Position numbers and translations under genes: made by a program
Source: a virus
DNA: 20,485 bases
Virus genome (UHGV): UHGV-0139389
Direction: 5' to 3' (one strand)
In this document: in pieces, positions 1-20,485 of the stretch
Layout of the letters: the number at the start of each line of letters is the position of its first letter
Numbering within the stretch: the first letter of the stretch is position 1
The notes under the pieces: model-generated
The model's input: the letters and a program-made list of their open reading frames with translations, nothing else
Told to the model about the DNA's origin: nothing
Database searches by the model: none

Positions 1-28
1 GTAAAGTCCTTAAACTAGGAGATTCAAA
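1..28 (+). repeat. Intergenic cassette copy, 3' part only (GTAAAGTCCTTAAACTAGGAGATTCAAA) truncated by window start
   Basis: Identical to 3' end of cassettes at 899-965, 1801-1862, 2399-2460; supplies AGGAG RBS for ATG at 29. Confidence 0.7.
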
Positions 29-571
29 ATGAAATGCTTTCACGGTACTACTCAAGAAAACTTTATCAACCTGATTAATAACGGTGATAAACCATCAGGT
101 GTATGGAATTGTTCGGATATGGACGGCAATTTTTACGTGTACCCAGAAAATAAACTCTATGGTGATGATGAGGAAGAGATAGCATCGGAAGGTATCCAGC
201 AAGCTCTAGGAAATGCCACTATCACGGCAGCTTTTCAGATGAAAACTCAAAATATTGTTATCTTAGAACTTGACATTCCAGAGGATGAGCTAAATGATGA
301 TTATTCTTGTGATAACATGTCAAATATAGCAAGCTTTACAGAGTACTTTGATGTAAATTGGATTAAAAAGGTCTATACAACAGAGTTCAACGCTATGTAT
401 TCACCTTTTTGTCTCCCTTCACTGGATAACCCAAATTTAAATTATCTTGATGAAACATTGGAGCTACTTGCTAAAAGTATCCAACAATCCGACAGTATTC
501 AGGTTTTTTGTGACATCATGGATACACTGACAGAAAACATTGTAGAGAGTGATTTAAAGGTCTTTTTCTAA
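29..571 (+). CDS. hypothetical protein, 180 aa, acidic
   Basis: ATG at 29 with AGGAG 6-10 nt upstream inside cassette; ORF-track ORF; no recognisable motif. Confidence 0.6.
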   Translation: MKCFHGTTQENFINLINNGDKPSGVWNCSDMDGNFYVYPENKLYGDDEEEIASEGIQQALGNATITAAFQMKTQNIVILELDIPEDELNDDYSCDNMSNIASFTEYFDVNWIKKVYTTEFNAMYSPFCLPSLDNPNLNYLDETLELLAKSIQQSDSIQVFCDIMDTLTENIVESDLKVFF

Positions 572-637
572 AAACCTATACATTCACCTTATAAACACTG
601 ATTAACCCCTTACAGGGGCTTTTAGAGGGCTTAAATC

Positions 638-871
638 ATGCTTACAACCATTTATCTCATCCTTTCCATTTGTAACGGCCATTCATGTGACTTTAAAGGG
701 CTTGAAGAGTTTACAGGAAGTAAAGAAAATGCTATTCAAGTTTGCCAGATAGCAAGACAAGACTACCCCGCCAGTGATGATATACAATGTTACTTTAAGA
801 CAGAAGATGACGAAGGAATCTATTTCGACAGTGTCGATGGTCAATATGAAATTATCATTGAAAAAGACTAG
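638..871 (+). CDS. hypothetical protein, 77 aa
   Basis: ATG at 638, AGAGGG 9 nt upstream; small hairpin CCCCT-TAC-AGGGG at 606-618 upstream. Confidence 0.5.
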   Translation: MLTTIYLILSICNGHSCDFKGLEEFTGSKENAIQVCQIARQDYPASDDIQCYFKTEDDEGIYFDSVDGQYEIIIEKD

Positions 872-898
872 ACAAGCCTGATAAAAGTCTGTAAATTA

Positions 899-965
899 TC
901 AATCAACGGGGAGGGAATGACCTTCCCCACTAAGTAAAGTCCTTAAACTAGGAGATTCCAAAAAA
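899..965 (+). repeat. Intergenic cassette: hairpin GGGGAGGG-AATGA-CCTTCCCC (908-928) + AGGAG + ATG
   Basis: Near-identical copies at 1801-1862, 2399-2460, 2731-2792; G-U containing 8-bp stem; upstream part AAAGTCTGTAAATT shared with copy at 2383. Confidence 0.85.
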
Positions 966-1214
966 ATGTATACTAAAACTCAACTAAAAAACATGGTTAG
1001 CAATGGCTTAATGGATGAAGTCTATAAAGAGTGTAGACGCTACGGGGAAATTAAGGATAAGACTAGTTATGAGTATACCCACACAATAGACTTTAAAACC
1101 AATGAGAAGAGGACTGACCTTGTTACTGTAGTAGTGATTGAGTATAAACGAATTATTTGGACCTTTGAGCTAGTAAAAGGTGAGTGCACAGAGATAGAAT
1201 ATAAAGACGCTTAA
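966..1214 (+). CDS. hypothetical protein, 82 aa
   Basis: ATG directly after cassette RBS. Confidence 0.55.
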   Translation: MYTKTQLKNMVSNGLMDEVYKECRRYGEIKDKTSYEYTHTIDFKTNEKRTDLVTVVVIEYKRIIWTFELVKGECTEIEYKDA

Positions 1215-1299
1215 AGTACTTTACATGGGGCTTATTAGTCTGTATAGTAAGCCCCAGATAAAGAGCTTTACCACTCAATCCTAAACTGGAGATTCTAAA

Positions 1300-1641
1300 A
1301 TGGCTTATGTAACCGTAATTACCGATAAAGCTGGCTCATCTTGGTCAACTCAAGTAAGTGATAAGATGTCACCTATGCAGTGCCTAAAATACTTTGAACA
1401 GTGGAACAAAGGCGAGGGTGTAAGCCCCTTTCAAGTGATGCAAATCATCCATACAGATAACGAAGGGAATAAAACGACCTTGAACAGTGAATACTACGCA
1501 AGCCGTTTTGAAACGAGAAGTAAAACAATGAAGCTTTTACGTGAATCCGGTTATGCACATATTGCCGCTTTAATCTGGGATGACCTGCTAAAAAGTCAGC
1601 GTATCAGCTATGTAAAGCCTGAAAAAATCTTCATAAGTTAA
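1300..1641 (+). CDS. hypothetical protein, 113 aa
   Basis: ATG at 1300 preceded by partial cassette CCTAAACTGGAGATTCTAAA (1279-1299) and hairpin GGGGCTTA...TAAGCCCC at 1226-1254. Confidence 0.55.
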   Translation: MAYVTVITDKAGSSWSTQVSDKMSPMQCLKYFEQWNKGEGVSPFQVMQIIHTDNEGNKTTLNSEYYASRFETRSKTMKLLRESGYAHIAALIWDDLLKSQRISYVKPEKIFIS

Positions 1642-1769
1642 TCAATAACTTACAAAAAACTTTTAAAAAAGTGTTGACAATACCCATTGACATTGGTAAC
1701 TTTGTTCGAGGGGGTTATCTAAAAGGGATTCACTTAATAGATTCTTTATAGATAAACTTAAAAAATTGC

Positions 1770-1798
1770 TTGCAAAGGCAAATCAAAACAAGTATAGT
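1770..1798 (+). promoter_or_regulatory. sigma70-like promoter TTGCAA-17 nt-TATAGT
   Basis: Counted spacing 17 nt; lies immediately upstream of cassette 1801-1862 so the hairpin would form the transcript 5' end. Confidence 0.4.
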
Positions 1799-1800
1799 AC

Positions 1801-1862
1801 TAATCAACGGGGAGGGAATGACCTTCCCCACTAAGTAAAGTCCTTAAACTAGGAGATTCAAA
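1801..1862 (+). repeat. Intergenic cassette copy (hairpin 1809-1829 + AGGAG + ATG)
   Basis: Sequence identity to other copies. Confidence 0.85.
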
Positions 1863-2393
1863 ATGAACAAGTTTCAAGCTATCAACTACATTCGCTCATC
1901 TAACGTTATGACTAAACCCGTTAAAGATACCTTCGAATTTCGTTGCAACGGTGTACACTTTGCAACTATCACTAAATCAGAAAACGGGGCTTATTATATA
2001 CATCGTCGTAATGTTTCTACTGTTGTAGTATCTCACTTTATGCAAGCTGTAGCAGAACTATTACCGCTATTATTAGGTATTTACTTAGATGAGTGTAAAA
2101 ACGTTCGCAACCACGTTAAAGACCTTTTAAATGGTTATAAAATGGCTTATGAACGTTCTATCAAGAATCTTAACAAGTTCTATAAAGCCCCTGAAAACAC
2201 CGTATCAATAGCTTATGATGTAAGCGGTGAAATGGTCAACCTCTCCAATGTAGAACAAATTGGCCTTTATGATTTACGTCCTAGCGGTTATTCTAAGACT
2301 CTCGGTGAAGGCTTATCCTTCAATATCAAGAACTTAGAAAAAACTTTAAAAGATATTGAAAAAGATATTGACGAGACAATCAAAAGTCTGTAA
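1863..2393 (+). CDS. hypothetical protein, 176 aa
   Basis: ATG after cassette RBS; stop TAA lies inside conserved cassette 5' part AGTCTGTAAATT. Confidence 0.6.
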   Translation: MNKFQAINYIRSSNVMTKPVKDTFEFRCNGVHFATITKSENGAYYIHRRNVSTVVVSHFMQAVAELLPLLLGIYLDECKNVRNHVKDLLNGYKMAYERSIKNLNKFYKAPENTVSIAYDVSGEMVNLSNVEQIGLYDLRPSGYSKTLGEGLSFNIKNLEKTLKDIEKDIDETIKSL

Positions 2394-2398
2394 ATTGT

Positions 2399-2460
2399 CA
2401 ATCAACGGGGAGGGATTAACCTTCCCACTAAGTAAAGTCCTTAAACTAGGAGATTCAAAA
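2399..2460 (+). repeat. Intergenic cassette copy (hairpin GGGGAGGG-ATTAA-CCTTCCC)
   Basis: Sequence identity to other copies; loop variant. Confidence 0.85.
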
Positions 2461-2724
2461 ATGGAACACGTAGAATTAACCACACTATTGCAGATTGCAA
2501 CTGACAAAGAAGACGTAGCGTTGTTTCACCGTATCGAAAGTGATTTGTTCAATGGTGAAATCATTAAAGAATCTTACGAAGTTGTCGGATTCAAAGATGG
2601 TAAAGCATTTGGCTTTTTTGACCTCGACAAAAGCAAAGCGGTTACAATGTACGATGTTCTATCTTGTGAAATTCTGACAAAATACAACGAAAAAAGGCTT
2701 GCAACCTACGCCAATATGCAGTAA
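2461..2724 (+). CDS. hypothetical protein, 87 aa (start trimmed from ORF-track 2356)
   Basis: ATG at 2461 sits at the canonical cassette position after AGGAG; the 2356 start would read through the cassette and overlap the upstream gene. Confidence 0.5.
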   Translation: MEHVELTTLLQIATDKEDVALFHRIESDLFNGEIIKESYEVVGFKDGKAFGFFDLDKSKAVTMYDVLSCEILTKYNEKRLATYANMQ

Positions 2725-2730
2725 ATTACT

Positions 2731-2792
2731 AAACAACGGGGAGGGAATGACCTTCCCCACTAAATAAAGTCCTAAACTGGAGATTCTAAATT
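2731..2792 (+). repeat. Intergenic cassette copy (hairpin 2738-2758, RBS variant CTGGAG)
   Basis: Sequence identity to other copies. Confidence 0.8.
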
Positions 2793-3041
2793 ATGTCAAC
2801 TATCCGCGTAACTGTTAATGCTTATGGCTGCCACCAACTTGATGCAAAATTCGATATCGGTGGAACAGATAACACCTTTGACCTTATCAAAATGCTGATT
2901 CAGCAGGTGATACCAGATTATAACCCTACTGATGACTTCTGGAAAGATGCCGTAAAAGAAGCCATAAACGAGGAATCTCACTACCATTATTGGGGTGACT
3001 TGATTGTCTCTCTGTACTACAGCAAACAAGGTTGCAACTAA
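2793..3041 (+). CDS. hypothetical protein, 82 aa
   Basis: ATG after cassette; last ORF of plus-strand array. Confidence 0.55.
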   Translation: MSTIRVTVNAYGCHQLDAKFDIGGTDNTFDLIKMLIQQVIPDYNPTDDFWKDAVKEAINEESHYHYWGDLIVSLYYSKQGCN

Positions 3042-3051
3042 TCGACGCAGC

Positions 3052-3104
3052 GGGGCTAAATAGCCCCAGATACCTGAAAAGCTCCTTCTCATAGGGGCTT
3101 TTTT
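3052..3104 (+). terminator. Putative terminator region: hairpin GGGGCT-AAAT-AGCCCC then GGGGC + T6
   Basis: GC stems followed by TTTTTT at 3099-3104, 11 nt after stop of 2793-3041. Confidence 0.4.
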
Positions 3105-3105
3105 A

Positions 3106-4620
3106 CGTCTATAAAGAGACTCTATACAATCCCTTTCCTTTCCTTCCCAGAATCTATCCCGTACCTTAAAAGCAATAACTCTATAGCTTACTCTATAGCC
3201 CCTTATCAAATCAACTTAAATATAAGCCCATAACCCGAAAGGGAAGGGCAACCATTTAAACGCTCTATAAAGCCCTATAACAGCCTTATCAACCTAACTT
3301 AAGCAATCATATTAACCCACTCTAAAAAGCCCTTTATAGAGCTTCCCAGAGCCTTAAAAGAATCTTATAAGGGTGTAAGCTTTATTATCTCGTTAGCTAT
3401 CTTGTGAACTACTAAAAAGGGCTTGATAGTCACTAAAAAGCATGTTATAGGGGCTATAAAGTTACTTTGAAGTAGCTTAAAAGTTACGTAAATGCTAGCC
3501 CCCTTAACATTTTCTTAACAATTTCTTAACAATCCCTACATAGTTATGCTTTTAAGGCACTTATTAGAGACTTGTTAGCCCCTTGTTAAATCTCTGTTAA
3601 GACCACGTAAAAGCCTTGTAAGAGTCTTTAGCATAGCCTTTAAAGCCTCTGTAAAGCCCTATAAAGAGGTGTCTGTATAGTTGGGGTGTAATTACTAGGA
3701 AGAGACTTAAAAGAGCTTACAAGGAGCTATAGAGAGCTTTTAAGAGGGCTATTTAGAGAATCACTAAGAGGGAAAGGGAACGATAAGAAAAGAGATAGTG
3801 ACCATGTTAATAGCTTGTTAAAAAGATTAAACACTTGTTAGGAACTTGTTAATTATCCCTACAAAATAACTCTTTAAAATTAACTTGTTAGCTCTTGTTA
3901 GTCATCTGTTAAGATTCTGTAAAGTCTATGTATCAACTGTTAAGAAACTGTTACATCCTTGTTAGTTCTGTTAAGAATCTGTTAAGACCTTTGGAGAGAT
4001 GTTAAGAGCTTGTGAGAACTGTTAAGAGATTGTTAAGGATATTTTAAAATTTTGCAAAGTACTTGTAAGGGAGTTGTTAAGGGCTACCAAGCAGATATAC
4101 ATCTTCTACAGATATTTTTGAGTTCCTTCAAAGACCCTAAAAAAATGACTTGATAGTCTTATTTTATAAAAATTTTAAAAATCTGAATAATTACCTAGAC
4201 AGTCTTTTAAAAATACAGGTAGAAACAGGCTTATAAGATACCTTGTTAGTACCGTGTTAGACCTTGTGAGATAAGGTCTGTGAAGATATTCCTGTTAAGT
4301 TTGTTAAAACAGTCTATATAGAGGCTTAGTAGTGCCTAGTGAACACCTATAGAGAGTCACATAGCTAACCTAGAGATTAAGAGGTGTATAGAGGCTTCTA
4401 AGAGCGTATAGAGAGATGGTTAAGGTGATTGTATAGGTTGTTAAGAAGGCTTGTTAGAAGAGTGTTTAGAGGGCTTATTAAAGGGCTAGTTAGAAGGCTT
4501 ATACAGGGGGGGGGGCTATTAAGACCACTAGATAGTTACTAAGATACTATATAGTACTATATAACTATATAGAGAGTAAGATTAAGAAGGTTGTTAAGAG
4601 GGATAGATATTTTGTTCACA
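3106..4620. repeat. ORF-free AT-rich region with dense degenerate short repeats ((C)TTGTTA(A/G)G, CTATAAAG, TATAGAG families)
   Basis: No ORF >=60 aa on the gene-bearing strands; CTGTTAAG / CTTGTTAG motif recurs repeatedly (e.g. 3575, 3592, 3885-3900, 3945-4025, 4245-4300, 4435-4455, 4590). Confidence 0.75.
4506..4515 (+). other. G10 homopolymer tract
   Basis: GGGGGGGGGG in otherwise AT-rich non-coding DNA. Confidence 0.9.
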
Positions 4621-4670
4621 TATGATGGTGACCCAGAGGTTGGGACAACCGATAAAATTTTATAAAAATT

Positions 4671-4693
4671 AAAAAGCCCCCAATTAAGGAGGC
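4671..4693 (-). terminator. Rho-independent terminator of minus-strand block
   Basis: Minus strand GCCTCC-TTAATT-GGGGGC followed by TTTTT, 13 nt downstream of stop at 4706. Confidence 0.5.
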
Positions 4694-4705
4694 TCTTAAG
4701 ATATT

Positions 4706-5254
4706 TTAAATCAGCGTTTCCAGAACTGTTTTCAATGATGACTTGGTTGTCTGATAAAAATGAGTAAATCCATTGTTATTATCGAATACCTGCATCATGA
4801 TATCATCTCCCTTGATTGGGTACACTCGGATATCATAGTGAAAACCATTAAAGACACAAGAACCACTACAGAATGCTCTAAAGTCATCCACTGAGATATA
4901 CTCTTCATGACCTGTGATTTTTATACAAACACCTTTACTCGGTCTCTTAGGGTTGATATCTTCCATCACAGACATACCCTGTCCACCAAGAGATACCATA
5001 GTGACCACTTTACGGTTCTTCTGTCTAAAGTACATCTTAACTTTCTGCAAAGTGTCTTCATAGAACGGATAAGACCTTTCTACAAAGATTCCTTCAAGTG
5101 GCTCTTTACCATTTTCAACTTCTCGGTTATGCCGTACTGCAAAGATAATTTGTTGGAACCAGTCAAAATTTTCTTCAGATAGTGCTTCCCGAACATCAGA
5201 CCAATCAAGGACTAGGTAGTTACCTTCAACTTCTTTTAAGTTATCTTTTTCCAT
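4706..5254 (-). CDS. hypothetical protein (182 aa from ATG; ORF-track TTG start at 5299 possible)
   Basis: ORF-track ORF begins with TTG and overlaps upstream gene by 32 nt; first ATG at 5254; start uncertain. Confidence 0.5.
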   Translation of the reverse strand: MEKDNLKEVEGNYLVLDWSDVREALSEENFDWFQQIIFAVRHNREVENGKEPLEGIFVERSYPFYEDTLQKVKMYFRQKNRKVVTMVSLGGQGMSVMEDINPKRPSKGVCIKITGHEEYISVDDFRAFCSGSCVFNGFHYDIRVYPIKGDDIMMQVFDNNNGFTHFYQTTKSSLKTVLETLI

Positions 5255-5267
5255 ATCTATCACACCA

Positions 5268-5732
5268 TTATCGTAAAACTTGGTAAGCTGGAACTGCAAA
5301 CTTGTTGTTGTTGTTCTTAATGAGGTCTTCTTCTGTTACTAAGAATGTAATCCCACATAAGTGTGTGTAGTGGCTATCATACTCAAATATTTTAAGTAAG
5401 TATTTACCATCGTGATAAACAGATTCTACTACACCTTTTGCAACAATCTTTCCAGTCTTGAAATCTTTAAGAGGGTATACGTTACCAACTTTAGGAACTG
5501 TTTTCATCTCAGGTTCTTTTAGCTTCTCACCAGCTTCTACATCACCTAGTAAGTGAGAACTCTCAAACGCTACATATTGCATATAAGCTTCTGAGCATTC
5601 CCAGATAAAACAATGTACAAGAACCTTAGCAGCATGTCTTGAGCAATTCAACTCATCACAGATTTCTTTGTACATTTCATCTTTAGTTGAATTGGTAAGC
5701 ATTGCTTTTCGAACTGTTTCTTTAATTTTCAT
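5268..5732 (-). CDS. hypothetical protein, 154 aa
   Basis: ATG at 5732; 11-nt overlap with upstream gene. Confidence 0.6.
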   Translation of the reverse strand: MKIKETVRKAMLTNSTKDEMYKEICDELNCSRHAAKVLVHCFIWECSEAYMQYVAFESSHLLGDVEAGEKLKEPEMKTVPKVGNVYPLKDFKTGKIVAKGVVESVYHDGKYLLKIFEYDSHYTHLCGITFLVTEEDLIKNNNNKFAVPAYQVLR

Positions 5733-6150
5733 AAGCTCTCCGAATAACCCTATTAAGCATCTCTAAAGTCAGCTTTCCAGATTCTAAATGTGGCATAATG
5801 AGCTTTAAAGCTTCTTCAACATCATGCACAACATCTATTATACCTTCTTCATAGGCTTCTACAAGGATATCTTTTACATTTTGTGATTTACCTTTTTGTG
5901 GTATCACTAGACGCATATCAAACTCATTTGCTTGAGGGTGGTCACTACCATGCCAGTAACCATCTTTGTTAAAGCTGATGTAGTCACCGTGGTAAAAGTG
6001 TACACCATTAGCTTTAAACTTCTCCAGCACAAGGCATTGAATTGGGTATTCAGTATTCCACTCCCTGACTCCTATAACCTTCACTGTTGCGATGTACTCC
6101 TGTGTTTTTACATCTATGATGTCAAGTTCTTGACCAGCTATGATTTGCAT
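5722..6150 (-). CDS. hypothetical protein, 142 aa
   Basis: ATG at 6150 with AGAAGG 8 nt upstream. Confidence 0.6.
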   Translation of the reverse strand: MQIIAGQELDIIDVKTQEYIATVKVIGVREWNTEYPIQCLVLEKFKANGVHFYHGDYISFNKDGYWHGSDHPQANEFDMRLVIPQKGKSQNVKDILVEAYEEGIIDVVHDVEEALKLIMPHLESGKLTLEMLNRVIRRAYEN

Positions 6151-6203
6151 ATTCGCTACCTTCTAAGTTCTACAAAGGGGCTATCAAGTAACCCCTCAAG
6201 TTA

Positions 6204-6428
6204 TTACTCAGACTTTTCAGTCTTCTTGTCGGATTTCTTACTAGTCTTCTTCTCAGCTTTCTGCTCAGGTTCCTTCTCAGAAGTTGCCTTGATAACCATA
6301 TCAAGAAGTTCTGATAAGTCACTCTTCAGAAGCGTTACAGGCTGCTCATTATAGAAGTTTTTGTCAAGATAGACTTTGAACTCTTCTATAGAAGGAAATC
6401 CAAAAATTGGTACAGGTGTCTTAATCAT
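6204..6428 (-). CDS. hypothetical protein, 74 aa, K/E-rich C-terminal tail
   Basis: ATG at 6428; low-complexity tail EKEPEQKAEKKTSKKSDKKTEKSE. Confidence 0.55.
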   Translation of the reverse strand: MIKTPVPIFGFPSIEEFKVYLDKNFYNEQPVTLLKSDLSELLDMVIKATSEKEPEQKAEKKTSKKSDKKTEKSE

Positions 6429-6523
6429 TACTTAGTCTCTCCATAGGCATCTTTTAAGATTGCCTTGTTAATCATTTCAGCGATTGCAAAACGAACACAT
6501 ACAGCTATAATTGTAGGTTGCAT
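6428..6523 (-). CDS. possible small hydrophobic peptide, 31 aa (MQPTIIAVCVRFAIAEMINKAILKDAYGETK)
   Basis: ATG at 6523; stop TAA overlaps downstream ATG as TAATG, the same coupling pattern used elsewhere in this block; fills the 6429-6504 gap. Confidence 0.25.
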   Translation of the reverse strand: MQPTIIAVCVRFAIAEMINKAILKDAYGETK

Positions 6524-7008
6524 TCTTTACTTACCTCTTCAAGTTTAACCTCAGAATCCTTGAGTCGTTTCTTATGAACTCTGAACCTTATTAGTGAGAT
6601 GATGATACCAGCTAAAGGAACAGCATACAAGTACCAGACATCATGTAGTTTTGATGTAATCTGTGTAATTGTCAAATCTTGAGCTATGCAGCTAATTGCT
6701 GATACTGCCAGTAACATTGCTAAGAAGAACGCCAGCACCATGACAACACTTAGGCAGCCTCTGGCATGGTGTTCATGCTTAATACACTTATTCTTTTCGT
6801 CAACAACCCTGTTGTAGTCGTTTGTAAAGTCTCTGTAGAAAGCTTTCAAGTATTCTTTATTGTAGCCTTCAAAGCAACCTGTACCGTACCAATAATCACC
6901 ACCAAAATGTGCTATGATACCAGTATCTCCGTTTGGTTTGGTTACTCTTAAAGAAGTATGATGACGAGTATCCTGATAATCTATCTTATATCTCTCTTCA
7001 AAAATCAT
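6505..7008 (-). CDS. membrane protein, 167 aa, two predicted TM helices (start trimmed from 7038)
   Basis: ATG at 7008 has GAGAGGGG RBS and forms ATGA overlap with upstream stop; hydrophobic segments VVMVLAFFLAMLLAVSAISCIA and YLYAVPLAGIIISLI. Confidence 0.6.
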   Translation of the reverse strand: MIFEERYKIDYQDTRHHTSLRVTKPNGDTGIIAHFGGDYWYGTGCFEGYNKEYLKAFYRDFTNDYNRVVDEKNKCIKHEHHARGCLSVVMVLAFFLAMLLAVSAISCIAQDLTITQITSKLHDVWYLYAVPLAGIIISLIRFRVHKKRLKDSEVKLEEVSKECNLQL

Positions 7009-7223
7009 TTTACAACCCCTCTCAATCGTTTGTTCCATTCAAGGTCAACAAATCTTTGCAGGACTTTCCCTCTAGGTGTTACACCTTTTAAATCTGCATC
7101 GTAACAATGGTAAAAGTCACCTTCAGCATGTTTACCATAGCATTTTCTGATATTCTGGCTTCTGCGATACTGTTCTAACAAGGACAGTTTGTAGTAATCT
7201 TCAACTGTAGTTAGTTTTTTCAT
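7005..7223 (-). CDS. hypothetical protein, 72 aa
   Basis: ATGA overlap with upstream gene. Confidence 0.55.
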   Translation of the reverse strand: MKKLTTVEDYYKLSLLEQYRRSQNIRKCYGKHAEGDFYHCYDADLKGVTPRGKVLQRFVDLEWNKRLRGVVK

Positions 7224-7765
7224 TCTTTCACCATAGCATTTCTGAACTGACGTTGTGTTTCTCTTGTAATTTCGTTTGGAGTAAACCCTGCTTTCAGCAT
7301 ATCTCTGAAAAGAACTTCTAAATGGTTCCTCTCAATGATGTAAATGGCATTCTGAATAGCTGTTTTGCGCTCCTTCAGGTCACTACTAATCTCTTCGCAC
7401 TTACTGGTAAGTTCTGTGTCAGTTTTCTTATAGACTGGCATAACATGTGCGTAGCAACCTTTATTAGTCTCCATGAAAAATTTAAAAGATTCTTCAGAGT
7501 CCTTTAGAGCAATCCCTATAAAGTTCTTGTAAGCACCTGTGAAAGATAAGGACTCAATCTCAGCAGTTGAGTATACAGTCCCTGCACACAGCCTTGCAGA
7601 AGTACTAAATGTGTGGTTTGGTGTCATGTCAAAATCTAAGTTCTTCAGTGGCCTGAAATAAACAATACCGTTGTGTGAGATATGTGTTACAACAGCCTCA
7701 ACACTCTTTGACGGATTCTGTTTAACGTACAAAATTATTTTATCTTTTTCTTTCACTGTAGCCAT
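7220..7765 (-). CDS. hypothetical protein, 181 aa
   Basis: ATG at 7765 preceded by GGAG. Confidence 0.6.
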   Translation of the reverse strand: MATVKEKDKIILYVKQNPSKSVEAVVTHISHNGIVYFRPLKNLDFDMTPNHTFSTSARLCAGTVYSTAEIESLSFTGAYKNFIGIALKDSEESFKFFMETNKGCYAHVMPVYKKTDTELTSKCEEISSDLKERKTAIQNAIYIIERNHLEVLFRDMLKAGFTPNEITRETQRQFRNAMVKE

Positions 7766-7783
7766 ATCTATTCTCCAGAAACT

Positions 7784-7812
7784 AAAAAGGGAACTACCTC
7801 TCGATAGCTCCC
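7784..7812 (-). terminator. Intergenic hairpin + T5 (terminator or attenuator)
   Basis: Minus strand GGGAGC-12 nt loop-GTTCCC followed by TTTTT, between genes 7838-8419 and 7220-7765. Confidence 0.4.
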
Positions 7813-7837
7813 ATCATAATTAATGTTGTATACTCAG

Positions 7838-8419
7838 TCAAGAGTATTTTTTAGGCAGTAATGCACTACGCTTGTTACTTTCCTCACTCAGTAGTGCGAT
7901 AAATTCATCACCTTTGCCTTTCCACGGGCTAAATGTAGGGATGTGTTCTCTGATAGCCTCAATCACTGTCTTCAGTGCGTTATTCTTTAACCACCAATCA
8001 GATACTGCCGCTGCTACAACATAGTAAGCACCATCATCTGTGAAGATTGGCTCAGAGATACATGGTGAAATCATGGTAGTGATGATTGAGCCATTATTCA
8101 TGTAATATGTTCTTTTTTCAACCTTATCAAGAAGCTTATGTAGGTCTGCAAAGAGACTCACAACCTCTTTATGGTCAATATCTTTTTCAAGATTTGCTCT
8201 GTATTTCAGTAGTGCAGCATCAACCTCTTTATCATTGAATTTGAAGTATTGAACTTCTTCATTCACACATACACTGATATTGTTAGTGTTTATCGTCAAT
8301 TTGCACAGTTTGACTGGAGAGTTGATGTTGGTCTGAAAAAGTGCTACACAGCCTTCTACATTTCCGAAATGTTTTACTAATGTAACTTCTGGTTGGATGT
8401 GTTCATGCTCTTCTGACAT
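7838..8419 (-). CDS. hypothetical protein, 193 aa
   Basis: ATG at 8419; TAATG overlap with upstream gene. Confidence 0.6.
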   Translation of the reverse strand: MSEEHEHIQPEVTLVKHFGNVEGCVALFQTNINSPVKLCKLTINTNNISVCVNEEVQYFKFNDKEVDAALLKYRANLEKDIDHKEVVSLFADLHKLLDKVEKRTYYMNNGSIITTMISPCISEPIFTDDGAYYVVAAAVSDWWLKNNALKTVIEAIREHIPTFSPWKGKGDEFIALLSEESNKRSALLPKKYS

Positions 8420-8763
8420 TATAGTTTCCTCATTAAATACTTTTTAAGTTGTGTGTTAGGTTTCTCAAAAACTTCTATAGAAGATATCTTGACAGACTCA
8501 CCACGCATACCTGTATGTTTAAATATGTAATACTCTAACATCCCTATGTACTTTGCTGGTAAGTCATGTTTGACATACACTGTTACAGAATCTTCAAATT
8601 CAACAACCTTTGTACCATCCTTGTAGTTAAACTCTCTAGGGTGGTTGTAGTTATCAATGTCATACATTAAAAAGAGTCTTTTCCGTTGCATGTCAAGCTT
8701 ATTGGTTAAAGACTCTTTGATATCTGAGAAGTTTTTGTACACTACTACATGGAGCTTACTCAT
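8419..8763 (-). CDS. hypothetical protein, 114 aa
   Basis: ATG at 8763. Confidence 0.6.
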   Translation of the reverse strand: MSKLHVVVYKNFSDIKESLTNKLDMQRKRLFLMYDIDNYNHPREFNYKDGTKVVEFEDSVTVYVKHDLPAKYIGMLEYYIFKHTGMRGESVKISSIEVFEKPNTQLKKYLMRKL

Positions 8764-9049
8764 CGTTAAACTCTCTGACGAAGAAATAGTTGACTTTGTT
8801 ATTACCTACCATAAGGTCAAAGCAGGTATTCTCAAAAGGTTTGTTGTAGGCATCGTATGAAGTGTACGTATCAGCTACTTGTTTAGTATTGAGCTTTTTA
8901 CTTGATGGGTTTAAGAGGCCACCATACAGTTTCTTGATAGCCTCTTCTACAACAGACCAGATGATTTCGTCAGTAATTTCTTCGTACAGGTCAAGTTCAC
9001 GCTCTAGTGAGAAGTCACAAATAGGGAAGATAACCTGTACTTTGCTCAT
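8756..9049 (-). CDS. hypothetical protein, 97 aa
   Basis: ATG at 9049; TAATG overlap. Confidence 0.55.
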   Translation of the reverse strand: MSKVQVIFPICDFSLERELDLYEEITDEIIWSVVEEAIKKLYGGLLNPSSKKLNTKQVADTYTSYDAYNKPFENTCFDLMVGNNKVNYFFVREFNDE

Positions 9050-9444
9050 TAACGAATAACCTGTGTGACTTGAATTGCTTCAGTTACGGACAAATCACCA
9101 ACTTTCTCTTCTTTGATGAAAGTAAAGGTTAGTTCAACAGGTTCTTGCTCTTCTTGCTCAACTGGAATACCGTTAAGCTCATCAAAGATTGATTGGGTAG
9201 TCCAGTCTTCTCCACCATCTGGATAGTGGATGGCATAAAGAGGAAACTCTAAATTATACCAAGCAAAAACAGGACAACCGTCTGCATCATCTCGGCATCT
9301 GTGGAGGTACGTATTTGTACCTTCAAAATGCAAATGAAGATTGCCATTCTTCTCAAATAGAAGAGCATCTCGCAGGTCTAGTTCCTTATTTTCGCTGTAA
9401 CGACTGACATCAACTTTAACGTGGATATGACTGTTATTATTCAT
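9049..9444 (-). CDS. hypothetical protein, 131 aa (start trimmed from TTG 9468)
   Basis: ATG at 9444 preceded by GAGAGAGG with 5-nt spacer. Confidence 0.6.
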   Translation of the reverse strand: MNNNSHIHVKVDVSRYSENKELDLRDALLFEKNGNLHLHFEGTNTYLHRCRDDADGCPVFAWYNLEFPLYAIHYPDGGEDWTTQSIFDELNGIPVEQEEQEPVELTFTFIKEEKVGDLSVTEAIQVTQVIR

Positions 9445-9835
9445 AAAAACCTCTCTCTGCTTGTTCAATTTTTGCTCTTAAAGTTTCGCAATGCTGTAAA
9501 TGGTAGTTAGCTTCTTGTTCATGTGTTGCTAACTGCCTTTCCAGAACAGTTTTATAGTAACCTGCAAGTTGCTCTTTTGTCAATGGGTGCTCTGAAATAA
9601 TATCAAGTCCACTTTCACCAAGAGGATTGAATTGTCCATGCTCATTGACATTGTAAGTCTCAAACTTGAACATACCATTGTTCACAGACTCAATAGGTGA
9701 CAGTTCAACAAGCTCTACAGTAAACCGTGTATACACCTTGTCGCCTCTTGAAACTACATTGTTTCCAATGATGCGTACAAGTGAACCGTTACGAGTGTAC
9801 TTAAAAGTCCCAAAGTCACTAGCCCAAAGTTTCAT
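9437..9835 (-). CDS. hypothetical protein, 132 aa
   Basis: ATG at 9835 with TAAGGAG RBS. Confidence 0.65.
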   Translation of the reverse strand: MKLWASDFGTFKYTRNGSLVRIIGNNVVSRGDKVYTRFTVELVELSPIESVNNGMFKFETYNVNEHGQFNPLGESGLDIISEHPLTKEQLAGYYKTVLERQLATHEQEANYHLQHCETLRAKIEQAERGFYE

Positions 9836-9852
9836 AGTTTTCTCCTTAGAAA

Positions 9853-9875
9853 ATAAAAAAGGCTCCCGAAGGAGC
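9853..9875 (-). terminator. Rho-independent terminator after lysozyme gene
   Basis: Minus strand GGCTCC-TTCG-GGAGCC followed by TTTTTT, 12 nt after stop. Confidence 0.65.
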
Positions 9876-9886
9876 CTATGAAGATA

Positions 9887-10351
9887 TTACTTTGGGTATA
9901 CACTGTCAAGATAAATGTCAGCTTCCATTCTACGTCTGTTTTTCAGACCGTTTGAAGTGACCTTCTTACCTTTGACTGTAACCTTGTTCCACCACTGCAT
10001 AGCTTCTGCACAACCTACCTTATTACCAGCATTGTGGCGCTTGATAAATGTGGAATCCTGCATAGCTGTGATACCGATGTTGTATGTTTCACTTACAAGT
10101 GCATCGAACTCATTCTGAGTAGTTGGAACCTTGATAGCTTTGTTCACTGCTGCAACAAACTTCTCAACATCCGCGAGAAGATACTGTTCAGCTTGTTCAG
10201 CAGTAATTTTCATACCCATCTTAACAGGTTTTCCGTCAATACGGATTGTCCCATACCCGATTGTTGGGATTCCGGCAGAATCTTCGTAAGCCTCTAACTC
10301 CAGACCTTCGAAGAACTTAATAGCATCTAAACCTTTTCTTGAGAGTTGCAT
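9887..10351 (-). CDS. endolysin, glycoside hydrolase family 24 (T4 lysozyme-like)
   Basis: Motif FEGLELEAYEDSAGIPTIGYG (catalytic Glu, TIGYG) as recalled for T4/P22-type lysozymes; 154 aa. Confidence 0.85.
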   Translation of the reverse strand: MQLSRKGLDAIKFFEGLELEAYEDSAGIPTIGYGTIRIDGKPVKMGMKITAEQAEQYLLADVEKFVAAVNKAIKVPTTQNEFDALVSETYNIGITAMQDSTFIKRHNAGNKVGCAEAMQWWNKVTVKGKKVTSNGLKNRRRMEADIYLDSVYPK

Positions 10352-11484
10352 TACGCCTCCCCTGCTGGGTTAACTGTAACTGTTGCTGCATTGGATGTTA
10401 CAGAGCCACCTGCACCAGTAACTACACAGGTGTAGCTTCCTGCATCAGCAGCGGTCGCACCTTCTTTGGTGTAAGTTGCAGTAGTTGCATCAAGGATGTC
10501 TTCCTCACCTTTCTTCCACTGGTAACCTGTCGCACCTGTTGCCACAACATTCAGCGTTAAGGTCTCACCTTCATTGATTTCTTGATTGGTTGGCTGTTGA
10601 GTGATTACCGGAAGTGCGTTAACAGTAACCGTTGCAGGGCTAGAAGTGACAGAACCACCTGCACCTGTTACAACACAAGTGTATGAACCTGCATCTGCTG
10701 GCAGAGCACCAGACTTACTATAGGTTGCATCTGTAGCCGAAGGAATGTCAGAGCCATCTTTCTTCCACTGATAACCTGTTGCACCTGTTGCAGTCACTTC
10801 CAAGTTGATGTTTCCACCCTCATTGACGGTCTGGCTAGAAGGTTGTTGTGTAATCACAGGCAGTGCGTTGACAGTAACTGTTGCCGCATCTGAGGTAACG
10901 CTTGTCCCAGCCTCTCCAGATACAACACAAGTGTATGAACCGGCATCAGAAGGTTCTACAGACTGTTTTGTGTAGGTTGCAGATGTGGCGCTAGTGATAT
11001 CCTCACCATCCTTTTTCCATTGATATCCAGTGGCATTAGTTGCAATAACGCTTAGGGTAAGTGTACCACCTTCATTTACTGTTTGATTGGTTGGCTGTTG
11101 AGTGATTGATGGTGGCTTGATGGCGTCCTTCAACTTAGCATTCAACATTGAGAATGGTTTAACTCTTGCCAGCCATTCGCAATAAACTGTATCAACGTCT
11201 TTACCATTGATAATTGTATATTGTAAGTCCATGAAGAAGTCAGAAGTTCTCATTTGAGCACCAACACTGTAAAGCAACTCATCACTAAATGGAACTTTGT
11301 AGTCTGGTTTATAGTCAAACTTCTCAACTTCTGCAATATCAGCTTCAGGCCAATACGAGCTATAGGTAAGTGGTAAAATAGCCTCTTGATATGTTCTAAA
11401 ATCATATCTCTTACCAGCCTTTACGTTTGCAATGAAGCCCTTCACAAACTCTTTGAAGTCTGGGTAAGTCTTTGCTTTAATCAT
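10351..11484 (-). CDS. virion surface/decoration-like protein: N-terminal domain + three tandem Ig-like domains
   Basis: Three ~83-aa repeats each with GYQWKK...DAGSYTCVV (Ig-like I-set signature); N-terminal 120 aa paralogous to product of 11481-11852; function inferred. Confidence 0.7.
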   Translation of the reverse strand: MIKAKTYPDFKEFVKGFIANVKAGKRYDFRTYQEAILPLTYSSYWPEADIAEVEKFDYKPDYKVPFSDELLYSVGAQMRTSDFFMDLQYTIINGKDVDTVYCEWLARVKPFSMLNAKLKDAIKPPSITQQPTNQTVNEGGTLTLSVIATNATGYQWKKDGEDITSATSATYTKQSVEPSDAGSYTCVVSGEAGTSVTSDAATVTVNALPVITQQPSSQTVNEGGNINLEVTATGATGYQWKKDGSDIPSATDATYSKSGALPADAGSYTCVVTGAGGSVTSSPATVTVNALPVITQQPTNQEINEGETLTLNVVATGATGYQWKKGEEDILDATTATYTKEGATAADAGSYTCVVTGAGGSVTSNAATVTVNPAGEA

Positions 11485-11852
11485 TTCTTTTCAGCCTCTA
11501 AATGTGCGTTTAGTCTAAAATAACCTTTGTGATTCGGAGATACATCACCAACGACAATACCTTTAACCTTATAGCCTTTACCAATTACATACTGGATATC
11601 CATAAGGAATCTTCCAAGACCAACAATATGGAACATTGGGTATAATAGATTCTCAGAGTCTGGAATATTGATTTCAGGTTTGTAGGTACGCTGTTCGCTT
11701 GTTGGTGTAATATCTTCTTCAGGCCATTTACTGAGTCTCCATGTCAAAGGTGTTGGGATAACATCATTAAGGTTGTACCTTTCACCATTTTGCACGGAAT
11801 TGATATAGGATTGTAGGAAGCAATAAAAGTCTTTTGCACTCTTAGCTTTCAT
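11481..11852 (-). CDS. paralogue of N-terminal domain of the Ig-like protein, 123 aa
   Basis: Shared motifs WPExDI, YKP, LLY, F(L/F)MD(I/L)QY; ATGA overlap with downstream gene; AAGGA RBS. Confidence 0.65.
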   Translation of the reverse strand: MKAKSAKDFYCFLQSYINSVQNGERYNLNDVIPTPLTWRLSKWPEEDITPTSEQRTYKPEINIPDSENLLYPMFHIVGLGRFLMDIQYVIGKGYKVKGIVVGDVSPNHKGYFRLNAHLEAEKK

Positions 11853-11899
11853 TAAATATCCTTATAAATAGTTAAAGGGGCATCAGCCCCTATTCACAC

Positions 11900-12490
11900 T
11901 TAAGCTTTGGTCTTAAGTAGGTTCTTAAGTTTTTTAAGATTCATACTCTCATCAAACTTAAAACCAAATCCATTGACATAATCAATGAACTCGGATTTCT
12001 TACTGAGTGACAATGCGTAACTCATATCAAAGTTCTTACTTGTTTCTGCGTCTGGACTAGAGTTCACATCAAATGAAATTTCCGTAGGCTCTTGCTTACT
12101 TTTTCTCATATTATCAACCAACAAACATGTATAGTTTGCTGGATAGAAATTTACACTACCATCAACGTAGCTGTACTTATTATTATGGATAAGGTTGGAA
12201 AATACCTTAAGGAATGTTTCTGAGTCGTGGCAAACAAGTTTGAATTGGCTGCTCTCTCCAAGCGCAACTAATGAATACGGACTTTCACTATCAAAGTCAT
12301 AATTTGGATTCGATGACGTTACTGTTACACGCATCAAGTTATTAGCAATAGTCTTCTGTTTAAAAGAATTTGGAACATAGTGAAGACCTCTATCACACTG
12401 ATTAACTAATTCTTTCAATAGGTCATTTGCATATGGTGAATTAATTGATACAGAGCCATCACTATTGTAATTAAAACTTACTGTTAACAT
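11900..12490 (-). CDS. hypothetical protein, 196 aa
   Basis: ATG at 12490; hairpin AGGGGC-TGAT-GCCCCT downstream at 11874-11889. Confidence 0.6.
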   Translation of the reverse strand: MLTVSFNYNSDGSVSINSPYANDLLKELVNQCDRGLHYVPNSFKQKTIANNLMRVTVTSSNPNYDFDSESPYSLVALGESSQFKLVCHDSETFLKVFSNLIHNNKYSYVDGSVNFYPANYTCLLVDNMRKSKQEPTEISFDVNSSPDAETSKNFDMSYALSLSKKSEFIDYVNGFGFKFDESMNLKKLKNLLKTKA

Positions 12491-12717
12491 TTTTCAGTTC
12501 TCCTGCGATTTATAATTTTGCTGCAATAGAGAAACGAAGTAAACTCACTGGAAGAAACCATTAAGTGTTGTTCACTAGATTGAGCCATTGCCCTGAAATA
12601 CATTCCAGTCAAAGCATCATAGTGACTATTCTTTCCAATTGAGGTTATATAGCCATGACTCTTTGCAGTTTGATATAAGTCTATAATATCTGCGATTTCT
12701 AATTGGGAACTACACAT
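12484..12717 (-). CDS. hypothetical protein, 77 aa
   Basis: ATG at 12717. Confidence 0.5.
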   Translation of the reverse strand: MCSSQLEIADIIDLYQTAKSHGYITSIGKNSHYDALTGMYFRAMAQSSEQHLMVSSSEFTSFLYCSKIINRRRTEKC

Positions 12718-12860
12718 AGATAATCCTCTTGTCTTCTGTAATTTTGAAAGAACAGGTACAGACCAATTTCAGAGGATGAATAGTAGATTAACTCTACCCT
12801 TTTTGATTCCTTACAGTGATTGGTATTCTTACCTTTCTTCGGTTTATTTGATTTTCTCAT
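12699..12860 (-). CDS. hypothetical basic protein, 53 aa (start trimmed from TTG 12881)
   Basis: ATG at 12860 with AAGGAG 6 nt upstream. Confidence 0.5.
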   Translation of the reverse strand: MRKSNKPKKGKNTNHCKESKRVELIYYSSSEIGLYLFFQNYRRQEDYLCVVPN

Positions 12861-12959
12861 TAAGTCTCCTTTGTAGAACAAGGCAGACCTACAGCTTTAA
12901 CTAAGATGGTACAGTAATCCATACAACAAGTCAAGAACTATTGCAAGTTAAAAAAGTTG

Positions 12960-13000
12960 TTGACAAAGTACTTGACAAGGTGTAGGCTTATAAATACTTA
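12960..13000 (+). promoter_or_regulatory. Promoter-like region: two TTGACA boxes and TATAAATA
   Basis: TTGACA at 12960 and 12972, TATAAATA at 12988-12995; spacings not canonical so -10 assignment uncertain; divergent intergenic region. Confidence 0.3.
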
Positions 13001-13109
13001 GAAGATAACTTAAAAGGTTCCTCTAAAAAGGCTATTTAAACAGATATCTTTCTGGATATCTATCTTTTATCTTAAAAGCCTTTTAAGAGGTCTTATAAGA
13101 GGCATACCA

Positions 13110-13481
13110 ATGAAAAACAGAACAAACAAAGGCCAGTTTAAAAAAGGCCAGTCTGGAAACCCATCTGGAAGACCAAAAGGCTCTCGTAACAAAAGCTCAC
13201 TTGTAAAAGCTCAACTGACCATTGATAATTCTGCTGAGTTTGCTGCAAAGTTGTTTGAAGCAATTGTTACAAGGGACGCTGCTAAGCTTGCAGAGTTCGG
13301 GTTAAACACAGACGATGTAACCATCAAGAGCATGATTGAAGTCGGTAAAACTATCATGACCCACTCAGCAGGTGAGATGAAAGCAATTGCAGCAGACACT
13401 AAGAAGACTCCTGATAACGGTGGTCAGTCTCAGACAGATAACAAACCAACGTTCTCTGCTGTTGCAACCCTTAAAAAATAA
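13110..13481 (+). CDS. hypothetical protein with N-terminal GNPSGRPKG motif, 123 aa
   Basis: ATG at 13110, AAGAGG RBS; basic motif FKKGQSGNPSGRPKGSRNK. Confidence 0.65.
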   Translation: MKNRTNKGQFKKGQSGNPSGRPKGSRNKSSLVKAQLTIDNSAEFAAKLFEAIVTRDAAKLAEFGLNTDDVTIKSMIEVGKTIMTHSAGEMKAIAADTKKTPDNGGQSQTDNKPTFSAVATLKK

Positions 13482-13562
13482 TTTTAAAAGATGTTGACAG
13501 ACTCTATAAAGTTGCTCTAAAGTCTGTCACATCAAACAACAAATGAGAGAAGAGAGTAAAAT

Positions 13563-14978
13563 ATGAGCGAATTATTTAAACATGCGCACCTTCATGCAGG
13601 TCGAACTGAAAATGGTGCTGTAAACCATACTTCATCAATGTCTGCTCTTGTAGACTTTTACAAAGCTGCTGGTTCAAGCCGTAGCAATGTAGAAATCTTA
13701 CCAGACTTGTTCTACAAAGCTTTGCGTGAGGATGTTGATGTTGCAGTTCGTATTTTGCTTCATATGCGAGATGTACGAGAAGGTATGGGTGAGCGTAAAG
13801 CCTTCAGAACTGTTTTGCTTCAAGCAATTGAAGATAAAGTTTTAGAGCCTACACAGGTTCTTCGCATTATGGATAAGATTGCAGAACTTGGTCGTTTTGA
13901 TGACTTCAAAATCTTCGTGGGTACTTGTTTCGAGACAGATGCCTTCAAACATTTAGAAGCAGCATTACTAGACCCTGCAACAGCAGGTTTGGCGGCTAAG
14001 TGGTTACCACGAGTCAAACCACGTCATAAGCAGTTTGTAAAACGTTTCTGCAAGTTTGCCAACTTGAGCGAGAAAGAGTACCGCACACTGTTATCTGCAC
14101 TATCTGATACAGTTGAGCAAAAAATCTCTGCTAATGAGTTTGGCAAGATTGACTACAGTAAGGTTCCCTCACTTGCTGCTGCACGTTACCAAAAACTGTT
14201 TAACCGTAAGGATGGAGAACGTTACAAAGCTTACATTGAGTCCTTATCAAAAGGTGAGGCTAAGATTAATGCTGGTGCTGTTTACCCATACGATGTGATT
14301 AAATCTGTCAAGCATGGTAATGCAGATGTTGCTAATGAGCAGTGGAAAGCACTACCAAACTGGATGGCAGAAGGTGAAAACATCTTGTGTATGTCTGATG
14401 TATCAAGTTCAATGTCTTGGGTGAATTTTGGCTCCATTACTGCTCTGGATATTGGTGTATCACTTGCCTTGTATGTAGCAGAACGCAATACAGGTTGCTT
14501 TAAGAATGAGTTGATGGTTTATTCAACAAACCCTCACTTCATCGAACTGAGTGGTGATTTACGAAACCGTCATCGTCAGGTGATGCGACACGTTGAATAT
14601 GGCTCAACTAACTTACAAGCAGCTTTTGACCGCATTCTTGAGACAGGCAAAAGAAACAACTTGACTCAGAAAGATATGCCAAGTAAGCTTATCATCTTCT
14701 CCGATATGGAGTTTAATCAGGTTGATGGGGCTAACGGTCGTACAAACTTTGAAGCAATTCAGAGTAAGTACAAAAAAGCTGGATATGAGATGCCACAACT
14801 GGTATTCTGGTACTTAGCAAACCGTAATGGTACTTGCGAAGTATCTGTTAAGGATAACGGTGTAGCAATGGTATCAGGGTTCTCTCCAGCCACTTTAAAA
14901 GCTCTGCTTGGTGGTGAGAAGTTTGACCCAATCAGTGTAATGCTCAAAGCAGTAATGATTGACCGTTATATCTGGTAA
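13563..14978 (+). CDS. vWA-domain protein with helical N-terminal domain; candidate Ro60/TROVE-like (Rsr-like) RNA-binding protein
   Basis: MIDAS motif ILCMSDVSSSMS (DxSxS) and later FSDME strand = vWA fold; N-terminal ~280 aa helical with GMGERKAFR; resemblance to Ro60 (DVSxSM, FSDEM, MxSGF) is from memory, not a search. Confidence 0.75.
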   Translation: MSELFKHAHLHAGRTENGAVNHTSSMSALVDFYKAAGSSRSNVEILPDLFYKALREDVDVAVRILLHMRDVREGMGERKAFRTVLLQAIEDKVLEPTQVLRIMDKIAELGRFDDFKIFVGTCFETDAFKHLEAALLDPATAGLAAKWLPRVKPRHKQFVKRFCKFANLSEKEYRTLLSALSDTVEQKISANEFGKIDYSKVPSLAAARYQKLFNRKDGERYKAYIESLSKGEAKINAGAVYPYDVIKSVKHGNADVANEQWKALPNWMAEGENILCMSDVSSSMSWVNFGSITALDIGVSLALYVAERNTGCFKNELMVYSTNPHFIELSGDLRNRHRQVMRHVEYGSTNLQAAFDRILETGKRNNLTQKDMPSKLIIFSDMEFNQVDGANGRTNFEAIQSKYKKAGYEMPQLVFWYLANRNGTCEVSVKDNGVAMVSGFSPATLKALLGGEKFDPISVMLKAVMIDRYIW

Positions 14979-14996
14979 AAAGTTTTAAAAAGGGTA

Positions 14997-15025
14997 TTGA
15001 CAATGTGTTTGATACCCTTTAATAT
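14997..15025 (+). promoter_or_regulatory. sigma70-like promoter TTGACA-17 nt-TAATAT upstream of tRNA array
   Basis: Counted spacing; second weaker TTGACA at 15088. Confidence 0.45.
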
Positions 15026-15143
15026 GTTCTACATAGAAACGAAATGAGAGCTTTTCTAAGATACTGAAAAATATTTTAAAAAAGTTCTTGACAACCACTA
15101 AAAAATAATGTTAAAGTGGTTACATAGAGTTTGAAAAGTTTAT

Positions 15144-15220
15144 CTCTGTTTAGCTCAGCTTGGTAGAGCGTTCCGTTTGGGGCGGTAAGGCCGGAGGTTC
15201 AAGTCCTCCAACAGAGACCA
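15144..15220 (+). tRNA. tRNA-Pro (anticodon TGG)
   Basis: Acceptor CTCTGTT/AACAGAG (C1-G72), T-arm GGAGG-TTCAAGT-CCTCC, loop TTTGGGG, CCA encoded. Confidence 0.8.
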
Positions 15221-15227
15221 AATTAAT

Positions 15228-15305
15228 GTTCCAGTAGACAAAATGGTAAAGTCACCACTCTTTCAAAGTGGATATCTGAGGGTTCAAATCCCTTCTGGAA
15301 CGCCA
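15228..15305 (+). tRNA. tRNA-Glu (anticodon TTC)
   Basis: Acceptor GTTCCAG/CTGGAAC, anticodon stem CCACT/AGTGG, T-loop TTCAAAT, CCA. Confidence 0.8.
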
Positions 15306-15312
15306 GTTTTGA

Positions 15313-15385
15313 CAGAAGACCAATTACAGCAAACTTAATCTACTCATCTGAAAGTTAATCGGACAAAGAAGATATTTGGTCTGGT
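15313..15385 (+). ncRNA. Stem-closed spacer RNA element U1 (conserved 5' CAGAAGACC..TACAGCAA, 3' GGTCTGG)
   Basis: 5' AGACCAA pairs 3' TTGGTCT; member of 4-copy family with compensatory changes. Confidence 0.4.
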
Positions 15386-15395
15386 CATTAAGAAT

Positions 15396-15472
15396 TGCGG
15401 GTATAGAGAAAGGGCGTCTCACATGTCTCATTAGCATGGTATCGGCAGGTTCGACTCCTGCACCCGCCTCCA
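15396..15472 (+). tRNA. tRNA with anticodon CAT (Met or Ile-lysidine)
   Basis: T-arm GCAGG-TTCGACT-CCTGC, acceptor 6 bp with 1-72 mismatch, loop CTCATTA, CCA. Confidence 0.7.
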
Positions 15473-15478
15473 AATTTA

Positions 15479-15545
15479 CAGAAGACCGTTTACAGCAATA
15501 TTTATTAAATTTTTAGCGGAAAAATTGAAAGATACGGTCTGGTAA
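15479..15545 (+). ncRNA. Stem-closed spacer RNA element U2
   Basis: 5' AGACCGT pairs 3' ACGGTCT; conserved TACAGCAA after stem. Confidence 0.4.
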
Positions 15546-15555
15546 TACTAAACAT

Positions 15556-15632
15556 GGTTAGGAAGCACATAAGGTATGTGCGGTCGCCTGTTAAGCGAAT
15601 GGCACAGGGTTCGAATCCCTGACTAACCGCCA
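15556..15632 (+). tRNA. tRNA-Asn (anticodon GTT)
   Basis: T-arm CAGGG-TTCGAAT-CCCTG, acceptor GGTTAGG/ACTAACC (one mismatch), loop CTGTTAA, CCA. Confidence 0.75.
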
Positions 15633-15701
15633 AATTTAGGAGAGAAGCGATTGCTCACCGATTTGTAAGGTGCAAGTCCTTAGCCTGAATAGAAATCAAA
15701 T

Positions 15702-15789
15702 GTGTCGTTATCCCGTAGATGGTAGCGGTGGGGACTGTAAATCCCTTGTCATTGAGACTCGGTAGGTTCGACTCCTACACGGCACACCA
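15702..15789 (+). tRNA. tRNA-Tyr (anticodon GTA), long variable arm
   Basis: Acceptor GTGTCGT/ACGGCAC, loop CTGTAAA, T-arm GTAGG-TTCGACT-CCTAC, 85 nt + CCA. Confidence 0.8.
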
Positions 15790-15795
15790 AATAAA

Positions 15796-15873
15796 GGTTA
15801 TGTAGTTTAATCTGGTTAAAATACTCCCCTGTCACGGGAGATGATGAGGGTTCAAATCCCTTCATAACCGCCA
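15796..15873 (+). tRNA. tRNA-Asp (anticodon GTC)
   Basis: Acceptor GGTTATG/CATAACC, stem CTCCC/GGGAG, loop CTGTCAC, CCA. Confidence 0.85.
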
Positions 15874-15934
15874 ATTTTGAGAGGGCTATTTAGCCCCTCC
15901 CTTAAAGAGTTCTTACGAGTATTCTTTAAAGGAG

Positions 15935-16010
15935 CAGAAGACCAAATACAGCAAGAATGTATGAAATTTCAAGCCAATTCAATTTTGAAAATTTAAAACT
16001 TGGTCTGGCT
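15935..16010 (+). ncRNA. Stem-closed spacer RNA element U3
   Basis: 5' AGACCAA pairs 3' TTGGTCT; conserved 5' CAGAAGACCAAATACAGCAA. Confidence 0.4.
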
Positions 16011-16022
16011 CAACAAATTTAC

Positions 16023-16153
16023 AGAAGACCGTTTACAGCAAAACTTAAACAATCTATTTCTCCGGTAAAGAAAAGGCGAGGGTTCGATTCCTTCACTCGG
16101 CAGATGTCGAGTTGGTGTAATGGTAGCACTTAAGATGATAAACAACGGTCTGG
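16023..16153 (+). ncRNA. Candidate Y-RNA-like (YrlA-like) RNA: terminal stem enclosing tRNA-like module without anticodon arm
   Basis: 8-bp stem AGACCGTT(16026-16033)/AACGGTCT(16144-16151); inside: T-arm GAGGG-TTCGATT-CCTTC (16078-16094), capped acceptor-like hairpin ACTCGGC-AGAT-GTCGAGT (16095-16112), D-arm-like GTG-TAATGGTAG-CAC. Confidence 0.45.
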
Positions 16154-16160
16154 TAATTAC

Positions 16161-16292
16161 CTTTGTAGATAAGTTATTAAGCTTACTTGTGAGTATGCGA
16201 CCACAAAGGGTGAATGGGTAAATTCTAGATTTAAACCCAAAAAGGCACATCGCTACAGACCTTAAGCAAGTCTGGGTAGCTTATCTACAAAG
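16161..16292 (+). ncRNA. Structured element closed by perfect 13-bp long-range stem
   Basis: CTTTGTAGATAAG (16161-16173) is exact reverse complement of CTTATCTACAAAG (16280-16292); internal hairpin CAGAC-CTTAAGCAA-GTCTG. Confidence 0.4.
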
Positions 16293-16302
16293 ATAATTTA
16301 AT

Positions 16303-16378
16303 GGAAGTGTAGCAGAATGGTGATGCGGCAGACTTTTAATCTGACAGGCGATGGGTTCGAATCCCTCCACTTCTACCA
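16303..16378 (+). tRNA. tRNA-Lys (anticodon TTT)
   Basis: Acceptor GGAAGTG/CACTTCT (G1-U72), loop CTTTTAA, T-loop TTCGAAT with weak T-stem, CCA. Confidence 0.7.
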
Positions 16379-16382
16379 ATAT

Positions 16383-16459
16383 GGTTCAGTCGCAGATAAG
16401 GTAATGCAAGGGTCTCATAAGCCCTATGAATGTGGGTTCGATTCCCATCTGAACCTCCA
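16383..16459 (+). tRNA. tRNA with anticodon CAT (Met or Ile-lysidine), second copy
   Basis: Acceptor GGTTCAG/CTGAACC, stem AGGGT/GCCCT, loop CTCATAA, T-loop TTCGATT, CCA. Confidence 0.8.
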
Positions 16460-16460
16460 A

Positions 16461-16536
16461 GCTGGTATAGTTAAGAAGGTTATAACACTCCCCTGATAAG
16501 GGAACATCGGTGGTTCGATTCCACCTACCAGTACCA
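16461..16536 (+). tRNA. tRNA-Ile (anticodon GAT)
   Basis: Acceptor GCTGGTA/TACCAGT (G1-U72), T-arm GGTGG-TTCGATT-CCACC, loop CTGATAA, CCA. Confidence 0.8.
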
Positions 16537-16551
16537 ATTTCAATAAAGTTG

Positions 16552-16580
16552 TTGACATTGAGATGTGACTACTTTATAGT
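16552..16580 (+). promoter_or_regulatory. Internal sigma70-like promoter TTGACA-17 nt-TATAGT
   Basis: Counted spacing 17 nt; best consensus match in window; precedes ~200-nt unassigned spacer and tRNA-Arg. Confidence 0.5.
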
Positions 16581-16782
16581 AACCTTAGTTTTCGTTGCGT
16601 AGCGTCTATTTTGCAAATTTAAAATAAATGCAAACGACAATGTTTTTCTGGCAGTAGCTTGATAGGCTAAACACCAGTGAGGTCTTCCAATCCCTCATCA
16701 AAGAATTTGGCGTACTCGCCCACGGTATGATTAATAAGGTGGGCATCTTTAAGGGCTTTCTAAGAGAGTCTTTAAAGATAAT

Positions 16783-16859
16783 GCACCCTTAGTTCAATTG
16801 GATAGAGCAACGGTCTTCTAAATCGTTAGTTACAGGTTCGAATCCTGTAGGGTGTACCA
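16783..16859 (+). tRNA. tRNA-Arg (anticodon TCT)
   Basis: Acceptor GCACCCT/AGGGTGT (G1-U72), D-arm GTTC-AATTGGATA-GAGC, loop CTTCTAA, T-arm ACAGG-TTCGAAT-CCTGT, CCA. Confidence 0.85.
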
Positions 16860-17001
16860 AATAGTTAGCAGATTGCTTAGACGACCTTATCGGGTCTCCG
16901 TGTAAGGAGGTGGTCTGTATCTCATGTTTTCCAGAACATGTAAATAATCTGAGAAGGGGCTTTACAGTGTTGAGATAATACGGTAAGCTTCGAATTATAG
17001 T

Positions 17002-17084
17002 ATGGGACGATGTTAAGACTCTAAGGCATGAGCAACGGCTTCCAACACCGTTTCAAAGGGGTTCAACTCCTCCGTCCCATGCCA
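17002..17084 (+). tRNA. tRNA-like, probable anticodon CCA (Trp), non-canonical D region (80 nt)
   Basis: Exact 7-bp acceptor ATGGGAC/GTCCCAT, T-loop TTCAACT, loop TTCCAAC, CCA encoded; ~7 extra nt between acceptor and anticodon stem. Confidence 0.45.
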
Positions 17085-17097
17085 AAGTCTTATTAGG

Positions 17098-17185
17098 GGT
17101 AGGTAGCGGCTAATGGTAGCCAAACTGTCTTGAAAACAGTTGCCACTGTAGAGATACGGTGAGGGTTCGACTCCTTTACTTACCG
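17098..17185 (+). tRNA. tRNA-Ser (anticodon TGA), long variable arm
   Basis: Acceptor GGTAGGT/ACTTACC, stem ACTGT/ACAGT, loop CTTGAAA, 20-nt variable arm, T-loop TTCGACT; no encoded CCA. Confidence 0.75.
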
Positions 17186-17342
17186 CCTAATAAGATTTAA
17201 AGCCAAGCTTCATTCGGATGTTGCTTTGGTATACCGCGTGTATTGTTGTACACACTGATAAAACACCTAGTAGGTGTCACGGAGAAGAGATAATATCAAG
17301 CTCTCCAAAGGTTCTAGTCACCGGATTAAACAAGACTATGCA

Positions 17343-17363
17343 AAGACCTTTTTAGGTCTTTTT
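17343..17363 (+). terminator. Weak hairpin + short T-tract
   Basis: AAGACC-TTTTTA-GGTCTT then TTT. Confidence 0.3.
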
Positions 17364-17442
17364 AGAGGGCTTCTAAGGTTATTACAGCTTGTTGTGGAAC
17401 CTTGTTGCTTAGGTTCTTAGAAGTTCTCTAAAAAGATTTAAT

Positions 17443-17519
17443 GCACCTATAGCCCAACTGGTAGAGGCAGCAGACTTAGAATCTGCTCAGTGTGAGTTCG
17501 AATCTCTCTAGGTGTACCA
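17443..17519 (+). tRNA. tRNA with anticodon TAG (Leu by anticodon) but short variable loop
   Basis: Acceptor GCACCTA/TAGGTGT (G1-U72), stem GCAGA/TCTGC exact, loop CTTAGAA, 5-nt variable loop, A73, CCA. Confidence 0.7.
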
Positions 17520-17526
17520 AATTAAT

Positions 17527-17602
17527 GCAGGTGTAGCAAAATGGTTATGCGGCTGACTCTTAATCAGTAAGACGATGGGTTCAATTCCCTCCACCTGTAC
17601 CA
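17527..17602 (+). tRNA. tRNA-Lys (anticodon CTT)
   Basis: Acceptor GCAGGTG/CACCTGT (G1-U72), loop CTCTTAA, T-loop TTCAATT, CCA; paralogue of tRNA at 16303. Confidence 0.75.
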
Positions 17603-17608
17603 AACAAT

Positions 17609-17684
17609 GGGGTCATAGTTTATATGGTTAAAATTCGAGTTTTGCAAACTTGGGAACTGAGTTCAATTCTCAGTGACTCCACCA
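17609..17684 (+). tRNA. tRNA-Ala (anticodon TGC)
   Basis: Acceptor GGGGTCA/TGACTCC with G3-U70 wobble (Ala identity element), loop TTTGCAA, T-arm CTGAG-TTCAATT-CTCAG, CCA. Confidence 0.85.
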
Positions 17685-17690
17685 ATTAGT

Positions 17691-17765
17691 GCATCCATAG
17701 TTTAAACGGGAAAATTACAGTCTTCCAAACTGAGGTTGAGGGTTCGATTCCCTCTGGATGCTCCA
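17691..17765 (+). tRNA. tRNA-Gly (anticodon TCC)
   Basis: Acceptor GCATCCA/TGGATGC, loop CTTCCAA, T-arm GAGGG-TTCGATT-CCCTC, CCA. Confidence 0.85.
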
Positions 17766-17772
17766 AATTAAT

Positions 17773-17848
17773 GCTCCTATCGTATAATTGGTTATTACGG
17801 TTGCCTTGTAAGCAACTTATCAGGGTTCGAGTCCTTGTGGGAGCACCA
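17773..17848 (+). tRNA. tRNA-Thr (anticodon TGT)
   Basis: Acceptor GCTCCTA/TGGGAGC, stem GTTGC/GCAAC, loop CTTGTAA, T-loop TTCGAGT, CCA. Confidence 0.85.
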
Positions 17849-17944
17849 ATTCAGAGGTCAAGTGAAAGACCGCTTTGAGTCAACTGAAGACCGTAACAAA
17901 TTCCACGAAGTTGAGTTAGCGGCACAACTTCAGACCTCTTTCAT

Positions 17945-18019
17945 ACTCGCTTAGTTTATATGGTAAAACATCACCCTTACAAGATGAAGAAAAAGGTTCA
18001 AGTCCTTTAGTGAGTACCA
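17945..18019 (+). tRNA. tRNA-Val (anticodon TAC)
   Basis: Acceptor ACTCGCT/AGTGAGT, D-arm GTTT-ATATGGTA-AAAC, loop CTTACAA, T-arm AAAGG-TTCAAGT-CCTTT, CCA. Confidence 0.8.
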
Positions 18020-18020
18020 T

Positions 18021-18098
18021 GTTCCAGTATCCCAATTGGCAGAGGATGCAAGCTCAAACCTTGTATTAGTGACGGTTCGAATCCGTCTTGGAACACCA
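18021..18098 (+). tRNA. tRNA with anticodon CAA (Leu by anticodon) but short variable loop
   Basis: Acceptor GTTCCAG/TTGGAAC, loop CTCAAAC, T-arm GACGG-TTCGAAT-CCGTC, A73, CCA. Confidence 0.7.
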
Positions 18099-18103
18099 AT
18101 TTT

Positions 18104-18179
18104 GCAGGATTAGTTCAAATGGAAAGAGCAACAGTCTACGAAGCTGTTAATAGGGGTTCGAATCCCTTATCCTGCGCCA
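18104..18179 (+). tRNA. tRNA-Arg (anticodon ACG)
   Basis: Acceptor GCAGGAT/ATCCTGC, D-arm GTTC-AAATGGAAA-GAGC, loop CTACGAA, T-arm AGGGG-TTCGAAT-CCCTT, CCA. Confidence 0.85.
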
Positions 18180-18196
18180 GATAAAAAGGTGATACT

Positions 18197-18439
18197 ATGC
18201 AAACATTAACAGTAGTTGAACATGAAAACTGTGAGAGTATTGAGTTTGTCAGGGTCATTGGTGTTGAACACCACATTTTCTTAAAAGTGGGATACTTATG
18301 TGACCCCGCTAGAGTAGAAAGATTTATACGTGATTGTTTTGGTGGTAGACAGCTGAAGAGTGTTATTTTTGAGACAGTTTTACCAGAAGGTTTAGAAACG
18401 AATAATAACATTTACCTCCTTACGAGGATTAGACAATGA
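18197..18439 (+). CDS. hypothetical protein, 80 aa, embedded in tRNA array
   Basis: ATG at 18197 with AAGGTG RBS; ATGA overlap with next ORF. Confidence 0.55.
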   Translation: MQTLTVVEHENCESIEFVRVIGVEHHIFLKVGYLCDPARVERFIRDCFGGRQLKSVIFETVLPEGLETNNNIYLLTRIRQ

Positions 18440-18993
18440 GATACTTAAAGTATGCTTCATGGATTTTCTTAGCTTTGTTAGAGCCATTTGCAGCAATCTT
18501 AGCAGTTATCTTAGCACCTTTTGTAGTTCCATTCTACAGTGAGAAGAAAGGACACTTACCTTTCGGGTTCAGATGGATGGAGACTTATGACAACCCAATT
18601 GATGGTGATGCAGGTCATATCAAACGATGGGCTAAGATTAGAAAGATTGGTAAGCTTGGTGTCTACATGCAGAGAGTTGGATGGCTCTGGAGAAACAAAG
18701 CTTATAACTTCTCTTACCATGTATTAGGAAGAGATGTAAAAGATGTTACTAAGTGGAAAGGTAATATCAACGTAAGTTCTAACCCTGAAGATAATCAGAC
18801 TGGTTATCTCCTAATGTGGAACAGTAATGCTTGGGGATTATTCGCTTTTGTGCCGTCAATCAAAATCTTTGGTAAACAATTTTACTGGAGAATTTATGTT
18901 GGGTGGAAACTTAAAAGTGTTGTCCCAGAAGAAAGAGCATTTTCAAGGGAAAGAGTTATGTTGGCATTCTTTATTCATCCACTAAGAAAGTAA
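18436..18993 (+). CDS. hypothetical membrane protein, 185 aa (N-terminal TM helix)
   Basis: ATG at 18436, GAGGA RBS; hydrophobic N-terminus WIFLALLEPFAAILAVILAPFVVPF. Confidence 0.6.
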   Translation: MRYLKYASWIFLALLEPFAAILAVILAPFVVPFYSEKKGHLPFGFRWMETYDNPIDGDAGHIKRWAKIRKIGKLGVYMQRVGWLWRNKAYNFSYHVLGRDVKDVTKWKGNINVSSNPEDNQTGYLLMWNSNAWGLFAFVPSIKIFGKQFYWRIYVGWKLKSVVPEERAFSRERVMLAFFIHPLRK

Positions 18994-19001
18994 AGATTTA
19001 A

Positions 19002-19077
19002 AGGGGATTAGTTTACAAGGTTAAAACCTCGGTCTTTGAAATCGAAGAAGTTGGTTCAATTCCAACATCCCCCGCCA
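19002..19077 (+). tRNA. tRNA-Gln (anticodon TTG)
   Basis: Acceptor with A1/C72 mismatch then GGGGAT/ATCCCC, loop CTTTGAA, T-arm GTTGG-TTCAATT-CCAAC, CCA. Confidence 0.75.
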
Positions 19078-19079
19078 AT

Positions 19080-19158
19080 GCTCCATTACTCCAATTGGCA
19101 GAGAGGCCAGACTTAAAATCTGTGTTATGTATCGGTTCGAATCCGATATGGAGTACCA
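19080..19158 (+). tRNA. tRNA with anticodon TAA (Leu by anticodon) but short variable loop
   Basis: Acceptor GCTCCAT/ATGGAGT (G1-U72), loop CTTAAAA, T-arm ATCGG-TTCGAAT-CCGAT, A73, CCA; D-arm paralogous to tRNAs at 17443 and 18021. Confidence 0.7.
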
Positions 19159-19163
19159 AATTT

Positions 19164-19239
19164 AGCGGTATAGCATAACTGGCAATGCAGCAGTCTCTGA
19201 AGCTGTCCTATTAAGGTTCAAATCCTTATGCCGCTGCCA
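19164..19239 (+). tRNA. tRNA-Gln (anticodon CTG)
   Basis: Acceptor AGCGGTA/TGCCGCT, D-arm GCAT-AACTGGCA-ATGC, loop CTCTGAA, T-arm TAAGG-TTCAAAT-CCTTA, CCA. Confidence 0.7.
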
Positions 19240-19270
19240 CTTCTAAGGATTCTTACGAGAGTCCTTAAAT

Positions 19271-19346
19271 GTGGCCTTATCATAAATGGTAATGACCCAT
19301 GCTGTGAACATGGTCTATACGGGTTCAAATCCCGTAGGTCACCCCA
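19271..19346 (+). tRNA. tRNA-His (anticodon GTG)
   Basis: Acceptor GTGGCCT/AGGTCAC, stem CCATG/CATGG exact, loop CTGTGAA, C73, CCA. Confidence 0.85.
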
Positions 19347-19352
19347 ATTTAT

Positions 19353-19428
19353 AGTCCAAGTAGCTTATATGGTTAAAGCGCGTGTCTGAAAAACATGAGA
19401 AGAGGGTTCAAATCCCACTGGACTACCA
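19353..19428 (+). tRNA. tRNA-Phe (anticodon GAA), boundaries +/-2 nt
   Basis: D-arm GCTT-ATATGGTTA-AAGC, stem CGTGT/ACATG, loop CTGAAAA, T-loop TTCAAAT; acceptor register ambiguous. Confidence 0.65.
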
Positions 19429-19444
19429 ATTTCAAAGGTGCTTA

Positions 19445-20179
19445 ATGAAAGAGATGACAGAACAAGGTAAGGAGATTTTCAATCTCTTAAAAACCGGTAA
19501 AGGGTTTTCTAACCCCCTTATTACTGGTGCAGCAGTTCTCGGTGGAACCGTAGCTGCCTCTACATCACTTGTAAGCTCTATTAGCTCTGTATCAGACCCT
19601 ACAGTAAAGGATAAGCTTGTTGCTGCTGGACTTACAACAGTTCTGCTTAACAGCTTTACCACGAGTCTGACAAGCACTACATCAACTACCAAAACACTAA
19701 CAGATTACGGTCAAAAGTCCATTGATGAGTTTTCATCACGTATGCAGGTAGCAAAAGGTTACTCTAATGTTATGGGTGCAGCAGGTGAACAAGTTGGCTG
19801 TACACCATTTAGTGGTATTATGGGTGTTGCTACAGAGTATGGTCAAAAAGCTATTGATACGATTAACAGTGCACTAGATAGTGTTAATGGTGTGTTAAGT
19901 GACTTACAAGATGCTATTGACAAAGGTCTTGATACTATTTCTGATTTAGCTGAGCAAGCTGTTAGTAAGATTAATGAAGGTATTTCAAAAATTACAGCTT
20001 ATGCAGATGAAGTTGTGCAGATGATTGAAGAAGAAGCTGCTCTTATTGCAGAGTACCTTAAAACGAATATCAATGGGTTCTTAGCAGGTATCTTACCAGA
20101 CTGGTTTGATGATGCTTGTAAAACTGGTGTAATTGACACTATTGCAACACCAGAAATGAAGAACGCATTACAGAAATAA
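19445..20179 (+). CDS. hypothetical protein, 244 aa, Ser/Thr-rich segment (start trimmed from 19382)
   Basis: ORF-track start 19382 lies inside tRNA-Phe; first ATG after the tRNA is 19445 with AGGTG upstream. Confidence 0.6.
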   Translation: MKEMTEQGKEIFNLLKTGKGFSNPLITGAAVLGGTVAASTSLVSSISSVSDPTVKDKLVAAGLTTVLLNSFTTSLTSTTSTTKTLTDYGQKSIDEFSSRMQVAKGYSNVMGAAGEQVGCTPFSGIMGVATEYGQKAIDTINSALDSVNGVLSDLQDAIDKGLDTISDLAEQAVSKINEGISKITAYADEVVQMIEEEAALIAEYLKTNINGFLAGILPDWFDDACKTGVIDTIATPEMKNALQK

Positions 20180-20181
20180 AT

Positions 20182-20274
20182 GGAAGATTAACCCTAAAAG
20201 GTAAGGGAGCAGTTTGCTAAACTGCTAGTAGCTGAGAAATCGGTGTACCAGTTCAAGTCTGGTATCTTCCTCCA
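20182..20274 (+). tRNA. tRNA-Ser (anticodon GCT), long variable arm
   Basis: Exact acceptor GGAAGAT/ATCTTCC, stem GCAGT/ACTGC, loop TTGCTAA, ~21-nt variable arm, T-arm ACCAG-TTCAAGT-CTGGT, CCA. Confidence 0.8.
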
Positions 20275-20278
20275 ATTT

Positions 20279-20354
20279 GAATCCGTGACAGAAACGGCTA
20301 TGTGCCTGTCTGCAAAACAGGTTTATAAGGGTTCGAGTCCCTTCGGATTCTCCA
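20279..20354 (+). tRNA. tRNA-Cys (anticodon GCA)
   Basis: Exact acceptor GAATCCG/CGGATTC, stem CCTGT/ACAGG, loop CTGCAAA, T-loop TTCGAGT, CCA. Confidence 0.85.
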
Positions 20355-20391
20355 AGTTATTTTACTCTCTCTCAATTAAAATAATAATAAT

Positions 20392-20451
20392 GCCCTGCTA
20401 TAAGTATTCTTCCTTTCGCTACCGAAGAGTATTTTTAGACAGGGCTTTTTT
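20392..20451 (+). terminator. Rho-independent terminator after tRNA array
   Basis: Outer stem GCCCTG/CAGGGC with inner TCTTC/GAAGA, followed by TTTTTT at 20446-20451. Confidence 0.5.
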
Positions 20452-20485
20452 ACAGAGTTATACTTTATAGGAAGACTTATACAGT

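What the first reader, a model, noticed from the sequence alone, without database searches (positions are those of the whole stretch)
1..2792. Modular stop-hairpin-RBS-start cassette repeated before every small ORF
At least five copies of a ~60-nt element (899-965, 1801-1862, 2399-2460, 2731-2792, partial 1-28 and 1279-1299) place a GGGGAGGG/CCTTCCCC hairpin, then AGGAG, then ATG in front of successive small ORFs. In three copies (2383, 2722, 886) the conserved 5' part also contains the stop codon of the upstream gene, so the cassette supplies stop, structure, RBS and start in one block. This resembles the promoter-stem-loop cassettes described in hyperplastic regions of T4-type phages, which are thought to drive modular gene shuffling; here a sigma70-like promoter is seen only before copy 1801.
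Basis: partly seen in the sequence, partly recalled or inferred. Interest (0 to 1): 0.6.

Follow-up and report, generated by a model that had tools for sequence, protein, structure and literature searches.

The report
Repeated promoter–hairpin–RBS gene cassettes
In this Felix O1-like phage (wV8 group), 12 of the 14 small early genes of unknown function in one array carry a near-identical block of host-type promoter, RNA hairpin and ribosome-binding site. Related phages have gained, lost and swapped genes exactly at these blocks, as described for the "PeSL" cassettes of T4-like phages.

Summary
The repeats are real. The window holds four GGGGAGGG/CCTTCCCC hairpins and six copies of the RBS module, where chance predicts none.

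The window is a wV8-type Felixounavirus (99.8% identical to E. coli O157 typing phage 12). Positions 1-3041 are the distal half of a 5.5-kb, 14-gene early array that holds every copy in the 88-kb genome.

Every cassette carries a sigma70-like promoter at a fixed register, not only the copy at 1801. There are two promoter/hairpin modules:
- **T1:** TTGACA-like, N17, TAAATT, N7, then the hairpin.
- **T2:** TTTACA, N17, TAnnnT, with a GGGGCTTA/TAAGCCCC hairpin overlapping the spacer and the -10.

These combine freely with two RBS alleles. The hairpins show compensatory changes and strand-specific G·U pairs.

Across 15 related genomes the array is collinear but differs by whole "gene + cassette" units. 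Gene J (966-1214) sits in three different slots. In two Mooglevirus genomes an unrelated ORF replaces it between identical flanks.

This is the PeSL architecture and behaviour, seen here outside the T4-like phages. GenBank already annotates the pieces as direct repeats, promoters or "terminators". I found no paper that makes the PeSL connection.

Verdict: a new member of a known kind, of moderate interest. Promoter and hairpin function are inferred, not shown.

The parts
1..28 (+). 3' end (RBS module, allele a: CCTTAAACTAGGAGATTC, SD AGGAG) of a T2 cassette cut by the window edge. It drives ORF H (29-571).
   Evidence: The upstream part (TTTACA N17 TAAAGT with the GGGGCTTA/TAAGCCCC hairpin) can be read in L003 12935-13026.
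869..965 (+). T1 cassette driving ORF J (966-1214). It holds -35 TAGACA 869-874 (the TAG is the stop of ORF I), -10 TAAATT 892-897, predicted start near 904-905, hairpin 908-915/921-928, SD AGGAG 950-954 and ATG 966.
   Evidence: In other phages the same cassette precedes gene K.
1212..1299 (+). T2 cassette driving ORF K (1300-1641). It holds the stop of J (TAA 1212-1214), -35 TTTACA 1220-1225, -10 TATAGT 1243-1248, core hairpin 1226-1256, outer stems 1212-1223/1259-1270, predicted start near 1255-1256, and RBS allele b with SD GGAG 1288-1291.
   Evidence: 10 of 12 match; -31.1 kcal/mol, z -4.55; 31 variants, TAnnnT kept, compensatory pairs.
1770..1862 (+). T1 cassette driving ORF L (1863-2393). 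It holds -35 TTGCAA 1770-1775, -10 TATAGT 1793-1798, hairpin 1809-1816/1822-1829 and SD AGGAG 1851-1855.
2368..2460 (+). T1 cassette driving ORF M (2461-2724). It holds -35 TTGACG 2368-2373, which lies inside the coding end of L. The -10 TAAATT 2391-2396 begins with the TAA stop of L. It also holds hairpin 2407-2413/2420-2426 and SD AGGAG 2448-2452.
   Evidence: In VpaE1, UAB_Phi87 and Felix O1 this same cassette directly precedes gene N.
2699..2792 (+). T1 cassette driving ORF N (2793-3041). It holds -35 TTGCAA 2699-2704, which lies inside the coding end of M. The -10 TAAATT 2722-2727 begins with the TAA stop of M. It also holds hairpin 2738-2745/2751-2758 and RBS allele b with SD GGAG 2779-2782.
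29..3041 (+). The seven small ORFs that the cassettes serve: H 29-571, I 638-871, J 966-1214, K 1300-1641, L 1863-2393, M 2461-2724 and N 2793-3041. I has no cassette and always travels with H. All seven are of unknown function.
   Evidence: Each falls in its own PHROG family of unknown function, none has a Pfam match, and there is no paralogy between them.
3052..3109 (+). End of the array: two hairpins (3052-3067 and 3076-3103). The second is followed by a T-run and looks like a canonical terminator, unlike the cassette hairpins.
   Evidence: -28.5 kcal/mol, z -4.47. The ASO1A record annotates a terminator at the homologous place.

Best explanation
Each repeat is a self-contained early-gene expression cassette of the PeSL kind. 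It has three parts.

1. **A promoter for host sigma70 RNA polymerase.** The -35 and an A/T-rich stretch often lie in the 3' end of the preceding ORF. The -10 can overlap that ORF's stop codon.
2. **A G/C-clamped stem-loop.**
3. **A strongly conserved RBS module,** ending in GGAG and an ATG.

In T1 cassettes the hairpin begins about 3 nt after the predicted start site. It would therefore cap the 5' end of the gene's own mRNA, which points to protection from 5'-end-dependent decay. In T2 cassettes the hairpin overlaps the spacer and the -10 and lies upstream of the predicted start. It can then exist only in read-through RNA from the preceding gene, where it could act as an attenuator, a 3'-end protector or a processing site.

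Because 60-100 bp of near-identical sequence recurs every 300-600 bp in one orientation, the cassettes act as substrates for homologous recombination. That recombination deletes, inserts and exchanges 'ORF + cassette' units and homogenises the cassettes themselves.

Shown here: the repeats, the fixed promoter register, hairpin conservation with covariation, confinement to the early array, and cassette-bounded gene gain, loss and replacement.

Inferred, not shown: promoter activity, the start sites, what the hairpins do in RNA, and the recombination mechanism.
For: **Identity and distribution**
- The window is 99.5-99.8% identical to wV8 and O157 typing phages 1 and 12.
- In the complete wV8 genome, all 12 RBS modules, all T1 hairpins and all 5 T2 tails lie at 8.1-13.6 kb on the + strand and nowhere else.

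**Promoter**
- All 12 cassettes of the array have a -35/N17/-10 pair at a fixed distance from the hairpin.
- The background chance of such a pair at a given position is 0.0018, and of a -35 with at least 4 of 6 matches is 0.053.
- The -35 hexamers (TTGACA, TTGACT, TTGACG, TTGCAA, TAGACA) lie in unrelated flanking sequence, some of it coding.
- In 31 T2 variants the loop varies freely. TTTACA and the first two bases (TA) of the -10 are invariant. The last T is kept in 30 of 31, giving 13 different TAnnnT hexamers. The spacer is 17 nt in 28 variants and 18 nt in 3.
- The sequence upstream of the -35 is 76% A+T, against 62% locally.
- The GenBank records of ASO1A and AYO145A independently annotate promoters at these positions.

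**Hairpin**
- About 40 T1 variants keep a stem at the same position with different sequences: GGGGAGGG/CCTTCCCC, GGGAGG/CCTCCC, GGGGC/GCCCC, GGGC/GCCC and GGGA/TCCC.
- T2 pairs 7-9 switch between TA and AT, and among AT, CG and TA.
- The G·U and U·G pairs would be mismatches on the other strand, which favours + strand RNA.

**Early expression**
- Felix O1 ORFs 16, 20, 21 and 22 (families u14, F, K and L) peak at 5 min by RT-PCR (PMC3185647).

**Shuffling**
- Gene-order maps of 15 genomes differ by whole units: J, M, u14, u27/u54, u48/u60, G-H-I, A and B.
- The J and M indels run from ATG to ATG, with breakpoints inside the shared cassette.
- J homologues occupy three slots: I-J-K in wV8 and IME338, F-J-H in Sf18, and the first slot in Hafnia phage Zyzzx.
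- In Sf18 and 3HA14 the same slot holds unrelated 82-aa ORFs between near-identical flanks.
- The same gene carries different hairpin and RBS module combinations in different phages.

**Match to the PeSL definition**
- The definition lists a stop codon, an A/T-rich stretch, -35/-10, a stem-loop in variable position, SD and ATG, located in ORFan-rich plastic regions.
- Known PeSL stem-loops include G_N-loop-C_N, and known PeSL promoters include TTTACW-N17-TAYWAT.
Against: - **No experimental data.** I found no transcription start, terminator or half-life data for any Felix O1-like phage.
- **Weak individual promoters.** The hexamer matches are only 8-10 of 12. The generic scan finds about as many such sites in shuffled sequence (18 against 14.2). 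The argument therefore rests on register and conservation, not on match quality. TAAATT is a weak -10.
- **Mixed timing.** Some array genes of Felix O1 (ORFs 17, 19, 23) peaked at 25 min rather than 5 min.
- **Hairpins lack a U-tract.** The 'terminator' half of the PeSL concept is therefore not supported by sequence here.
- **Hairpin is dispensable.** A few cassettes have a promoter and RBS but no hairpin, for example Sf18 J and Mijalis L.
- **Mostly indels.** Gene order is largely collinear, so most variation could come from simple deletions and insertions. Only J and u58 are seen in different slots.
Confidence: 0.75

Rival explanations
1. The array is one long polycistronic early mRNA made from the promoter in front of gene A. 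The intergenic hairpins are then RNA processing or stabilising elements (RNase III or RNase E sites, or 3'-end protectors, as in the T7 early region), and the promoter-like hexamers are incidental.
For: - A strong promoter with an A/T-rich upstream element precedes the first gene, and canonical terminators bracket the array.
- The T2 hairpin with its outer stems makes about 23 bp with two internal loops, at -31 kcal/mol.
- G·U pairs indicate an RNA-level structure.
- T2 hairpins can exist only in read-through RNA, so some read-through is implied.
Against: - The -35 and -10 hexamers keep their register in every cassette across many unrelated flanks.
- The unpaired TA of the T2 loop is invariant while the rest of the loop varies.
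- The T1 stems are 4-8 bp, far too short for RNase III.
- The two ideas are not exclusive: processing of read-through RNA could coexist with internal promoters.
Confidence: 0.12
2. The hairpins are rho-independent terminators, as several GenBank records annotate them. Each gene would then be terminated individually.
For: - wV8, XTG1, ASO1A and AYO145A annotate some of these hairpins as terminators, on either strand.
- One PeSL stem-loop in phage RB49/phi1 terminated efficiently in a reporter.
Against: - No T-run follows the stem. T1 is followed by ACTAAGTAAAG and T2 by AGATAAAGAG.
- The terminator scan finds none at any cassette.
- Real terminators with T-runs exist at both ends of the array, so the contrast is visible.
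- The T1 hairpin lies downstream of its own promoter, so an efficient terminator there would block the gene it precedes.
Confidence: 0.06
3. The repeats are leftovers of tandem gene duplication: paralogous genes copied together with their upstream regions, with no special role.
For: The 5' part of the cassette before J/K (TAGACAAGCCTGATAAAAGTCTGTAAATT) resembles the coding 3' end of gene L plus its cassette (TTGACGAGACAATCAAAAGTCTGTAAATT). This shows that cassettes have been copied together with neighbouring sequence.
Against: - The 14 proteins of the array show no similarity to each other, with no BLASTP hit below E=1.
- They fall in separate PHROG families.
- The cassettes are far more similar to each other than anything in the genes they flank.
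- Module alleles reassort between orthologous positions.
Confidence: 0.03
4. The inverted repeats are DNA operators for a phage repressor that shuts off early promoters. This applies especially to T2, where the palindrome overlaps the spacer and the -10.
For: The T2 palindrome sits exactly over the promoter core, which is the classic operator position.
Against: - The half-site sequence varies (CTTA, TTAT, CTAA, TTTA) while complementarity is kept.
- Many variants pair through T·G, which is a mismatch in duplex-symmetry terms but a valid RNA pair.
- The T1 stems are G-rich on one arm and C-rich on the other, with lengths of 4-8 bp.
Confidence: 0.04

Closest known systems
PeSL (promoter-early stem-loop) cassettes of T4-type phages (Arbiol et al. 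2010, PMC2839356; Comeau et al. 2014, PMC4122927)
   Same: - **Layout.** The order of parts is the same: stop codon of the upstream gene, an A/T-rich stretch, sigma70-like -35/N17/-10, a stem-loop whose position relative to the promoter defines subclasses, then SD and ATG.
- **Stem type.** RB49/phi1 PeSLs have G-run/C-run stems, as T1 does.
- **Promoter variant.** The TTTACW-N17-TAYWAT promoter of T4/PST resembles T2.
- **Location.** Both cluster in an ORFan-rich plastic region.
- **Behaviour.** Between close relatives, indels and gene replacements are bounded by the motifs.
   Different: - **Host lineage.** These are Ounavirinae (Felix O1-like, 88 kb), not T4-like phages, and there is no sequence homology to published PeSLs.
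- **Density.** Here the cassettes form one dense, strictly unidirectional array: 12 cassettes in 5.5 kb and none elsewhere in the genome.
- **RBS module.** It is as strongly conserved as the promoter and comes in two alleles that reassort with two hairpin modules.
- **T1 hairpin position.** It lies downstream of the predicted start site.
- **Untested here.** Promoter activity, terminator activity and mini-circles.
Direct repeats DR_1-3 and DR_5-9 annotated in the wV8 GenBank record, and the 57-bp and 39-bp repeats listed in the Felix O1 genome paper (PMC3185647)
   Same: They are the same sequences. DR_2/3/5/6 are the T1 hairpin plus RBS, DR_7/9 are the T2 tail plus RBS, DR_8 is the TTGACA...TAAATT promoter part, and DR_1 is the T2 cassette with the end of the upstream gene.
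   Different: They were recorded only as repeats, with no function or evolutionary role proposed. The Felix O1 paper lists other promoters and states that downstream secondary promoters are unknown.
T7 early-region RNase III processing sites
   Same: Structured elements lie between successive small early genes transcribed in one direction by host polymerase.
   Different: T7 has three promoters at the left end and long irregular hairpins that are cut. Here each gene has its own promoter-like site, and most stems are 4-8 bp.
5'-terminal stabilising stem-loops such as the ompA 5' UTR (established knowledge: Emory, Bouvet and Belasco 1992)
   Same: The T1 hairpin would begin about 3 nt from the predicted 5' end, the geometry known to protect E. 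coli mRNAs from 5'-end-dependent decay.
   Different: The start site is only predicted, and no half-life data exist.

Membership tests
PeSL cassettes | Sigma70-like -35 and -10 hexamers with a spacer of about 17 nt | tested here: met
   All 12 cassettes of the array and their orthologues in 14 other genomes meet this. The chance of such a pair at a fixed register is 0.0018 per site. This is sequence-level evidence only.
PeSL cassettes | A stable stem-loop within or next to the promoter, its position defining subclasses | tested here: met
   The T1 stem starts about 10 nt after the -10. The T2 stem spans the spacer and the -10. Compensatory changes are present.
PeSL cassettes | An A/T-rich stretch upstream of the -35 that holds the stop codon of the upstream gene | tested here: inconclusive
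   The 25 nt upstream of the -35 average 76% A+T, against 62% locally. In T2 the stop lies just upstream of the -35. In T1 it can be upstream, inside the -35 (869-871), or inside the -10 (2391, 2722).
PeSL cassettes | Shine-Dalgarno sequence and start codon of the downstream gene at the 3' end | tested here: met
   GGAG or AGGAG lies 7-11 nt before the ATG in all six window copies.
PeSL cassettes | Concentrated in plastic regions, upstream of ORFans | tested here: met
   All copies lie at 8.1-13.6 kb of the 88-kb wV8 genome. The seven window ORFs have no Pfam match and fall in PHROG families of unknown function.
PeSL cassettes | Insertions, deletions and replacements between close relatives are bounded by the motifs | tested here: met
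   The J and M indels run from ATG to ATG. J and u54 replace each other between identical flanks. Unit-wise maps cover 15 genomes.
PeSL cassettes | Demonstrated promoter and terminator activity, and mini-circle formation | not testable with these tools
   This needs reporter fusions, 5'/3'-end mapping and outward-facing PCR.
PeSL cassettes | Occurs in T4-type myoviruses (the lineage in which the family was defined) | tested here: not met
   The lineage is Ounavirinae, genus Felixounavirus. So this works like a PeSL but is an independent, non-homologous instance.
Rho-independent terminator | A G+C-rich hairpin immediately followed by a T/U run | tested here: not met
   The hairpins are present, but the tails are ACTAAGTAAAG (T1) and AGATAAAGAG (T2). 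The scan found no terminator-like site at any cassette.
RNase III processing site (T7 early type) | About 20 bp or more of largely double-stranded RNA | tested here: inconclusive
   T1 does not meet this (4-8 bp). T2 with its outer stems gives about 23 bp interrupted by two internal loops. Cleavage itself is not testable here.
Any Rfam RNA family | Match to a curated covariance model | tested here: not met
   There are no relevant matches in window 1-4800 at E<=1.

The most novel reading that the evidence does not exclude
The cassettes may be more than passive homology. The array could behave like an integron-style gene-cassette platform for the whole subfamily Ounavirinae. ORF + cassette units would be excised as circles and re-inserted at any other cassette, which would explain J in three slots and unrelated ORFs in one slot.

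The invariant RBS module may add a second layer. It holds GGAG preceded by a complementary UCC(U), and its two alleles differ by a matched one-base deletion on each side of that small stem. It could be a common target for global post-transcriptional shut-off of early genes, for example by a RegB-like GGAG-specific nuclease or a translational repressor.
Probability: 0.15. Interest if true: 0.6.

Novelty: new member of a known kind. Interest (0 to 1): 0.38.

Why it matters
- **Convergence.** PeSL-type cassettes have been described only in T4-like phages. A clear, non-homologous example in the Felix O1-like phages suggests that 'promoter + hairpin + RBS' repeats are a convergent, general way for virulent phages to keep a fast-evolving set of early accessory genes that are each independently expressed.
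- **Felix O1 transcription.** The finding gives a concrete answer to a question left open in the Felix O1 genome paper, namely where the secondary promoters of this region are.
- **Annotation.** It corrects database annotations that call these hairpins terminators.
- **Phage engineering.** Felix O1-like phages are used for Salmonella and E. coli typing and biocontrol. The cassette slots mark natural, tolerated insertion sites with ready-made expression signals.

Tried and rejected
- **Rfam search** of window 1-4800 at a permissive threshold returned only two sub-threshold chance hits, neither at a cassette.
- **Generic promoter scan.** The total count is not above shuffles (18 against 14.2). 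I did not use promoter counts as evidence, only register and conservation.
- **Terminator scan.** None found at any cassette, so I rejected the GenBank 'terminator' reading.
- **Paralogy among array proteins.** None found, so I rejected the tandem-duplication origin.
- **Concerted-evolution measure.** I compared the last 22 nt before the ATG within and between genomes. One-base indels between the RBS alleles and spurious members made it uninformative, so I dropped it. The case for homogenisation rests on qualitative allele reassortment.
- **MAFFT alignment of T2 hairpins** put a gap inside the 3' arm. I counted pairs with my own script, anchored on the GGGG/CCCC clamp. Three GGGGG variants are off by one there, which slightly understates pairing.
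- **First T1 extraction regex** truncated the hairpins. I redid it.
- **Literature searches** for PeSL or regulatory cassettes together with Felix O1 or Felixounavirus, and for transcriptome data on these phages, found nothing relevant. The wV8 paper does not mention the repeats.
- **Not used.** I did not run the large protein-database, structure-prediction or metagenome scans, because the question was about DNA elements and the phage collection answered it.


Full report
**What the window is.** Positions 1-3100 are 99.5-99.8% identical to Escherichia phage wV8 and E. coli O157 typing phages 1 and 12. These are Felix O1-like myoviruses of about 88 kb, genus Felixounavirus, subfamily Ounavirinae. 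The rest of the window fits that identification. It holds minus-strand genes including a lysozyme and an Ig-domain protein, and a cluster of 26 tRNA genes.

The finding covers the distal half of an array of 14 small plus-strand genes. I fetched the homologous 29 kb of typing phage 12 (L003) to read the other half. I letter the genes A to N. The window holds H (29-571), I (638-871), J (966-1214), K (1300-1641), L (1863-2393), M (2461-2724) and N (2793-3041).

Four details in the finding need correction:
- The copies at 1-28 and 1279-1299 belong to a second cassette type whose hairpin is GGGGCTTA...TAAGCCCC.
- Two copies have GGAG rather than AGGAG.
- ORF I stops at TAG 869-871, not at 886.
- A promoter is not confined to copy 1801.

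**Anatomy.** Lining up the 115 nt before each of the 14 genes shows that 12 have a cassette built from interchangeable parts.

- **T1 (seven copies).** A TTGACA-like hexamer, 17 nt, TAAATT or TATAGT, seven nt ending in ATC, then AAC and a G-run/C-run hairpin.
- **T2 (five copies).** TTTACA, 17 nt, TAnnnT, with a GGGGCTTA/TAAGCCCC hairpin. Its 5' arm lies in the spacer and its 3' arm begins at the last base of the -10. Outer stems extend it to about 23 bp at -31 kcal/mol.
- **RBS module.** Both types end in the same module, which has two alleles: a (CCTTAAACTAGGAGATTC) and b (CCTAAAYTGGAGATTC). All four combinations of hairpin module and RBS allele occur.

The promoter scan independently lists 869-897, 1220-1248, 1770-1798 and 2368-2396. 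The fifth site, 2699-2727, scores 8 of 12 and falls just under the scan's threshold. For M and N, the -35 lies inside the coding end of the preceding gene, and the TAA stop of that gene forms the first three bases of the -10.

**Is the promoter more than chance?** The raw number of promoter-like sites in the region is not above shuffles (18 against 14.2), so match quality alone proves nothing. Register and conservation carry the argument.

- A qualifying pair at a given position has a background frequency of 0.0018, yet 12 of 12 cassettes have one at the same distance from the hairpin.
- The -35 hexamers sit in at least seven unrelated sequence contexts.
- In 31 distinct T2 variants from 14 genomes the loop sequence varies freely. 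TTTACA and the first two bases (TA) of the -10 are invariant. The last T is kept in 30 of 31, giving 13 different TAnnnT hexamers. The spacer is 17 nt in 28 variants and 18 nt in 3.
- The 25 nt upstream of the -35 average 76% A+T, against 62% locally.
- The annotators of phages ASO1A and AYO145A marked promoters at several of these positions.

**Is the hairpin more than a repeat?** About 40 distinct T1 variants keep a stem at the same position with different sequences and lengths. Examples are GGGGAGGG/CCTTCCCC, GGGAGG/CCTCCC, GGGGC/GCCCC, GGGC/GCCC and GGGA/TCCC, so the fourth pair is G-C, C-G or A-U. In T2, pairs 7 to 9 switch between T-A and A-T, and among A-T, C-G and T-A.

Both types use G·U pairs, which would be A·C mismatches on the other strand. 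This points to a structure in plus-strand RNA rather than a DNA palindrome for a protein. Neither hairpin is followed by a T-run, and the terminator scan finds nothing at them. Canonical terminators with T-runs do sit just before and just after the array. No Rfam family matches.

**Distribution.** In the complete wV8 genome, every RBS module (12), every T1 hairpin and every T2 tail (5) lies between 8.1 and 13.6 kb on the plus strand. None occurs in the other 83 kb. BLAST of one cassette finds 249 phage records, all apparently Felix O1-like phages of Escherichia, Salmonella, Shigella and Citrobacter, with 1,264 matching places.

A more distant relative, Hafnia phage Zyzzx, has the same design with different sequences. 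It uses TTGCA(G/A)-N17-nATAAT, GGGG...CCCC hairpins either after or across the promoter, and its own conserved RBS module CTAAYCAAGAGGATTTWAAAAATG.

I predicted ORFs in 15 related arrays, clustered the proteins and wrote gene-order maps.

| Phage | Gene order |
|---|---|
| wV8 / typing phage 12 | A B C D E F G H I J K L M N |
| VpaE1 | A B C D E F G H I K L N |
| AYO145A | A B u14 C D E F G H I K L M N |
| Felix O1 | u24 u14 C D E F K L N |
| 3HA14 | u24 u56 A B u14 C D E F u27 H I u97 u98 K u52 L M N |

The order is collinear, but whole 'ORF + cassette' units come and go. C-D and H-I, which lack an internal cassette, always travel as pairs.

- **Indel boundaries.** Junction alignments show that the J and M indels run exactly from one ATG to the next, with both ends inside the shared module.
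- **J in wV8.** Where J is present, the T1 cassette that elsewhere drives K drives J instead, and K receives a T2 cassette.
- **J distribution.** J is found in only 23 phage records.
- **J in three slots.** It lies between I and K in wV8 and IME338, between F and H in Sf18, and first in the array in Zyzzx.
- **Replacement in one slot.** In Sf18 and 3HA14, two phages of the same Mooglevirus species, the F-H slot holds J in one and an unrelated 82-aa ORF in the other (no BLASTP alignment at E<=100). The flanks are near-identical on the left through the promoter and on the right from the T2 cassette.
- **Allele reassortment.** Orthologous genes carry RBS allele a in one phage and b in a close relative, and K and A switch between T1 and T2. 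This is what repeated recombination among cassettes would produce.
- **No paralogy.** The array proteins are not paralogues. Each falls in a separate PHROG family of unknown function with no Pfam match.

**How it most likely works.** Host RNA polymerase would start at each cassette. For T1 the predicted start is 7-8 nt after the -10, about 3 nt before the stem. Each mRNA would then begin with a hairpin, the geometry known from ompA to protect E. coli messages from 5'-end-dependent decay (established knowledge, not tested here).

For T2 the predicted start is just past the 3' arm. The hairpin would then exist only in transcripts reading through from the gene before, where it could attenuate, protect the 3' end or be processed. 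The conserved RBS module gives every gene the same translation start region.

The direct, closely spaced, 60-100-bp repeats provide homology for recombination. That recombination can delete, insert or exchange units without breaking expression signals. Every step from 'would start' onward is inference. The only experimental support is that Felix O1 ORFs 16, 20, 21 and 22 (u14, F, K, L) peak 5 min after infection, while ORFs 17, 19 and 23 peak at 25 min.

**Comparison with what is known.** The PeSL elements of T4-type phages are defined as follows:
- the stop codon of the upstream gene in an A/T-rich stretch;
- a sigma70-like -35 and -10;
- a stem-loop whose position relative to the promoter defines five subclasses;
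- then SD and ATG.

They are concentrated before ORFans in hyperplastic regions and bound the indels between close relatives. Published variants include G_N-loop-C_N stems and a TTTACW-N17-TAYWAT promoter.

All sequence-level features are met here. Activity and mini-circles cannot be tested with these tools. The lineage criterion is not met, because these are Ounavirinae with no sequence homology to published PeSLs. So the element works like a PeSL and is an independent instance of the kind.

The sequences themselves are not new to the databases. The wV8 record annotates them as DR_1-3 and DR_5-9. The Felix O1 paper lists the 57-bp and 39-bp repeats without comment and says secondary promoters in this region are unknown. 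Other records call the hairpins terminators. I found no paper linking them to PeSLs or to gene shuffling, within the limits of the searchable library.

**Verdict.** The feature is real and non-random. It is best explained as PeSL-like early expression cassettes that double as recombination sites (confidence 0.75). It is a new member of a known kind, of moderate interest.

Noticed in passing
window 3042-4700: A 1.65-kb ORF-free region lies between the plus-strand early array and the minus-strand genes. It holds 18 of the window's 26 YTGTTARR motifs, many at 11-bp spacing (3905-4037). It also has TATAGAGRGC-type repeats and a G9 run at 4506-4514. It looks like an iteron array, so possibly an origin or a regulator-binding region.
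   Followed up: partly
window 939-958 and the other five RBS modules: The two RBS alleles differ by one base lost on each side of a small stem. UCCU-UAAACU-AGGA becomes UCC-UAAACU-GGA, and this stem pairs with the Shine-Dalgarno sequence. No intermediate form was seen in about 110 cassettes. This may be a weak SD-masking hairpin, or just two linked alleles.
   Followed up: partly
window 869-897 versus 2368-2396: The promoter part of the cassette before J (TAGACAAGCCTGATAAAAGTCTGTAAATT) is 22 of 29 identical to the coding 3' end of gene L plus its -10 (TTGACGAGACAATCAAAAGTCTGTAAATT). A cassette was apparently once copied together with the end of L.
   Followed up: partly
window 1642-1862 (K-L intergenic, 221 nt): This unusually long spacer has a further TTGACA (1674-1679), N17, TAACTT site after an A/T-rich stretch. 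ASO1A annotates a promoter plus hairpin here, and Mooglevirus phages carry a 46-aa putative membrane ORF here. The Sf14 genome record also starts in this spacer.
   Followed up: no
window 596-637: Gene I has no cassette. It is preceded by a small CCCCTTACAGGGG hairpin followed by CTTTT and its own GAGGG Shine-Dalgarno sequence. H and I always occur together in all genomes examined.
   Followed up: partly
wV8 record EU877232 59418-59475 and 60811-60868 (outside the window): DR_4 is an exact 58-bp direct repeat flanking minus-strand genes 94-95, one of which resembles a Listonella phage protein. This is probably another repeat-bounded insertion.
   Followed up: no
window 15144-20354: A cluster of 26 tRNA genes is interspersed with small ORFs. 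wV8 annotates 23 and Felix O1 22, so ARAGORN calls a few that the records mark as pseudo-tRNAs or omit.
   Followed up: no
window 10351-11484, minus strand: There are three tandem ~250-nt repeats (10465-11107) inside the ORF annotated as an immunoglobulin I-set domain protein, which suggests repeated Ig-like domains.
   Followed up: no
L003 9826-10230 (upstream of the window): The 450-nt leader between the macro-domain gene's terminator and the first promoter of the array has several copies of a TTTTCATTTTnnnAnnGTGCAGGTA-like repeat. A C-rich tract follows.
   Followed up: no

Follow-up and report, generated by a model that had tools for sequence, protein, structure and literature searches.

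The concatemer junction of phage T7 reportedly carries a 160-bp direct terminal repeat together with the SRL and SRR arrays of short repeats, and to our knowledge no function was ever established for these arrays. Recognition arrays of short repeats are also a feature of cos and pac sites, as in the R sites of lambda cosB (with IHF), the hexamer repeats of P1 pac and the pacL and pacR boxes of SPP1. The iterons of replication origins are typically 17-22 bp long and few in number, and the initiator gene is located at or beside the origin. By comparison, the terminal repeat of T5 spans ~10 kb, is coding and contains the stop signal. Here we describe a repeat-rich locus in a 20,485-nucleotide stretch (hereafter, the window) of the virus genome UHGV-0139389, which is a segment of a Felixounavirus genome. 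An ORF-free stretch at positions 3042-4705 is, in our judgment, probably the concatemer junction at which the genome of a Felix O1-like myovirus begins and ends, and comprises a short direct terminal repeat (DTR), the cuts that would generate it and a phased lattice of short units (Table 1).

Table 1. Features mapped in and around the putative genome-end region (window coordinates)
Feature	Position	Strand	Basis or remarks
Terminator zone of the plus-strand small-ORF block	3052..3106	+	Inverted repeats I8 and I9; function inferred
Hairpin GGGGCTAAATAGCCCC	3052-3067	+	In terminator zone
Second hairpin, then T-run	3077-3102	+	In terminator zone
Left flank array of C-rich units (CTNTAAAG-CC(C), CTCTATAG), 10-11-bp lattice	3107..3477	.	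CTN4AG spacing, strand asymmetry
Conserved box ending ..GTTACGTAAATGCTA at the cut, directly outside the putative left cut (3497/3498)	3478..3497	.	Ends of relatives' records
Predicted short direct terminal repeat (DTR), 591 bp	3498..4088	.	Homology to mapped relatives
Three reverse units (CTTAACA, three copies, 11-bp spacing), just inside the left end	3504..3532	-	
Eighteen forward TGTTAR units inside the DTR	3573..4081	+	Mostly 9-11-bp spacing or multiples
Conserved box AAGCAGATATACA, directly outside the putative right cut (4088/4089)	4089..4101	.	
A/T-rich block with overlapping palindromes (TTTTATAAAAATTTTAAAAA; I1, I4, I12)	4102..4230	.	Composition
Right flank array of G-rich units ((G)GGCTNNTTAG-AG; TATAGAG, five copies; TGTTAR, seven copies)	4231..4660	.	
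Hypervariable sub-block	4439..4515	.	12/24-bp tandem repeats 4439-4502, spacer 4503-4505, G10 tract 4506-4515
Intrinsic terminator of the minus-strand block	4672..4697	-	Terminator scan; annotated terminator in wV8 record

The initial annotation of this DNA, made from the sequence alone, reported no credible ORF at 3042-4705, and a small-ORF scan agrees (none longer than 37 aa inside the region). The sole ORF above this size, a 137-aa antisense ORF overlapping the gene at 2793-3041, was rejected as spurious. The gene blocks on either side, originally described as divergently oriented, are instead convergent: the plus-strand genes end at 3041 and the stop codon of the minus-strand gene (4706-5299) lies at 4706. 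Both edges of the ORF-free region carry terminator hairpins (conserved at 95% or more in 20 genomes for the plus-strand terminator zone and at 98% for the minus-strand terminator), and the two blocks simply terminate against it. Database searches matched the region to 257 phage records, almost all of them from Felixounavirus, and over 200 independent genomes carry it in a collinear arrangement.

We assigned the region to a concatemer junction because, in the records or published termini of seven related phages (ZX4221, NBEco004, Pr103Blw, HP1, SPARTY, Roscha1 and UAB_Phi87), the ends map exactly to bases homologous to the DTR boundaries. The record of ZX4221 carries an exact 591-bp repeat at both ends, which starts from the base homologous to 3498 and is 95.9% identical to the window stretch. 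Similarly, both ends of NBEco004 carry a 628-bp repeat, which maps to 3498..4088. The base homologous to 3498 is the first one in the records of ZX4221, Pr103Blw and HP1 and the last one in that of NBEco004. In Pr103Blw, positions 1-581 are annotated as a "short direct terminal repeat" from a PhageTerm analysis (PMC8303462), and the record of Mooglevirus HP1 has an annotated repeat_region at 1-570. PhageTerm also identified a 439-bp DTR in Kolesnikvirus SPARTY (PMC8928762), and this repeat sits at the site homologous to the window DTR. The Roscha1 record begins at a homologous base as well, and one IMG/VR contig ends at ~3500. PhageTerm results on the termini of relatives have been reported in several studies (PMC8303462, PMC8928762, PMC6454146), and DTR sizes of 581-613 bp have been published (PMC6454146, PMC8303462). 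Fixed ends are found at homologous bases in records of Felixounavirus, Mooglevirus and Kolesnikvirus (one Kolesnikvirus end is offset by 3 nt), and conservation of the boundary boxes extends to Suspvirus. The large terminase (TerL) of the Felix O1 group, which is encoded outside the window, clusters with those of the DTR type (PMC4837284). We interpret 3498-4088 as a DTR that the linear virion DNA would carry at each end and a concatemer once per junction, the ends being made by predicted terminase cuts at 3497/3498 and 4088/4089. Packaging was one of several options listed in the initial annotation and is the one that proved right, because the comparison with relatives places the DTR and both cuts here. 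That same comparison with the terminal repeats of related phages, proposed at the outset as a check, settles the identity of the region.

The sequences around the two predicted cuts share several features. Each cut adjoins a conserved box and lies 6-8 nt outside a terminal TGTTAAGGG unit pointing toward the end. Read inward, both ends start with (GGTA)GCCC(CC)TTAACA, an inverted end motif that is weaker in Kolesnikvirus. The last forward TGTTAR unit in the DTR (TGTTAAGGGCTACC) abuts the right cut, and TGTTAR/CTN4AG units flank both cuts on both sides. The box at the left cut is kept in SUSP1 and partly in Rouille, and the one at the right cut is identical or near-identical in ZX4221, HP1, Pr103Blw, SUSP1 and Rouille (AAGTAGATATACA). 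A search for hairpins near the cuts returned only the edge terminators and the A/T palindromes.

The GenBank record of UAB_Phi87 has a 542-bp end duplication elsewhere in the genome, at a position equivalent to window 18661-19202. The Bal31-sensitive SpeI bands published for this phage are 4322 and 2819 bp (PMC4837284). In silico, ends in the region described here would give SpeI end fragments of 4431 and 2751 bp, and those of the GenBank record would give 1134 and 16247 bp; among the placements compared, only the former fit the bands. With ends here, a 608-bp DTR would lie at ~15152-15765 of JN225449, and its addition yields the genome size that was published (87,061 + 608 = 87,669; PMC4837284). 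The SpeI test and the genome-size arithmetic thus overturn the record ends as physical ends, and the 542-bp end duplication appears to be spurious rather than a real DTR.

Some 70 CTN4AG units, spaced by ~10.6 bp or one helical turn, form a lattice that extends over the whole 1.66 kb. This general unit is 8 bp long, has an A/T-rich center and ranked as the most frequent among the 768 gapped dinucleotide patterns tested. It is present in 69 copies in the region (41.5/kb vs 10/kb outside), as opposed to 12.5±3.4 copies (maximum of 25) in shuffles. Pairwise distances between units, which are never below 10 bp, fall into groups at 10-11, 21-22, 31-33 and 42-43 bp. Consistent with this spacing, the self-match z-score reached 10-18 at lag 11 and had harmonics at 21, 31 and 42. 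In the coding controls, this analysis showed a 3-bp periodicity only. TGTTAAG is a subfamily of the CTN4AG unit. The TGTTAR form occurs in 25 forward and 3 reverse copies in the region (vs 1.8±1.3 in dinucleotide-preserving shuffles of the region), and the other 18.8 kb of the window hold 15 forward copies. The orientation of the units is mirrored on either side of ~3660, with C-rich units in the left flank and G-rich units in the right flank.

These counts, well above those of shuffles, bear out the original description of the region as full of short degenerate repeats, and the G10 tract noted there was located in the hypervariable sub-block. Two other statements needed revision. The (C)TTGTTA(A/G)G motif was correct insofar as TGTTAR is enriched, but the repeating unit is better given as CTN4AG. 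Likewise, the 10-11 bp spacing noted at 3885-4030 reflects a real periodicity, which spans the whole region rather than that interval alone. Our literature search found no paper describing the lattice, and the genome papers of Felix O1, wV8, VpaE1 and Mordin are silent on the region. Helically phased short units at this terminus have, apparently, not been described previously.

Between genera, the region is more conserved than its neighboring genes, with 74% identity to SUSP1 (77% in the DTR) vs 63-64% in the flanking genes. Conservation extends across four Ounavirinae genera, and the same motif and phasing are found in Kolesnikvirus and Suspvirus. The TGTTAR cores appear to be selectively conserved: they are 98.6% conserved vs 89.8% at the non-core positions of the same stretch, a level matched by none of 5000 random placements, and each position of the TGTTA core is conserved at 98.6-100%. 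The conservation excess of CTN4AG units over spacers is modest and not significant (206 of 2000 random placements). Mean identity is 87% in the left flank array (20 genomes) and 91% in the right flank array and falls to 0.62-0.84 in the hypervariable sub-block, where we identified deletions of 11, 12 and 24 bp and, in 8 genomes, a G-run shorter by 5 bp. Region length holds at 1635-1785 bp among relatives. Indels cluster at 10-12 and 19-27 bp and the large ones are multiples of ~11 bp; the region evolves via gain and loss of ~11-bp units.

We infer from these patterns that the lattice may bind a packaging-recognition protein that positions both cuts. The CTN4AG/TGTTAAG units would serve as cooperative sites for a phage DNA-recognition protein, which could be the small terminase or a partner. 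Seated on one face of the helix, this protein would bend the junction DNA or wrap it and bring the large terminase to both cut sites. As in the T7 paradigm, DNA synthesis would then duplicate the repeat. The binding sites suggested in the initial annotation are plausible, with selective conservation of the TGTTAR cores in their favor. PHROGs and Pfam scans of the scanned window proteins and of a 66-aa ORF upstream of TerL recognized no small terminase or DNA-binding protein, and a PDB sequence search with the DUF5681 protein found no relative of solved structure. More tentatively, the junction could be a nucleoprotein scaffold in which a small DNA-binding protein (the missing "small terminase") binds cooperatively to the ~70 phased sites and forms a wrapped complex that measures the cuts 591 bp apart and that, with the A/T-rich block, might also couple DTR duplication or replication initiation to packaging. 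If true, such a scaffold would, as a packaging-recognition architecture, greatly exceed every characterized cos or pac site in size and regularity.

A DNA-unwinding or origin element is one candidate role of the A/T-rich block at 4102-4230; another is as part of the packaging signal. The GC content is 0.23 at 4142-4241, and few parts of the region are as well conserved as the block (94-96% identity). It contains overlapping palindromes, and the repeats beside it share one helical face; in Rouille, TGTTAAG arrays flank a similar A/T-rich element. The region could, on this evidence, be or contain a replication origin, with the phased repeats as iterons and the block as the unwinding element. We regard this reading as doubtful. 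No initiator is recognizable in the adjacent flanking genes, the units are only 8 bp long and, at ~70, far more numerous than in typical iteron sets, and the identity of the region as a terminus already accounts for its location. Furthermore, GC skew in the window and in the whole UAB_Phi87 genome tracks gene orientation and the direction of transcription, with no independent origin signal. The extreme of the UAB_Phi87 cumulative skew at the rotation point is meaningless, because the curve has a net drift.

The lattice might, alternatively, be structural. Its A/T-rich DNA would be intrinsically curved, with host nucleoid proteins (H-NS, IHF or Fis) or no specific protein on it, and would serve to handle the ends in the capsid or portal or during ejection rather than for terminase recognition. 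A ~10.6-bp period with A/T-rich centers is, after all, the classic signature of curved DNA, and no phage binder was found among the proteins scanned. Yet curvature alone does not need a specific, near-invariant TGTTA core (98.6-100% per position), nor one that is retained across four genera, and we consider a purely structural role decidedly unlikely. We give very little credence to the idea that the region is a transcriptional buffer between convergent operons, in which the repeats are incidental. The convergent blocks and the terminator hairpins at the edges are as such a buffer predicts, but the terminators take up less than 100 bp, and a buffer explains neither 1.5 kb of phased units nor the mapped termini nor a cross-genus conservation above that of the flanking genes.

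Still less probable is that the region encodes at least one non-coding RNA, an option raised in the initial annotation that found no support. The length and conservation of the non-coding stretch and a folding z-score of about -2 at 4089-4345 would be in keeping with such an RNA. However, the z-score is equal on both strands, which indicates no strand-specific structure and is as expected from palindromes at the DNA level. In addition, an Rfam scan of 2500-5300 (E<=1) returned no match beyond a chance-level hit (E = 0.23), and Sigma-70-like promoter sites are not enriched in the region (11 vs 7.9±3.0 expected). Least credible of all are an injection-stop signal of the T5 type and an assembly artifact. 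The region is repeat-rich and non-coding, as in T5, and several database records break inside it. It is, however, the terminus itself, with a 0.6-kb repeat, rather than a site internal to a 10-kb one, and it is collinear in over 200 independent genomes; moreover, many records break precisely where the DTR begins or ends, as real ends would give. The suspicion of a collapsed assembly is correct in a benign sense only, in that the window shows one collapsed copy of the DTR, which is the concatemer form.

Assignment of the region to a genome end, the reading we favor, has practical implications. The DTR fixes the true start and end of Felix O1-like genomes, most of whose more than 250 database records were opened arbitrarily, usually at rIIA. 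The region is also the likely packaging signal of phages in wide use for Salmonella and Escherichia coli typing, biocontrol and reporter-phage engineering, and its map should help in the design of transducing or packaging-competent constructs and in choosing insertion sites that are not disruptive. Further, the regular and strongly conserved lattice offers a tractable system for the role of short-repeat arrays near the ends of DTR phages and, for Felix O1-like phages, a handle with which to search for their missing small terminase.

The locus shares some features with each of the systems introduced above. As in the T5 long terminal repeat and injection-stop region, a repeat-rich non-coding segment is located at the genome ends, but the repeat here is 0.6 kb long and non-coding and nothing suggests a two-step transfer. 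Phased direct repeats adjoin an A/T-rich segment in iteron origins such as lambda ori as well, though the locus has neither the few, large iterons of those origins nor a recognizable initiator in its flanking genes. The resemblance to cos and pac recognition arrays includes the several short repeats that flank the cleavage site and the helical phasing, which suggests wrapping of the DNA by an oligomeric recognition protein. Those arrays, unlike the lattice, have 3-7 sites, one cut site rather than two located 591 bp apart, and a known binder, the small terminase, for which we recognized no candidate in the scanned proteins.

The T7 junction differs from the locus in the details of its arrays. 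The T7 sequence contains 22 C[CAT]TAAAG units spaced by 13 bp, which is not the helical repeat observed here, and the ~20 units extend over ~0.35 kb, as opposed to ~70 over 1.66 kb; the motifs (CCTAAAG vs CTN4AG/TGTTAAG) are different as well. Early genes of T7 read inward from the left end, whereas both neighboring blocks read toward the ends in our locus. Moreover, the virus studied here is an 87-kb myovirus that uses the host RNA polymerase and, therefore, the steps of T7 junction processing that depend on the T7 RNA polymerase cannot apply. Both loci have, nevertheless, a short exact terminal repeat with fixed, sequence-specific ends, and in both a short A/T-centered motif (ending in AAAG in T7) forms non-coding arrays within the repeat and next to it. 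By these sequence criteria, the region would belong to a known kind of element, the T7-type terminus.

The window comes from the genome of a Felix O1-like myovirus, genus Felixounavirus. The repeat-filled region at 3042-4705 is matched by 257 phage records, nearly all from this genus; for 200, the match spans 80% or more of the region with an identity of 80-93%. The initial annotation described the region as free of ORFs, which was borne out (no internal ORF exceeds 37 amino acids), and as lying between divergent gene blocks. The blocks are convergent instead, because the small-ORF array on the plus strand runs up to 3041 and the minus-strand gene 4706-5299, the first of its block, has its stop codon at 4706. 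Near-identical intergenic cassettes precede each small plus-strand ORF in 1-3041; their equivalents are labeled DR_1 to DR_9 in the wV8 record.

Coordinates of features in and around the ORF-free region
Feature	Position	Strand	Basis or remark
Terminator hairpin(s), left edge	3052-3106	+	Hairpin/terminator scan
A/T-rich block	4102-4230		Highly conserved; just outside the right cut
Variable block: tandem repeats (12/24 bp) and G-run	4439-4515		Least conserved part of the region; copy number variable
Terminator hairpin, right edge	4672-4697	-	Terminator scan; annotated terminator in wV8 record
CTNTWARG pair	5750-5768		Starts 5750/5761, 11-bp spacing
GC-rich island	10001-11250		GC 0.45-0.48 vs ~0.38
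377-aa ORF holding the island	10351-11484		Putative tail protein in relatives
123-aa DUF5681 protein	13110-13481	+	Heads the plus-strand block toward the terminase gene
CTNTWARG pair	13504-13522		Starts 13504/13515, 11-bp spacing; just upstream of gene 13563
471-aa protein	13563-14978		Directly upstream of tRNA cluster; 'vWFA' in UAB_Phi87; PHROG 850 'RNA-binding protein', Pfam DUF2828 + DUF7788
26 tRNA genes	15144-20354	+	Interrupted by the two ORFs below
DUF7338 ORF	18436-18993
DUF7217 ORF	19382-20179
TGTTAR units	19882-19966		Starts 19882 and 19893 (11 bp apart) and 19960; within the DUF7217 ORF

The decisive evidence that this region is a terminus comes from related records with determined ends. 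Comparison with the terminal repeats of relatives, as the initial annotation had proposed, places these ends at homologous bases and identifies a packaging terminus. Hafnia phage SPARTY (Kolesnikvirus) was re-oriented using PhageTerm and has a direct terminal repeat (DTR) of 439 bp (PMC8928762). The first base of its record falls within the syntenic ORF-free region, the opening 439 bp recur at the record's end, and the record of Erwinia phage Roscha1 opens at that same base. In the Felixounavirus NBEco004, the two record ends share an exact 628-bp repeat, which maps to 3498-4088; those of ZX4221 share an exact 591-bp repeat that is 95.9% identical to this stretch and whose first base is homologous to 3498. 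PhageTerm also assigned DTR packaging with 581-bp repeats to Pr103Blw (PMC8303462), whose record labels bases 1-581 'short direct terminal repeat region'; the repeat starts with GCCCCCTTAACA and finishes with GGGCTACC, followed by AAGCAG, and the window is identical at both boundaries. A repeat_region (1-570) is annotated at the same place in Citrobacter phage HP1 (Mooglevirus), the DTR boundaries coincide with the start or end of several further records, and Ro111lw has a 613-bp DTR by PhageTerm (PMC6454146). We conclude from this homology that 3498-4088 is the predicted DTR of the window's phage and that the window displays the concatemer form of the junction, with one collapsed DTR copy. 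The DTR itself is already known, as it is recorded in several GenBank entries. The IMG/VR contig IMGVR_UViG_3300045988_004931 terminates at the left DTR boundary, where the initial 55-67 nt of the repeat are present as scrambled tandem copies; the probable cause is misassembly at a physical end.

One deposited record appears to conflict with this placement. The UAB_Phi87 entry (JN225449) has identical 542-bp ends (1-542 and 87062-87603) that correspond to 18661-19202, in the tRNA region of the window. With the ends as given, in silico SpeI digestion yields end fragments of 1134 and 16247 bp, and none of its products comes close to either Bal31-sensitive band seen experimentally (4322 and 2819 bp; PMC4837284). 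With the ends moved to the DTR in the ORF-free region, the end fragments measure 4431 and 2751 bp. Furthermore, adding the published 608-bp DTR to the 87,061-bp unit genome gives the published 87,669 bp exactly. The experimental data for UAB_Phi87 are therefore consistent with ends in this region, and the 542-bp duplication, in conflict with both the fragments and the genome size, is probably not the true DTR, nor are the record ends likely to be physical ends. Ahead of the tRNA cluster, the 471-aa protein may carry a Ro/TROVE-like RNA-binding module.

The boxes at the two cuts are conserved between genera; the left one reads …TACGTAAATGCTA/GCCCCC and the right one GGGCTACC/AAGCAGATATACA (slashes mark the cuts). 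Read inward, both ends start (GGTA)GCCC(CC)TTAACA and, therefore, each cut lies 6-8 nt outside an inverted terminal TGTTAAGGG unit, a symmetry that is weaker in Kolesnikvirus. The short repeats, noted in places at roughly 10-11-bp spacing in the initial annotation, proved to be a regular array. There are 25 forward and 3 reverse copies of TGTTAR (1.8±1.3 in shuffles), and the broader unit is the 8-mer CTN4AG with an A/T-rich center (e.g., CTGTTAAG, CTTGTTAG, CTATAAAG, CTTAAAAG, CTCTATAG and CTATATAG). The region holds 69 CTN4AG units (12.5±3.4 in dinucleotide-preserving shuffles), or 41.5/kb vs 10/kb in the remaining window, and the pattern ranks first by frequency among 768 gapped dinucleotide patterns. 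Units lie preferentially 10-11, 21-22, 31-33 and 42-43 bp apart, never less than 10 bp, and 28 adjacent spacings measure 10-12 bp vs 0.3 in shuffles. The lag-11 self-match z-score is 10-18 throughout the region; coding controls gave 3-bp periodicity only. The array is mirrored around ~3660, with C-rich tails (…AGCCC) leftward and G-rich heads (GGGCT…) rightward, which accounts for the local switch in GC skew. The outlying units in the table are either additional candidate sites for the putative binder of this array or chance occurrences.

The non-coding stretch measures 1635-1785 bp in 20 distinct Felixounavirus sequences; averaged over these, sub-blocks of the region are 87-95% identical to the window and the flanking genes 80% and 92%. 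TGTTAR cores are 98.6% conserved vs 89.8% at other positions of the same stretch, a level that 5000 random placements never reached; the corresponding excess for CTN4AG units in general was modest and not significant. The sizes of large indels concentrate at 10-12 and 19-27 bp, as expected if whole units are gained or lost with helical phase kept, indicating that the region evolves in this manner. The counterpart in Kolesnikvirus is 1.47 kb long and ORF-free, with 19 forward and 8 reverse TGTTAR, 11 TTCTAAR and a lag of 11-12, and that in Suspvirus (1.69 kb) has 58 CTN4AG and 20 TGTTAR. Against SUSP1, identity is 74% in the region, 77% in the DTR and 63-64% in adjacent genes. In the variable block at 4439-4515, the G-run is 5 bp shorter in 8 of the compared genomes.

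Collectively, these analyses show a terminus, or concatemer junction, and a conserved, helically phased lattice of units. By analogy with the T7 paradigm and cos/pac systems, concatemers would carry one DTR at each junction, terminase would be positioned at both boundary boxes and the DTR would be duplicated through DNA synthesis. The lattice is, by the same analogy, a candidate binding array for a recognition protein that would sit on one helix face and bend or wrap the junction. We identified no candidate for this protein among those scanned (the window proteins and a 66-aa ORF upstream of TerL), and in the Felix O1-like group the large terminase alone is recognizable (PMC4837284). The DUF5681 protein returned no relative of solved structure. 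The highly conserved A/T-rich block just beyond the right cut may belong to the packaging signal or may be a replication origin.

The genome papers of Felix O1, wV8, VpaE1 and Mordin do not mention the region, and our literature search found no description of a phased lattice. We regard the region as a well-conserved DTR terminus with flanking short-repeat arrays, a finding that is real, new as an example and largely explained; the phased lattice and its putative binder are the remaining feature worth experiment. The closest analogue, alike in kind, is the T7 concatemer junction, where we found C[CAT]TAAAG units at 13-bp spacing in and beside the 160-bp repeat. Both systems combine a terminal repeat with short-repeat units inside and alongside it. 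The junction described here differs in its motif, its helical-turn spacing, its extent (~70 units over 1.66 kb), its gene orientation and its host phage, a myovirus that uses the host RNA polymerase.

Follow-up and report, generated by a model that had tools for sequence, protein, structure and literature searches.

What do two coupled and related genes encode, when one of them ends where its neighbour goes on into a string of Ig-like domains? The initial annotation of this 20,485-nt stretch of viral DNA (the window) proposed a long and a short surface form of a capsid decoration protein. The whole window is Felixounavirus DNA and shares 97-99% identity with phages LMP34 and wV8. Overall, we consider it probable that the long gene encodes a known hexamer decoration protein, and that the short gene is an old duplicate of its anchor, non-stoichiometric in the virion and likely an intracellular accessory. 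The features to which we refer are as follows.

9860-9877, minus strand: terminator-like hairpin with T-run, end of the short gene-decoration gene-endolysin unit
9887-10351, minus strand: endolysin (Phage_lysozyme, Pfam 4.5e-41)
10351-11484, minus strand: predicted hexamer-centre capsid decoration gene (long gene), 377 aa (9ncf_S, 9c2d_S, phrog_3995, synteny with wV8 gp41)
10354-10614, minus strand: Ig-like unit D, 261 nt, aa 291-377 with the PAGEA tail at the C terminus
10615-10863, minus strand: Ig-like unit B, aa 208-290, 249 nt (Pfam, repeat families, unit limits)
10864-11115, minus strand: Ig-like unit A, aa 124-207, 252 nt (Pfam Ig_3/I-set, repeat families D1-D3, unit limits)
11116-11484, minus strand: capsid-binding (anchor) domain, CapBD, aa 1-123 of the long protein
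11481-11484, minus strand: ATGA overlap of short-gene stop and long-gene start (sequence)
11481-11852, minus strand: CapBD-only paralogue (short gene), 123 aa (E 8e-17 to the long protein)
11859-11863: the short gene's own Shine-Dalgarno sequence, AAGGA
11877-11890, minus strand: GGGGC-TGAT-GCCCC hairpin separating an upstream 196-aa gene from the short gene

Gene order and the probable hexamer decoration gene

Both proposed open reading frames, of 377 and 123 aa, were found on the minus strand, and their coupling by an ATGA overlap is borne out at 11481-11484, where the short gene's stop and the long gene's start read ...GAA AAG AAA TGA / ATG ATT AAA. Downstream, the stop of the decoration gene overlaps the endolysin start by 1 nt (TAATG), and a GGGGAGG Shine-Dalgarno sequence precedes that start. 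The hairpin at 9860-9877 is a terminator in the wV8 annotation, as is the GGGGC-TGAT-GCCCC hairpin, which is called rho-independent there and t38 in Felix O1; the 53-nt stretch around the latter (11853-11905) folds at -14.4 kcal/mol (z -2.1). Given the two overlaps and the flanking terminators, the short gene, the decoration gene and the endolysin would form one unit. We propose that this terminator-bounded unit is late, and that the short gene is translationally coupled to the decoration gene. Expression of Felix O1 ORFs 36 and 37 peaks at 60 min for both (PMC3185647). A putative motif for a late promoter, ACTATTTATAAGG, lies upstream of the short gene; it has four matches with at most two mismatches against 1.0 expected, a number reached in 3 of 100 shuffles. 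A sigma-70 scan found nothing upstream of the gene pair.

The long protein aligns at full length, from residue 1, with two solved chains, 9ncf_S (E 2.9e-286) and 9c2d_S (E 1.4e-167); it matches phrog_3995 at 4.4e-209, and its gene is syntenic with wV8 gp41. Alignment and synteny make Bas63 Hex-Dec, Sf14 gp20, Felix O1 gp36 and wV8 gp41 its orthologues. The long protein has the N-terminal CapBD, the string of Ig domains (one to four in the family) and the Arg79 and Arg107 that mark Hex-Dec and Sf14 gp20, and as in that family its gene stands outside the structural module and directly upstream of the endolysin; in Bas63 the distance from the module exceeds 10 kb (PMC12609058). The CapBD differs from the Bas63 chain at 3 of 115 aligned residues, and the dN/dS of the anchor is 0.02-0.12. 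Both arginines are kept in the window (QMR79TSDFF and LAR107VKPF) and are invariant across the CapBD clade; in Sf14 gp20 they form salt bridges to MCP Asp221 (PMC11821841).

In the T=9 capsids resolved by cryo-EM for Bas63 and Sf14, the N-terminal domain is a monomer in the middle of hexamers that lie off the threefold axes (PMC12609058, PMC11821841), and the virion proteomics that the initial annotation called for exists for the Felix O1 orthologue, gp36 being a virion protein by mass spectrometry with 44% coverage (PMC3185647). On the strength of 97% anchor identity, the long protein is probably carried in virions at the same hexamer centres. The suggestion that an anchor plus Ig-like domains is the layout of a capsid decoration protein has thus stood up, through orthologues seen by cryo-EM, and by orthology the product of the 377-aa gene would be a Hoc-like protein that decorates the hexamers of a Felix O1-like phage, a role shown in close relatives. 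In the mechanism we propose, the N-terminal CapBD of about 120 aa would insert as a monomer into the centre of an MCP hexamer of the T=9 head, would use only hexamers off the icosahedral threefold axes (presumably 60 of 80, from T=9 geometry) and would be held partly through Arg79 and Arg107. The three acidic I-set Ig domains would project outward as a flexible fibre, probably for adhesion or aggregation if the analogy with T4 Hoc holds. The decoration role is already published, with structure and copy-number variation out in 2025; since the long protein is an already-solved Ig-fibre decoration protein, this part of the finding is largely ordinary.

Databases, however, call these genes "tail protein", "major tail protein" or "HK97 major tail subunit". 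Record annotations and PHROG matches to the major-tail-protein families phrog_158 and phrog_853 speak for the label, but those matches are confined to the Ig region (aa 96-208), the homologues with solved structures are chains of the capsid, and the Bas63 paper calls the label inaccurate (PMC12609058). The cryo-EM assignment in close relatives refutes it; the label is wrong, and we give a tail role next to no probability. The main value of the analysis is accordingly corrective, as a decoration gene is still widely mislabelled. Tail-tube membership was tried as a candidate and rejected: phrog_158, phrog_853 and phrog_3575 occur only in the Ig region, with no tail-tube Pfam family. Still harder to credit is a ribosomal frameshift at the ATGA junction that would fuse a double anchor to the Ig string, although an A-rich run (GAAAAGAAATGA) does lie there. 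The junction has no canonical X_XXY_YYZ heptamer, a stop in the long frame only 9 nt upstream of the long ATG confines any shift to a window of 6-7 nt, the SUSP2 junction differs (8-nt overlap), and Felix O1 virion gp36 is listed at 31.6 kDa, the predicted unfused mass (PMC3185647).

Ig units and their probable recombination

Three Ig-like repeats of about 83 aa had been described after the domain of about 120 aa, and both Pfam (Ig_3 1.4e-34, I-set 7.2e-27; three stretches each) and the unit limits agree. The Ig part of the protein has a pI of 4.1 and a net charge of -14. The accompanying claim of a tandem DNA repeat of about 250 bp at 10354-11115 is right as to coordinates and register, the copies being spaced by 249/252 nt in seed-and-extend comparison, but the copies have diverged to about 65%: the units share 64-65% DNA identity and 69-71% amino-acid identity, with longest exact common runs of 13-25 nt. 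Tandem Repeats Finder reported no array in the long gene because the copies are too diverged, and the DNA repeat is visible only by seed-and-extend and protein-guided unit alignment.

When units are typed after the four-unit phage Shy (A-B-C-D), the window reads A-B-D; its last unit corresponds to unit 4 of Shy, and unit C is missing. Relatives with one, two or four units carry chimeric units, in register and joined at GYQWKK: Felix O1 has A and a B/D chimera, EC6 an A/D chimera, and REP11 an A/B chimera and D. In a spread sample of 60 of the 214 records, the spans fit one, two, three and four Ig units. The supposed recombination hotspot does behave as a recombination substrate, as these chimeras attest, and in-register recombination between diverged 250-nt units has probably produced the one to four Ig domains found across the genus. 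The copy-number variation itself is already published; the chimeric junctions are a concrete route to rapid change in fibre length.

The anchor-only paralogue

That the 123-aa product is homologous to the first 120 or so residues of the 377-aa product was confirmed by BLASTP (37% identity over 101 aa, E 8e-17) and by reciprocal PHROG matches (short protein to phrog_3995 at 4.7e-15, long protein to phrog_4463 at 7.9e-17). The short protein is Felix O1 gp37, wV8 gp42 and phrog_4463, and it matches 9ncf_S at E 1.2e-11. Its AF2 model (pLDDT 70) has only 9c2d_S and 9ncf_S as PDB matches (TM 0.67-0.72), and fold searches of PDB and BFVD gave only family members, with no link to Hoc, pb10 or another fold. 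Pfam and NCBIfam scans of the short protein returned nothing, and word-indexed protein searches returned only close relatives. An exhaustive profile search of 1.84 billion proteins found 13 representatives, so the family is small; one of the 13, the 632-aa repeat protein P0101, looks spurious.

The pair is retained in Felixounavirus, Mooglevirus, Suspvirus and a divergent 87-kb metagenome contig, with short copies and anchors in separate clades. On this sequence evidence the short gene arose long ago as a copy of just the anchor domain. Its dN/dS of 0.10-0.23 across three genera shows that purifying selection maintains it, though at a rate of evolution several times that of the anchor. The conservation profiles of short proteins and anchors are correlated (rho 0.41, p 4e-6). 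At the same time, Arg79 has become Gly78, and position 107 is Asn, Gln, His, Lys or Arg. The short protein thus has the fold and the homology of a Hex-Dec but neither the anchoring arginines nor a displayed domain; it is a paralogue, not a Hex-Dec. Its reading frame is intact in 233 of 253 records and pseudogenised in about 19; REP11 and Z31 carry a pseudogene with a 223-bp deletion that lacks the ATG and Shine-Dalgarno sequence. The gene is dispensable, having been lost without loss of viability in the REP11/Z31 lineage. These pseudogenes and the faster evolution might suggest a functionless remnant of duplication drifting to loss, a reading that we find very improbable in view of the low dN/dS in three genera, the large majority of intact frames and the retention of the gene, at 44-47% identity, by a divergent lineage with saturated synonymous sites.

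Is the short protein part of the virion? The virion list of Felix O1, which is limited to proteins of 25% coverage or more, does not include gp37 (PMC3185647), and ORF40, the short protein of VpaE1, is not among the additions to the virion list as the text of that report gives it. Tryptic peptides suited to mass spectrometry cover 83% of the short protein; its tryptic peptides include DFYCFLQSYINSVQNGER and FLMDIQYVIGK. Both lists could have missed a small protein that is low in copy number or loosely bound. The Bas63 and Sf14 cryo-EM papers report no density on unoccupied hexamers (PMC12609058, PMC11821841) and make no mention of a paralogue, a duplication or an upstream gene; the Sf14 supplement comes without a mass-spectrometry protein list, and the wV8 paper, PMC4837284, PMC8954984 and PMC12892995 hold no relevant or informative text. 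In an icosahedrally averaged map, a monomer placed on a threefold hexamer or close to the portal would be smeared out. We infer that virions do not carry the short protein in stoichiometric amounts, and that it is most likely a putative accessory that acts inside the infected cell, using the conserved face it shares with the anchor. Its partners might be MCP hexamers in another state, or Hex-Dec itself.

The initial annotation had instead suggested that it may be a short surface form. Spelled out, this would mean that the long protein decorates some hexamers with an Ig fibre and the short one plugs others as a bare anchor; those others could be the 20 threefold hexamers or the ones proximal to the portal. 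Such an arrangement is appealing, for the two proteins have a common fold with the same positions conserved, both genes are late and coupled, and Ig-less single-copy anchors occur in distant relatives; moreover, Hex-Dec/gp20 leaves the threefold hexamers empty, and with their different Asp221 geometry these could take a diverged anchor. Nonetheless, we consider it unlikely: the short protein, though readily digestible, goes unlisted in the Felix O1 proteome and in that of VpaE1 as its text presents it, the maps are reported without extra density on other hexamers, the anchoring arginines are replaced, and the gene has been lost in the viable lineage of REP11 and Z31. A broader reading, possible but still doubtful, makes the anchor-only paralogue a functional partner of the decoration system, overlooked by both cryo-EM studies. 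It would be either a bare plug at the 20 threefold or the portal-proximal hexamers, lost from view through symmetry averaging or purification, or an intracellular placeholder or regulator that sits at hexamer centres or on Hex-Dec and in this way sets where and when the Ig fibre is mounted.

Our preferred account remains that of an intracellular accessory. Should the short paralogue bind capsid hexamers or Hex-Dec, nature would have duplicated a decoration anchor and stripped it of its display module, in a simple example that could bear on site-selective decoration of T=9 capsids and on the anchor as a phage-display handle.

Comparison with known decoration systems

T4 Hoc resembles the long protein in joining one capsid-binding domain to an acidic string of Ig-like domains, and it too is a monomer at hexamer centres, dispensable, with a proposed role in adhesion or aggregation. 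Its anchor, however, is C-terminal, so that the order is reversed, and topologically distinct in fold (PMC12609058). "Hoc-like" PHROG matches of the long protein cover only aa 121-290, in the Ig region, and T4 Hoc chains are absent from the 50 listed fold matches of the short-protein model, where only 9c2d_S and 9ncf_S reach E<=0.001. Membership of the Hoc family was rejected, as the long protein lacks a Hoc-type C-terminal capsid-binding domain. We know of no anchor-only paralogue in T4. T5 pb10 shares with the long protein a capsid-binding domain at the N terminus, a C-terminal Ig-like domain and a place at hexamer centres, but its chains 5lxk_A and 8zvi_a match only aa 215-290, again Ig region; the pb10 anchor is not among the listed fold matches of the short-protein model and nothing in the anchor region matches it by sequence. 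The pb10 family was likewise rejected, a pb10-type N-terminal domain being absent. The relation of the anchor to Hoc or pb10 that the initial annotation had put up for checking therefore fails, as only the Ig parts match.

A distantly homologous anchor (E 6e-10 to 1e-4) occurs in the BIG2 protein of Erwinia phages of the phiEa104/phiEa21-4 type and in metagenomic proteins P0099-P0104. These have a single anchor gene and no short partner, and they display Big_2, one Ig domain or a Lys/Ser-rich tail rather than I-set repeats; P0103 and P0104 keep the synteny between DUF5681 and DUF2828 genes, P0104 also with lysozyme. Since P0104 is a single-copy anchor with only a Lys/Ser-rich tail, an Ig-less anchor is plausibly a decoration in its own right.

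Much closer is gp20 of the Shigella phage Sf14, a Mooglevirus (9C2D/9C3A chain S), in which an N-terminal CapBD of 118 aa precedes three Ig-like domains, both Arg79 and Arg107 are kept, and only non-threefold hexamers are bound. Mooglevirus genomes, like the window, have the short paralogue upstream; the genus is nonetheless a different one, with diverged Ig units, and the anchor of the window shares 83-89% identity with those of other Mooglevirus phages. The nearest system is Hex-Dec of Bas63 (Escherichia phage JohannRWettstein, 9NCF chain S), from the same genus, with an orthologous gene in the same position, beside the endolysin and not within the structural module, and with the same type of Ig unit; it has four such units in 460 aa, the window three, without unit type C.

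The decoration gene and its coupled paralogue

The gene pair is genuine and ordinary for its phage group, and published work already accounts for all of it except the anchor-only paralogue. At 97-99% identity the region matches Felixounavirus genomes, among them those of LMP34, wV8 and the O157 typing phages; matching phage records number 251. The features concerned, by window position, are:

11877-11890: hairpin GGGGCTGATGCCCC, upstream of the short gene
11481-11852, minus strand: short-gene ORF, 123 aa, with the Shine-Dalgarno sequence AAGGA 6 nt ahead of its ATG
10351-11484, minus strand: long-gene ORF (the decoration gene), 377 aa; its stop overlaps the endolysin start (TAATG, preceded by GGGGAGG)
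11115-10864, minus strand: Ig unit 1, aa 124-207
10863-10615, minus strand: Ig unit 2, aa 208-290
10614-10354, minus strand: Ig unit 3, aa 291-377
9860-9877: terminator-like hairpin with T-run, after the endolysin gene

The short gene ends in ...GAA AAG AAA TGA and the long gene's ATG ATT AAA begins one base earlier, so the ATGA overlap described in the initial annotation is real. The tandem paralogy described with it is likewise borne out, by a BLASTP alignment of the two proteins (37% identity across 101 residues, E 8e-17) and by reciprocal PHROG matches of each protein to the other's family. The wV8 counterparts are gp42, annotated as hypothetical, gp41, labelled "tail protein", and the endolysin, with terminators annotated before gp42 and after the endolysin. 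The overlaps, Shine-Dalgarno sequences and flanking hairpins show that the short gene, decoration gene and endolysin gene form one compact, translationally coupled unit. The sole DNA-level trace of the duplication is a 21-nt patch, 86% identical between the paralogues (11332-11352 and 11706-11726), in the WPE(A/E)DI codons, and the loci examined held no hybrid genes between the two.

The reading of the long gene as a capsid decoration gene was correct, as follows from PDB matches, conservation of the anchor (the capsid-binding domain, aa 1-123) and virion data, and that role is already published. A PDB sequence search returned 9ncf_S ("Immunoglobulin-like domain protein", 460 aa, E 2.9e-286) and 9c2d_S/9c3a ("tail protein", 372 aa, E 1.4e-167), which are the hexamer decoration protein Hex-Dec of phage Bas63 (PMC12609058) and its homologue gp20 of Shigella phage Sf14 (PMC11821841). 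In both, the N-terminal ~118-120 residues form the capsid-binding domain, which sits as a monomer at hexamer centres of a T=9 head and occupies only hexamers off the icosahedral threefold axes; the flexible Ig domains are not resolved (PMC12609058, PMC11821841). Salt bridges link Arg79 and Arg107 of gp20 to the major capsid protein at Asp221 (PMC11821841); the long protein has both arginines, which are invariant in the anchor clade, and its anchor differs from that of Bas63 at 3 of 115 aligned positions. The two-Ig orthologue, Felix O1 gp36, is a virion protein detected at 44% coverage (PMC3185647). The long protein shows every testable feature of the Hex-Dec/gp20 family. Its PHROG matches to "major tail protein" and "Hoc-like" families cover the Ig region only, and the label "tail protein" is called inaccurate in the Bas63 paper (PMC12609058).

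Ig units and their recombination

The long protein carries three Ig_3/I-set stretches (Pfam E 1.4e-34 for Ig_3, 7.2e-27 for I-set), and the limits of its units agree with those given in the initial annotation, 10354-11115. The ~250-bp DNA-level repeat also stands: the copies lie in register at a spacing of 249/252 nt, but are only 64-65% identical (protein, 69-71%), with longest shared exact runs of 13-25 nt, and Tandem Repeats Finder did not report the array. The Ig part is strongly acidic (pI 4.1, net charge -14), as the Bas63 authors remarked for Hex-Dec and Hoc (PMC12609058). GC content peaks here, at 0.46 in window 10001-11000 against 0.35-0.39 in the flanks, which fits either an Ig sequence rich in Gly, Ala, Thr and Pro or an Ig module of foreign origin.

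Copy-number variation is already published, with 1-4 Ig domains predicted across the genus (PMC12609058); what we add is how the variants arise. Each unit was cut at GYQWKK and its halves compared with types A-D of the four-unit phage Shy.

Unit composition of the long protein (phage; length; units)
Shy; 461 aa; A-B-C-D
This window, wV8; 377 aa; A-B-D
HY02; 377 aa; A-B-C-like
Felix O1; 294 aa; A + (B N-half / D C-half)
REP11; 293 aa; (A N-half / B C-half) + D
EC6; 210 aa; A N-half / D C-half

The chimeric half-units show that several independent in-register crossovers have occurred at the GYQWKK codons or close to them. Among 60 records sampled across the 214 that match, with unit number taken from spans, ~21 had three units, ~20 two, ~10 one and 2 four; the short gene was missing in 4. 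Chimeras and spans together support the earlier remark that the repeats are a recombination hotspot. In Shigella phage Z31 (locus L003, 2498-3070), whose short gene is dead, the decoration gene is annotated in two pieces (134 aa and 55 aa), which could reflect an anchor nearly devoid of its Ig part or a sequencing error.

The anchor-only paralogue

Sequence comparison gives evidence that the short gene, which is Felix O1 gp37 (so labelled in the FO1a record), is both real and functional. Of 253 matching records from Felixounavirus, Mooglevirus and Suspvirus, 233 carry it intact, and its pairwise dN/dS is 0.10-0.23 vs 0.02-0.12 for the long-gene anchor. The same gene order recurs in a divergent 87-kb metagenomic contig: a 195-aa gene, a short gene (product P0097, 44-47% identical to short proteins), a long gene (P0098, two Ig domains) and a lysozyme gene. 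Neighbour joining places the short proteins and the anchors in two separate clades. The duplication therefore predates these lineages. No short partner lies beside the single anchors of more distant relatives (phiEa104, P0099-P0104), which share up to 38% identity with the anchor clade and at most 30% with the short clade; the short gene is thus the derived copy. For the AlphaFold2 model of its product (mean pLDDT 70), the sole PDB matches are 9c2d_S and 9ncf_S (TM 0.67-0.72), and BFVD gives only family members. The Bas63 and Sf14 structural papers do not discuss an anchor-only paralogue (PMC12609058, PMC11821841).

The initial annotation proposed that the two proteins are a short and a long surface form. 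Felix O1 ORFs 36 and 37 do both peak at 60 min, as against 25 min for the flanking ORFs 35 and 38 (PMC3185647); the two genes are translationally coupled; and conserved positions correlate between the short and anchor families (Spearman 0.41, p 4e-6), the stretches most conserved in both being the ones that hold the anchor's capsid-contact sites. However, gp37 is absent from the Felix O1 virion table, whose 17 proteins all have at least 25% coverage (PMC3185647), and the text of the VpaE1 report, where the short gene is ORF40, gives 22 virion proteins and adds only gp54, gp58 and gp68 to the Felix O1 set. The short protein should be detectable by mass spectrometry, because 83% of it lies in tryptic peptides of 7-30 residues. 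The cryo-EM papers on Bas63 and Sf14 report no density at the other hexamers (PMC12609058, PMC11821841), a negative limited by icosahedral averaging, in which the signal of a monomer at a threefold axis would be blurred.

The short protein is, moreover, a Hex-Dec/gp20 paralogue without a displayed module and without the anchoring arginines, carrying an invariant Gly at the Arg79 site and Asn, Gln, His, Lys or Arg at the Arg107 site. In REP11 and Z31 the short gene lacks both its ATG and its Shine-Dalgarno sequence, and 223 bp are deleted from its interior, with the decoration-gene start and the hairpin intact; ~19 records are broken in this way. We therefore consider a second surface form unlikely, and prefer a dispensable, non-stoichiometric accessory role that the short protein may play in late infection.

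Genomic surroundings and other anchors

Several further features were observed. Depositors of KhF3, XTG1 and KhF1 annotate a "direct repeat sequence2, possible binding site of StbAB" near the lysin, within the region homologous to window 10200-12000. A 3-kb query (window 9800-12800) has a second match elsewhere in several genomes, wV8 included; this may be a further Ig-like segment or a regulatory element that occurs more than once. Window 3050-4700 holds ~1.6 kb without an ORF of at least 50 aa, is rich in short degenerate repeats (CTTGTTAG, CTGTTAAGA, CTATAAAG), and contains three small tandem arrays as well as a run of 8-9 G near 4506-4514. Gene orientation and GC skew both change over there, and the stretch resembles an iteron-rich region of origin or partition type, or else a genome end. 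Within 13563-20354, a 471-aa DUF2828/DUF7788 protein (PHROG label "RNA-binding protein") is encoded immediately upstream of 26 arrayed tRNA genes (plus strand, 15144-20354), a layout known in Felix O1-like phages. Where flanks suffice, the distant single-copy anchors occupy the same place, after DUF5681 and DUF2828 genes; that encoding P0104 additionally precedes a lysozyme gene.

Comparison of the N-terminal domain with known decoration proteins, suggested at the outset, matched the capsid chains 9ncf_S and 9c2d_S, but not the anchors of Hoc or pb10. T4 Hoc works like the long protein, yet its anchor lies at the opposite chain end, differs in topology and gives no match in sequence; T5 pb10 has the same domain order, with a match confined to the Ig domain. 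Erwinia phage phiEa104 (BFVD E5AFW9) has a single anchor gene, fused to Big_2, and no short partner. The metagenomic proteins P0099-P0103 are single anchors joined to Big_2, a single Ig domain or a module that matches no Pfam family, and P0104 (locus L014, 6001-6462) is fused only to a Lys/Ser-rich tail, which is Lys/Ser/Glu-rich and disordered. Across these relatives, the anchor is a modular handle that carries varied display modules.

Follow-up and report, generated by a model that had tools for sequence, protein, structure and literature searches.

The window, by which we mean the whole 20,485-nucleotide stretch of viral genome UHGV-0139389 that was analysed, encodes a Ro60-like protein and, downstream of it, a tRNA operon in which four small RNA modules are embedded. 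The modules were identified by sequence, fold and motif search; their starts lie 332 to 1041 nt past the stop codon of the protein gene, all on the + strand.

13563..14978, +, gene for the Ro60-like protein (471 aa), with an N-terminal helical-repeat domain (Pfam DUF2828) and a C-terminal vWA domain with complete MIDAS (Pfam DUF7788)
14997..15025, +, sigma-70-like promoter match TTGACA-17-TAATAT just past the gene's stop codon (consensus scan, 10/12 positions; pattern match only)
15088..15117, +, second sigma-70-like promoter match TTGACA-18-TAAAGT with extended -10 TG (consensus scan, 10/12; pattern match only)
15310..15387, +, handle RNA module 1: outer helix TGAC/GTCA, inner helix AGACCAA/TTGGTCT, junction U-UACAGCAA, 3' G, short variable hairpin
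15476..15545, +, handle RNA module 2: outer helix TTAC/GTAA, inner helix AGACCGT/ACGGTCT, junction U-UACAGCAA, 3' G
15932..16011, +, handle RNA module 3: outer helix GAGC/GCTC, inner helix AGACCAA/TTGGTCT, junction A-UACAGCAA, 3' G
16019..16156, +, handle RNA module 4: outer helix TTAC/GTAA; defined by covariance model (CM), fold and covariation

Module 1 lies between tRNA-Glu and tRNA-Met and module 2 between tRNA-Met and tRNA-Asn, each placed between the 3' CCA end of one tRNA and the RNase P site of the next. The second promoter match is found 27 nt upstream of the first tRNA. Promoter-like matches are no more numerous in this region than expected from shuffled sequence, and the match at 14997..15025 is, by its pattern, a candidate start of the tRNA/small-RNA operon.

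A Ro60 fold in a sequence family distinct from TROVE

Is the protein a Ro60? An earlier note on this DNA had proposed a Ro60-like protein (TROVE plus vWA). The open reading frame on which it relied, 13563-14978 (+) with a product of 471 aa, is present as described, and so is the MIDAS motif, ILCMSDVSSSMS (residues 274-285) followed by FSDME (residues 379-383). The residues of the DxSxS...T...D signature (D279, S281, S283, T349 and D381) are invariant among 36 homologues with identity down to 41%. At the sequence level, the TROVE part of the proposal did not hold. Pfam TROVE gives no match to the window protein at E<=1 and none to the 36 family members at E<=10, while the positive control Bxz1 gp220 matches at 9e-50; the earlier note had named a lack of TROVE similarity beforehand as grounds for giving up its assignment, and by Pfam this is formally the outcome. 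Nor did an HMMER profile find Ro60 among PDB sequences. By Pfam the protein belongs to the alternative that had also been named, a DUF2828-type vWA family: it matches PF25043 (DUF7788) with 148.9 bits and PF11443 (DUF2828) with 105.5 bits, both above the Pfam thresholds, and PHROG 850 with E 8e-184.

The Ro60 part of the proposal stands at the level of the fold. The best 11 Foldseek matches of the window protein are all Ro60/TROVE, and the protein is predicted to form a ring of helical (HEAT-like) repeats closed by the vWA domain. An hhalign comparison with the TROVE protein Bxz1 gp220 aligns 86 columns (prob 61%, E 8e-5), including the hPxxV helix and the DVSGSM motif. Pfam vWA_Ro60 (PF25045) weakly matches 6 of the 36 members, with a best E of 9e-4, and has no match in the window protein itself. 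With its Ro60-fold ring the protein is a distant relative of Ro60 in structure, and its DUF2828+DUF7788 sequence family is distinct from TROVE.

Four RNA modules with a common handle

The element that had drawn attention to this locus, module 4, is not alone: the window has four copies of its terminal handle, modules 1-3 having been missed before. The 5' handle motif AGAAGACC-N3-TACAGCAA is found 4 times, versus 0.27 expected. Common to the four modules are a terminal helix of 8 bp starting with A-G, a single-stranded U-W-CAGCAA junction on its 5' side, reading (U/A)UACAGCAA in the window, and, behind the 3' strand, a G that does not vary; in the window phage a 4-bp outer helix is added. The modules fold alike, with compensatory differences between copies in both helices. 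Across 35 modules, the first helix position is G in 29/35 and pairs with C, which is followed by U in 28/35 and by G in 35/35; within CAGCAA the C, G and C never vary. A covariance model, R1, built from distant relatives, recovers module 1 (22.1 bits, E 0.007), module 2 (24.6 bits, E 0.002) and module 3 (19.4 bits, E 0.025; E values within the window). The interior of module 3 is almost invariant in the phages Moogle and SUSP2.

Inside its handle, module 4 carries a permuted tRNA-like domain of the YrlA type, with the following parts.

16026-16033 / 16144-16151, +, inner helix AGACCGTT / AACGGTCT, the terminal stem
16034-16041, +, junction UACAGCAA, which together with the 3' G at 16152 flanks the tRNA-like domain
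16044-16048 / 16130-16134, +, 5-bp 'anticodon-stem-like' helix CUUAA / UUAAG closing a four-way junction (MFE and centroid folds)
16057..16073, +, variable-arm-like hairpin UUUCU-CCGGUAA-AGAAA (MFE and centroid folds)
16078..16094, +, T arm with canonical T loop, GAGGG-UUCGAUU-CCUUC (sequence, fold, relatives)
16095..16112, +, acceptor-stem-like 7-bp hairpin ACUCGGC-AGAU-GUCGAGU with a tetraloop (sequence, fold, covariation)
16113..16129, +, U8-like UG, then D arm with D-loop GG, GUG-UAAUGGUAG-CAC (sequence, fold)

The terminal 8-bp stem, T arm, closed acceptor-like hairpin and D arm (GTG-TAATGGTAG-CAC in the DNA, 16115-16129) all lie where the earlier note had placed them, and the MFE fold gives the same four-way arrangement. 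Their order and fold are borne out, and chance does not account for the element: R1 matches 16022-16155 with 74.8 bits (E 3e-13 within the window). The model has 35 matches in 777 kb, all 35 on the gene strand. The Rfam tRNA model aligns to the variable-arm-like hairpin and T arm with 18.8 bits.

Single-sequence folding energies of the modules (z -1.0 to -2.05) are by themselves weak evidence, and the case rests on comparative data. In the pair counts, 89.6% are paired versus 36-47% in slid controls, and covariation reaches 0.456 versus at most 0.085; none of 500 shuffles attained the observed values. Among relatives of module 4, all 7 handle pairs change on both sides, as do all 7 pairs of the acceptor hairpin (92% of cells paired), where Moogle (CCCUUC/GAAGGG) and SUSP2 (CACG/CGUG) supply compensatory changes. 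The T stem is 97% paired, with changes on both sides in 3 of its 5 pairs, and the D stem is more weakly paired (62% of cells). Near-invariant columns in alignment A3 correspond to the U8-like U and the D-loop GG. The structure of module 4 is backed by the covariance model and by strong covariation in ~20 distant loci.

Linkage of the handle to the gene

Does the handle accompany the gene elsewhere? In 75 viral loci whose protein is 39-48% identical, the handle motif with its closing helix occurs 111 times on the gene strand, 14 times on the opposite strand and 26 times in shuffled downstream sequence. Within 600 nt of the gene lie 71 of the 111, and 51 of the 75 loci have at least one module within 2 kb. 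A second, independent set, of 80 assembly loci from bacteria and archaea, gave counts of 122 vs 23, with the handle in 65 loci. It is found near the homologous gene in all cultured phages examined, and modules adjoin the gene in Mycobacterium phage Crossroads, Listeria LMSP-25, Staphylococcus 6ec, Campylobacter CPX, Sinorhizobium phiM7, Yersinia P778, Moogle and SUSP2. The linkage is tight and strand-specific over very distant phages and bacteria. LMSP-25 also has, 1.3 kb downstream, an RtcB-type 'tRNA splicing ligase', an echo of the bacterial order rsr-yrlBA-rtcBA.

From these data we consider it likely that the locus encodes a divergent Ro60-type ribonucleoprotein system in a Felixounavirus (Felix O1-type phage), whose RNAs are set free from the tRNA operon; that the protein binds the RNAs, that these are processed and what they do biologically is what we infer. 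The four small RNAs just downstream of the gene, inside the tRNA operon, would be the likely partners of the Ro60-like ring. By analogy with Ro60 and its Y RNAs, the protein would recognise the handle, and the variable interior of each module would be its 'cargo'. That of module 4 would be a mimic of the tRNA elbow (T arm, closed acceptor hairpin, D arm), which could recruit or decoy tRNA-recognising enzymes, and during infection the particle might serve RNA surveillance or repair, or else counter-defence. Given where modules 1 and 2 sit, between CCA ends and RNase P sites, the RNAs may be released as by-products of tRNA maturation.

That same position also suits a different reading, namely that the handle hairpins act in cis, as processing or spacer elements of tRNA operons (guides for RNase III/E/P, for example), not specifically related to the Ro-like protein, module 4 being a degenerate tRNA or an intermediate of processing. 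The tRNA spacers are exactly where modules 1 and 2 are placed, module 4 lies within the tRNA array, modules adjoin tRNAs in many loci, and some handles even enclose a near-complete tRNA (4734-4833 in locus L039, 4759-4852 in L045). Yet any tRNA within +/-5 kb is found in only 27 of 76 related viral loci scanned, fewer than the 51 of 75 with a module within 2 kb. Modules abut the gene where there is no tRNA array, as in Staphylococcus 6ec, Mycobacterium phage Crossroads and most of the bacterial-assembly loci, and it is the gene that the motif tracks in position, as the 71 of 111 within 600 nt attest. We regard the cis-element reading as unlikely.

If the gene is what the motif follows, could the handles be protein-binding mRNA operators, autoregulating the Ro-like gene or a neighbouring operon, and not free-standing small RNAs? 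Gene-strand modules do lie immediately beside the gene, upstream in Listeria, Campylobacter and most bacterial loci, downstream in Staphylococcus and Mycobacterium, and often in tandem. In the window, however, they lie 330-1040 nt past the stop codon, beyond two promoter-like sites and several tRNAs; among the cargos are tRNA mimics and structured RNAs of 160-250 nt, both conserved; and the look-alike Class I RNAs of Dictyostelium are abundant free RNAs. This explanation seems to us slightly less plausible still. Least probable of all is a circularly permuted tRNA gene or pseudo-tRNA at module 4, beside an unrelated vWA protein: the arm order (T arm, acceptor, D arm) is that of a permuted tRNA, and ARAGORN and Rfam call fragments only, but the element does not have the complete set of arms, as it is without an anticodon arm, its acceptor hairpin is closed by a tetraloop, has no CCA and can be wholly absent in relatives (L016, L029), its ends form the handle common to non-tRNA modules, and it is kept with covariation beside the same gene in distant phages.

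Comparison with known Ro-type systems and with Dictyostelium Class I RNAs

A Ro-like character of this protein family has been recognised before. The SEA-PHAGES annotation is 'Ro-like RNA-binding protein', and the PhageMaP preprint noted that Bas63 gp130 resembles Ro60, guessed at Y RNAs, and reported that gp130 alone, from a plasmid or inserted into T7, countered the ppl defence (bioRxiv 10.1101/2024.10.10.617714); the phage RNAs are thus not required for the ppl phenotype. Judged from its description, gp130 is probably the orthologue of the window protein. No RNA partner was identified in the Bas63 or SEA-PHAGES work, and the PhageMaP authors pointed at annotated tRNA genes, whereas our candidates lie in unannotated spacers.

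Bacterial and phage Ro60 (Rsr) proteins are accompanied by YrlA and YrlB Y RNAs (Chen et al. 2014, PMC4201824), and Thermus phage phiLo encodes a Ro60-Yrl1/2 system (PMC12135203). Like these, the window has a two-domain ring fold with MIDAS and RNAs encoded on the same strand within ~1 kb, all four modules falling within 4 kb of the gene. As in YrlA, module 4 holds a (V arm), T arm, closed acceptor stem-loop and D arm, in that order, inside a stem formed by its ends, and as with YrlB, shorter RNAs without a tRNA-like domain accompany it. Unlike Ro60, the window protein is not detectable as TROVE by sequence. Unlike YrlA, whose motif is GNCGAAN0-1G / CGAA, the modules have U-W-CAGCAA plus the 3' G as their presumed protein-binding handle. 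No GNCGAAN0-1G (CGAA) motif is present near the 5' end of module 4, where the strand reads CAGAAGACCGUUUACAGCAA, and the canonical Ro-binding motif (GGUCCGA / GNCGAAG / CGAA) is absent from the window element.

The earlier suggestion of a Ro60-Y RNA module divides: the protein does have the Ro60 fold, and its gene is followed ~1 kb downstream, on the same strand, by a tRNA mimic of YrlA type, but Pfam TROVE and Rfam Y RNA give no match. Rfam YrlA (RF02553; gathering threshold 69 bits) yields nothing on 15850-16320 at E<=10, nor does any other Y RNA model, which is formally the result that the earlier note had said would count against it. The same library finds YrlA beside the true TROVE gene of phage Bxz1, gp220 (32.5 bits), and relatives of module 4 give sub-threshold YrlA matches of 37.7 bits (L106) and 21.6 bits (Crossroads). 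In Bxz1 the Y RNAs carry GGCCGAGAG and GGCCGAAGG, a GNCGA(A/G) handle, and R1 matches only their tRNA-like part. Handle specificity tracks protein family, GNCGA(A/G) going with TROVE in Bxz1 and U-W-CAGCAA with the present family. The survey of Chen et al. covered only genomes annotated with TROVE proteins, so the DUF2828+DUF7788 family lay outside it (PMC4201824).

A second likeness comes from a eukaryote. The Class I RNAs of Dictyostelium were found in 2004 and are developmentally regulated. As in the handle modules, the length is ~60 nt, the 5' and 3' ends are joined by a short stem starting with G, the interior is variable and A/U-rich with a run of A ahead of the 3' strand, and the 3' tail reads C-U-G(-U); the pairing of an invariant first G with the C of the 3' CUG(U), a Class I feature, is seen in the handle consensus. 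Adjacent to the 5' strand of the stem, both have a single-stranded motif, CCUUACAGCAA in Class I vs N-U-U/A-A/U-CAGCAA in the modules, and the U, C, C, A and A at positions 3, 6, 9, 10 and 11 of the 11-nt Class I motif are present in the window modules. When 7 Class I RNAs are aligned jointly with 13 phage or bacterial modules, CAGCAA does not vary. The Rfam model Dicty_Class_I_RNA (RF01414) aligns over its full length (1-56) to five modules from three phage lineages with 16-23 bits (module 1, 17.8; module 2, 20.1, E 0.17; Listeria phage, 23.1; Crossroads, 17.6 and 16.2), none reaching the gathering threshold of 41.5 bits.

Class I RNAs are reported to be unique to Dictyostelia, to be abundant free RNAs of ~60 nt (42-65 nt) with their own upstream DUSE promoter, and to bind the RRM protein Rnp1A (Kjellin et al. 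2021, PMC7919456). Core lengths of the handle RNAs are 58-68 nt. Unlike the modules, Class I RNAs are eukaryotic genes with promoters of their own (the DUSE element, which as a eukaryotic element has no bearing on a phage), and no link to a Ro-like protein has been described. We tentatively propose, as a possibility that we rate somewhat less likely than not, that the dictyostelid Class I RNAs and the RNAs with a CAGCAA handle in phages and bacteria belong to one RNA type and are the 'Y RNAs' cognate to the DUF2828 branch of the Ro60 superfamily. If so, Class I RNAs would act in a Ro-like RNP, and the phage version would work as a platform of modular design, a single handle serving to load tRNA-elbow mimics, acceptor-less tRNAs or larger structured RNAs onto a Ro-like ring as alternative cargos.

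Handle RNAs in the tRNA array

The window comes from a Felixounavirus, a myovirus of the Felix O1-like type. Across 13000-16400 its sequence is 97.7% identical to that of Escherichia phage garuso, and the query is covered by 247 phage records. ARAGORN detects 26 tRNA genes in the window, all on the + strand and starting at 15144. The RNA element that the earlier note had described in this array was recovered with all of its features in place: an 8-bp terminal helix (16026-16033/16144-16151) frames, besides a variable-arm-like hairpin, the T arm, the closed 7-bp hairpin resembling an acceptor stem and the D arm. This element is one of four handle RNAs in the window, the handle being a terminal helix starting with G, a single-stranded U-W-CAGCAA and a 3' C-U-G.

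Ro-like gene and handle RNAs of the window
13563-14978 (+): Ro-like gene, 471 aa
15310-15387 (+): module 1, filling the spacer between tRNA-Glu and tRNA-Met
15476-15545 (+): module 2, filling the spacer between tRNA-Met and tRNA-Asn
15932-16011 (+): module 3, after tRNA-Asp
16019-16156 (+): module 4, after tRNA-Asp; the element of the earlier note

The motif AGAAGACC-N3-TACAGCAA occurs at 15314, 15480, 15936 and 16023 (4 copies against 0.27 expected), and every copy has a downstream partner, N3'-GGTCTGG. In all four modules, which are identical in fold, a 4-bp outer helix is separated by an AGA/G internal loop from a 7-8-bp inner helix, after which UACAGCAA is single-stranded. Both helices vary in a compensatory manner, the outer one between TGAC/GTCA, TTAC/GTAA and GAGC/GCTC, the inner one between CAA/TTG and CGT/ACG. 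Only module 4 contains a tRNA-like domain. At gathering thresholds, Rfam reports nothing but tRNAs in the window and 12 related loci, and the handle-RNA spacers are unannotated in the RefSeq records of the close relatives Si3 and Mushroom, where the ORF is named "RNA-binding protein". A fifth candidate at 18481-18687 (GAGCCAT-TTGCAGCAA...ATGGCTC-TGG) was rejected: it lies inside a conserved ORF (PHROG 2143, E 9e-81), it scores just 11 bits with R1, our covariance model of tRNA-like modules, and the handle pattern has a real background rate.

Several further elements were observed in the same region. Directly after module 4, a 22-23-bp inverted repeat surrounds a branched interior of ~100 nt (16155-16298, +; MFE -44.3 kcal/mol, z -4.1; 0/200 shuffles fold as well). 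Its stem is kept in phages Moogle and SUSP2 with a compensatory change from GTAG/CTAC to GCAG/CTGC, its interior has diverged, and it has no Rfam match. A minus-strand ORF at 15993-16250, overlapping module 4 and the start of this element, is probably spurious. In an unannotated tRNA-like sequence at ~17003-17086 (+), called neither by ARAGORN nor by the Rfam tRNA model, acceptor strands ATGGGAC/GTCCCAT are followed by GCCA; its T arm reads GGGG-TTCAACT-CCTC, its anticodon loop apparently has 9 nt, and its D region is aberrant. The tRNA-Asn/tRNA-Tyr spacer (15635-15700, +) holds an orphan T-arm-like hairpin, AAGGTGCAAGTCCTT at 15667-15681, and the handle is absent there; several related GenBank records flag the tRNA-Tyr itself as pseudo. 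Two conserved protein genes reside in the tRNA array (18436-18993 and 19382-20179, +), one assigned to PHROG 2143, a family with no assigned function, the other to PHROG 2114, which is similar to the GTP-binding domain family PHROG 289 (2e-17). The Ro-like gene is immediately preceded, on its own strand, by a small PHROG 4114 gene (13110-13481, +; DUF5681 in RefSeq). Moogle, SUSP2 and P778-like phages have it in this place too, and the two genes may be expressed together.

Family and fold of the Ro-like protein

Is the protein encoded next to these RNAs a member of the TROVE family? The 471-aa ORF and its MIDAS motif are present as the earlier note had reported, with DxSxS (D279, S281, S283), T349 and D381; none of these five residues varies across 36 aligned homologues with identities down to 41%. 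Pfam assigns the window protein to DUF7788 (148.9 bits) and DUF2828 (105.5 bits), and PHROG 850, "RNA-binding protein", matches it at 8e-184. No Pfam match to TROVE was obtained for the window protein even at E<=1, nor for any of 36 family members at E<=10; the Ro60-type vWA model gave weak matches in 6 of the 36. Sequence searches of the PDB returned nothing with the window protein as single sequence and no Ro60 match with a HMMER family profile, so that kinship with Ro60 is visible only in structure and in a weak hhalign match. An AlphaFold2 model built from the family alignment is confident (pLDDT 89.1, pTM 0.89), and its best 11 Foldseek matches in the PDB are all Ro60/TROVE structures, aligned over the full length; the predicted fold is Ro60-like. 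As a control we used gp220 of Mycobacterium phage Bxz1, a clear TROVE + vWA_Ro60 protein, to which hhalign aligns the family with a probability of 61% (E 8e-5) across the pre-vWA helix and the MIDAS strand.

On the strength of the Pfam, Foldseek and hhalign results, the window protein is, as modeled, a structural relative of Ro60 and probably a distant evolutionary one, and judged by its sequence it lies outside the TROVE family. The earlier proposal of a Ro60-like TROVE + vWA protein therefore holds for the fold, not for the TROVE assignment, the family being DUF2828/DUF7788. Among 50,697 phage records, 710 contain a member; these include Felix O1-like, P100-like Listeria, Campylobacter, vibrio, staphylococcal and cluster L mycobacterial phages. 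Many bacterial assemblies encode members as well. DUF2828 proteins are found in eukaryotes too and are mentioned in plant papers. The label "Ro-like RNA binding protein" is already in use at SEA-PHAGES for mycobacteriophage homologues (33% identical).

Conservation, gene linkage and cargos

Of 80 retrieved viral loci with a relative of the protein, we scanned the 75 distant ones (39-48% identity) for W-N-C-M-G-C-A-A with a 7-bp closing helix, followed by G. The gene strand yielded 111 modules, compared to 14 on the opposite strand and 26 in shuffled downstream sequence; 71 of the 111 are no more than 600 nt away from the gene, upstream or downstream, and at least one module lies within 2 kb of the gene in 51 of the 75 loci. 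R1, derived from 17 tRNA-like modules, has 35 matches, every one on the gene strand, and scores the window element at 74.8 bits. Paired cells in its alignment amount to 89.6%, versus 36-47% with slid partners; the covariation score is 0.456, versus at most 0.085 in controls, and none of 500 shuffles reaches the observed values. Changes on both sides are seen for 7 of 7 handle pairs and 7 of 7 acceptor-hairpin pairs. The result was reproduced in 80 further loci, sampled independently from bacterial and archaeal assemblies (33-42% identity): 122 gene-strand modules were counted versus 23, they came from 65 of these loci, and most were located shortly before the gene. Modules adjoin the gene in every cultured phage examined (Crossroads, LMSP-25, 6ec, CPX, phiM7, P778, Moogle and SUSP2), and the acceptor-like hairpin of module 4 shows compensatory changes in Moogle and SUSP2. 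The handle RNAs are conserved and structured, and their linkage to the gene is strict.

The handle consensus reads 5' W-W-A-A-A-G-R-A-U-N-N-(U)-U-W-C-A-G-C-A-A-(A/U-rich) ... (A-run)-N-N-A-U-Y-C-U-G-W-U-A 3', and its invariant positions are the C, G and C of CAGCAA plus the G that follows the helix. Its cargos (L numbers denote retrieved loci) comprise short hairpins, permuted tRNA mimics, T and D arms alone (L016, L029), near-complete tRNAs in which the acceptor stem is missing (L039, L045) and several conserved RNA types of 160-250 nt. This arrangement, with variable effector modules on a common and putatively protein-binding stem, follows the logic of Y RNAs.

Some of these cargos merit separate description. 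At L039 4734-4833 and L045 4759-4852, the CAGCAA handle surrounds an unpermuted tRNA body with D, anticodon and T arms, called by ARAGORN as tRNA-Thr(tgt) and tRNA-Asn(att); the handle helix replaces the acceptor stem. Beside the Ro-like gene in uncultured viral contigs, the handle also frames no fewer than three other conserved types of RNA, 90-250 nt in length.

Further handle-framed RNAs
L071 4435-4673, L046 4652-4897, L053 4653-4899, L065 1891-2141
L009 3840-4064, L017 628-833, L027 4409-4659, L029 4066-4318
L009 4277-4369, L010 3134-3231, L012 150-279, L017 1266-1372, L027 4734-4828

Their common internal blocks include GGCAAGCAGAAAATAAAATAC, AAAGGTTCGAACGAGGGGTAAGGCC and CCTTTCTGGAGGGGAAAGCAAAAACTCGCC, and those in L071, L029, L010 and L012 match no Rfam family at gathering threshold. 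Other RNAs were noted in loci with the Ro-like gene. The tRNA region of Listeria phage LMSP-25 (L087 2428-2979) matches ROOL RNA at 88.5 bits (E 2e-16; slightly below the gathering score, 99.1), ~650 nt upstream of three handle modules and ~1 kb upstream of the Ro-like gene. A permuted tmRNA (L028 1293-1616, 71.7 bits) and a group I intron (L026 10696-10922, 71.5 bits) each share a contig with a Ro-like gene and handle RNAs. A 158-nt ncRNA expressed at a high level by Campylobacter phage NCTC12673 (PMC6024767) was considered as potential evidence of expression and set aside, as it has no handle and is not near the Ro-like gene.

Proposed function, and comparison with Y RNAs and Class I RNAs

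What might such RNAs do? In the mechanism we propose, tRNA-processing machinery would cut the handle RNAs from the tRNA operon transcript, the Ro-like protein would bind the handle, and the tRNA-elbow mimic could recruit or decoy tRNA-recognizing factors, in RNA surveillance or repair, or in counter-defence. Genomic context supports an RNA-repair theme, since LMSP-25 encodes an RtcB-type ligase 1.3 kb from the Ro-like gene and phage LeBron encodes a polynucleotide kinase and an RNA ligase together with a Ro-like homologue. A PhageMaP preprint (bioRxiv 10.1101/2024.10.10.617714) reports that gp130 of Bas63, from its description inferred to be the orthologue of the window ORF, counters ppl defence; it notes that gp130 resembles Ro60 and makes a guess at Y RNAs, and names no RNA for it. 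That gp130 alone, from plasmid or from T7, was enough counts against an obligatory role for the RNA. Specific candidate RNA partners can now be given for a protein with a genetically established anti-ppl activity.

Ro60-Y RNA particles in bacteria and phages have so far been tied to TROVE-annotated proteins only. The survey by Chen et al. 2014 (PMC4201824) was limited to genomes with such annotations, so the DUF2828 family fell outside that search. We found no published description of the handle RNAs in the literature on DUF2828, UCP015417, Ro-like proteins or Felixounavirus transcriptomes; the RNA components of this system were previously unrecognised.

A resemblance to Dictyostelium Class I RNA (RF01414) is likewise previously unreported. 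In small Rfam searches by E-value this was the only family other than tRNA and YrlA to resemble the short modules, with full-length matches (1-56) throughout, all below the gathering score of 41.5: 17.8 and 20.1 bits for window modules, 23.1 for LMSP-25, 17.6 and 16.2 for the GC-rich Crossroads. Class I RNAs are defined by five features (Kjellin et al. 2021, PMC7919456): a short stem formed by the two ends; a 5' G that never varies and pairs with the C of 3' CUGU; next to the stem, an 11-nt motif whose positions 3, 6, 9, 10 and 11 are fixed as U, C, C, A and A; an interior that varies; and a total of ~60 nt. The same paper reports them absent outside Dictyostelia and their mechanism as unknown. 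The Rfam consensus, GaUcuC-CUUACAGCAAUuaAAa...AAAAAcC..GagAuC-UG, almost coincides with the phage handle consensus, and in a joint alignment of Class I sequences (e.g. DdR-21, GUUGACCUUACAGCAA...GUCAACUG) with 13 phage and bacterial modules CAGCAA is invariant in 20 of 20. The only DVSGSM match among proteome sequences listed from the Kjellin supplement is an unrelated Ras-vWA protein. For RNAs studied for 20 years with no mechanism established, the handle match provides a testable hypothesis for a protein partner.

How does the system compare with Y RNAs proper? Rfam YrlA (RF02553) does not match the window element at E<=10, yet matches its relatives at 21.6-37.7 bits, and in the control, the Y RNA that lies upstream of Bxz1 gp220, it picks up the tRNA-like part (32.5 bits). 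The published GNCGA(A/G) motif is present in the Bxz1 RNAs, and R1 matches them in their tRNA-like part only. These match patterns indicate a tRNA-like cargo common to both systems and a handle specific to each protein family, as we would expect if the handle is the protein-binding site. The Ro60-Y RNA module suggested in the earlier note is right in kind and misassigned in family, with no TROVE match for the window protein and no Rfam YrlA match for the window element. The DUF2828-type system probably represents a variation on the Ro60-Y RNA theme; its handle is distinct and very widespread, and suggests that Ro60-type particles have a second and far larger branch with an RNA handle of its own.

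What the first reader, a model, noticed from the sequence alone, without database searches (positions are those of the whole stretch)
15313..16153. Four-copy family of stem-closed RNA elements interleaved with tRNAs, with compensatory base changes
Four elements (15313-15385, 15479-15545, 15935-16010, 16023-16153) share 5' CAGAAGACC(A/G)(A/T)TTACAGCAA and 3' (T/C)GGTCTGG. The stem pairs AGACCAA/TTGGTCT in copies 1 and 3 and AGACCGT/ACGGTCT in copies 2 and 4, so two adjacent base pairs change together (A-T to G-C, A-T to T-A). That pattern points to selection on RNA structure rather than simple DNA repeats. The internal sequences differ, and only copy 4 carries the tRNA-like module. They could be protein-binding RNAs, processing signals or small RNAs.
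Basis: seen in the sequence. Interest (0 to 1): 0.75.

Follow-up and report, generated by a model that had tools for sequence, protein, structure and literature searches.

The report
Phage Y-like RNAs with Ro60-like partner
Four small structured RNAs between a phage's tRNA genes share a conserved "handle" that occurs next to a Ro60-like RNA-binding protein gene in many phages and bacteria, and the same handle defines the Class I RNAs of social amoebae.

Summary
Four copies of CAGAAGACCRWWTACAGCAA…YGGTCTGG lie in the tRNA operon of a Felixounavirus, and none of 100 shuffles gave as many. Each copy closes on itself with a 7-bp helix whose two variable pairs co-vary.

The handle is an A-U/G-C/R-Y helix, then single-stranded UACAGCAA, with a G after the 3' strand. 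It sits beside DUF2828 genes, always on the gene strand, in 46 of 75 distant phage loci. In 80 independent bacterial and archaeal genome loci, about 55 carry a hit at E<=1. All 137 covariance-model hits (68 + 69) were on the gene strand, and the helix co-varies heavily.

Copy 4 and several distant elements enclose a YrlA-type tRNA-like core.

The same handle (AAG-stem, CUUACAGCAA, CUG) defines Dictyostelium Class I RNAs, which were reported as unique to dictyostelids.

Best reading: these are Y-RNA-like partners of a Ro60-like phage protein. Binding, expression and function are untested.

The parts
13494..13523 (+). sigma-70-like promoter of the Ro60-like gene
   Evidence: TTGACA-18-TAAAGT, 10/12 matches. 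This is a consensus match only.
13563..14978 (+). Ro60-like protein gene (471 aa): helical N-domain plus vWA domain with an intact MIDAS motif. Ortholog of Bas63 gp130.
14997..15117 (+). two sigma-70-like promoters (14997-15025 and 15088-15117) at the head of the tRNA/ncRNA operon
   Evidence: 10/12 matches each. No + strand terminator-like site before the next promoter at 16552.
15311..15386 (+). Copy 1. Outer stem 15311-13/15384-86. AGA 15314-16. Helix AGACCAA 15317-23 / UUGGUCU 15376-82. UU+ACAGCAA 15324-32. 3' G 15383. Hairpin cargo. Lies between tRNA-Glu (ends 15305) and tRNA-Met (starts 15396).
   Evidence: R1 55.9 bits. RF01414 17.8 bits.
15477..15544 (+). Copy 2. Outer stem 15477-79/15542-44. 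AGA 15480-82. Helix AGACCGU 15483-89 / ACGGUCU 15534-40. UU+ACAGCAA 15490-98. 3' G 15541. U/A hairpin cargo with an AGCGG loop. Lies between tRNA-Met and tRNA-Asn.
   Evidence: R1 59.1 bits. RF01414 20.1 bits.
15933..16010 (+). Copy 3. Outer stem 15933-35/16008-10. AGA 15936-38. Helix AGACCAA 15939-45 / UUGGUCU 16000-06. AU+ACAGCAA 15946-54. 3' G 16007.
   Evidence: R1 43.5 bits.
16020..16155 (+). Copy 4. Outer stem 16020-22/16153-55. AGA 16023-25. Helix AGACCGU 16026-32 / ACGGUCU 16145-51. UU+ACAGCAA 16033-41. 3' G 16152. Encloses a tRNA-like core.
   Evidence: R1 25.2 bits, E 9e-4.
16044..16134 (+). tRNA-like core of copy 4. Anticodon-stem-like CUUAA 16044-48 / UUAAG 16130-34. V hairpin 16057-73. 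T arm 16078-94 (GGUUCGAUUCC loop). Closed acceptor-like hairpin 16095-16112. D arm 16115-29 (AAUGGUA loop). There is no anticodon loop.
   Evidence: MFE and centroid folds. Rfam tRNA partial match of 21 bits over the V/T/3'-acceptor part. The acceptor-like stem has three compensatory versions in the genus: ACUCGGC/GUCGAGU, ACCCUUC/GAAGGGU and ACACG/CGUGU. The V-T-AS-D order is that of YrlA.

Best explanation
The four elements are small non-coding RNAs encoded inside the phage's tRNA operon.

Anatomy. Each has a conserved handle and a variable cargo.
- The handle is a 7-bp terminal helix beginning A-U, G-C, A-U. A G follows its 3' strand, and single-stranded UU-ACAGCAA follows its 5' strand directly.
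- In this genus the handle also carries an extra 3-bp outer stem beyond an AGA/G internal loop.
- The cargo is a simple hairpin in copies 1-3. In copy 4 it is a tRNA mimic with a T arm, a closed acceptor-like hairpin and a D arm.

Proposed mechanism. The handle is the recognition site for the Ro60-like protein (DUF2828 + vWA/MIDAS, ortholog of Bas63 gp130) encoded 330 nt upstream. The RNAs would then be this phage's equivalents of Y RNAs. Copy 4 is analogous to YrlA, and copies 1-3 to the shorter YrlB.

Proposed function. By analogy with Ro60-Y RNA particles, the protein binds the handle, and the cargo tethers or mimics other factors such as tRNA-binding enzymes or exoribonucleases, or gates the protein's access to other RNAs.

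What is shown: the sequence family, helix co-variation, genomic linkage with the protein family across very distant lineages, the Ro60 fold, and the tRNA-like topology.

What is inferred: transcription from the promoters at 14997 and 15088, release by tRNA processing (RNase P at the downstream tRNA, 3' trimming of the upstream one), direct binding, and any role in infection.
For: (1) The family is real and structured.

(3) Linkage in distant phages. In 75 phage loci whose protein is only 39-48% identical, TACAGCAAA is the only non-AT-rich 9-mer enriched downstream of the gene. A helix+ACAGCAA descriptor finds 76 elements on the gene strand and 9 on the other; shuffles give 7-26 per strand. Model R1 gives 68 of 68 hits on the gene strand. 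46 of 75 loci carry at least one element, usually within a few hundred nt of the gene.

(4) Independent replication. In 80 bacterial and archaeal genome loci (33-42% identity), 69 of 69 R1 hits lie on the gene strand, mostly 0-500 nt upstream of the gene. In the resulting alignment 99.5% of cells pair, 7 of 7 pairs show double changes, and the covariation score is 0.95 against 0.27 shuffled and at most 0.19 when slid.

(5) Minimal hairpin versions end right at the Shine-Dalgarno of the DUF2828 gene in at least 9 loci. This is what an autoregulatory binding site looks like.

(6) tRNA-like cores are closed by the same handle in L063, L116/117, L108, L076, L065 and L302. Rfam's YrlA model finds partial matches to several of them: L063 39.2 bits (E 2e-7 locally), L116 36.7 bits, L108 26.7 bits. 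In L134 a YrlA-like match (37.7 bits) lies between two handle RNAs; whether the handle encloses it was not checked.

(7) Yersinia phage P778 (protein 53% identical) has three equivalents with helices GGACUGU/ACAGUCC, GGAUUC/GAAUCC and GGACUC/GAGUCC.
Against: - There are no expression or binding data of any kind.
- Single-sequence folding z-scores are weak.
- The YrlA/Ro60 motif GNCGAAN0-1G is absent, and copy 4 is not hit by Rfam YrlA.
- Pfam TROVE does not match the protein at E<=0.01.
- gp130 alone, from a plasmid or inserted into T7, counters the Ppl defence without any Bas63 RNA. The RNAs are therefore not needed for at least that activity.
- 29 of 75 distant loci show no element by my criteria.
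- Some convincing elements lie in stored DNA that holds no DUF2828 gene.
- For the look-alike Dictyostelium Class I RNAs, the only proven direct binder is an RRM protein, Rnp1A.
Confidence: 0.7

Rival explanations
1. The handle is recognised by some other factor, such as a host or phage RNA-binding protein, as Rnp1A is for Dictyostelium Class I RNAs. The DUF2828 protein is linked only functionally: it might act on, be regulated by, or share a pathway with these RNAs without binding the handle.
For: The only direct binder shown for the look-alike Class I RNAs is an RRM protein. gp130 works against Ppl without the RNAs. Some elements have no DUF2828 gene in the DNA held.
Against: Linkage is tight, strand-coherent and often immediately adjacent across proteins of 33-98% identity. 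Minimal hairpins abut the gene's own ribosome-binding site. The protein has the fold of a protein family whose members bind stem-closed small RNAs.
Confidence: 0.13
2. The elements are cis-acting spacers of the tRNA operon. They would be stem-loops that guide RNase III/E/P processing or insulate neighbouring tRNAs, and would then be discarded.
For: They lie 4-10 nt from tRNA ends. The genus-specific outer stem could be a processing feature.
Against: The same handle occurs beside DUF2828 genes in loci with no tRNA within 6 kb, for example L048, L051, L052, L055, L057-L060 and L062. An 8-nt single-stranded motif is conserved from E. coli phages to Chloroflexi and archaeal MAG contigs. Copy 4 carries an elaborate tRNA mimic.
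Confidence: 0.06
3. The motif is only an autoregulatory leader or operator of the DUF2828 mRNA. The window's four copies would then be decoys or leftovers without a trans-acting role.
For: In many genomes the element lies in the 5' UTR and touches the Shine-Dalgarno.
Against: In the window no handle lies in the gene's own 5' UTR. The four copies sit behind separate promoters among tRNAs. Elements also occur downstream of the gene, in tandem sets of 2-4, and with 100-250 nt cargos.
Confidence: 0.05
4. These are DNA-level or coding features: dispersed repeats used for recombination or by homing endonucleases, promoter-like boxes, or the antisense ORF 15993-16250 annotated as a hypothetical protein in relatives.
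For: A weak promoter-like match overlaps copy 2 (TTTACA-16-AATATT, 9/12). The antisense ORF matches phrog_14433. HNH genes are present in relatives.
Against: Compensatory changes preserve pairing, not sequence. All 137 model hits are on the gene strand. The antisense ORF is frame-shifted or stopped in L032, L040, L043, L031, L014 and L021, and its annotated length differs between Alf5 and Bas63.
Confidence: 0.03

Closest known systems
Bacterial and phage Y RNAs YrlA/YrlB with Ro60 (Rsr); Rfam RF02553 (Chen et al. 2014, PMC4201824)
   Same: - Small RNAs encoded next to a Ro60-fold protein gene.
- The 5' and 3' ends pair to close the RNA.
- One long member has a tRNA-like domain in the order V-T-AS-D, alongside shorter members that share only the protein-binding end.
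- Cores of related elements score 27-39 bits with the YrlA model.
   Different: - The handle is different: there is no GNCGAAN0-1G, and instead an A-U/G-C/R-Y helix plus UACAGCAA plus a 3' G.
- The protein is DUF2828/DUF7788, not Pfam TROVE.
- Copy 4 is below any YrlA score.
- The genes are embedded in a tRNA operon rather than an rsr-rtcBA operon.
Dictyostelium Class I RNAs; Rfam RF01414 (Kjellin et al. 2021, PMC7919456)
   Same: - A short terminal stem in which structure, not sequence, is conserved.
- The motif (C)CUUACAGCAA directly 3' of the 5' stem strand.
- Conserved termini AAG...CUG(U).
- A variable interior and a size of about 60 nt.
- RF01414 aligns the window copies through exactly these columns.
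- A model built only from 22 D. discoideum sequences places 19 of its 37 hits on phage elements already found.
   Different: - Scores are below RF01414's gathering score: 12.8-28.9 bits against 41.5.
- The spacer between helix and ACAGCAA is one nt shorter.
- These are bacterial sigma-70 operon or 5'-UTR contexts, not DUSE-driven eukaryotic genes.
- Cargos can be large, including tRNA-like ones.
- Class I RNAs were reported as unique to Dictyostelia, with Rnp1A as the binder.
Thermus phage phiLo Ro60 with Yrl1/Yrl2 (PMC12135203; PDB 9KOP, 9L5Y)
   Same: A phage-encoded Ro60-fold protein with phage-encoded stem-closed partner RNAs next to the gene. It is among the structural top hits for the window protein.
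   Different: phiLo Ro60 is a canonical TROVE protein, and its Yrls carry the CGAA motif. Binding and a PNPase complex were shown experimentally there. Nothing has been shown here.
Bas63 gp130 (PhageMaP preprint, PMC11482910)
   Same: It is the same protein (97% identity), directly upstream of the same tRNA array. The authors noted the Ro60 resemblance and suggested that Y RNAs might be present.
   Different: They proposed that some annotated tRNA genes might be Y RNAs and did not identify any. The candidates found here are the unannotated inter-tRNA elements. In Bas63, copies 3 and 4 are covered by spurious minus-strand ORFs bas63_0137/0138.

Membership tests
Y RNA / YrlA (RF02553) | Encoded next to a gene for a Ro60-type protein (helical ring domain + vWA/MIDAS) | tested here: met
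Y RNA / YrlA (RF02553) | Neighbouring protein is a sequence-level TROVE (Pfam) member | tested here: not met
   Only DUF2828 and DUF7788 are reported at E<=0.01. No PDB sequence hit.
Y RNA / YrlA (RF02553) | 5' and 3' ends pair in a stem that closes the RNA around an internal loop and variable modules | tested here: met
Y RNA / YrlA (RF02553) | Conserved GNCGAAN0-1G (or metazoan GGUCCGA) Ro60-binding motif near the 5' end | tested here: not met
   The 5' ends read ACAGAAGACC....
Y RNA / YrlA (RF02553) | tRNA-like domain with arms in the order V, T, acceptor-like stem-loop, D | tested here: met
   Met for copy 4 only: the folds, compensatory acceptor-like stems in relatives, and invariant T-loop and D-loop GG. 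Copies 1-3 lack this domain, as YrlB does.
Y RNA / YrlA (RF02553) | Reaches the Rfam gathering score (69 bits) | tested here: not met
   No YrlA hit on copy 4 at E<=10. Related elements score 26.7-39.2 bits.
Y RNA / YrlA (RF02553) | Bound by Ro60 in vivo | not testable with these tools
   Needs RIP or EMSA.
Dictyostelium Class I RNA (RF01414) | Short stem joining the 5' and 3' ends, with structure but not sequence conserved | tested here: met
   Family definition.
Dictyostelium Class I RNA (RF01414) | Conserved 11-nt motif (CCUUACAGCAA) adjacent to the 5' strand of the stem, unpaired | tested here: met
   UUACAGCAA in copies 1, 2 and 4, and AUACAGCAA in copy 3. ACAGCAA is invariant in the alignments. 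The spacer is 1 nt shorter than in D. discoideum.
Dictyostelium Class I RNA (RF01414) | Conserved termini AAG ... CUGU, with G pairing to C | tested here: met
   The window has A-AG...CU-G. The distant consensus is -1 A/U, h1 A 74%, h2 G 91%, h2' C, h1' U, +1 G 87%, with U the commonest base at +2. Paper statement.
Dictyostelium Class I RNA (RF01414) | Length 42-65 nt | tested here: inconclusive
   Helix-to-G cores measure 59 nt (copy 2), 67 nt (copy 1), 69 nt (copy 3) and 127 nt (copy 4). The true ends are unknown.
Dictyostelium Class I RNA (RF01414) | Reaches the Rfam gathering score (41.5 bits) | tested here: not met
   Window copies score 20.1, 17.8 and 12.8 bits. The best relatives score 24.4-28.9 bits.
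Dictyostelium Class I RNA (RF01414) | Own DUSE promoter about 60 nt upstream; dictyostelid host | tested here: not met
   The elements lie inside a sigma-70-type tRNA operon of an E. coli phage.
Permuted or split tRNA gene | Complete cloverleaf including an anticodon stem-loop after rejoining | tested here: not met
   There is no anticodon loop: the anticodon-stem-like helix runs into the handle. ARAGORN makes no call. RF00005 gives 21 bits, partial, below its 29-bit threshold.

The most novel reading that the evidence does not exclude
The DUF2828-associated handle RNAs of phages and bacteria and the Class I RNAs of dictyostelid amoebae may be one RNA class, recognised through the same module (AAG-stem / UUACAGCAA / CUG). 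The ancestral partner would be a Ro60-like DUF2828 protein.

If so, Class I RNAs are not unique to Dictyostelia. Their function, unknown since 2004, would be that of Y-RNA-like cofactors. DUF2828 proteins of eukaryotes, plants included, may have similar unnoticed partner RNAs.
Probability: 0.35. Interest if true: 0.9.

Novelty: new variant of a known kind. Interest (0 to 1): 0.8.

Why it matters
1. It supplies concrete, testable RNA partners for a phage anti-defence protein. Bas63 gp130 counters Ppl, and its discoverers could only guess that Y RNAs hide among the tRNAs.

2. It defines a widespread protein-RNA gene pair. The protein family has 8,762 cluster representatives at 50% identity. The RNA is absent from Rfam as such. 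It sits in phage 'RNA islands' together with tRNA arrays, tmRNAs and tRNA mimics, which points to a role in tRNA or RNA surveillance during infection.

3. It extends the Ro60/Y-RNA principle to a second, sequence-unrelated handle and a divergent protein family.

4. The handle is the same as that of Dictyostelium Class I RNAs. These are abundant, developmentally regulated RNAs of unknown mechanism that were claimed to exist nowhere else. This gives that field a candidate partner family and a bacterial/phage model system.

Tried and rejected
- Rfam at gathering thresholds finds only tRNAs in the window and in 11 distant loci. I first dismissed the sub-threshold RF01414 rows as noise, and recognised them only after the alignment.
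- R1 with default filters misses copy 4, whose interior is long. It is found with filters off.
- A 5'-UTR handle in front of the window's own DUF2828 gene: none. There is only an inverted repeat overlapping the promoter.
- DUF5681 (13110-13481) as a second conserved partner: rejected. It is present only in the near relatives L038 and L045.
- Whether Dictyostelium encodes a DUF2828 protein could not be answered. The afdb50 library was unavailable. Peptide and Pfam terms were absent from the truncated proteome supplements. Avesson 2011 and Aspegren 2004 are not held.
- Reverse test, from motif to gene, with the pattern AAGGNNNNTTACAGCAAA in IMG/VR. 11 of 36 helix-bearing matches have the gene in the stored locus, against 1 of 85 helix-less matches. 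Many loci are too short to judge, and six good elements have other neighbours with no common theme.
- Antisense and sense small ORFs over copies 3 and 4: rejected as coding.
- MAFFT alignment of Dictyostelium and phage RNAs (A7) aligned the 5' half in register but not the 3' ends, so I did not use it for pair counts.
Full report
OBSERVATION. The window is a Felixounavirus, 98.7% identical to Escherichia phage vB_EcoM_Alf5 over the region. It carries 26 tRNA genes on the + strand. The box CAGAAGACCRWWTACAGCAA occurs exactly four times, at 15313, 15479, 15935 and 16022, all on the + strand. Chance expectation is 0.05, and 0 of 100 shuffles gave four.

Read by hand, the elements span 15311-15386, 15477-15544, 15933-16010 and 16020-16155. 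RNAfold closes each with the 7-bp helix AGACCNN/NNGGUCU, then an AGA (5') / G (3') internal loop, then a 3-bp outer stem that differs between copies (GAC/GUC, UAC/GUA, AGC/GCU, UAC/GUA). Single-sequence energies are not remarkable (z -1.3 to -2.0). The case for structure therefore rests on comparison with relatives.

I collected elements from 38 Felixounavirus loci using the sequence boxes only. This gave 18 distinct end combinations. All 54 outer-stem cells pair, with types GC, UA, AU and GU. The two variable helix positions pair in 35 of 36 cells.

The antisense ORF annotated over copies 3 and 4 in relatives (Alf5_044; bas63_0137/0138) is frame-shifted or stopped in several genus members.

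Sigma-70-like promoters lie at 14997 and 15088. No + strand terminator-like site was found before the next promoter at 16552. The elements lie 4-10 nt from tRNA ends. Co-transcription with the tRNAs and release by tRNA processing is therefore the obvious inference, but it remains an inference.

THE NEIGHBOUR. The ORF 13563-14978 ends 330 nt before copy 1. It matches Pfam DUF2828 and DUF7788.

An AlphaFold2 model built on 53 homologues has pLDDT 89 and pTM 0.88. Foldseek's top twelve PDB hits are all full-length Ro60/TROVE structures: Xenopus and human Ro60, Deinococcus Rsr and Thermus phage phiLo Ro60, at E 2e-8 to 1.5e-6. The next hits cover only the vWA domain, at E of 2e-3 or worse.

The protein is 97% identical to bas63_0130. 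That is gp130 of the PhageMaP preprint, which counters the Ppl defence. [quoted passage not shown] They identified none.

LINKAGE OF HANDLE AND GENE. Yersinia phage P778 (protein 53% identical) has three equivalents among its tRNAs. Their helices are GGACUGU/ACAGUCC, GGAUUC/GAAUCC and GGACUC/GAGUCC, each followed by UUACAGCAA or AUUCAGCAA.

I then fetched 75 IMG/VR loci whose DUF2828 protein is only 39-48% identical.
- TACAGCAAA is the only non-AT-rich 9-mer enriched in the 1.5 kb downstream of the gene (18 loci).
- A descriptor (7-nt strand, 0-3 nt, ACAGCAA, 8-260 nt, complementary strand) finds 76 elements on the gene strand and 9 on the other. Shuffled loci give 7-26 per strand. 53 of the 76 lie within 1 kb of the gene.
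- The consensus is W-[A G R W U S S]-NU-ACAGCAA ... [S S A W Y C U]-G.
- Covariance model R1 (20 sequences, helix only) returns 68 hits at E<=1 in 908 kb searched on both strands. All 68 are on the gene strand.
- 46 of the 75 loci carry at least one element. The elements lie either just downstream of the stop codon or just upstream of the start.

An independent test set of 80 bacterial and archaeal genome or MAG loci (33-42% identity) gave 69 hits. All 69 are on the gene strand, and most lie 0-500 nt upstream of the gene. In their alignment 99.5% of cells pair, and all seven pairs show double changes. The covariation score is 0.95, against 0.27 for shuffles (0 of 500 reached it) and at most 0.19 for slid partners.

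The selection by descriptor or CM favours pairing, so the percentage paired is partly built in. The strand asymmetry, the position relative to the gene and the diversity of pair types are not built in.

In at least nine loci a minimal hairpin version ends exactly at the Shine-Dalgarno of the DUF2828 gene, for example ...AAAUUCUgaacggaga and ...GUAACCUgaaggaaa. This is the layout of a translational operator bound by the gene's own product.

The association is not with tRNAs as such. Many loci with elements have no tRNA within 6 kb.

THE tRNA MIMIC. After the handle, copy 4 folds into five features in order:
- an anticodon-stem-like helix (16044-48/16130-34);
- a V hairpin;
- a T arm with a GGUUCGAUUCC loop;
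- a closed acceptor-like hairpin;
- a D arm with an AAUGGUA loop.

This is the V-T-AS-D order described for YrlA. The acceptor-like stem occurs in three compensatory versions in the genus, while the T and D loops stay invariant.

Distant elements in L065, L076, L108, L116/117, L063 and L302 enclose the same kind of core. Rfam's YrlA model finds partial matches to several of them. L063 scores 39.2 bits (E 2e-7 in a local search), L116 36.7 bits and L108 26.7 bits. L134 has a YrlA-like match of 37.7 bits lying between two handle RNAs; I did not check whether the handle encloses it. The gathering score is 69 bits.

Copy 4 itself is not hit by the YrlA model. The YrlA/Ro60 motif GNCGAAN0-1G is absent. 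These RNAs therefore work like Y RNAs in architecture and context, but they are not members of the YrlA family as defined.

THE CLASS I CONNECTION. The only other Rfam family touching the elements is RF01414, Dictyostelium Class I RNA. Copy 2 scores 20.1 bits, copy 1 scores 17.8 and copy 4 scores 12.8. Relatives score 24.4-28.9 bits. The gathering score is 41.5.

The scores are below threshold, but the aligned columns are the family's defining ones: GaUcuC-CUUACAGCAA...GagAuC-UG. Kjellin et al. 2021 define Class I RNAs by four features:
- a short 5'/3' stem in which structure, not sequence, is conserved;
- an 11-nt motif next to the 5' stem strand;
- conserved ends AAG...CUGU, with G pairing to C;
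- a variable interior and a length of about 60 nt.

They report that no such RNA exists outside Dictyostelia.

Their D. discoideum sequences read GUUGAC-CUUACAGCAA...GUCAAC-UG. The phage consensus reads A-AGGUUCC-UU-ACAGCAA...GGAACCU-G. The window reads A-AGACCGU-UU-ACAGCAA...ACGGUCU-G. The only systematic difference is a spacer one nt shorter.

Model R2, built solely from 22 D. discoideum sequences, was searched over the 908 kb of phage loci. It places 19 of its 37 hits (E<=10) on elements already found beside DUF2828 genes. All 19 are on the gene strand and full length, and the best is 23.9 bits at E 0.003. Those elements occupy under 1% of the search space.

Pfam describes DUF2828 as present in eukaryotes; this is my recollection. 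The papers that mention it concern plants and a tardigrade. I could not determine whether dictyostelids have it.

MECHANISM AND RIVALS. The best-supported reading is that the handle is the binding site of the Ro60-like protein, and that the four RNAs are its Y-RNA-like partners with different cargos. Direct binding, expression and function are inferred.

Points against:
- gp130 alone rescues T7 from Ppl.
- The only proven direct binder of Class I RNAs is the RRM protein Rnp1A.
- 29 of 75 distant loci lack a detected element.
- In a reverse scan, only 11 of 36 helix-bearing matches had the gene in the DNA held, against 1 of 85 helix-less matches. Several good elements had unrelated neighbours, though one of them lies on the same contig as a DUF2828 gene 6.6 kb away.

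Rivals, with my estimated weights:
- binding by another factor, with only functional linkage to the gene (0.13);
- mere processing spacers (0.06);
- purely cis autoregulatory elements (0.05);
- DNA-level repeats or coding (0.03).

NOVELTY. Ro60-Y RNA pairs in phages are known. The Ro60-like nature of gp130 is in a preprint and in PHROGs. I found no prior description of the following:
- the identification of the actual RNAs;
- their handle;
- its linkage with the DUF2828 family, which has 8,762 representatives at 50% identity;
- its identity with the Class I handle.

I searched Rfam 15 and the paper library for these. I rate this a new variant of a known kind.

Noticed in passing
window 16156-16302 (+): Directly 3' of copy 4, a 147-nt segment folds into a multibranch closed by an ~18-bp helix (CCUUUGUAGAUAAG.../...CUUAUCUACAAAG). 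MFE is -43 kcal/mol, z -4.83, and 0 of 200 shuffles fold as well. There is no Rfam hit. It is probably another structured RNA of the operon.
   Followed up: partly
window 16594-16782 (+), tag frame 16630-16665: Behind the strong promoter-like site at 16552-16580 there are weak tmRNA matches: RF00023 at 15.7 bits (E 0.03) and RF04321 at 29 bits over 16478-16662. A tag-like frame reads ANDNVFLAVA**, reminiscent of E. coli ANDENYALAA. ARAGORN calls no tmRNA. This may be a degenerate or unusual phage tmRNA.
   Followed up: partly
L052 7471-7721, L061 6494-6663, L062 7459-7685, L079/L096 7754-7940; L090 5479-5642, L102 1714-1877 and 1891-2141, L106 5714-5877, L108 5435-5673: At least two recurring large cargos (160-250 nt) with conserved sequence blocks are enclosed by the same handle next to DUF2828 genes. 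No Rfam family matches them.
   Followed up: no
L159 1007-1068: The orphan 'freshwater-1' RNA (RF02979, 82.7 bits, above its gathering score) sits between two handle RNAs and tRNAs just upstream of a DUF2828 gene in a Micavibrio MAG contig.
   Followed up: no
L065 1353-1676; L061 8605-9054; L157 and L168: DUF2828 genes often lie in 'RNA islands'. Examples are a permuted tmRNA (71.7 bits), a standard tmRNA (75.4 bits), and arrays of 20-30 tRNAs in Chloroflexi contigs. All are on the gene strand.
   Followed up: partly
short elements of L051, L055, L057-L060, L062, L088, L097: The unstructured interiors carry extra AGCAA repeats: 12 observed against 1.1 expected, and 0 of 500 shuffles reached this. 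D. discoideum interiors similarly repeat CUUACAG. These could be extra binding sites. The loci are related, so the events are few.
   Followed up: partly
window 13496-13528: The inverted repeat GACAGACU...AGUCUGUC overlaps the promoter-like site of the Ro60-like gene. It could be an operator. It is unrelated to the handle.
   Followed up: no
window 15633-15701 and 15874-15932: Two further unannotated inter-tRNA segments. The first has a T-loop-like GGUGCAAGUCC. The second has two hairpins (GAGGGCUAUUUAGCCCCUC and CUUUAAAGA...UCUUUAAAG). Neither was analysed.
   Followed up: no
L063 11696-11922; L106 4253-4443: Group I intron matches (71.5 and 40.9 bits) occur in phage contigs that carry the DUF2828/handle pair.
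   Followed up: no

Follow-up and report, generated by a model that had tools for sequence, protein, structure and literature searches.

The inverted repeat at positions 16161-16173 and 16280-16292 of the window (the whole 20,485-nucleotide stretch of viral DNA analysed here) is the closing helix, P1, of a discrete, conserved and previously undescribed non-coding RNA of about 135-145 nt, which we call the E RNA. This RNA is structured, encoded on the plus strand, present in a single copy and linked to a tRNA-Lys gene, in a cluster headed by a gene with the Ro60 fold. The most conserved part of the element, missed in an earlier note on this DNA, is the loop CUUAAGCAA of an internal hairpin (H3), and not the sequence of the helix. 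Regarding function, P1 is quite possibly, if not quite probably, the terminal helix of a stable RNA that would be cut from a tRNA precursor and would act as a Y-RNA-like ligand or scaffold of the Ro60-like protein, for which the E RNA is a good candidate partner.

The exact reverse complementarity of CTTTGTAGATAAG (16161-16173) and CTTATCTACAAAG (16280-16292) was confirmed from the sequence, as was the location of the repeat between a repeated element named U4 (ending at about 16154) and tRNA-Lys(UUU) (16303-16378). The claim that such a match is very unlikely by chance was overstated for the perfect 13-mer alone, since about 10% of Markov-1 random sequences of 20.5 kb contain perfect 13-bp inverted arms no more than 200 nt apart (mean 0.15 per sequence), a chance that falls to 1% for the 5.5-kb tRNA array alone. 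A repeat search extends the arms to 16155-16176 and 16277-16298 (22 nt, 91%), and the folding check proposed in the note shows that the repeat forms a long terminal helix in RNA, with 24 pairs between 16155-16178 and 16275-16298, G-U pairs and one C.A mismatch included (RNAfold, RNAalifold). The segment 16155-16298 folds at -43.8 kcal/mol, versus -26.4 +/- 3.5 kcal/mol in dinucleotide shuffles (z = -5.0; none of 200 shuffles as good). Chance is ruled out because the helix covaries across lineages: the note would have counted a lack of conservation of the stem in related phages as a refutation, and the stem is conserved there, with compensatory changes. P1 encloses an interior of about 96 nt with three hairpins (H1, H2 and H3), and the parts of the element are the following:

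16155-16178, plus strand: 5' strand of the terminal helix P1, including the 13-mer 16161-16173; pairs with 16275-16298.
16189-16204, plus strand: hairpin H1, GUG-AGUAUGCGAC-CAC, provisional, from sequence comparison and without support from the alifold predictions.
16216-16238, plus strand: hairpin H2, GGGUAAAUU-CUA-GAUUUAAACCC, from fold and comparison.
16256-16274, plus strand: hairpin H3, CAGAC-CUUAAGCAA-GUCUG, from fold and comparison.
16275-16298, plus strand: 3' strand of P1, including the 13-mer 16280-16292, from RNAfold, RNAalifold and covariation.

The internal CAGAC/GTCTG hairpin described earlier is thus real (it is H3, at 16256-16274) and conserved, with a nearly invariant loop and a covarying stem; since no nucleotide separates H3 from the 3' strand of P1, the two helices can stack.

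The window comes from a Felixounavirus (a Felix O1-like myovirus), and its region 15880-16400 is 97-99% identical in about 190 Escherichia, Salmonella and Shigella phages (e.g. wV8 and typing phage 1), the element being nearly invariant within Felixounavirus. A second type is found in Mooglevirus (Mordin, Sf13), fBSPA4 and others, with P1 CUUUGCAGUGAC.../...GUUACUGCAAAG and H3 CAAACC-CUUUAGCAA-GGUUUG, and with an interior that is largely different yet retains AUUCUAGAUU. Further types occur in metagenomic relatives, which were located via the neighbouring protein (63-53% identity; L042/L126, L043, L127, L128, L129, L130 and L131, of which L129 is Yersinia phage vB_YenM_P778), with unrelated P1 sequences of 15-30 bp. 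Between lineages the helix sequence is wholly changed and the pairing retained. The loop of H3 varies little (in L126-L131 and L043 it reads CUUAAGCAA, CUUUAGCAA, CCUUAGCAA, CUUUAGUAA or CCUAUGCAA, and in L130 CUUGCACA), the apical AUUCUAGAUU of H2 is conserved (ACUAGU in L042), and the stem of the provisional H1 covaries (GGGG/CCCC in L042, CAU/AUG in Mooglevirus) under a loop that retains GAGU..GC. The interior sequence is otherwise poorly conserved between lineages; the three-hairpin layout, of about 100 nt, is retained in all of them.

Covariation was counted in an alignment of 14 sequences from four lineages, in the P1 and H3 stem columns alone, because neither the interior nor the H3 loop is aligned correctly when all lineages are aligned with MAFFT. 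In these columns 96.4% of the cells are paired, versus at most 47.5% with slid partners, and 12 of the 29 pairs show changes on both sides (matched by none of 500 shuffles); P1 itself has compensatory double changes at 10 of its 24 pairs across lineages. At least four P1 positions carry G-U pairs, so the pairing works only for an RNA of the plus strand, on which a covariance model of the element (R1) scores 148.6 bits, versus 45.3 bits on the minus strand. R1 finds exactly one copy per genome. With default filters it misses L127, L129, L130 and L131; switching the filters off recovers L130 and L131, and a motif search together with folding located the variants of L127 and L129.

These data bear on two readings that would dispense with an RNA of this kind. 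The perfect 13-bp arms, and the HNH homing-endonuclease ORFs that invade the arrays of relatives, would suit a feature acting at the DNA level, such as a cruciform, a recombination or endonuclease site, or a miniature inverted-repeat mobile element. We consider this very improbable: the G-T pairs of P1 become A-C on the opposite strand, the arms are wholly different among lineages with their pairing retained, the R1 score of the plus strand is far above that of the minus strand, and there is one copy per genome with no evident target-site duplication. Neither does the element look like a miniature inverted repeat or a DNA palindrome, being single-copy, with arms of unconserved sequence and strand-specific G-U pairs. 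The second reading is coding on the minus strand, where an 85-aa ORF (15993-16250; gp48 of wV8, a hypothetical protein) is present in the window and matches phrog_14433. To this we give next to no credence, since the ORF has no Pfam match, its frame is split in phage Bas63 (bas63_0137 and bas63_0138), it is absent in Mooglevirus, fBSPA4, L042, L128 and L129, and it lies opposite U4, an element in which the permuted tRNA-like helices covary. Being split or absent in related phages, this ORF, antisense to U4 and the element, is probably a spurious gene call that has spread through databases. Felix O1-like phages are widely used in typing and therapy, and in their genomes the region of the element currently carries either no annotation or spurious antisense ORFs.

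The element lies within an array of 26 tRNA genes, all on the plus strand, from 15144 onward (ARAGORN), where the inverted repeat lies in a 429-nt spacer between tRNA-Asp (15796-15873) and tRNA-Lys(UUU). The features that surround it are as follows (the coordinates of U1-U4 are approximate):

13563-14978, plus strand: Ro60-like ORF of 471 aa (TROVE and vWA; DUF2828 and DUF7788), the last ORF before the array, from domain matches and predicted fold.
14997-15025, plus strand: promoter-like site, consensus match only.
15088-15117, plus strand: promoter-like site TTGACA-18-TAAAGT, TG extended, consensus match only.
15313-15385, plus strand: repeated element U1.
15479-15543, plus strand: repeated element U2.
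15935-16009, plus strand: repeated element U3.
16022-16154, plus strand: repeated element U4, a Class-I-like/Y-like RNA, which stops 1 nt before P1.
16303-16378, plus strand: tRNA-Lys(UUU), which begins 4 nt past P1 (ARAGORN).
16552-16580, plus strand: near-consensus promoter TTGACA-17-TATAGT past tRNA-Ile, consensus match only.

Judging from the consensus matches, the transcript carrying the element likely starts at the promoter-like sites at 14997 and 15088; 16552 is where the next such site lies. Consensus matching revealed no plus-strand terminator-like site between these and the element, which would therefore most simply lie within a precursor of the order Pro-Glu-U1-Met-U2-Asn-Tyr-Asp-U3-U4-E-Lys-Met-Ile. 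A literature search found neither a transcriptome paper nor transcript-end data for Felixounavirus.

In all nine lineages examined, a tRNA-Lys gene lies directly 3' of the element, with 0-30 nt (mostly 0-11) between the end of P1 and position +1 of the tRNA, while the upstream neighbour varies: in Felix-like phages it is U4, or U3 following tRNA-Asp, and in the others tRNA-Ala. Anticodon nucleases classically attack tRNA-Lys(UUU). An association kept so closely despite differing upstream neighbours is what one would expect of a structured leader for tRNA-Lys(UUU) maturation, or of a decoy or inhibitor of host anticodon nucleases (PrrC/RloC type). We nevertheless hold such a role to be quite unlikely, given that the element has no evident mimic of the tRNA-Lys anticodon stem-loop and is matched by no tRNA model, and that the linkage may be mere inherited gene order.

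RNase III processing stems flank 16S and 23S rRNA, and phages T7 and lambda carry RNase III sites. The predicted P1 resembles these stems in being a long-range helix of at least 20 bp, formed by sequences flanking an RNA inside a polycistronic precursor; it differs in enclosing an RNA of only about 100 nt. With 24 pairs and one mismatch in the window, and 23-30 pairs in most lineages (in L043 it is interrupted by internal loops), P1 reaches the length required by RNase III (about 20 bp, or two turns), and cleavage of P1 by this enzyme is plausible on the predicted structure. P1 could then be purely a processing signal, i.e., a site at which RNase III or another double-strand-specific enzyme would divide the upstream small RNAs from tRNA-Lys-Met-Ile, with a functionless interior. 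This explanation accounts for a P1 of at least two helical turns in most lineages, for an interior whose sequence is poorly conserved among them, and for the presence in the same array of other helices of at least 20 bp (at tRNA-Ser and at 17352-17441); if it were correct, the helix would document how the precursor of a 26-tRNA phage gets cut into units. As a complete account of the element we regard it as unlikely: a simple hairpin would suffice for RNase III, and all lineages keep a three-hairpin interior of about 100 nt, in which the H3 loop is nearly invariant over a covarying stem and H1 and H2 keep the loop motifs GAGU..GC and CUAG. A processing role is compatible with the excision step of the Ro60-ligand proposal and competes only with its ligand step.

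The protein on which the proposed function depends is encoded by ORF 13563-14978, 1.2 kb upstream of the element and on the same strand. This ORF matches PHROG 850 ("RNA-binding protein"), and the AlphaFold2 model of its product (pLDDT 85, pTM 0.86) aligns from end to end with Ro60/TROVE structures, which make up all ten top Foldseek hits to the PDB (E of about 1e-8, TMq up to 0.65), including 2i91, 1yvp and the Ro60 of Thermus phage phiLo (9l5y/9kop). A PDB sequence search with the protein gave no match, and fold comparison alone succeeded. The vWA MIDAS motif DVSGSM is present in the alignment. By tblastn the family extends to 692 phage records, including mycobacteriophage proteins annotated as "Ro-like RNA binding protein". 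The order of Ro-like gene and array is kept in L042-L044 and L126-L131. An R1 search of 75 more distant Ro-like phage loci (L051-L125) gave no match, and therefore the co-occurrence of the element with the Ro-like gene is not separable from shared ancestry. In phage Bas63 the ORF is bas63_0130 (gp130), which a 2024 preprint describes as resembling Ro60 and as countering the ppl defence. According to the same preprint, growth on the ppl defence is restored when gp130 is supplied by itself, from a plasmid or from T7. This activity, at least, does without a phage RNA partner, which speaks against an obligatory RNP; the authors also speculate that some of the array genes are really Y RNAs. The E and U elements are concrete candidates for the Y RNAs suspected in the Bas63 array.

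Bacterial Y RNAs of the YrlA type are defined by a Ro-binding motif GNCGAA(N)G/CGAA in a stem or bulge, and by a tRNA-like domain (Chen et al. 2014, PMC4201824; phiLo Yrl1/2, PMC12135203). The E RNA is like them in its size (about 80-140 nt), in its ends, which pair into a long stem (the 24-bp P1) around a large, variable, multi-hairpin interior (about 96 nt), and in its position, less than 4 kb from a Ro60-fold gene, on the same strand and amid tRNA-like RNAs. It differs in lacking the GNCGAA/CGAA motif (CGAA is absent from 16155-16298 on inspection), a bulged helix and a tRNA-like domain with T and D arms; neither ARAGORN nor Rfam (E up to 10) gives a tRNA or tRNA-like match over 16155-16298. 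Such a domain is found in U4, which holds a circularly permuted tRNA-like structure (anticodon-like arm, T arm GAGGGUUCGAUUCCUUC, loop-closed acceptor stem and D arm) resembling the tRNA mimic of the YrlA type, with a closed acceptor stem that covaries in Mordin, Sf13, L043 and L044. The phage protein also belongs to a divergent branch of the family (DUF2828), for which the E RNA is only a candidate ligand.

A second comparison is offered by the Class I RNAs of Dictyostelium, which start with AAG and a short stem, carry an 11-nt motif CCUUACAGCAA after the 5' strand of this stem and end with CUGU; they are reported to be unique to dictyostelids and to bind an RRM protein (Kjellin et al. 2021, PMC7919456). 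The U elements all begin with (A)AG and the 5' strand of a short, covarying terminal stem, which (C/U)UUACAGCAA directly follows; next comes an interior that varies, and the second stem strand with CUG(U/G) ends the element. They thus carry every defining feature of Class I RNAs, yet their matches to Rfam RF01414 (consensus GaUcuC-CUUACAGCAAU...GagAuC-UG) stay below the threshold of 41.5 bits, at 20.1 bits for U2 and 17.8 for U1. A strict pattern of this kind, AG-stem-UACAGCAA...stem-CUG, has at least one match in 40 of 75 diverse Ro-like loci from IMG/VR (for instance L052 3776-3871, L053 3133-3233, L056 149-281, L072 4207-4313, L109 4251-4467 and L120 4351-4441). All 56 matches lie on the same strand as the Ro-like gene, with none on the opposite strand, and they cluster within 700 nt of it. 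Among 6-mers, AAGCAA shows the strongest enrichment within these pattern RNAs (17 observed versus 2.2 expected), and the same hexamer is contained in the H3 loop CUUAAGCAA, immediately past the 5' strand of its helix. A trimmed hairpin covariance model built from the distant U/Class-I-like RNAs (R2) did not recover its positive controls U1-U4, because their interiors are long.

H3 resembles the Class I RNAs in that CUUAAGCAA, a 9-mer closely similar to the U/Class I motif (Y)UUACAGCAA, comes right after a helix strand; the likeness is confined to this 9-mer and is at most suggestive of a relationship. The differences are that H3 is an internal 19-nt hairpin and no free RNA, that its motif deviates by two positions or by a 1-nt deletion, and that the AG/CU base of the stem is lost in Mooglevirus, so that CAGAC/GUCUG-G resembles AG...CUG in Felixounavirus only. 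A search of H3 (16256-16274) with RF01414, at E up to 10, gave no match. In L044, a 143-kb phage contig with 51% protein identity, a different 98-nt RNA is found, whose terminal stem measures 16 bp and one of whose hairpins has the loop CCUAAGCAAGAU.

Helix-adjacent (A/C)AGCAA is a signature of small RNAs near phage DUF2828 genes, which makes a Y-RNA-like ligand or scaffold the most likely role of the E RNA. In the mechanism that we propose, the E RNA would be transcribed on the plus strand within the polycistronic tRNA precursor. Its 3' end would be produced by the RNase P cut at +1 of tRNA-Lys, and its 5' end by RNase III acting within P1 or, alternatively, by a single-strand cut in the linker of 1 nt that follows U4, a release resembling the excision of rRNA from its flanking stems. 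The long P1 helix would protect both ends of the RNA, P1 and the stacked H3 would form a conserved docking platform displaying the loop CUUAAGCAA to the Ro60-like protein, and the interior of H1 and H2, a variable module as in Y RNAs, would serve as effector or decoy. A broader version is conceivable, in which E and the four U elements would all be RNA partners of the DUF2828 Ro60 branch via a helix-(Y)UUA(C)AGCAA unit, as in Class I RNAs. The Class I RNAs would then represent an ancient Ro60-like/small-RNA system of phages and DUF2828-bearing eukaryotes, rather than a dictyostelid invention, and E would be a composite, with a minimal Class I module (H3) set in a long-stem scaffold tied to tRNA-Lys; this extended scheme we think doubtful.

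Binding of the element by the protein, if it occurs, would give the large DUF2828 branch of Ro60 proteins (present in plants as well as in about 690 phage records) its first RNA ligands, together with a motif for their recognition, and could connect these proteins to the Class I RNAs of social amoebae. As for its classification, a search of the element against Rfam 15 (gathering score, and E up to 10) gave no credible family, the single overlap being a chance-level match to CssrB (13.9 bits, E = 4.6). A retron msr/msd was rejected as there is no reverse transcriptase, a hammerhead or other ribozyme as there is no Rfam match, and a tRNA with an intron as there is no tRNA signal. Phage T4 encodes, in its tRNA cluster, the small stable RNAs species 1 and 2 (rnaC and rnaD), of unassigned function, which are co-transcribed and co-processed with the tRNAs; the element would be like these in being a small stable RNA encoded amid phage tRNA genes. 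The E element is best filed as a new variant among the Ro60-associated or tRNA-cluster small RNAs.

Several other features of the array and of its relatives were observed. A 13-bp inverted repeat (17085-17097 and 17186-17198) lengthens the acceptor stem of tRNA-Ser(UGA) (17098-17187) to a 20-bp helix (z = -4.6), which Yersinia phage vB_YenM_P778 (L129 8505-8621) retains by means of compensatory changes and which, going by its predicted pairing, may serve as a second site of double-strand processing. A hairpin with 26-nt arms (17352-17377 and 17416-17441, 85% complementary) directly precedes tRNA-Leu(UAG); it has a counterpart in L042 (9904-9992) and, because of its long helix, gives a weak minus-strand match to the E model (24 bits). 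The plus-strand segment at about 17000-17086 is tRNA-like: it has an anticodon-like loop with CCA, GGGGUUCAACUCCUC as its T arm, and CCA at its 3' end (GUAUGGGACG...CGUCCCAUGCCA). It is not called by ARAGORN, is annotated as "tRNA-OTHER" (pseudo) in wV8, and may represent either a tRNA-Trp of unusual form or a further tRNA mimic. At 16552-16782 (plus strand) the promoter is followed by about 200 nt without an ORF up to tRNA-Arg, a region that is highly conserved in L042, has weak Rfam matches to tmRNA and permuted tmRNA (E of about 1e-3, below threshold) and may encode a further structured RNA that has escaped annotation. ORFs resembling HNH-type homing endonucleases (CxxC...HHLxP...CxxCH) lie between tRNA genes in L042 (about 9080-9424) and L044 (about 9968-10318), and L044 has a TnpB/Cas12f-like gene just past its array.

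In the Felixounavirus leader of the Ro60-like gene (13494-13562) no mini Class-I-like hairpin was seen. Several distant phages do carry such hairpins, of 33-41 nt, 10-15 nt before the start codon of this gene, a placement that suggests a binding site for autoregulation in the leader of the gene itself:

L052 4454-4487: mini Class-I-like hairpin.
L055 4452-4487: mini Class-I-like hairpin.
L056 1764-1796: mini Class-I-like hairpin.
L062 2859-2891: mini Class-I-like hairpin.
L073 4450-4486: mini Class-I-like hairpin.
L076 4403-4438: mini Class-I-like hairpin.

Follow-up and report, generated by a model that had tools for sequence, protein, structure and literature searches.

What does a FelixO1-like phage carry in the 246 nt that separate two neighbouring genes of its tRNA array? 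The window analysed here, the whole 20,485-nt stretch of virus genome UHGV-0139389, is part of a FelixO1-like myovirus (Felixounavirus), with 98-99% identity to many Escherichia and Salmonella Felixounavirus genomes over the region 16300-17100. ARAGORN finds 26 tRNA genes across 15144-20354, of which 24 are confirmed by Rfam at the gathering threshold, and the interval in question extends from tRNA-Ile (16461-16536) to tRNA-Arg(UCU) (16783-16859). Between these two genes neither ARAGORN nor Rfam calls a tRNA, a tmRNA or a curated RNA family, and the open reading frames are all short, the sole sizeable one encoding 46 amino acids on the minus strand. An earlier note on this DNA saw here a promoter followed by about 200 nt of unassigned transcribed spacer that could encode a small RNA or a leader.

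The locus and its relatives

The site singled out in that note as the best promoter of the window, TTGACA-17-TATAGT, retains this rank as the sole 11/12 match to sigma-70 in the whole window, where all other sites reach 10/12 at most. By consensus alone the call would be weak because the totals of promoter-like sites do not exceed those in shuffled sequences (15 vs 12.8 and 38 vs 41.4), so that it is conservation that carries it. Four genera of Ounavirinae, Felixounavirus, Suspvirus, Mooglevirus and Kolesnikvirus, retain the -35 hexamer, a spacing of 17 nt and the pattern TA...T in the -10 element, which appears in the versions TATAGT, TAAGAT and TAATCT; in Kolesnikvirus the spacer of the promoter and the sequence upstream of it are otherwise unrelated, yet the promoter elements persist. 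Moreover, unrelated siphoviruses place an analogous TTGACA-17-TAGATT immediately 5' of the same RNA. From the position of the promoter, transcription is predicted to start at A16587, and from there to tRNA-Arg there is, as had been noticed, no tRNA, nor is there any conserved open reading frame among the short ones present. The coordinates of all features are collected in the table.

Features of the interval between tRNA-Ile and tRNA-Arg, in positions of the window
Feature	Position	Strand	Sequence or detail
Sigma-70-type promoter	16552-16580	+	-35 TTGACA 16552-16557, 17-nt spacer, -10 TATAGT 16575-16580
Antisense domain	16586-16614	+	UAGUUUUCGUUGCGUAGCGUCUAUUUUGC; 29 nt complementary to E. coli tmRNA nt 77-106
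A-rich single-stranded linker	16615-16629	+	AAAUUUAAAAUAAAU; ends in AUAAAU
Tag frame	16630-16662	+	GCA AAC GAC AAU GUU UUU CUG GCA GUA GCU UGA
Helix-5-like hairpin (covariation and predicted fold)	16648-16677	+	outer stem CUGG 16648-16651 / CCAG 16674-16677; inner stem UAGCU 16655-16659 / GGCUA 16665-16669; stop UGA 16660-16662 in the loop
Pseudoknot A	16678-16710	+	stem 1 UGAGG 16678-16682 / CCUCA 16693-16697; stem 2, loop CCAA 16687-16690 with UUGG 16707-16710
Pseudoknot B	16711-16744	+	stem 1 CGUAC 16711-16715 / GUAUG 16725-16729; stem 2 GCCCAC 16718-16723 / GUGGGC 16739-16744; loop AUUAAUAA 16730-16737
3' hairpin	16745-16779	+	AUCUUUAAGGGCUUUC-UAA-GAGAGUCUUUAAAGAU; 16 bp, 3-nt loop
3' tail	16780-16782	+	AAU, directly before tRNA-Arg

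How far beyond the FelixO1-like phages does this element reach? In a sensitive BLAST search the 246-nt query matched 596 phage records, and outside the Ounavirinae it is the central 95-125 nt that match, at 71-87% identity. The element is present in Ackermannviridae (Kuttervirus and Taipeivirus), in the N4-like Schitoviridae Pollock and St11Ph5, in several genera of siphoviruses with genomes of 46-60 kb that infect Klebsiella and E. coli, and in one Aeromonas phage. Of 5426 E. coli genomes, 347 contain it as well, in phage-plasmids of about 110 kb and in lambdoid prophages, in the latter between the antiterminator Q and the holin; the chromosomal ssrA gene was not matched by the element in this search. 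A pattern scan of IMG/VR contributed 120 further loci, whereas a scan of genome contigs with the tag pattern returned nearly nothing except chance matches, the one true member in 120 belonging to a Pseudocitrobacter prophage. In every lineage the setting is unannotated intergenic DNA, mostly close to tRNA genes, with some copies away from them, and a comparison of the gene neighbourhoods in Ounavirinae, Ackermannviridae, Schitoviridae, siphoviruses, prophages and phage-plasmids reveals no protein neighbour common to all lineages. For the 'RNA-binding protein' (DUF2828/DUF7788) encoded next to the locus, a link to Ro60/Y-RNA-like hairpins is conceivable; no sequence match was found in PDB.

These comparisons support the view that the element is a self-contained, autonomous module that occurs in many unrelated phage families. 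The label of spacer has to be abandoned for a stretch that belongs to a large unannotated RNA family, and a leader, the other possibility raised in the earlier note, fits poorly with the fact that the form of the element stays constant whichever tRNA comes next, or in the absence of any. The same note had proposed to look for conservation in related phages, and indeed, the promoter, the stems and the tag frame described below are kept across the Ounavirinae, the stems and the frame also beyond them.

A tag frame and a fold reminiscent of tmRNA

The tag frame, which lacks both a Shine-Dalgarno sequence and a start codon in frame, translates as ANDNVFLAVA followed by a stop, to be compared with AUAGUC-GCA... 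and ANDENYALAA followed by a stop in E. coli tmRNA. A comparison with ssrA equates the U at -5 and the A at -4 before GCA with U85 and A86 of E. coli tmRNA, so that the arrangement is that of a tmRNA, namely an internal tag frame without a start codon, on which translation would resume at a codon preceded by a conserved sequence. Among 110 distinct sequences of the family, most of which were gathered with a search pattern that fixes codons 1-3 and Leu7, the tag is exactly 10 codons long in 109, and the remaining one has 11 codons, owing to an in-frame codon insertion; ten relatives taken from BLAST hits (L004-L013) show the same tag frame. These 110 sequences contain 31 DNA versions of the frame, with 18 extra base states at third codon positions vs 6 at first and 7 at second positions. 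The peptide ANDDVVLMAA is spelled in 8 ways at the DNA level, the family uses each of the stop codons TAA, TAG and TGA, and the other two frames are not conserved and are variable in length. Judging by this pattern of substitution, the tag frame is shown to be under selection at the level of the peptide, and this applies also to the short forms of the element found in Ounavirinae and phage-plasmids. The end of the tag is L-A-V-A in the window and L-M-A-A in other lineages, vs A-L-A-A in E. coli; by the rules of ClpX and SspB recognition, the SspB-binding part (AAND..Y/F) is kept in the phage tag and the ClpX-binding end is altered.

The 196-nt stretch 16587-16782 has a predicted fold of -58.8 kcal/mol (z = -4.14 vs dinucleotide shuffles). 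The structure was assessed in a 76-sequence alignment with a specified model that consists of the stop-codon hairpin and two H-type pseudoknots. In this alignment, 91.5% of the cells are paired, compared to 29-43% when the partners are slid by 1-3 columns, and the observed covariation was reached by no shuffle; the stems of the helix-5-like hairpin and of the pseudoknots covary also inside the Ounavirinae. In the hairpin, one pair is G-C in 49 cases and A-U in 27. Both-side changes affect 7 of the 9 pairs of pseudoknot A, in which 98% and 92% of the cells are paired, and the closing pair of stem 1 of pseudoknot B, 100% paired, is C-G in 53 sequences, G-C in 15 and U-A in 8. The local hairpin GCCCAC/GUGGGC noticed earlier is real and turns out to be one stem of pseudoknot B, stem 2, which varies in length and covaries; the loop that precedes its 3' strand is conserved. 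Another second stem for this pseudoknot, UGUG/CACA, was tried and rejected, with just 15.8% of its cells paired, and the covariation scan gave CGYAC/GURUG. Thus, as in tmRNA, a stop codon in a hairpin loop is followed by two H-type pseudoknots.

The 3' hairpin (-17.6 kcal/mol, z = -5.27) has its homologue in the long hairpin AAGAGCAUU...AGUGCUCUU that relative L109 and the siphoviruses carry, with a hypervariable apical insert. RNase P cuts at the 5' ends of tRNAs and, given that the 3' hairpin ends 3 nt before tRNA-Arg, the 3' end of the RNA would probably be made by RNase P at 16782/16783. With its conserved promoter, compensatory (both-side) changes in 18 of the 27 pairs tested and a module that recurs as a self-contained unit in unrelated phage families, the small-RNA reading of the earlier note has gained ground, and the comparative data support the presence in the interval of a discrete small RNA that is structured and about 196 nt long (16587-16782).

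So is this RNA a tmRNA? ARAGORN calls none, and 16587-16782 contains no T-arm-like motif. No acceptor stem, G3:U70 pair, P2 helix or pseudoknot 1 was found in the RNA, and the 3' hairpin has no G:U at its third pair and no CCA. The tRNA-like domain of tmRNA, with its CCA end that is charged with alanine, is accordingly missing, and the place of pseudoknot 1 and P2 is taken by a region complementary to host tmRNA. The Rfam scan that the earlier note had suggested returns no family at threshold for this RNA, which has none of its own in Rfam; its sub-threshold matches are specific to tmRNA, and those to the model RF00023 cover model positions 56-294 of 374 alone and score 15.7 and 12 bits vs the gathering value of 47, and the relatives score at most 17 bits. 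Nor does the RNA conform to the two-piece, permuted tmRNAs (RF04321), given that it has no acceptor strand and that no acceptor piece was found in the window; the scores with the permuted-tmRNA models of Rfam are 17.8-31 bits vs a threshold of 47. As the promoter lies directly 5' of the conserved motif in five lineages, no acceptor strand can come before this motif. A hidden tRNA-like domain, assembled from the motifs GAGCAUU/AGUGCUC and the T-arms of siphoviruses, was considered and dropped: the region between the motifs is hypervariable, usually has no T-arm and shows no G3:U70.

Thus, we have to place this RNA outside the tmRNA class, from which it is separated by the missing acceptor domain. 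What it shares with tmRNA, that is, the resume context, the tag frame, the stop hairpin and two pseudoknots, suggests, at somewhat less than an even chance in our estimate, that it derives from the mRNA-like part of tmRNA. Without a tRNA-like domain such an RNA can be neither charged nor enter the ribosome alone. Could the missing domain come from another molecule?

Complementarity to host tmRNA and a docking hypothesis

A candidate is suggested by the 5' domain of the RNA. The stretch of E. coli tmRNA to which it is complementary (77-106) includes the end of pseudoknot 1 (PK1), the linker with U85 and A86, the resume codon (G90-C91) and codons 2-6. For the 5' domain of the window RNAduplex predicts 24 bp at -27.3 kcal/mol, a value equalled or surpassed in 5 of 1000 dinucleotide shuffles (mean -20.6, sd 2.2). 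The predicted pairs join 16586-16597 with C95-A106 (codons 2-6), 16602-16604 with C89-C91 (position -1 and the G and C that open the resume codon), 16606-16609 with A84-G87 (U85 and A86 included) and 16610-16614 with G77-A81. In long-form relatives the duplex covers tmRNA 54-109 at -40 to -49 kcal/mol, which none of 300 shuffles equals; in the short forms the antisense energy exceeds that of shuffles moderately, from the 5 in 1000 for the window to about 10% for the relatives L048, L053 and L109. When the whole 363-nt tmRNA is offered, the best site falls in the same region for 72 of 76 relatives, which, as members of one family, are not 72 independent observations, and for three of the other four it is the overlapping 54-130. 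A conserved segment is thus complementary to a defined target beyond chance, as one expects of an antisense RNA.

Several details point to the host molecule as the target. The 5' domain pairs more stably with the tag region of the host than with that of its own RNA in all 76 sequences (medians -25.1 vs -15.8 kcal/mol), the perfect blocks face host-specific bases, namely ACGAAAACUA (codons 3-6), GUCGC (-3 to +2) and CCGCAAA, and the AAAC common to host and phage tags is mostly unpaired in the duplex. The divergent versions of the domain in different lineages, GCGACUUUGCGG, GCGAUUAUGCGG and GCGUCUAUUUUGC, are all complementary to the same host stretch, and a profile built from the family gave a weak alignment to E. 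coli ssrA, on its minus strand. All these complementarities refer to E. coli tmRNA, from which Salmonella tmRNA probably departs at a single position within the best block. When the entire RNA was scanned coarsely for duplexes with E. coli tmRNA, nothing rose above shuffles because spurious GC-rich duplexes hid the true, A/U-rich one, and the signal emerged with the 5' domain alone. Taken by themselves, the 43 nt that precede the resume codon do not fold significantly (z = -0.23). We also considered the 5' motif AGUUUUCGU...GCGACUUUGCGG as a homologue of the tmRNA D-loop/P2a and rejected it; the segment is the reverse complement of tmRNA nt 54-109. Finally, the linker between the duplex and GCA has a median length of 10 nt (15 in the window), the corresponding distance in E. 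coli, between PK1 and G90, being 11 nt.

An intriguing possibility, to which we give a little less than an even chance, is that the phage RNA docks on host tmRNA, masks the host tag and offers its own tag template instead. Under this hypothesis, the RNA would start near 16587 from its own promoter and be freed at the 3' end, before tRNA-Arg, by RNase P; its 5' segment would then dock on host tmRNA, the source of the alanine, of the tRNA-like domain and of SmpB. The duplex would mask the frame-setting nucleotides of the host, its resume codon and codons 2-6, and the intermolecular helix would take the position normally held by pseudoknot 1, such that the phage resume codon, 10-15 nt past the duplex, would be read in place of that of the host and the phage tag, with its ...LAVA end, would be added to rescued proteins instead of ...ALAA. 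Docking would resolve an apparent contradiction, that of a tag translated from an RNA with no tRNA-like domain, in that this domain would come from the host molecule. In its strongest form, which we hold with a shade less confidence than docking itself, the hypothesis implies that each ribosome rescued during infection appends A-ANDNVFLAVA in place of the ClpXP degron, from a template that the virus supplies in trans. All of this presupposes that the RNA is transcribed, has the ends proposed here, pairs with tmRNA in vivo and has its tag decoded. We know of no case of a ribosome resuming on a template that is held to tmRNA by base pairing alone, and it is a point against docking that the ribosome might open the duplex and translate the tag of the host. 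On either side of this question, phages may block or reprogram the ribosome rescue of their hosts.

Competing explanations and implications

The main rival of docking is pure antisense inhibition, whereby the RNA would block tagging or trigger RNase III cleavage of tmRNA, its own tag remaining untranslated and the tmRNA-like body serving as a scaffold or a protein decoy only. This scenario draws on the same complementarity as docking and agrees with the absence of a tRNA-like domain; the converse case is known from mycobacteriophage DS6A, whose fragment consists of the tRNA-like domain (TLD) only and resembles a molecule that strongly inhibits tmRNA (PMC4131195). We consider it unlikely, though to be taken seriously, given that an inhibitor needs no resume signal of its own at the canonical distance from a helix and that inhibition leaves unexplained both the conserved AUAAAU-GCA resume context and the constraint on the tag, with its near-invariant 10 codons, the one insertion in frame, the synonymous variation and the retained stop. 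A weaker rival is a phage-encoded acceptor piece: the RNA would be the coding piece of a split tmRNA of the two-piece kind, in which a phage tRNA-like RNA, not host tmRNA, serves as the acceptor. Two-piece tmRNAs exist in bacteria, as is generally known (RF04321), and candidate acceptors would be the T-arm-bearing tRNA-like modules that adjoin the tag module in some siphovirus relatives, the tRNA-like modules of Kuttervirus, one of which has a ...CCA end, and an odd tRNA-like gene in the window itself (17002-17084). However, G3:U70 is absent from all tRNA-like modules examined, the inserts that hold T-arms are hypervariable and often missing, and short forms without such modules still keep the tag frame; the window RNA, for its part, has no acceptor-stem strand, no 5'-domain partner was found beside a T-arm in a scan of the whole window, and the scores with the permuted-tmRNA models stay below threshold as given above. 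Taken together, a split tmRNA appears improbable.

Two further readings find little favour. Situated inside a tRNA array, presumably cut from the same precursor and below every Rfam threshold, the element might be a decaying relic of a captured tmRNA gene fragment, or no more than a spacer or leader, transcribed to supply tRNA-Arg with processing sites, but we give very little credence to either in the face of strong covariation across the family, a conserved dedicated promoter, a reading frame preserved over deeply diverged phage families and copies of the element that lie away from tRNA genes. Least probable of all is that the interval matters as the gene of the 46-aa protein (minus strand, 16606-16746), which some GenBank records list as hypothetical: the frame is annotated in phages E9 and Bas63 and intact in Felixounavirus and Suspvirus, but it is truncated in Mooglevirus and broken by stops and frameshifts in Kolesnikvirus, L109 and L048, three cases in which the features of the plus-strand RNA are intact.

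The docking hypothesis appears to accommodate both the complementarity and the selected tag, and if it is true, trans-translation is a regular target of phage manipulation in enterobacteria, resumption on a template tethered by base pairs becomes testable, and a natural tool exists to rewrite the tag on stalled proteins. A survey of the literature on the tag peptides, the sequence strings, phage tmRNA-like or anti-tmRNA RNAs and Felixounavirus transcriptomics, with subscription journals outside its scope, yielded no description of the family, so that a prior description elsewhere is possible. What appears to be new is a tmRNA-derived RNA that lacks the defining domain of tmRNA and has an anti-tmRNA segment, with a proposed mechanism that can be tested. 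Present in nearly all bacteria, tmRNA is viewed as a closed system of a single molecule, or of two pieces from one gene, and trans-translation on a virus-supplied template in trans would be a mode of decoding of which we know no description. Whatever the mechanism, the RNA explains why FelixO1-like phages, which serve in typing and therapy, conserve a seemingly 'empty' interval within their tRNA arrays, and the same family accounts for intergenic stretches that had no annotation in Ackermannviridae, N4-like phages, several siphovirus genera, lambdoid prophages and phage-plasmids.

Relation to known systems

How does this RNA compare with the systems already known? With tmRNA (SsrA, RF00023) it shares the GCA resume codon, preceded by an A-rich linker that has U at position -5 and A at position -4, a start-less tag of the type AN[DE]...[LA]A that has the same length as the E. 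coli tag, and a helix-5-like hairpin whose loop contains the stop codon and downstream of which H-type pseudoknots follow one another. It differs in the lack of an acceptor stem, G3:U70, T-arm, CCA and P2, in the antisense segment that replaces pseudoknot 1, in its size (about 196 nt vs 363 nt), in its scores of 12-15.7 bits vs 47, and in a tag that ends in LAVA or LMAA rather than ALAA. Two-piece, circularly permuted tmRNAs are found in alpha-proteobacteria, cyanobacteria and some beta-proteobacteria (RF04321 and related families). There, as predicted here, the coding and acceptor functions are on separate chains that are base-paired, but both chains come from one permuted gene and are held by P1/P2 pairing, whereas the predicted partner of the phage RNA is the intact tmRNA of the host, paired at its tag template, which would be silenced.

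Among phage RNAs, AgvB and AsxR are anti-sRNAs encoded by prophages of enterohaemorrhagic E. coli, and like them, the present RNA is phage-borne and has a conserved 5' part complementary to a host regulatory RNA; AgvB and AsxR, however, are simple sponges of Hfq-dependent sRNAs, whereas the RNA described here is predicted to target tmRNA and carries a replacement template. The tRNA cluster of phage T4 includes the small stable RNAs species 1 and 2 (rnaC/rnaD), which, likened by description and not by sequence, are also non-tRNA RNAs within a phage tRNA array that are matured by tRNA processing, as would be the case here. A further parallel is provided by phage genes that act on trans-translation, as predicted for the present family. 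A census of 2014 lists phage tmRNAs only in mycobacteriophages (Bxz1, Cali, Catera and others) and in Bacillus phage G, together with the TLD-only fragment of mycobacteriophage DS6A, and includes no enterobacterial phage (PMC4131195). A DS6A-like, TLD-only molecule strongly inhibits tmRNA, perhaps via titration of SmpB (PMC4131195). Those phage tmRNAs have a tRNA-like domain, and the DS6A fragment has little else; the present family is the converse, a tag template without the TLD.

Hairpin and insertion at the two ends of the tag RNA

The siphovirus relatives (loci L008, L101, L114, L119 and others) of the tag RNA, the predicted tmRNA-like phage RNA, carry 3' of the tag module a hairpin with a conserved base (CACAACAGGUAAGAGCAUU ... 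AGUGCUCUUUCCGUUGUG), and the apical inserts that this base supports, 40-230 nt in length, are mutually unrelated throughout, some of them being tRNA-like, with a T-arm. In some cases, the siphovirus hairpin is present as a tandem repeat. In the 3' hairpin of the window, the apical insert has shrunk to a 3-nt loop.

At the other end, about 95 Felixounavirus genomes, including E9 and Bas63, contain a 90-bp insertion, the ends of which are imperfect terminal inverted repeats (TTCAGCATATGTA / TACATATTCTGAA), placed precisely at the junction between promoter and RNA. The insertion is a derived state because it is absent from Susp-, Moogle- and Kolesnikvirus; a 59-nt core of it is shared with ~52-kb E. 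coli phages (SKA49, Bp10).

Features around the tag RNA (L001, L005 and L012, loci of tag-RNA relatives in other phages)
Feature	Position	Strand	Remark
Gene for 471-aa protein	window 13563-14978	+	heads the tRNA array
T-arm-like motif GAGGG-UUCGAUU-CCUUC	window 16078-16094	+	outside all called tRNAs
90-bp insertion	L001 1784-1876; window junction 16584/16585		between -10 box and 5' motif of the tag RNA
Conserved block UAAGGAGGUGGUCUGUAUCUC	window 16903-16923; L012 about 1330-1350	+ (window)	common to window and Pistou
Unannotated tRNA-like gene	window 17002-17084	+	acceptor stem, T-arm and anticodon arm present
12-nt perfect complement of tag RNA 5' domain (16598-16609)	window about 1033-1044	+	inside ORF 966-1214
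Gene-free stretch around tag-RNA copy	L005 (Kuttervirus SeSz-1) 800-2900		~2.1 kb without annotated genes

tRNA-like elements and a further conserved block

In the unannotated tRNA-like gene, the 7-bp acceptor stem (AUGGGAC/GUCCCAU) is perfectly paired and leads into G-CCA, and the anticodon arm has a loop of 9 nt (CUUCCAACA). The gene looks like a tRNA-Gly(UCC) with two additional loop bases; in Kolesnikvirus Pistou, the same slot is occupied by a normal tRNA-Gly(UCC). ARAGORN makes no call at this position, and the sole Rfam match is tRNA-Sec, at 16.9 bits. The T-arm-like motif, which falls within the 430-nt gap separating tRNA-Asp from tRNA-Lys, could be what is left of a tRNA, or else a tRNA-like element. 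The gene-free Kuttervirus stretch holds more tRNA-like modules, one of them ending in ...AACGGCUCCA, none of which is called by ARAGORN.

Both in the window and in Erwinia phage Pistou, the tag RNA is followed by a tRNA, and the conserved block sits 3' of this tRNA. The block may represent a further small RNA; the window version comprises a Shine-Dalgarno-like site and a 7-codon ORF, and the Pistou version has no AUG.

A further complement and the protein at the head of the array

The additional complement to the 5' domain, which is predicted to be antisense to host tmRNA, is probably a coincidence, or else could be a second antisense target; the chance expectation for such a match is ~0.07. 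The 471-aa protein contains the domains DUF2828 and DUF7788 and belongs to PHROG 850 ('RNA-binding protein'). A search of the PDB yielded no sequence match for this protein, which may be related to the Ro60-type RNA-binding proteins.

Follow-up and report, generated by a model that had tools for sequence, protein, structure and literature searches.

The LeuRS of Escherichia coli identifies its substrates by the discriminator base A73 and by the tertiary core of the tRNA, the long variable arm being a removable structure rather than an identity element (PMC9976931; PMC6614811, introduction). For enzymes of the E. coli type this core comprises U8-A14, A15-U48 and the placement of G18G19, with its pairing to U55/C56, and neither the anticodon nor the extra arm is read (PMC9976931; PMC6614811). 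As summarized in PMC9976931, E. coli tRNALeu deprived of its long arm is active if A73 and the tertiary contacts between D and T loops are intact (Asahara, Tocchini-Valentini, Larkin). In Streptomyces coelicolor, a type I tRNALeu(CAA) with a 5-nt variable loop is leucylated by the cognate LeuRS and coexists with class II tRNALeu, a single LeuRS being present (PMC6614811). In animal mitochondria, tRNALeu(UUR) is a class I molecule that owes its leucine identity to A73 and A14 (PMC9976931). E. coli LeuRS, described as charging type II tRNALeu only, failed to leucylate this S. coelicolor tRNA (Fan et al. 2019, PMC6614811); earlier work by Fan et al., as related in the same paper, has the leucine-specific domain of the E. 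coli enzyme favouring a large variable region.

The tRNA-Leu of phages T4 and T5 belong to tRNA clusters of E. coli phages and carry A73, A14 and A15:U48; they are class II molecules whose lengths of 87 and 85 nt include variable regions of 15 and 13 nt (the T5 record presents an anticodon-changed tRNA-Leu(UAG) as an amber suppressor). A full-text search of the literature found no paper on short tRNA-Leu in phages. A study of phage Sf14, which has the same 26-tRNA cluster as the phage described here, never mentions the variable arm (PMC12482277), and an mBio paper on tRNA-dependent lysogeny has no bearing on tRNA-Leu structure. The short-arm pattern in phage tRNA-Leu thus seems to be little described, and not novel in kind.

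Here we analyze three such genes in a 20,485-nt stretch of viral DNA (UHGV-0139389), the whole of which is referred to below as the window. The preliminary description of this DNA proposed that three tRNAs with leucine anticodons and no long variable arm were either unusual short tRNA-Leu species or recoded tRNAs charged with something else. Identity elements, a body that accompanies leucine anticodons almost exclusively, and the isotype scores obtained in Sf14 all support the first alternative.

Three class I tRNA-Leu genes in a Felixounavirus tRNA cluster

The window comes from a Felixounavirus (Felix O1-like phages of E. coli and Salmonella) and shares about 98% identity with Escherichia typing phage 1. 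The gene order of its tRNA cluster (Table 1) matches that of Escherichia typing phage 1 and Sf14, and 24 of the 26 genes pass the Rfam gathering threshold. Scanned with Rfam below the threshold, the cluster revealed no extra tRNA-like remnants, the matches being either at chance level or reverse-strand echoes of tRNAs. Sigma-70 promoters and intrinsic terminators were not enriched in the cluster over shuffled sequences (15 versus 11.4 and 6 versus 4.1, respectively), and we therefore draw no conclusions on transcription units.

Table 1. Positions in the window of the tRNA cluster, the three short tRNA-Leu genes and the long-armed tRNA genes used as comparators
Feature	Position	Strand	Size or content	Source
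tRNA gene cluster	15144..20354	+	26 tRNA genes, each on the + strand; a few small ORFs interspersed	ARAGORN
tRNA-Tyr(GUA), long variable arm kept, internal comparator	15702..15789	+	88 nt	ARAGORN bracket structure
tRNA-Ser(UGA), long variable arm kept, internal comparator	17098..17187	+	90 nt	ARAGORN; RF00005 33.2 bits
tRNA-Leu(UAG), class I	17443..17519	+	74 nt + encoded CCA	ARAGORN; RF00005 57.3 bits
tRNA-Leu(CAA), class I	18021..18098	+	75 nt + encoded CCA	ARAGORN; RF00005 44.0 bits
tRNA-Leu(UAA), class I	19080..19158	+	76 nt + encoded CCA	ARAGORN; RF00005 47.5 bits
tRNA-Ser(GCU), long variable arm kept, internal comparator	20182..20274	+	93 nt	ARAGORN; RF00005 47.2 bits

ARAGORN, which had been proposed as a check on this region, confirmed the folds, and together with Rfam it places the three leucine-anticodon tRNAs exactly where they had been located by eye. 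All three are full-length matches to the RF00005 model (gathering threshold, 29 bits) with a class I layout. They span 77-79 nt when the encoded CCA is included (ARAGORN), and their lengths without CCA (74, 75 and 76 nt) agree with the initial estimate of 73-76 nt. In the ARAGORN structures, the three cloverleaves share an acceptor stem of 7 bp, a D stem of 3 bp, a D loop of 11 nt, an anticodon stem of 5 bp, an anticodon loop of 7 nt and a T stem of 5 bp. The anticodon loops, CUUAGAA in Leu(UAG), CUCAAAC in Leu(CAA) and CUUAAAA in Leu(UAA), all have U33, A35 and a purine at position 37 (A37 in Leu(UAG)). The three anticodons are distinct and had been correctly assigned to the codons CUA, UUG and UUA; none of them reads a stop codon.

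Variable loops and discriminator were assigned by standard tRNA numbering. The loops are UCAGU (5 nt) in Leu(UAG), AUUAGU (6 nt) in Leu(CAA) and GUUAUGU (7 nt) in Leu(UAA), and A73 is found in each gene. The class I architecture with variable loops of 5-7 nt that was first reported is thus borne out by measurement: no helix is present in the variable region of any of the three ARAGORN structures, and a long, stem-bearing arm exceeding 10 nt is absent. In the same cluster, tRNA-Tyr and both tRNA-Ser possess stem-loop variable arms (ARAGORN structures).

The three genes are real and their fold is under constraint. Fourteen of the 20 stem pairs vary among the genes; in 12 of the 20 both partners have changed in compensation, and standard pairs make up 58 of the 60 stem cells. 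One stem mismatch occurs in Leu(UAG) (U50-U64, in the T stem) and one in Leu(UAA) (C27-U43); both genes also have a G1-U72 pair. We used covariation as evidence for the fold because MFE folding with shuffles was uninformative: it returned the cloverleaf for two of the three tRNA-Leu but not for Leu(UAA), and the z-scores (-0.16, -1.78 and -1.59) are not decisive alone. About 250 Ounavirinae records contain each of the three genes at 95% identity or more, Leu(CAA) reaching this level in about 250 phage records and Leu(UAA) in 253. Relative to Sf14, the genes of the window are overall identical or different by 1 nt, Leu(CAA) being identical and Leu(UAG) differing by 1 nt. Erwinia phage phiEa104, a distant member of the Ounavirinae, also has short tRNA-Leu, with annotated tRNAscan-SE scores of 50.3 and 51.5.

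The genes had been introduced as paralogues sharing a D arm and A73. The shared D arm stands: the motif CCAAYTGGYAGAG has exactly three matches in the window, all of them within the three tRNA-Leu genes, while 0.11 matches are expected in the shuffled window, where three were never reached. Any paralogy is not recent, however, since identity among the three genes is only 62-70%, and we reject a recent triplication of one gene. Leu(UAG) in particular is 62-67% identical to its two neighbours and 62% identical to host leuW, against 78-82% to the short tRNA-Leu of unrelated phages infecting other bacterial phyla.

Leucine identity elements in the short tRNAs

We aligned 27 sequences, including the five E. 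coli tRNA-Leu isoacceptors (leuQPV, leuU, leuW, leuX, leuZ) and the tRNA-Leu of T4 and T5. Invariant positions are G1, U8, A14, G18, G19, U33, A35, the last variable nucleotide U (U48), G53, U54, U55, C56, A58, C61 and A73, with A15 nearly invariant. The phage and E. coli molecules have in common A73, U8, A14, A15/U48, G18G19 and the T-loop core, together with an 11-nt D loop that reads N-A-A-Y-Y-G-G-Y-A-G-A; the G1-U72 pair also recurs in some E. coli members. G18G19 are placed as in E. coli: the D stem has 3 bp, and in the 11-nt D loop GG is preceded by 5 nt and followed by 4 nt (YAGA), among them the A that comes after position 20, the loop being CAACUGGUAGA or CAAUUGGCAGA in the phage and GAAUUGGUAGA in E. 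coli. The phage T loop, UUCGAAU, keeps U54, U55, C56 and A58. A73, U8, A14, A15 and the terminal variable-loop U are found in all three phage tRNA-Leu, the tertiary pairing being deduced from these bases. Judged from sequence, all the identity elements that the literature lists for E. coli LeuRS are present in the three phage tRNAs.

Differences from E. coli tRNA-Leu lie in the variable region, with 13-15 nt and a 4-5-bp stem in E. coli versus 5-7 unpaired nucleotides in the phage, and at positions 9 and 13, where E. coli has G9 and G/A13 and the phage A9 and C13. Outside the variable region and anticodon, identity between the two is only 52-62%. At position 37, Leu(UAG) carries A and its E. 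coli counterpart G; at position 38, Leu(CAA) carries C and its E. coli counterpart A, so that anticodon-loop modifications by the host may differ. The E. coli host also has the anticodons UAG, CAA and UAA; its five isoacceptors are all class II, and a search of 5,426 E. coli genomes gave no match to a similar short tRNA-Leu gene. The premise that bacterial tRNA-Leu is class II holds for the five E. coli tRNAs but has exceptions in S. coelicolor type I tRNALeu (PMC6614811) and in the solitary genes of Actinomycetota considered below.

The tRNA body was further characterized with a class-I-spaced pattern, CCCAAYTGGYAG-N30-34-GTTCGAATC, run on viral and bacterial collections. In viruses, 129 of 132 matches are tRNA-Leu, with all six leucine anticodons represented; in bacteria, tRNA-Leu accounts for 116 of 121 matches. 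A body tied to all six leucine anticodons is what is expected if the body, and not the anticodon, sets leucine identity. The 190 unique viral short tRNA-Leu have A73 in 189 cases and A15:U48 in 183, their stem cells are standard pairs at 97.7%, and their variable loops measure 5 nt in 170, 6 nt in 15 and 7 nt in 4. In Sf14, Leu is the best-scoring tRNAscan-SE 2.0 isotype model for each of the three genes (67.4, 49.1 and 60.2), the runners-up for Leu(UAG) being Ile2 (65.7) and Lys (63.4) (PMC12482277).

Each of the described class I systems differs from the phage tRNAs in some respect. S. coelicolor type I tRNALeu(CAA) is of the same kind; it is cellular rather than viral, has C48 instead of U48, and is served by a LeuRS that does not use A73, whereas the tRNAs of the window must work with an E. 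coli-type LeuRS. The arm-deleted or minimalist E. coli tRNALeu, which we compare through the summary given in PMC9976931, are laboratory constructs of which the phage tRNAs look like natural versions. Mitochondrial tRNALeu(UUR) has a dedicated mitochondrial LeuRS and a reduced, floppy structure, with no evidence of relatedness to the phage tRNAs.

Distribution of short tRNA-Leu

Short tRNA-Leu is widespread in phages and not peculiar to the phage studied here. We found it in phages of Mycobacterium, Streptomyces, Gordonia, Pseudomonas, Cronobacter, Enterococcus and Aeromonas, as well as in a crAss-like phage; such a distribution makes the short form a common trait of phages rather than a sign of recoding. 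Many Actinomycetota also carry short tRNA-Leu, as a solitary chromosomal gene. Viral contigs show two short bodies, one with A9/C13 as in the window and the other with G9/G13 and a class II-like D arm, and short tRNA-Leu appears to have arisen more than once.

Frequencies were measured in a class-neutral viral sample, collected with a generic T-arm-plus-CCA pattern in which only bystander tRNAs were counted. Fifteen of 55 tRNA-Leu are short and 39 long, one 9-nt loop falling in neither class; in the same sample, none of 46 tRNA-Ser and none of 17 tRNA-Tyr has a short arm (Fisher p = 2.7e-6 for 15/39 (Leu) versus 0/63 (Ser and Tyr)). This constitutes a natural experiment in which arm loss in 15/55 tRNA-Leu versus 0/63 tRNA-Ser and tRNA-Tyr is as the identity rules of the synthetases predict. 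The extra arm would be dispensable for leucine identity and indispensable for serine and tyrosine identity; the arm may thus have been lost repeatedly in phage tRNA-Leu, and never in tRNA-Ser or tRNA-Tyr, because only leucine identity does without it.

Probable charging, codon supply and the loss of the arm

We consider, with a probability of about 80%, that the three genes are functional leucine isoacceptors built on a class I body and most likely leucylated by the single LeuRS of the host. Following transcription and processing, the encoded CCA ends would be leucylated by the E. coli or Salmonella enzyme, which would recognize A73 and the tertiary core while ignoring the anticodon and extra arm. 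On the ribosome, Leu(UAA) would decode UUA/UUG, Leu(CAA) UUG, and Leu(UAG) CUA together with CUG and, given a modified U34, perhaps CUU. The phage is AT-rich and probably uses the decoded codons far more than its host; the tRNAs would then support phage genes rich in UUA, CUA and CUU.

RSCU values computed over 46 CDS of the phage with 98% identity are 1.73 for TTA, 1.64 for CTT, 0.62 for CTA, 0.88 for CTG and 0.70 for TTG; in E. coli K-12 they are about 0.78 for TTA, 0.62 for CTT, 0.22 for CTA and 2.98 for CTG. The codon-usage comparison suggested in the preliminary description fits the main reading for CUA and UUA, which the phage uses more than the host, but not for UUG. Likewise, the phage-host difference reported for Sf14 is significant for TTA and CTA, not for TTG (PMC12482277). 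The match between tRNAs and codons is incomplete, with TTG not among the over-used codons and CTT, the second most used leucine codon, lacking a dedicated GAG or AAG tRNA.

Compatible with charging by the host, and bearing on why the arm was lost, is the unlikely proposal that the loss was adaptive rather than neutral. The tRNAs would still be leucylated but would escape a host factor that recognizes the class II long arm; a defence nuclease directed at tRNAs and mis-recognition by SerRS are candidates. Extended to other phages, and equally doubtful in that form, it depicts a short-armed lineage carried and exchanged by phages of many phyla, charged by host LeuRS and invisible to an arm-recognizing nuclease or toxin, arm loss being a recurrent adaptation. 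The seemingly repeated origin with two body types (A9/C13 and G9/G13), the high frequency in the class-neutral sample (15/55) and the greater proximity of Leu(UAG) to short tRNA-Leu from phages of other phyla (78-82%) than to host leuW (62%) are in line with it. Among eukaryotic nucleases, those of the Schlafen family select type II tRNAs. Several phage Leu(UAG) genes, moreover, have an anticodon loop unlike that of the host (A37). Anticodon-loop differences in other phage tRNAs have been read as nuclease evasion (van den Berg et al., PMC10264068). However, the literature searched names no bacterial nuclease choosing tRNA-Leu by its variable arm, T4 and T5 retain class II tRNA-Leu in the same host, and the solitary chromosomal genes common in Actinomycetota make a phage-specific pressure unnecessary. 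The asymmetry between Leu and Ser/Tyr is equally explained by neutral loss under relaxed constraint. Charging of such a lineage by the host would contradict the published claim that type II tRNALeu is the only form accepted by E. coli LeuRS.

That claim also speaks for a still less probable reading, in which the three genes produce tRNA-shaped RNAs that host LeuRS leaves uncharged: relics, nuclease decoys or processing signals of the cluster transcript. E. coli LeuRS, reported to accept type II tRNALeu only, left a natural type I tRNALeu uncharged (PMC6614811), and the S. coelicolor result means that charging of the phage tRNA-Leu is not to be taken for granted. The Rfam scores of Leu(CAA) and Leu(UAA) (44 and 47.5 bits) are also among the lower ones of the cluster, and Leu(UAG) and Leu(UAA) have their one stem mismatch each. 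Nevertheless, the failure of E. coli LeuRS on the S. coelicolor tRNA is not directly transferable, because that tRNA has C48 and lacks the U48 that E. coli LeuRS needs and that the phage tRNAs possess. Compensatory changes preserve all four stems, that of the anticodon included, and the molecules have canonical 7-nt anticodon loops (U33, purine 37), distinct complementary anticodons and encoded CCA. They keep the complete E. coli identity set, needless for a decoy, and are near-invariant over hundreds of isolates. The "type II only" statement about E. coli LeuRS faces a large, conserved family of E. coli and Salmonella phages that would rely on three type I tRNALeu with the full E. coli identity set.

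The second alternative of the preliminary description, that tRNAs derived from or mimicking another class I isoacceptor are charged with an amino acid other than leucine, is not supported and highly improbable: the class I shape and the close second isotype scores of Sf14 Leu(UAG) are all that speaks for it, against a leucine-specific D arm whose motif occurs in no other tRNA of the cluster, a body that bears all six leucine anticodons and almost nothing else (129/132 viral and 116/121 bacterial matches), the retention of A73, A14 and A15:U48, Leu as top isotype model for all three genes, anticodons that read no stop codon, and the absence from these tRNAs of anticodon bases that IleRS, ValRS, MetRS, LysRS, PheRS and GlnRS need. 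The suspicion of genetic-code recoding in the window is thereby removed, and the three genes appear ordinary in function and unusual in shape.

As to annotation in related phages, the record of Salmonella phage FSL SP-012 contains three genes labelled tRNA-OTHER, which we considered as possible untypable Leu genes and rejected: the label covers two Ser genes and a His gene, and the three Leu genes of this phage are annotated as tRNA-Leu.

Structure and conservation of three short-armed tRNA-Leu genes

A sequence search with the final 5.5 kb of the window matched 404 phage records. Escherichia typing phage 1 (KP869100) ranks first, with 98.2% identity across 99% of the query, ahead of wV8 and further Felixounavirus genomes. 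Since the best matches all belong to Felixounavirus, the window is assigned by sequence similarity to the Ounavirinae, as a Felix O1-like myovirus with E. coli and Salmonella as hosts. Typing phage 1 and Shigella phage Sf14 have their tRNA genes in the same order as the window cluster.

Position of the tRNA cluster and of selected tRNA genes in the window
Feature	Position	Strand	Call	Remark
tRNA cluster, 26 tRNA genes	15144-20354	all +	ARAGORN	
tRNA-Ser(UGA)	17098-17187		RF00005, 33.2 bits	no encoded CCA
tRNA-Leu(UAG)	17443-17519	+	ARAGORN; Rfam, 57.3 bits	variable loop UCAGU, 5 nt
tRNA-Leu(CAA)	18021-18098	+	ARAGORN; Rfam, 44.0 bits	variable loop AUUAGU, 6 nt
tRNA-Leu(UAA)	19080-19158	+	ARAGORN; Rfam, 47.5 bits	variable loop GUUAUGU, 7 nt

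The preliminary description had reported three tRNAs with leucine anticodons, a shared D arm, an A73 discriminator and a class I architecture, that is, a short variable loop instead of the long extra arm of class II. This structural observation is confirmed as correct and precise: ARAGORN and the Rfam tRNA model (threshold, 29 bits) agree on exactly these positions, and all three Rfam alignments have the class I layout. In the ARAGORN structures, the acceptor stem has 7 bp, the D stem 3 bp with a loop of 11 nt, the anticodon stem 5 bp with a loop of 7 nt and the T stem 5 bp; the variable region contains no helix. With variable loops and position 73 assigned by standard numbering, A73 is present in all three. 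The D-arm motif CCAAYTGGYAGAG is confined to these genes, with three occurrences in the window where chance would give 0.11. In ARAGORN structures from the same cluster, long stem-loop arms are kept by tRNA-Tyr (88 nt) and both tRNA-Ser (90 and 93 nt).

Among the three genes, 14 of 20 stem pairs vary, 12 of them by two-sided changes that preserve pairing, and standard pairs occupy 58 of 60 stem cells, all but U50-U64 of Leu(UAG) and C27-U43 of Leu(UAA). About 250 phage records contain each gene at 95% identity or more, and Erwinia phage phiEa104, a distant member of the Ounavirinae, carries tRNA-Leu genes 77 and 78 nt long, with annotated tRNAscan-SE scores of 50.3 and 51.5. Thermodynamic folding added little, giving a cloverleaf for two of the three genes and weak z-scores.

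Elsewhere in the cluster, tRNA-Ser(UGA) is the weakest tRNA; its tRNA-Sec match (39 bits) is below threshold, it is labelled tRNA-OTHER in FSL SP-012, and the Ser isotype model gives its Sf14 counterpart just 28.5. For tRNA-His(GUG) (19271-19346), the counterpart in FSL SP-012 is likewise labelled tRNA-OTHER, and that in Sf14 scores higher on the Arg (40.9) and Ile2 (41.3) models than on His (31.6).

Leucine identity and charging

The identity elements read by E. coli LeuRS are A73, A15-U48, G18G19 and a D-loop A, together with the contacts G18:U55, G19-C56 and U54:A58; neither the anticodon nor the long arm is read, and armless variants stay active (PMC9976931); A14 has been added to this set (introduction of PMC6614811). 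We aligned 27 sequences: the window genes, the five E. coli K-12 isoacceptors, the T4 and T5 tRNA-Leu, and the short tRNA-Leu of eight other phages. G1, U8, A14, G18, G19, U33, A35, U48 (the last variable nucleotide), G53, U54, U55, C56, A58, C61 and A73 are invariant in all 27, and A15 is almost so. As these invariants match the reviewed elements, every known E. coli LeuRS determinant is present in the window tRNAs, the sole missing feature being a non-determinant.

The window D arms also share the geometry of E. coli tRNA-Leu, with a 3-bp stem and an 11-nt loop whose GG is preceded by five bases and followed by four (YAGA), but have A9 and C13 where the host has G9 and G/A13. In the anticodon loops, Leu(UAG) has A37 (17474-17480) where E. 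coli leuW has G37, and Leu(CAA) has the loop CUCAAAC (18052-18058), with C38 where leuX has A38. G37 of leuW is an m1G37 site; given these differences, the host anticodon-loop modifications may not be installed on the two phage tRNAs. A37 is also found in several other phage Leu(UAG) genes, including that of T5.

A natural type I tRNALeu(CAA) exists in S. coelicolor, where it is charged by the organism's own LeuRS; E. coli LeuRS failed to charge it and was described as charging type II tRNALeu only (Fan et al. 2019, PMC6614811). Position 48 of that tRNA is C; all three window tRNAs carry the U48 of the A15-U48 pair needed in E. coli, and we think, from this sequence difference, that the negative result does not transfer to them.

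To ask which anticodons accompany this tRNA body, public collections were searched with a pattern that sets the window-type D arm and the T loop at class I distance (CCCAAYTGGYAG-N30-34-GTTCGAATC). In IMG/VR (at least 120 contigs), 129 of the 132 matches listed lie within ARAGORN tRNA-Leu genes of 74-78 nt with the anticodons tag, caa, taa, gag, cag and aag, and one is a Trp gene. Among species-representative genomes of bacteria and archaea (185,579), at least 120 loci matched, and 116 of the 121 matches listed are tRNA-Leu, most of them in Actinomycetota. If leucine identity resides in the body and the anticodon is free to vary, a single body should occur with all six leucine anticodons and hardly anything else. 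This is the pattern found, and it is in line with the behaviour of LeuRS. Among 190 unique short viral tRNA-Leu, A73 is present in 189 and A15:U48 in 183, the search pattern fixing positions 11-20 and so partly forcing C13, A14 and A15 while leaving U48 and A73 unforced; standard pairs make up 97.7% of stem cells, at 5.3 pair types for each position.

The Sf14 genes are identical to the window's for Leu(CAA) and differ by 1 nt each for Leu(UAG) and Leu(UAA); on tRNAscan-SE 2.0 isotype models, Leu ranks first for all three (67.4, 49.1 and 60.2; PMC12482277). The variable arm is mentioned nowhere in this 2025 paper. The alternative raised in the preliminary description, that tRNAs with leucine anticodons are charged with another amino acid, finds no support; the retained identity set, the near-exclusive association of the body with leucine anticodons and the Sf14 isotype ranks favour its other proposal, an unusual short tRNA-Leu species. 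We therefore put at roughly 0.8 the probability that the window genes are functional, leucine-accepting short-armed isoacceptors, with charging by enterobacterial LeuRS predicted.

Distribution of short tRNA-Leu and loss of the arm

With Leu(UAG) as query, blastn found matches of nearly full length, annotated as tRNA-Leu, in phages of very different kinds. [quoted passage not shown] In a sample blind to leucine class (120 viral contigs retrieved by a generic T-arm-plus-CCA pattern, the matched tRNAs themselves left out of the counts), 15 tRNA-Leu were short, 39 long and one, with a 9-nt variable region, in neither class, whereas all 46 tRNA-Ser and 17 tRNA-Tyr were long (Fisher p = 2.7e-6). 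The arm would be lost in tRNA-Leu because bacterial LeuRS can do without it, and SerRS and TyrRS need theirs; its loss may be neutral or adaptive.

The short genes of this sample have two body types, one window-like with A9/C13 and an xCAGU variable loop (IMG/VR loci L264, L276, L288, L291 and L345, within L258-L375), the other with G9/G13, an RUUYU loop and a D arm resembling class II tRNA-Leu (L362, L366 and L294), which suggests that the arm was lost at least twice independently. With the variable region and anticodon set aside, window Leu(UAG) shares 78-82% identity with short tRNA-Leu from phages of Pseudomonas, Mycobacterium, Gordonia, Streptomyces and Cronobacter, a comparison biased by the choice of these phages through similarity search, against 62% with E. 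coli leuW and 62-67% with its two window neighbours. Even so biased, it shows the three genes as old paralogues of a lineage shared across phages. In 5,426 complete E. coli genomes, nothing similar was found. The window genes belong to a widespread group of short-armed tRNA-Leu that occurs in phages and Actinomycetota. Type I tRNALeu is already known from S. coelicolor and mitochondria, and such phage genes are annotated as tRNA-Leu in GenBank; a full-text literature search found no description of the phage short-armed pattern.

In bacteria, the window-type body occurs in at least 120 species (GTDB loci L137-L256), mostly Actinomycetota (Mycobacterium, Nocardia, Amycolatopsis, Corynebacterium, Streptomyces, also Bifidobacteriaceae) and usually as a solitary chromosomal gene: 85 of 120 matched tRNA genes listed are the sole tRNA of their 8-kb locus, and about 20 loci listed are arrays of 6-34 genes in 8 kb. 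StarPlatinum has two tRNA-Leu(UAG) 13 nt apart (L003, 4001-4170), one of 76 nt with a 5-nt loop and one of 82 nt with a 13-nt variable region. In Bop, about 80 nt separate a class II Leu(UAA) from a class I Leu(UAG) (L006, 3825-4068). The tRNA clusters of Bop (L006, 4301-4648) and Forza (L008, 1813-2214) include a tmRNA gene, with tag peptides predicted by ARAGORN as AKNEELLAVA and EEANAPVVTEADFAEIEAFANSEAAALV, respectively.

Codon usage and a repeat-dense region without long ORFs

Codons were counted in the 46 annotated CDS (7,650 codons) of typing phage 1, 98% identical to the window. Leucine RSCU values are 1.73 for TTA, 1.64 for CTT, 0.88 for CTG, 0.70 for TTG, 0.62 for CTA and 0.42 for CTC, a picture unchanged in the late structural block; in E. 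coli K-12 they are about 0.78, 0.62, 2.98, 0.77, 0.22 and 0.63, respectively. Leucine usage has thus moved from CUG towards UUA, CUU and CUA. The phage tRNAs would decode UUA and UUG as well as CUA and CUG; with U34 of Leu(UAG) modified as in the host tRNA, CUU might be read too. Among the codons singled out in the preliminary description, UUA and CUA are raised relative to the host and UUG is not, so codon compensation is only partial, as the Sf14 paper likewise concludes (PMC12482277).

Separately, about 1.5 kb of the window (3210-4705) lacks ORFs of at least 70 aa and lies between + strand genes (29-3041) and - strand genes (4706-12717); its counterpart in typing phage 1 is unannotated. It is dense in the short degenerate repeats YTGTTAAGA and CTTGTTAG, with 49 matches in the window against 20 +/- 5 expected, 21 of them within 3513-4701, where spacing is often 11, 20 or 31 nt and two inverted copies occupy 3513-3532. 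The region resembles an array of iterons or regulator-binding sites and may be an origin or else a divergent early control region.
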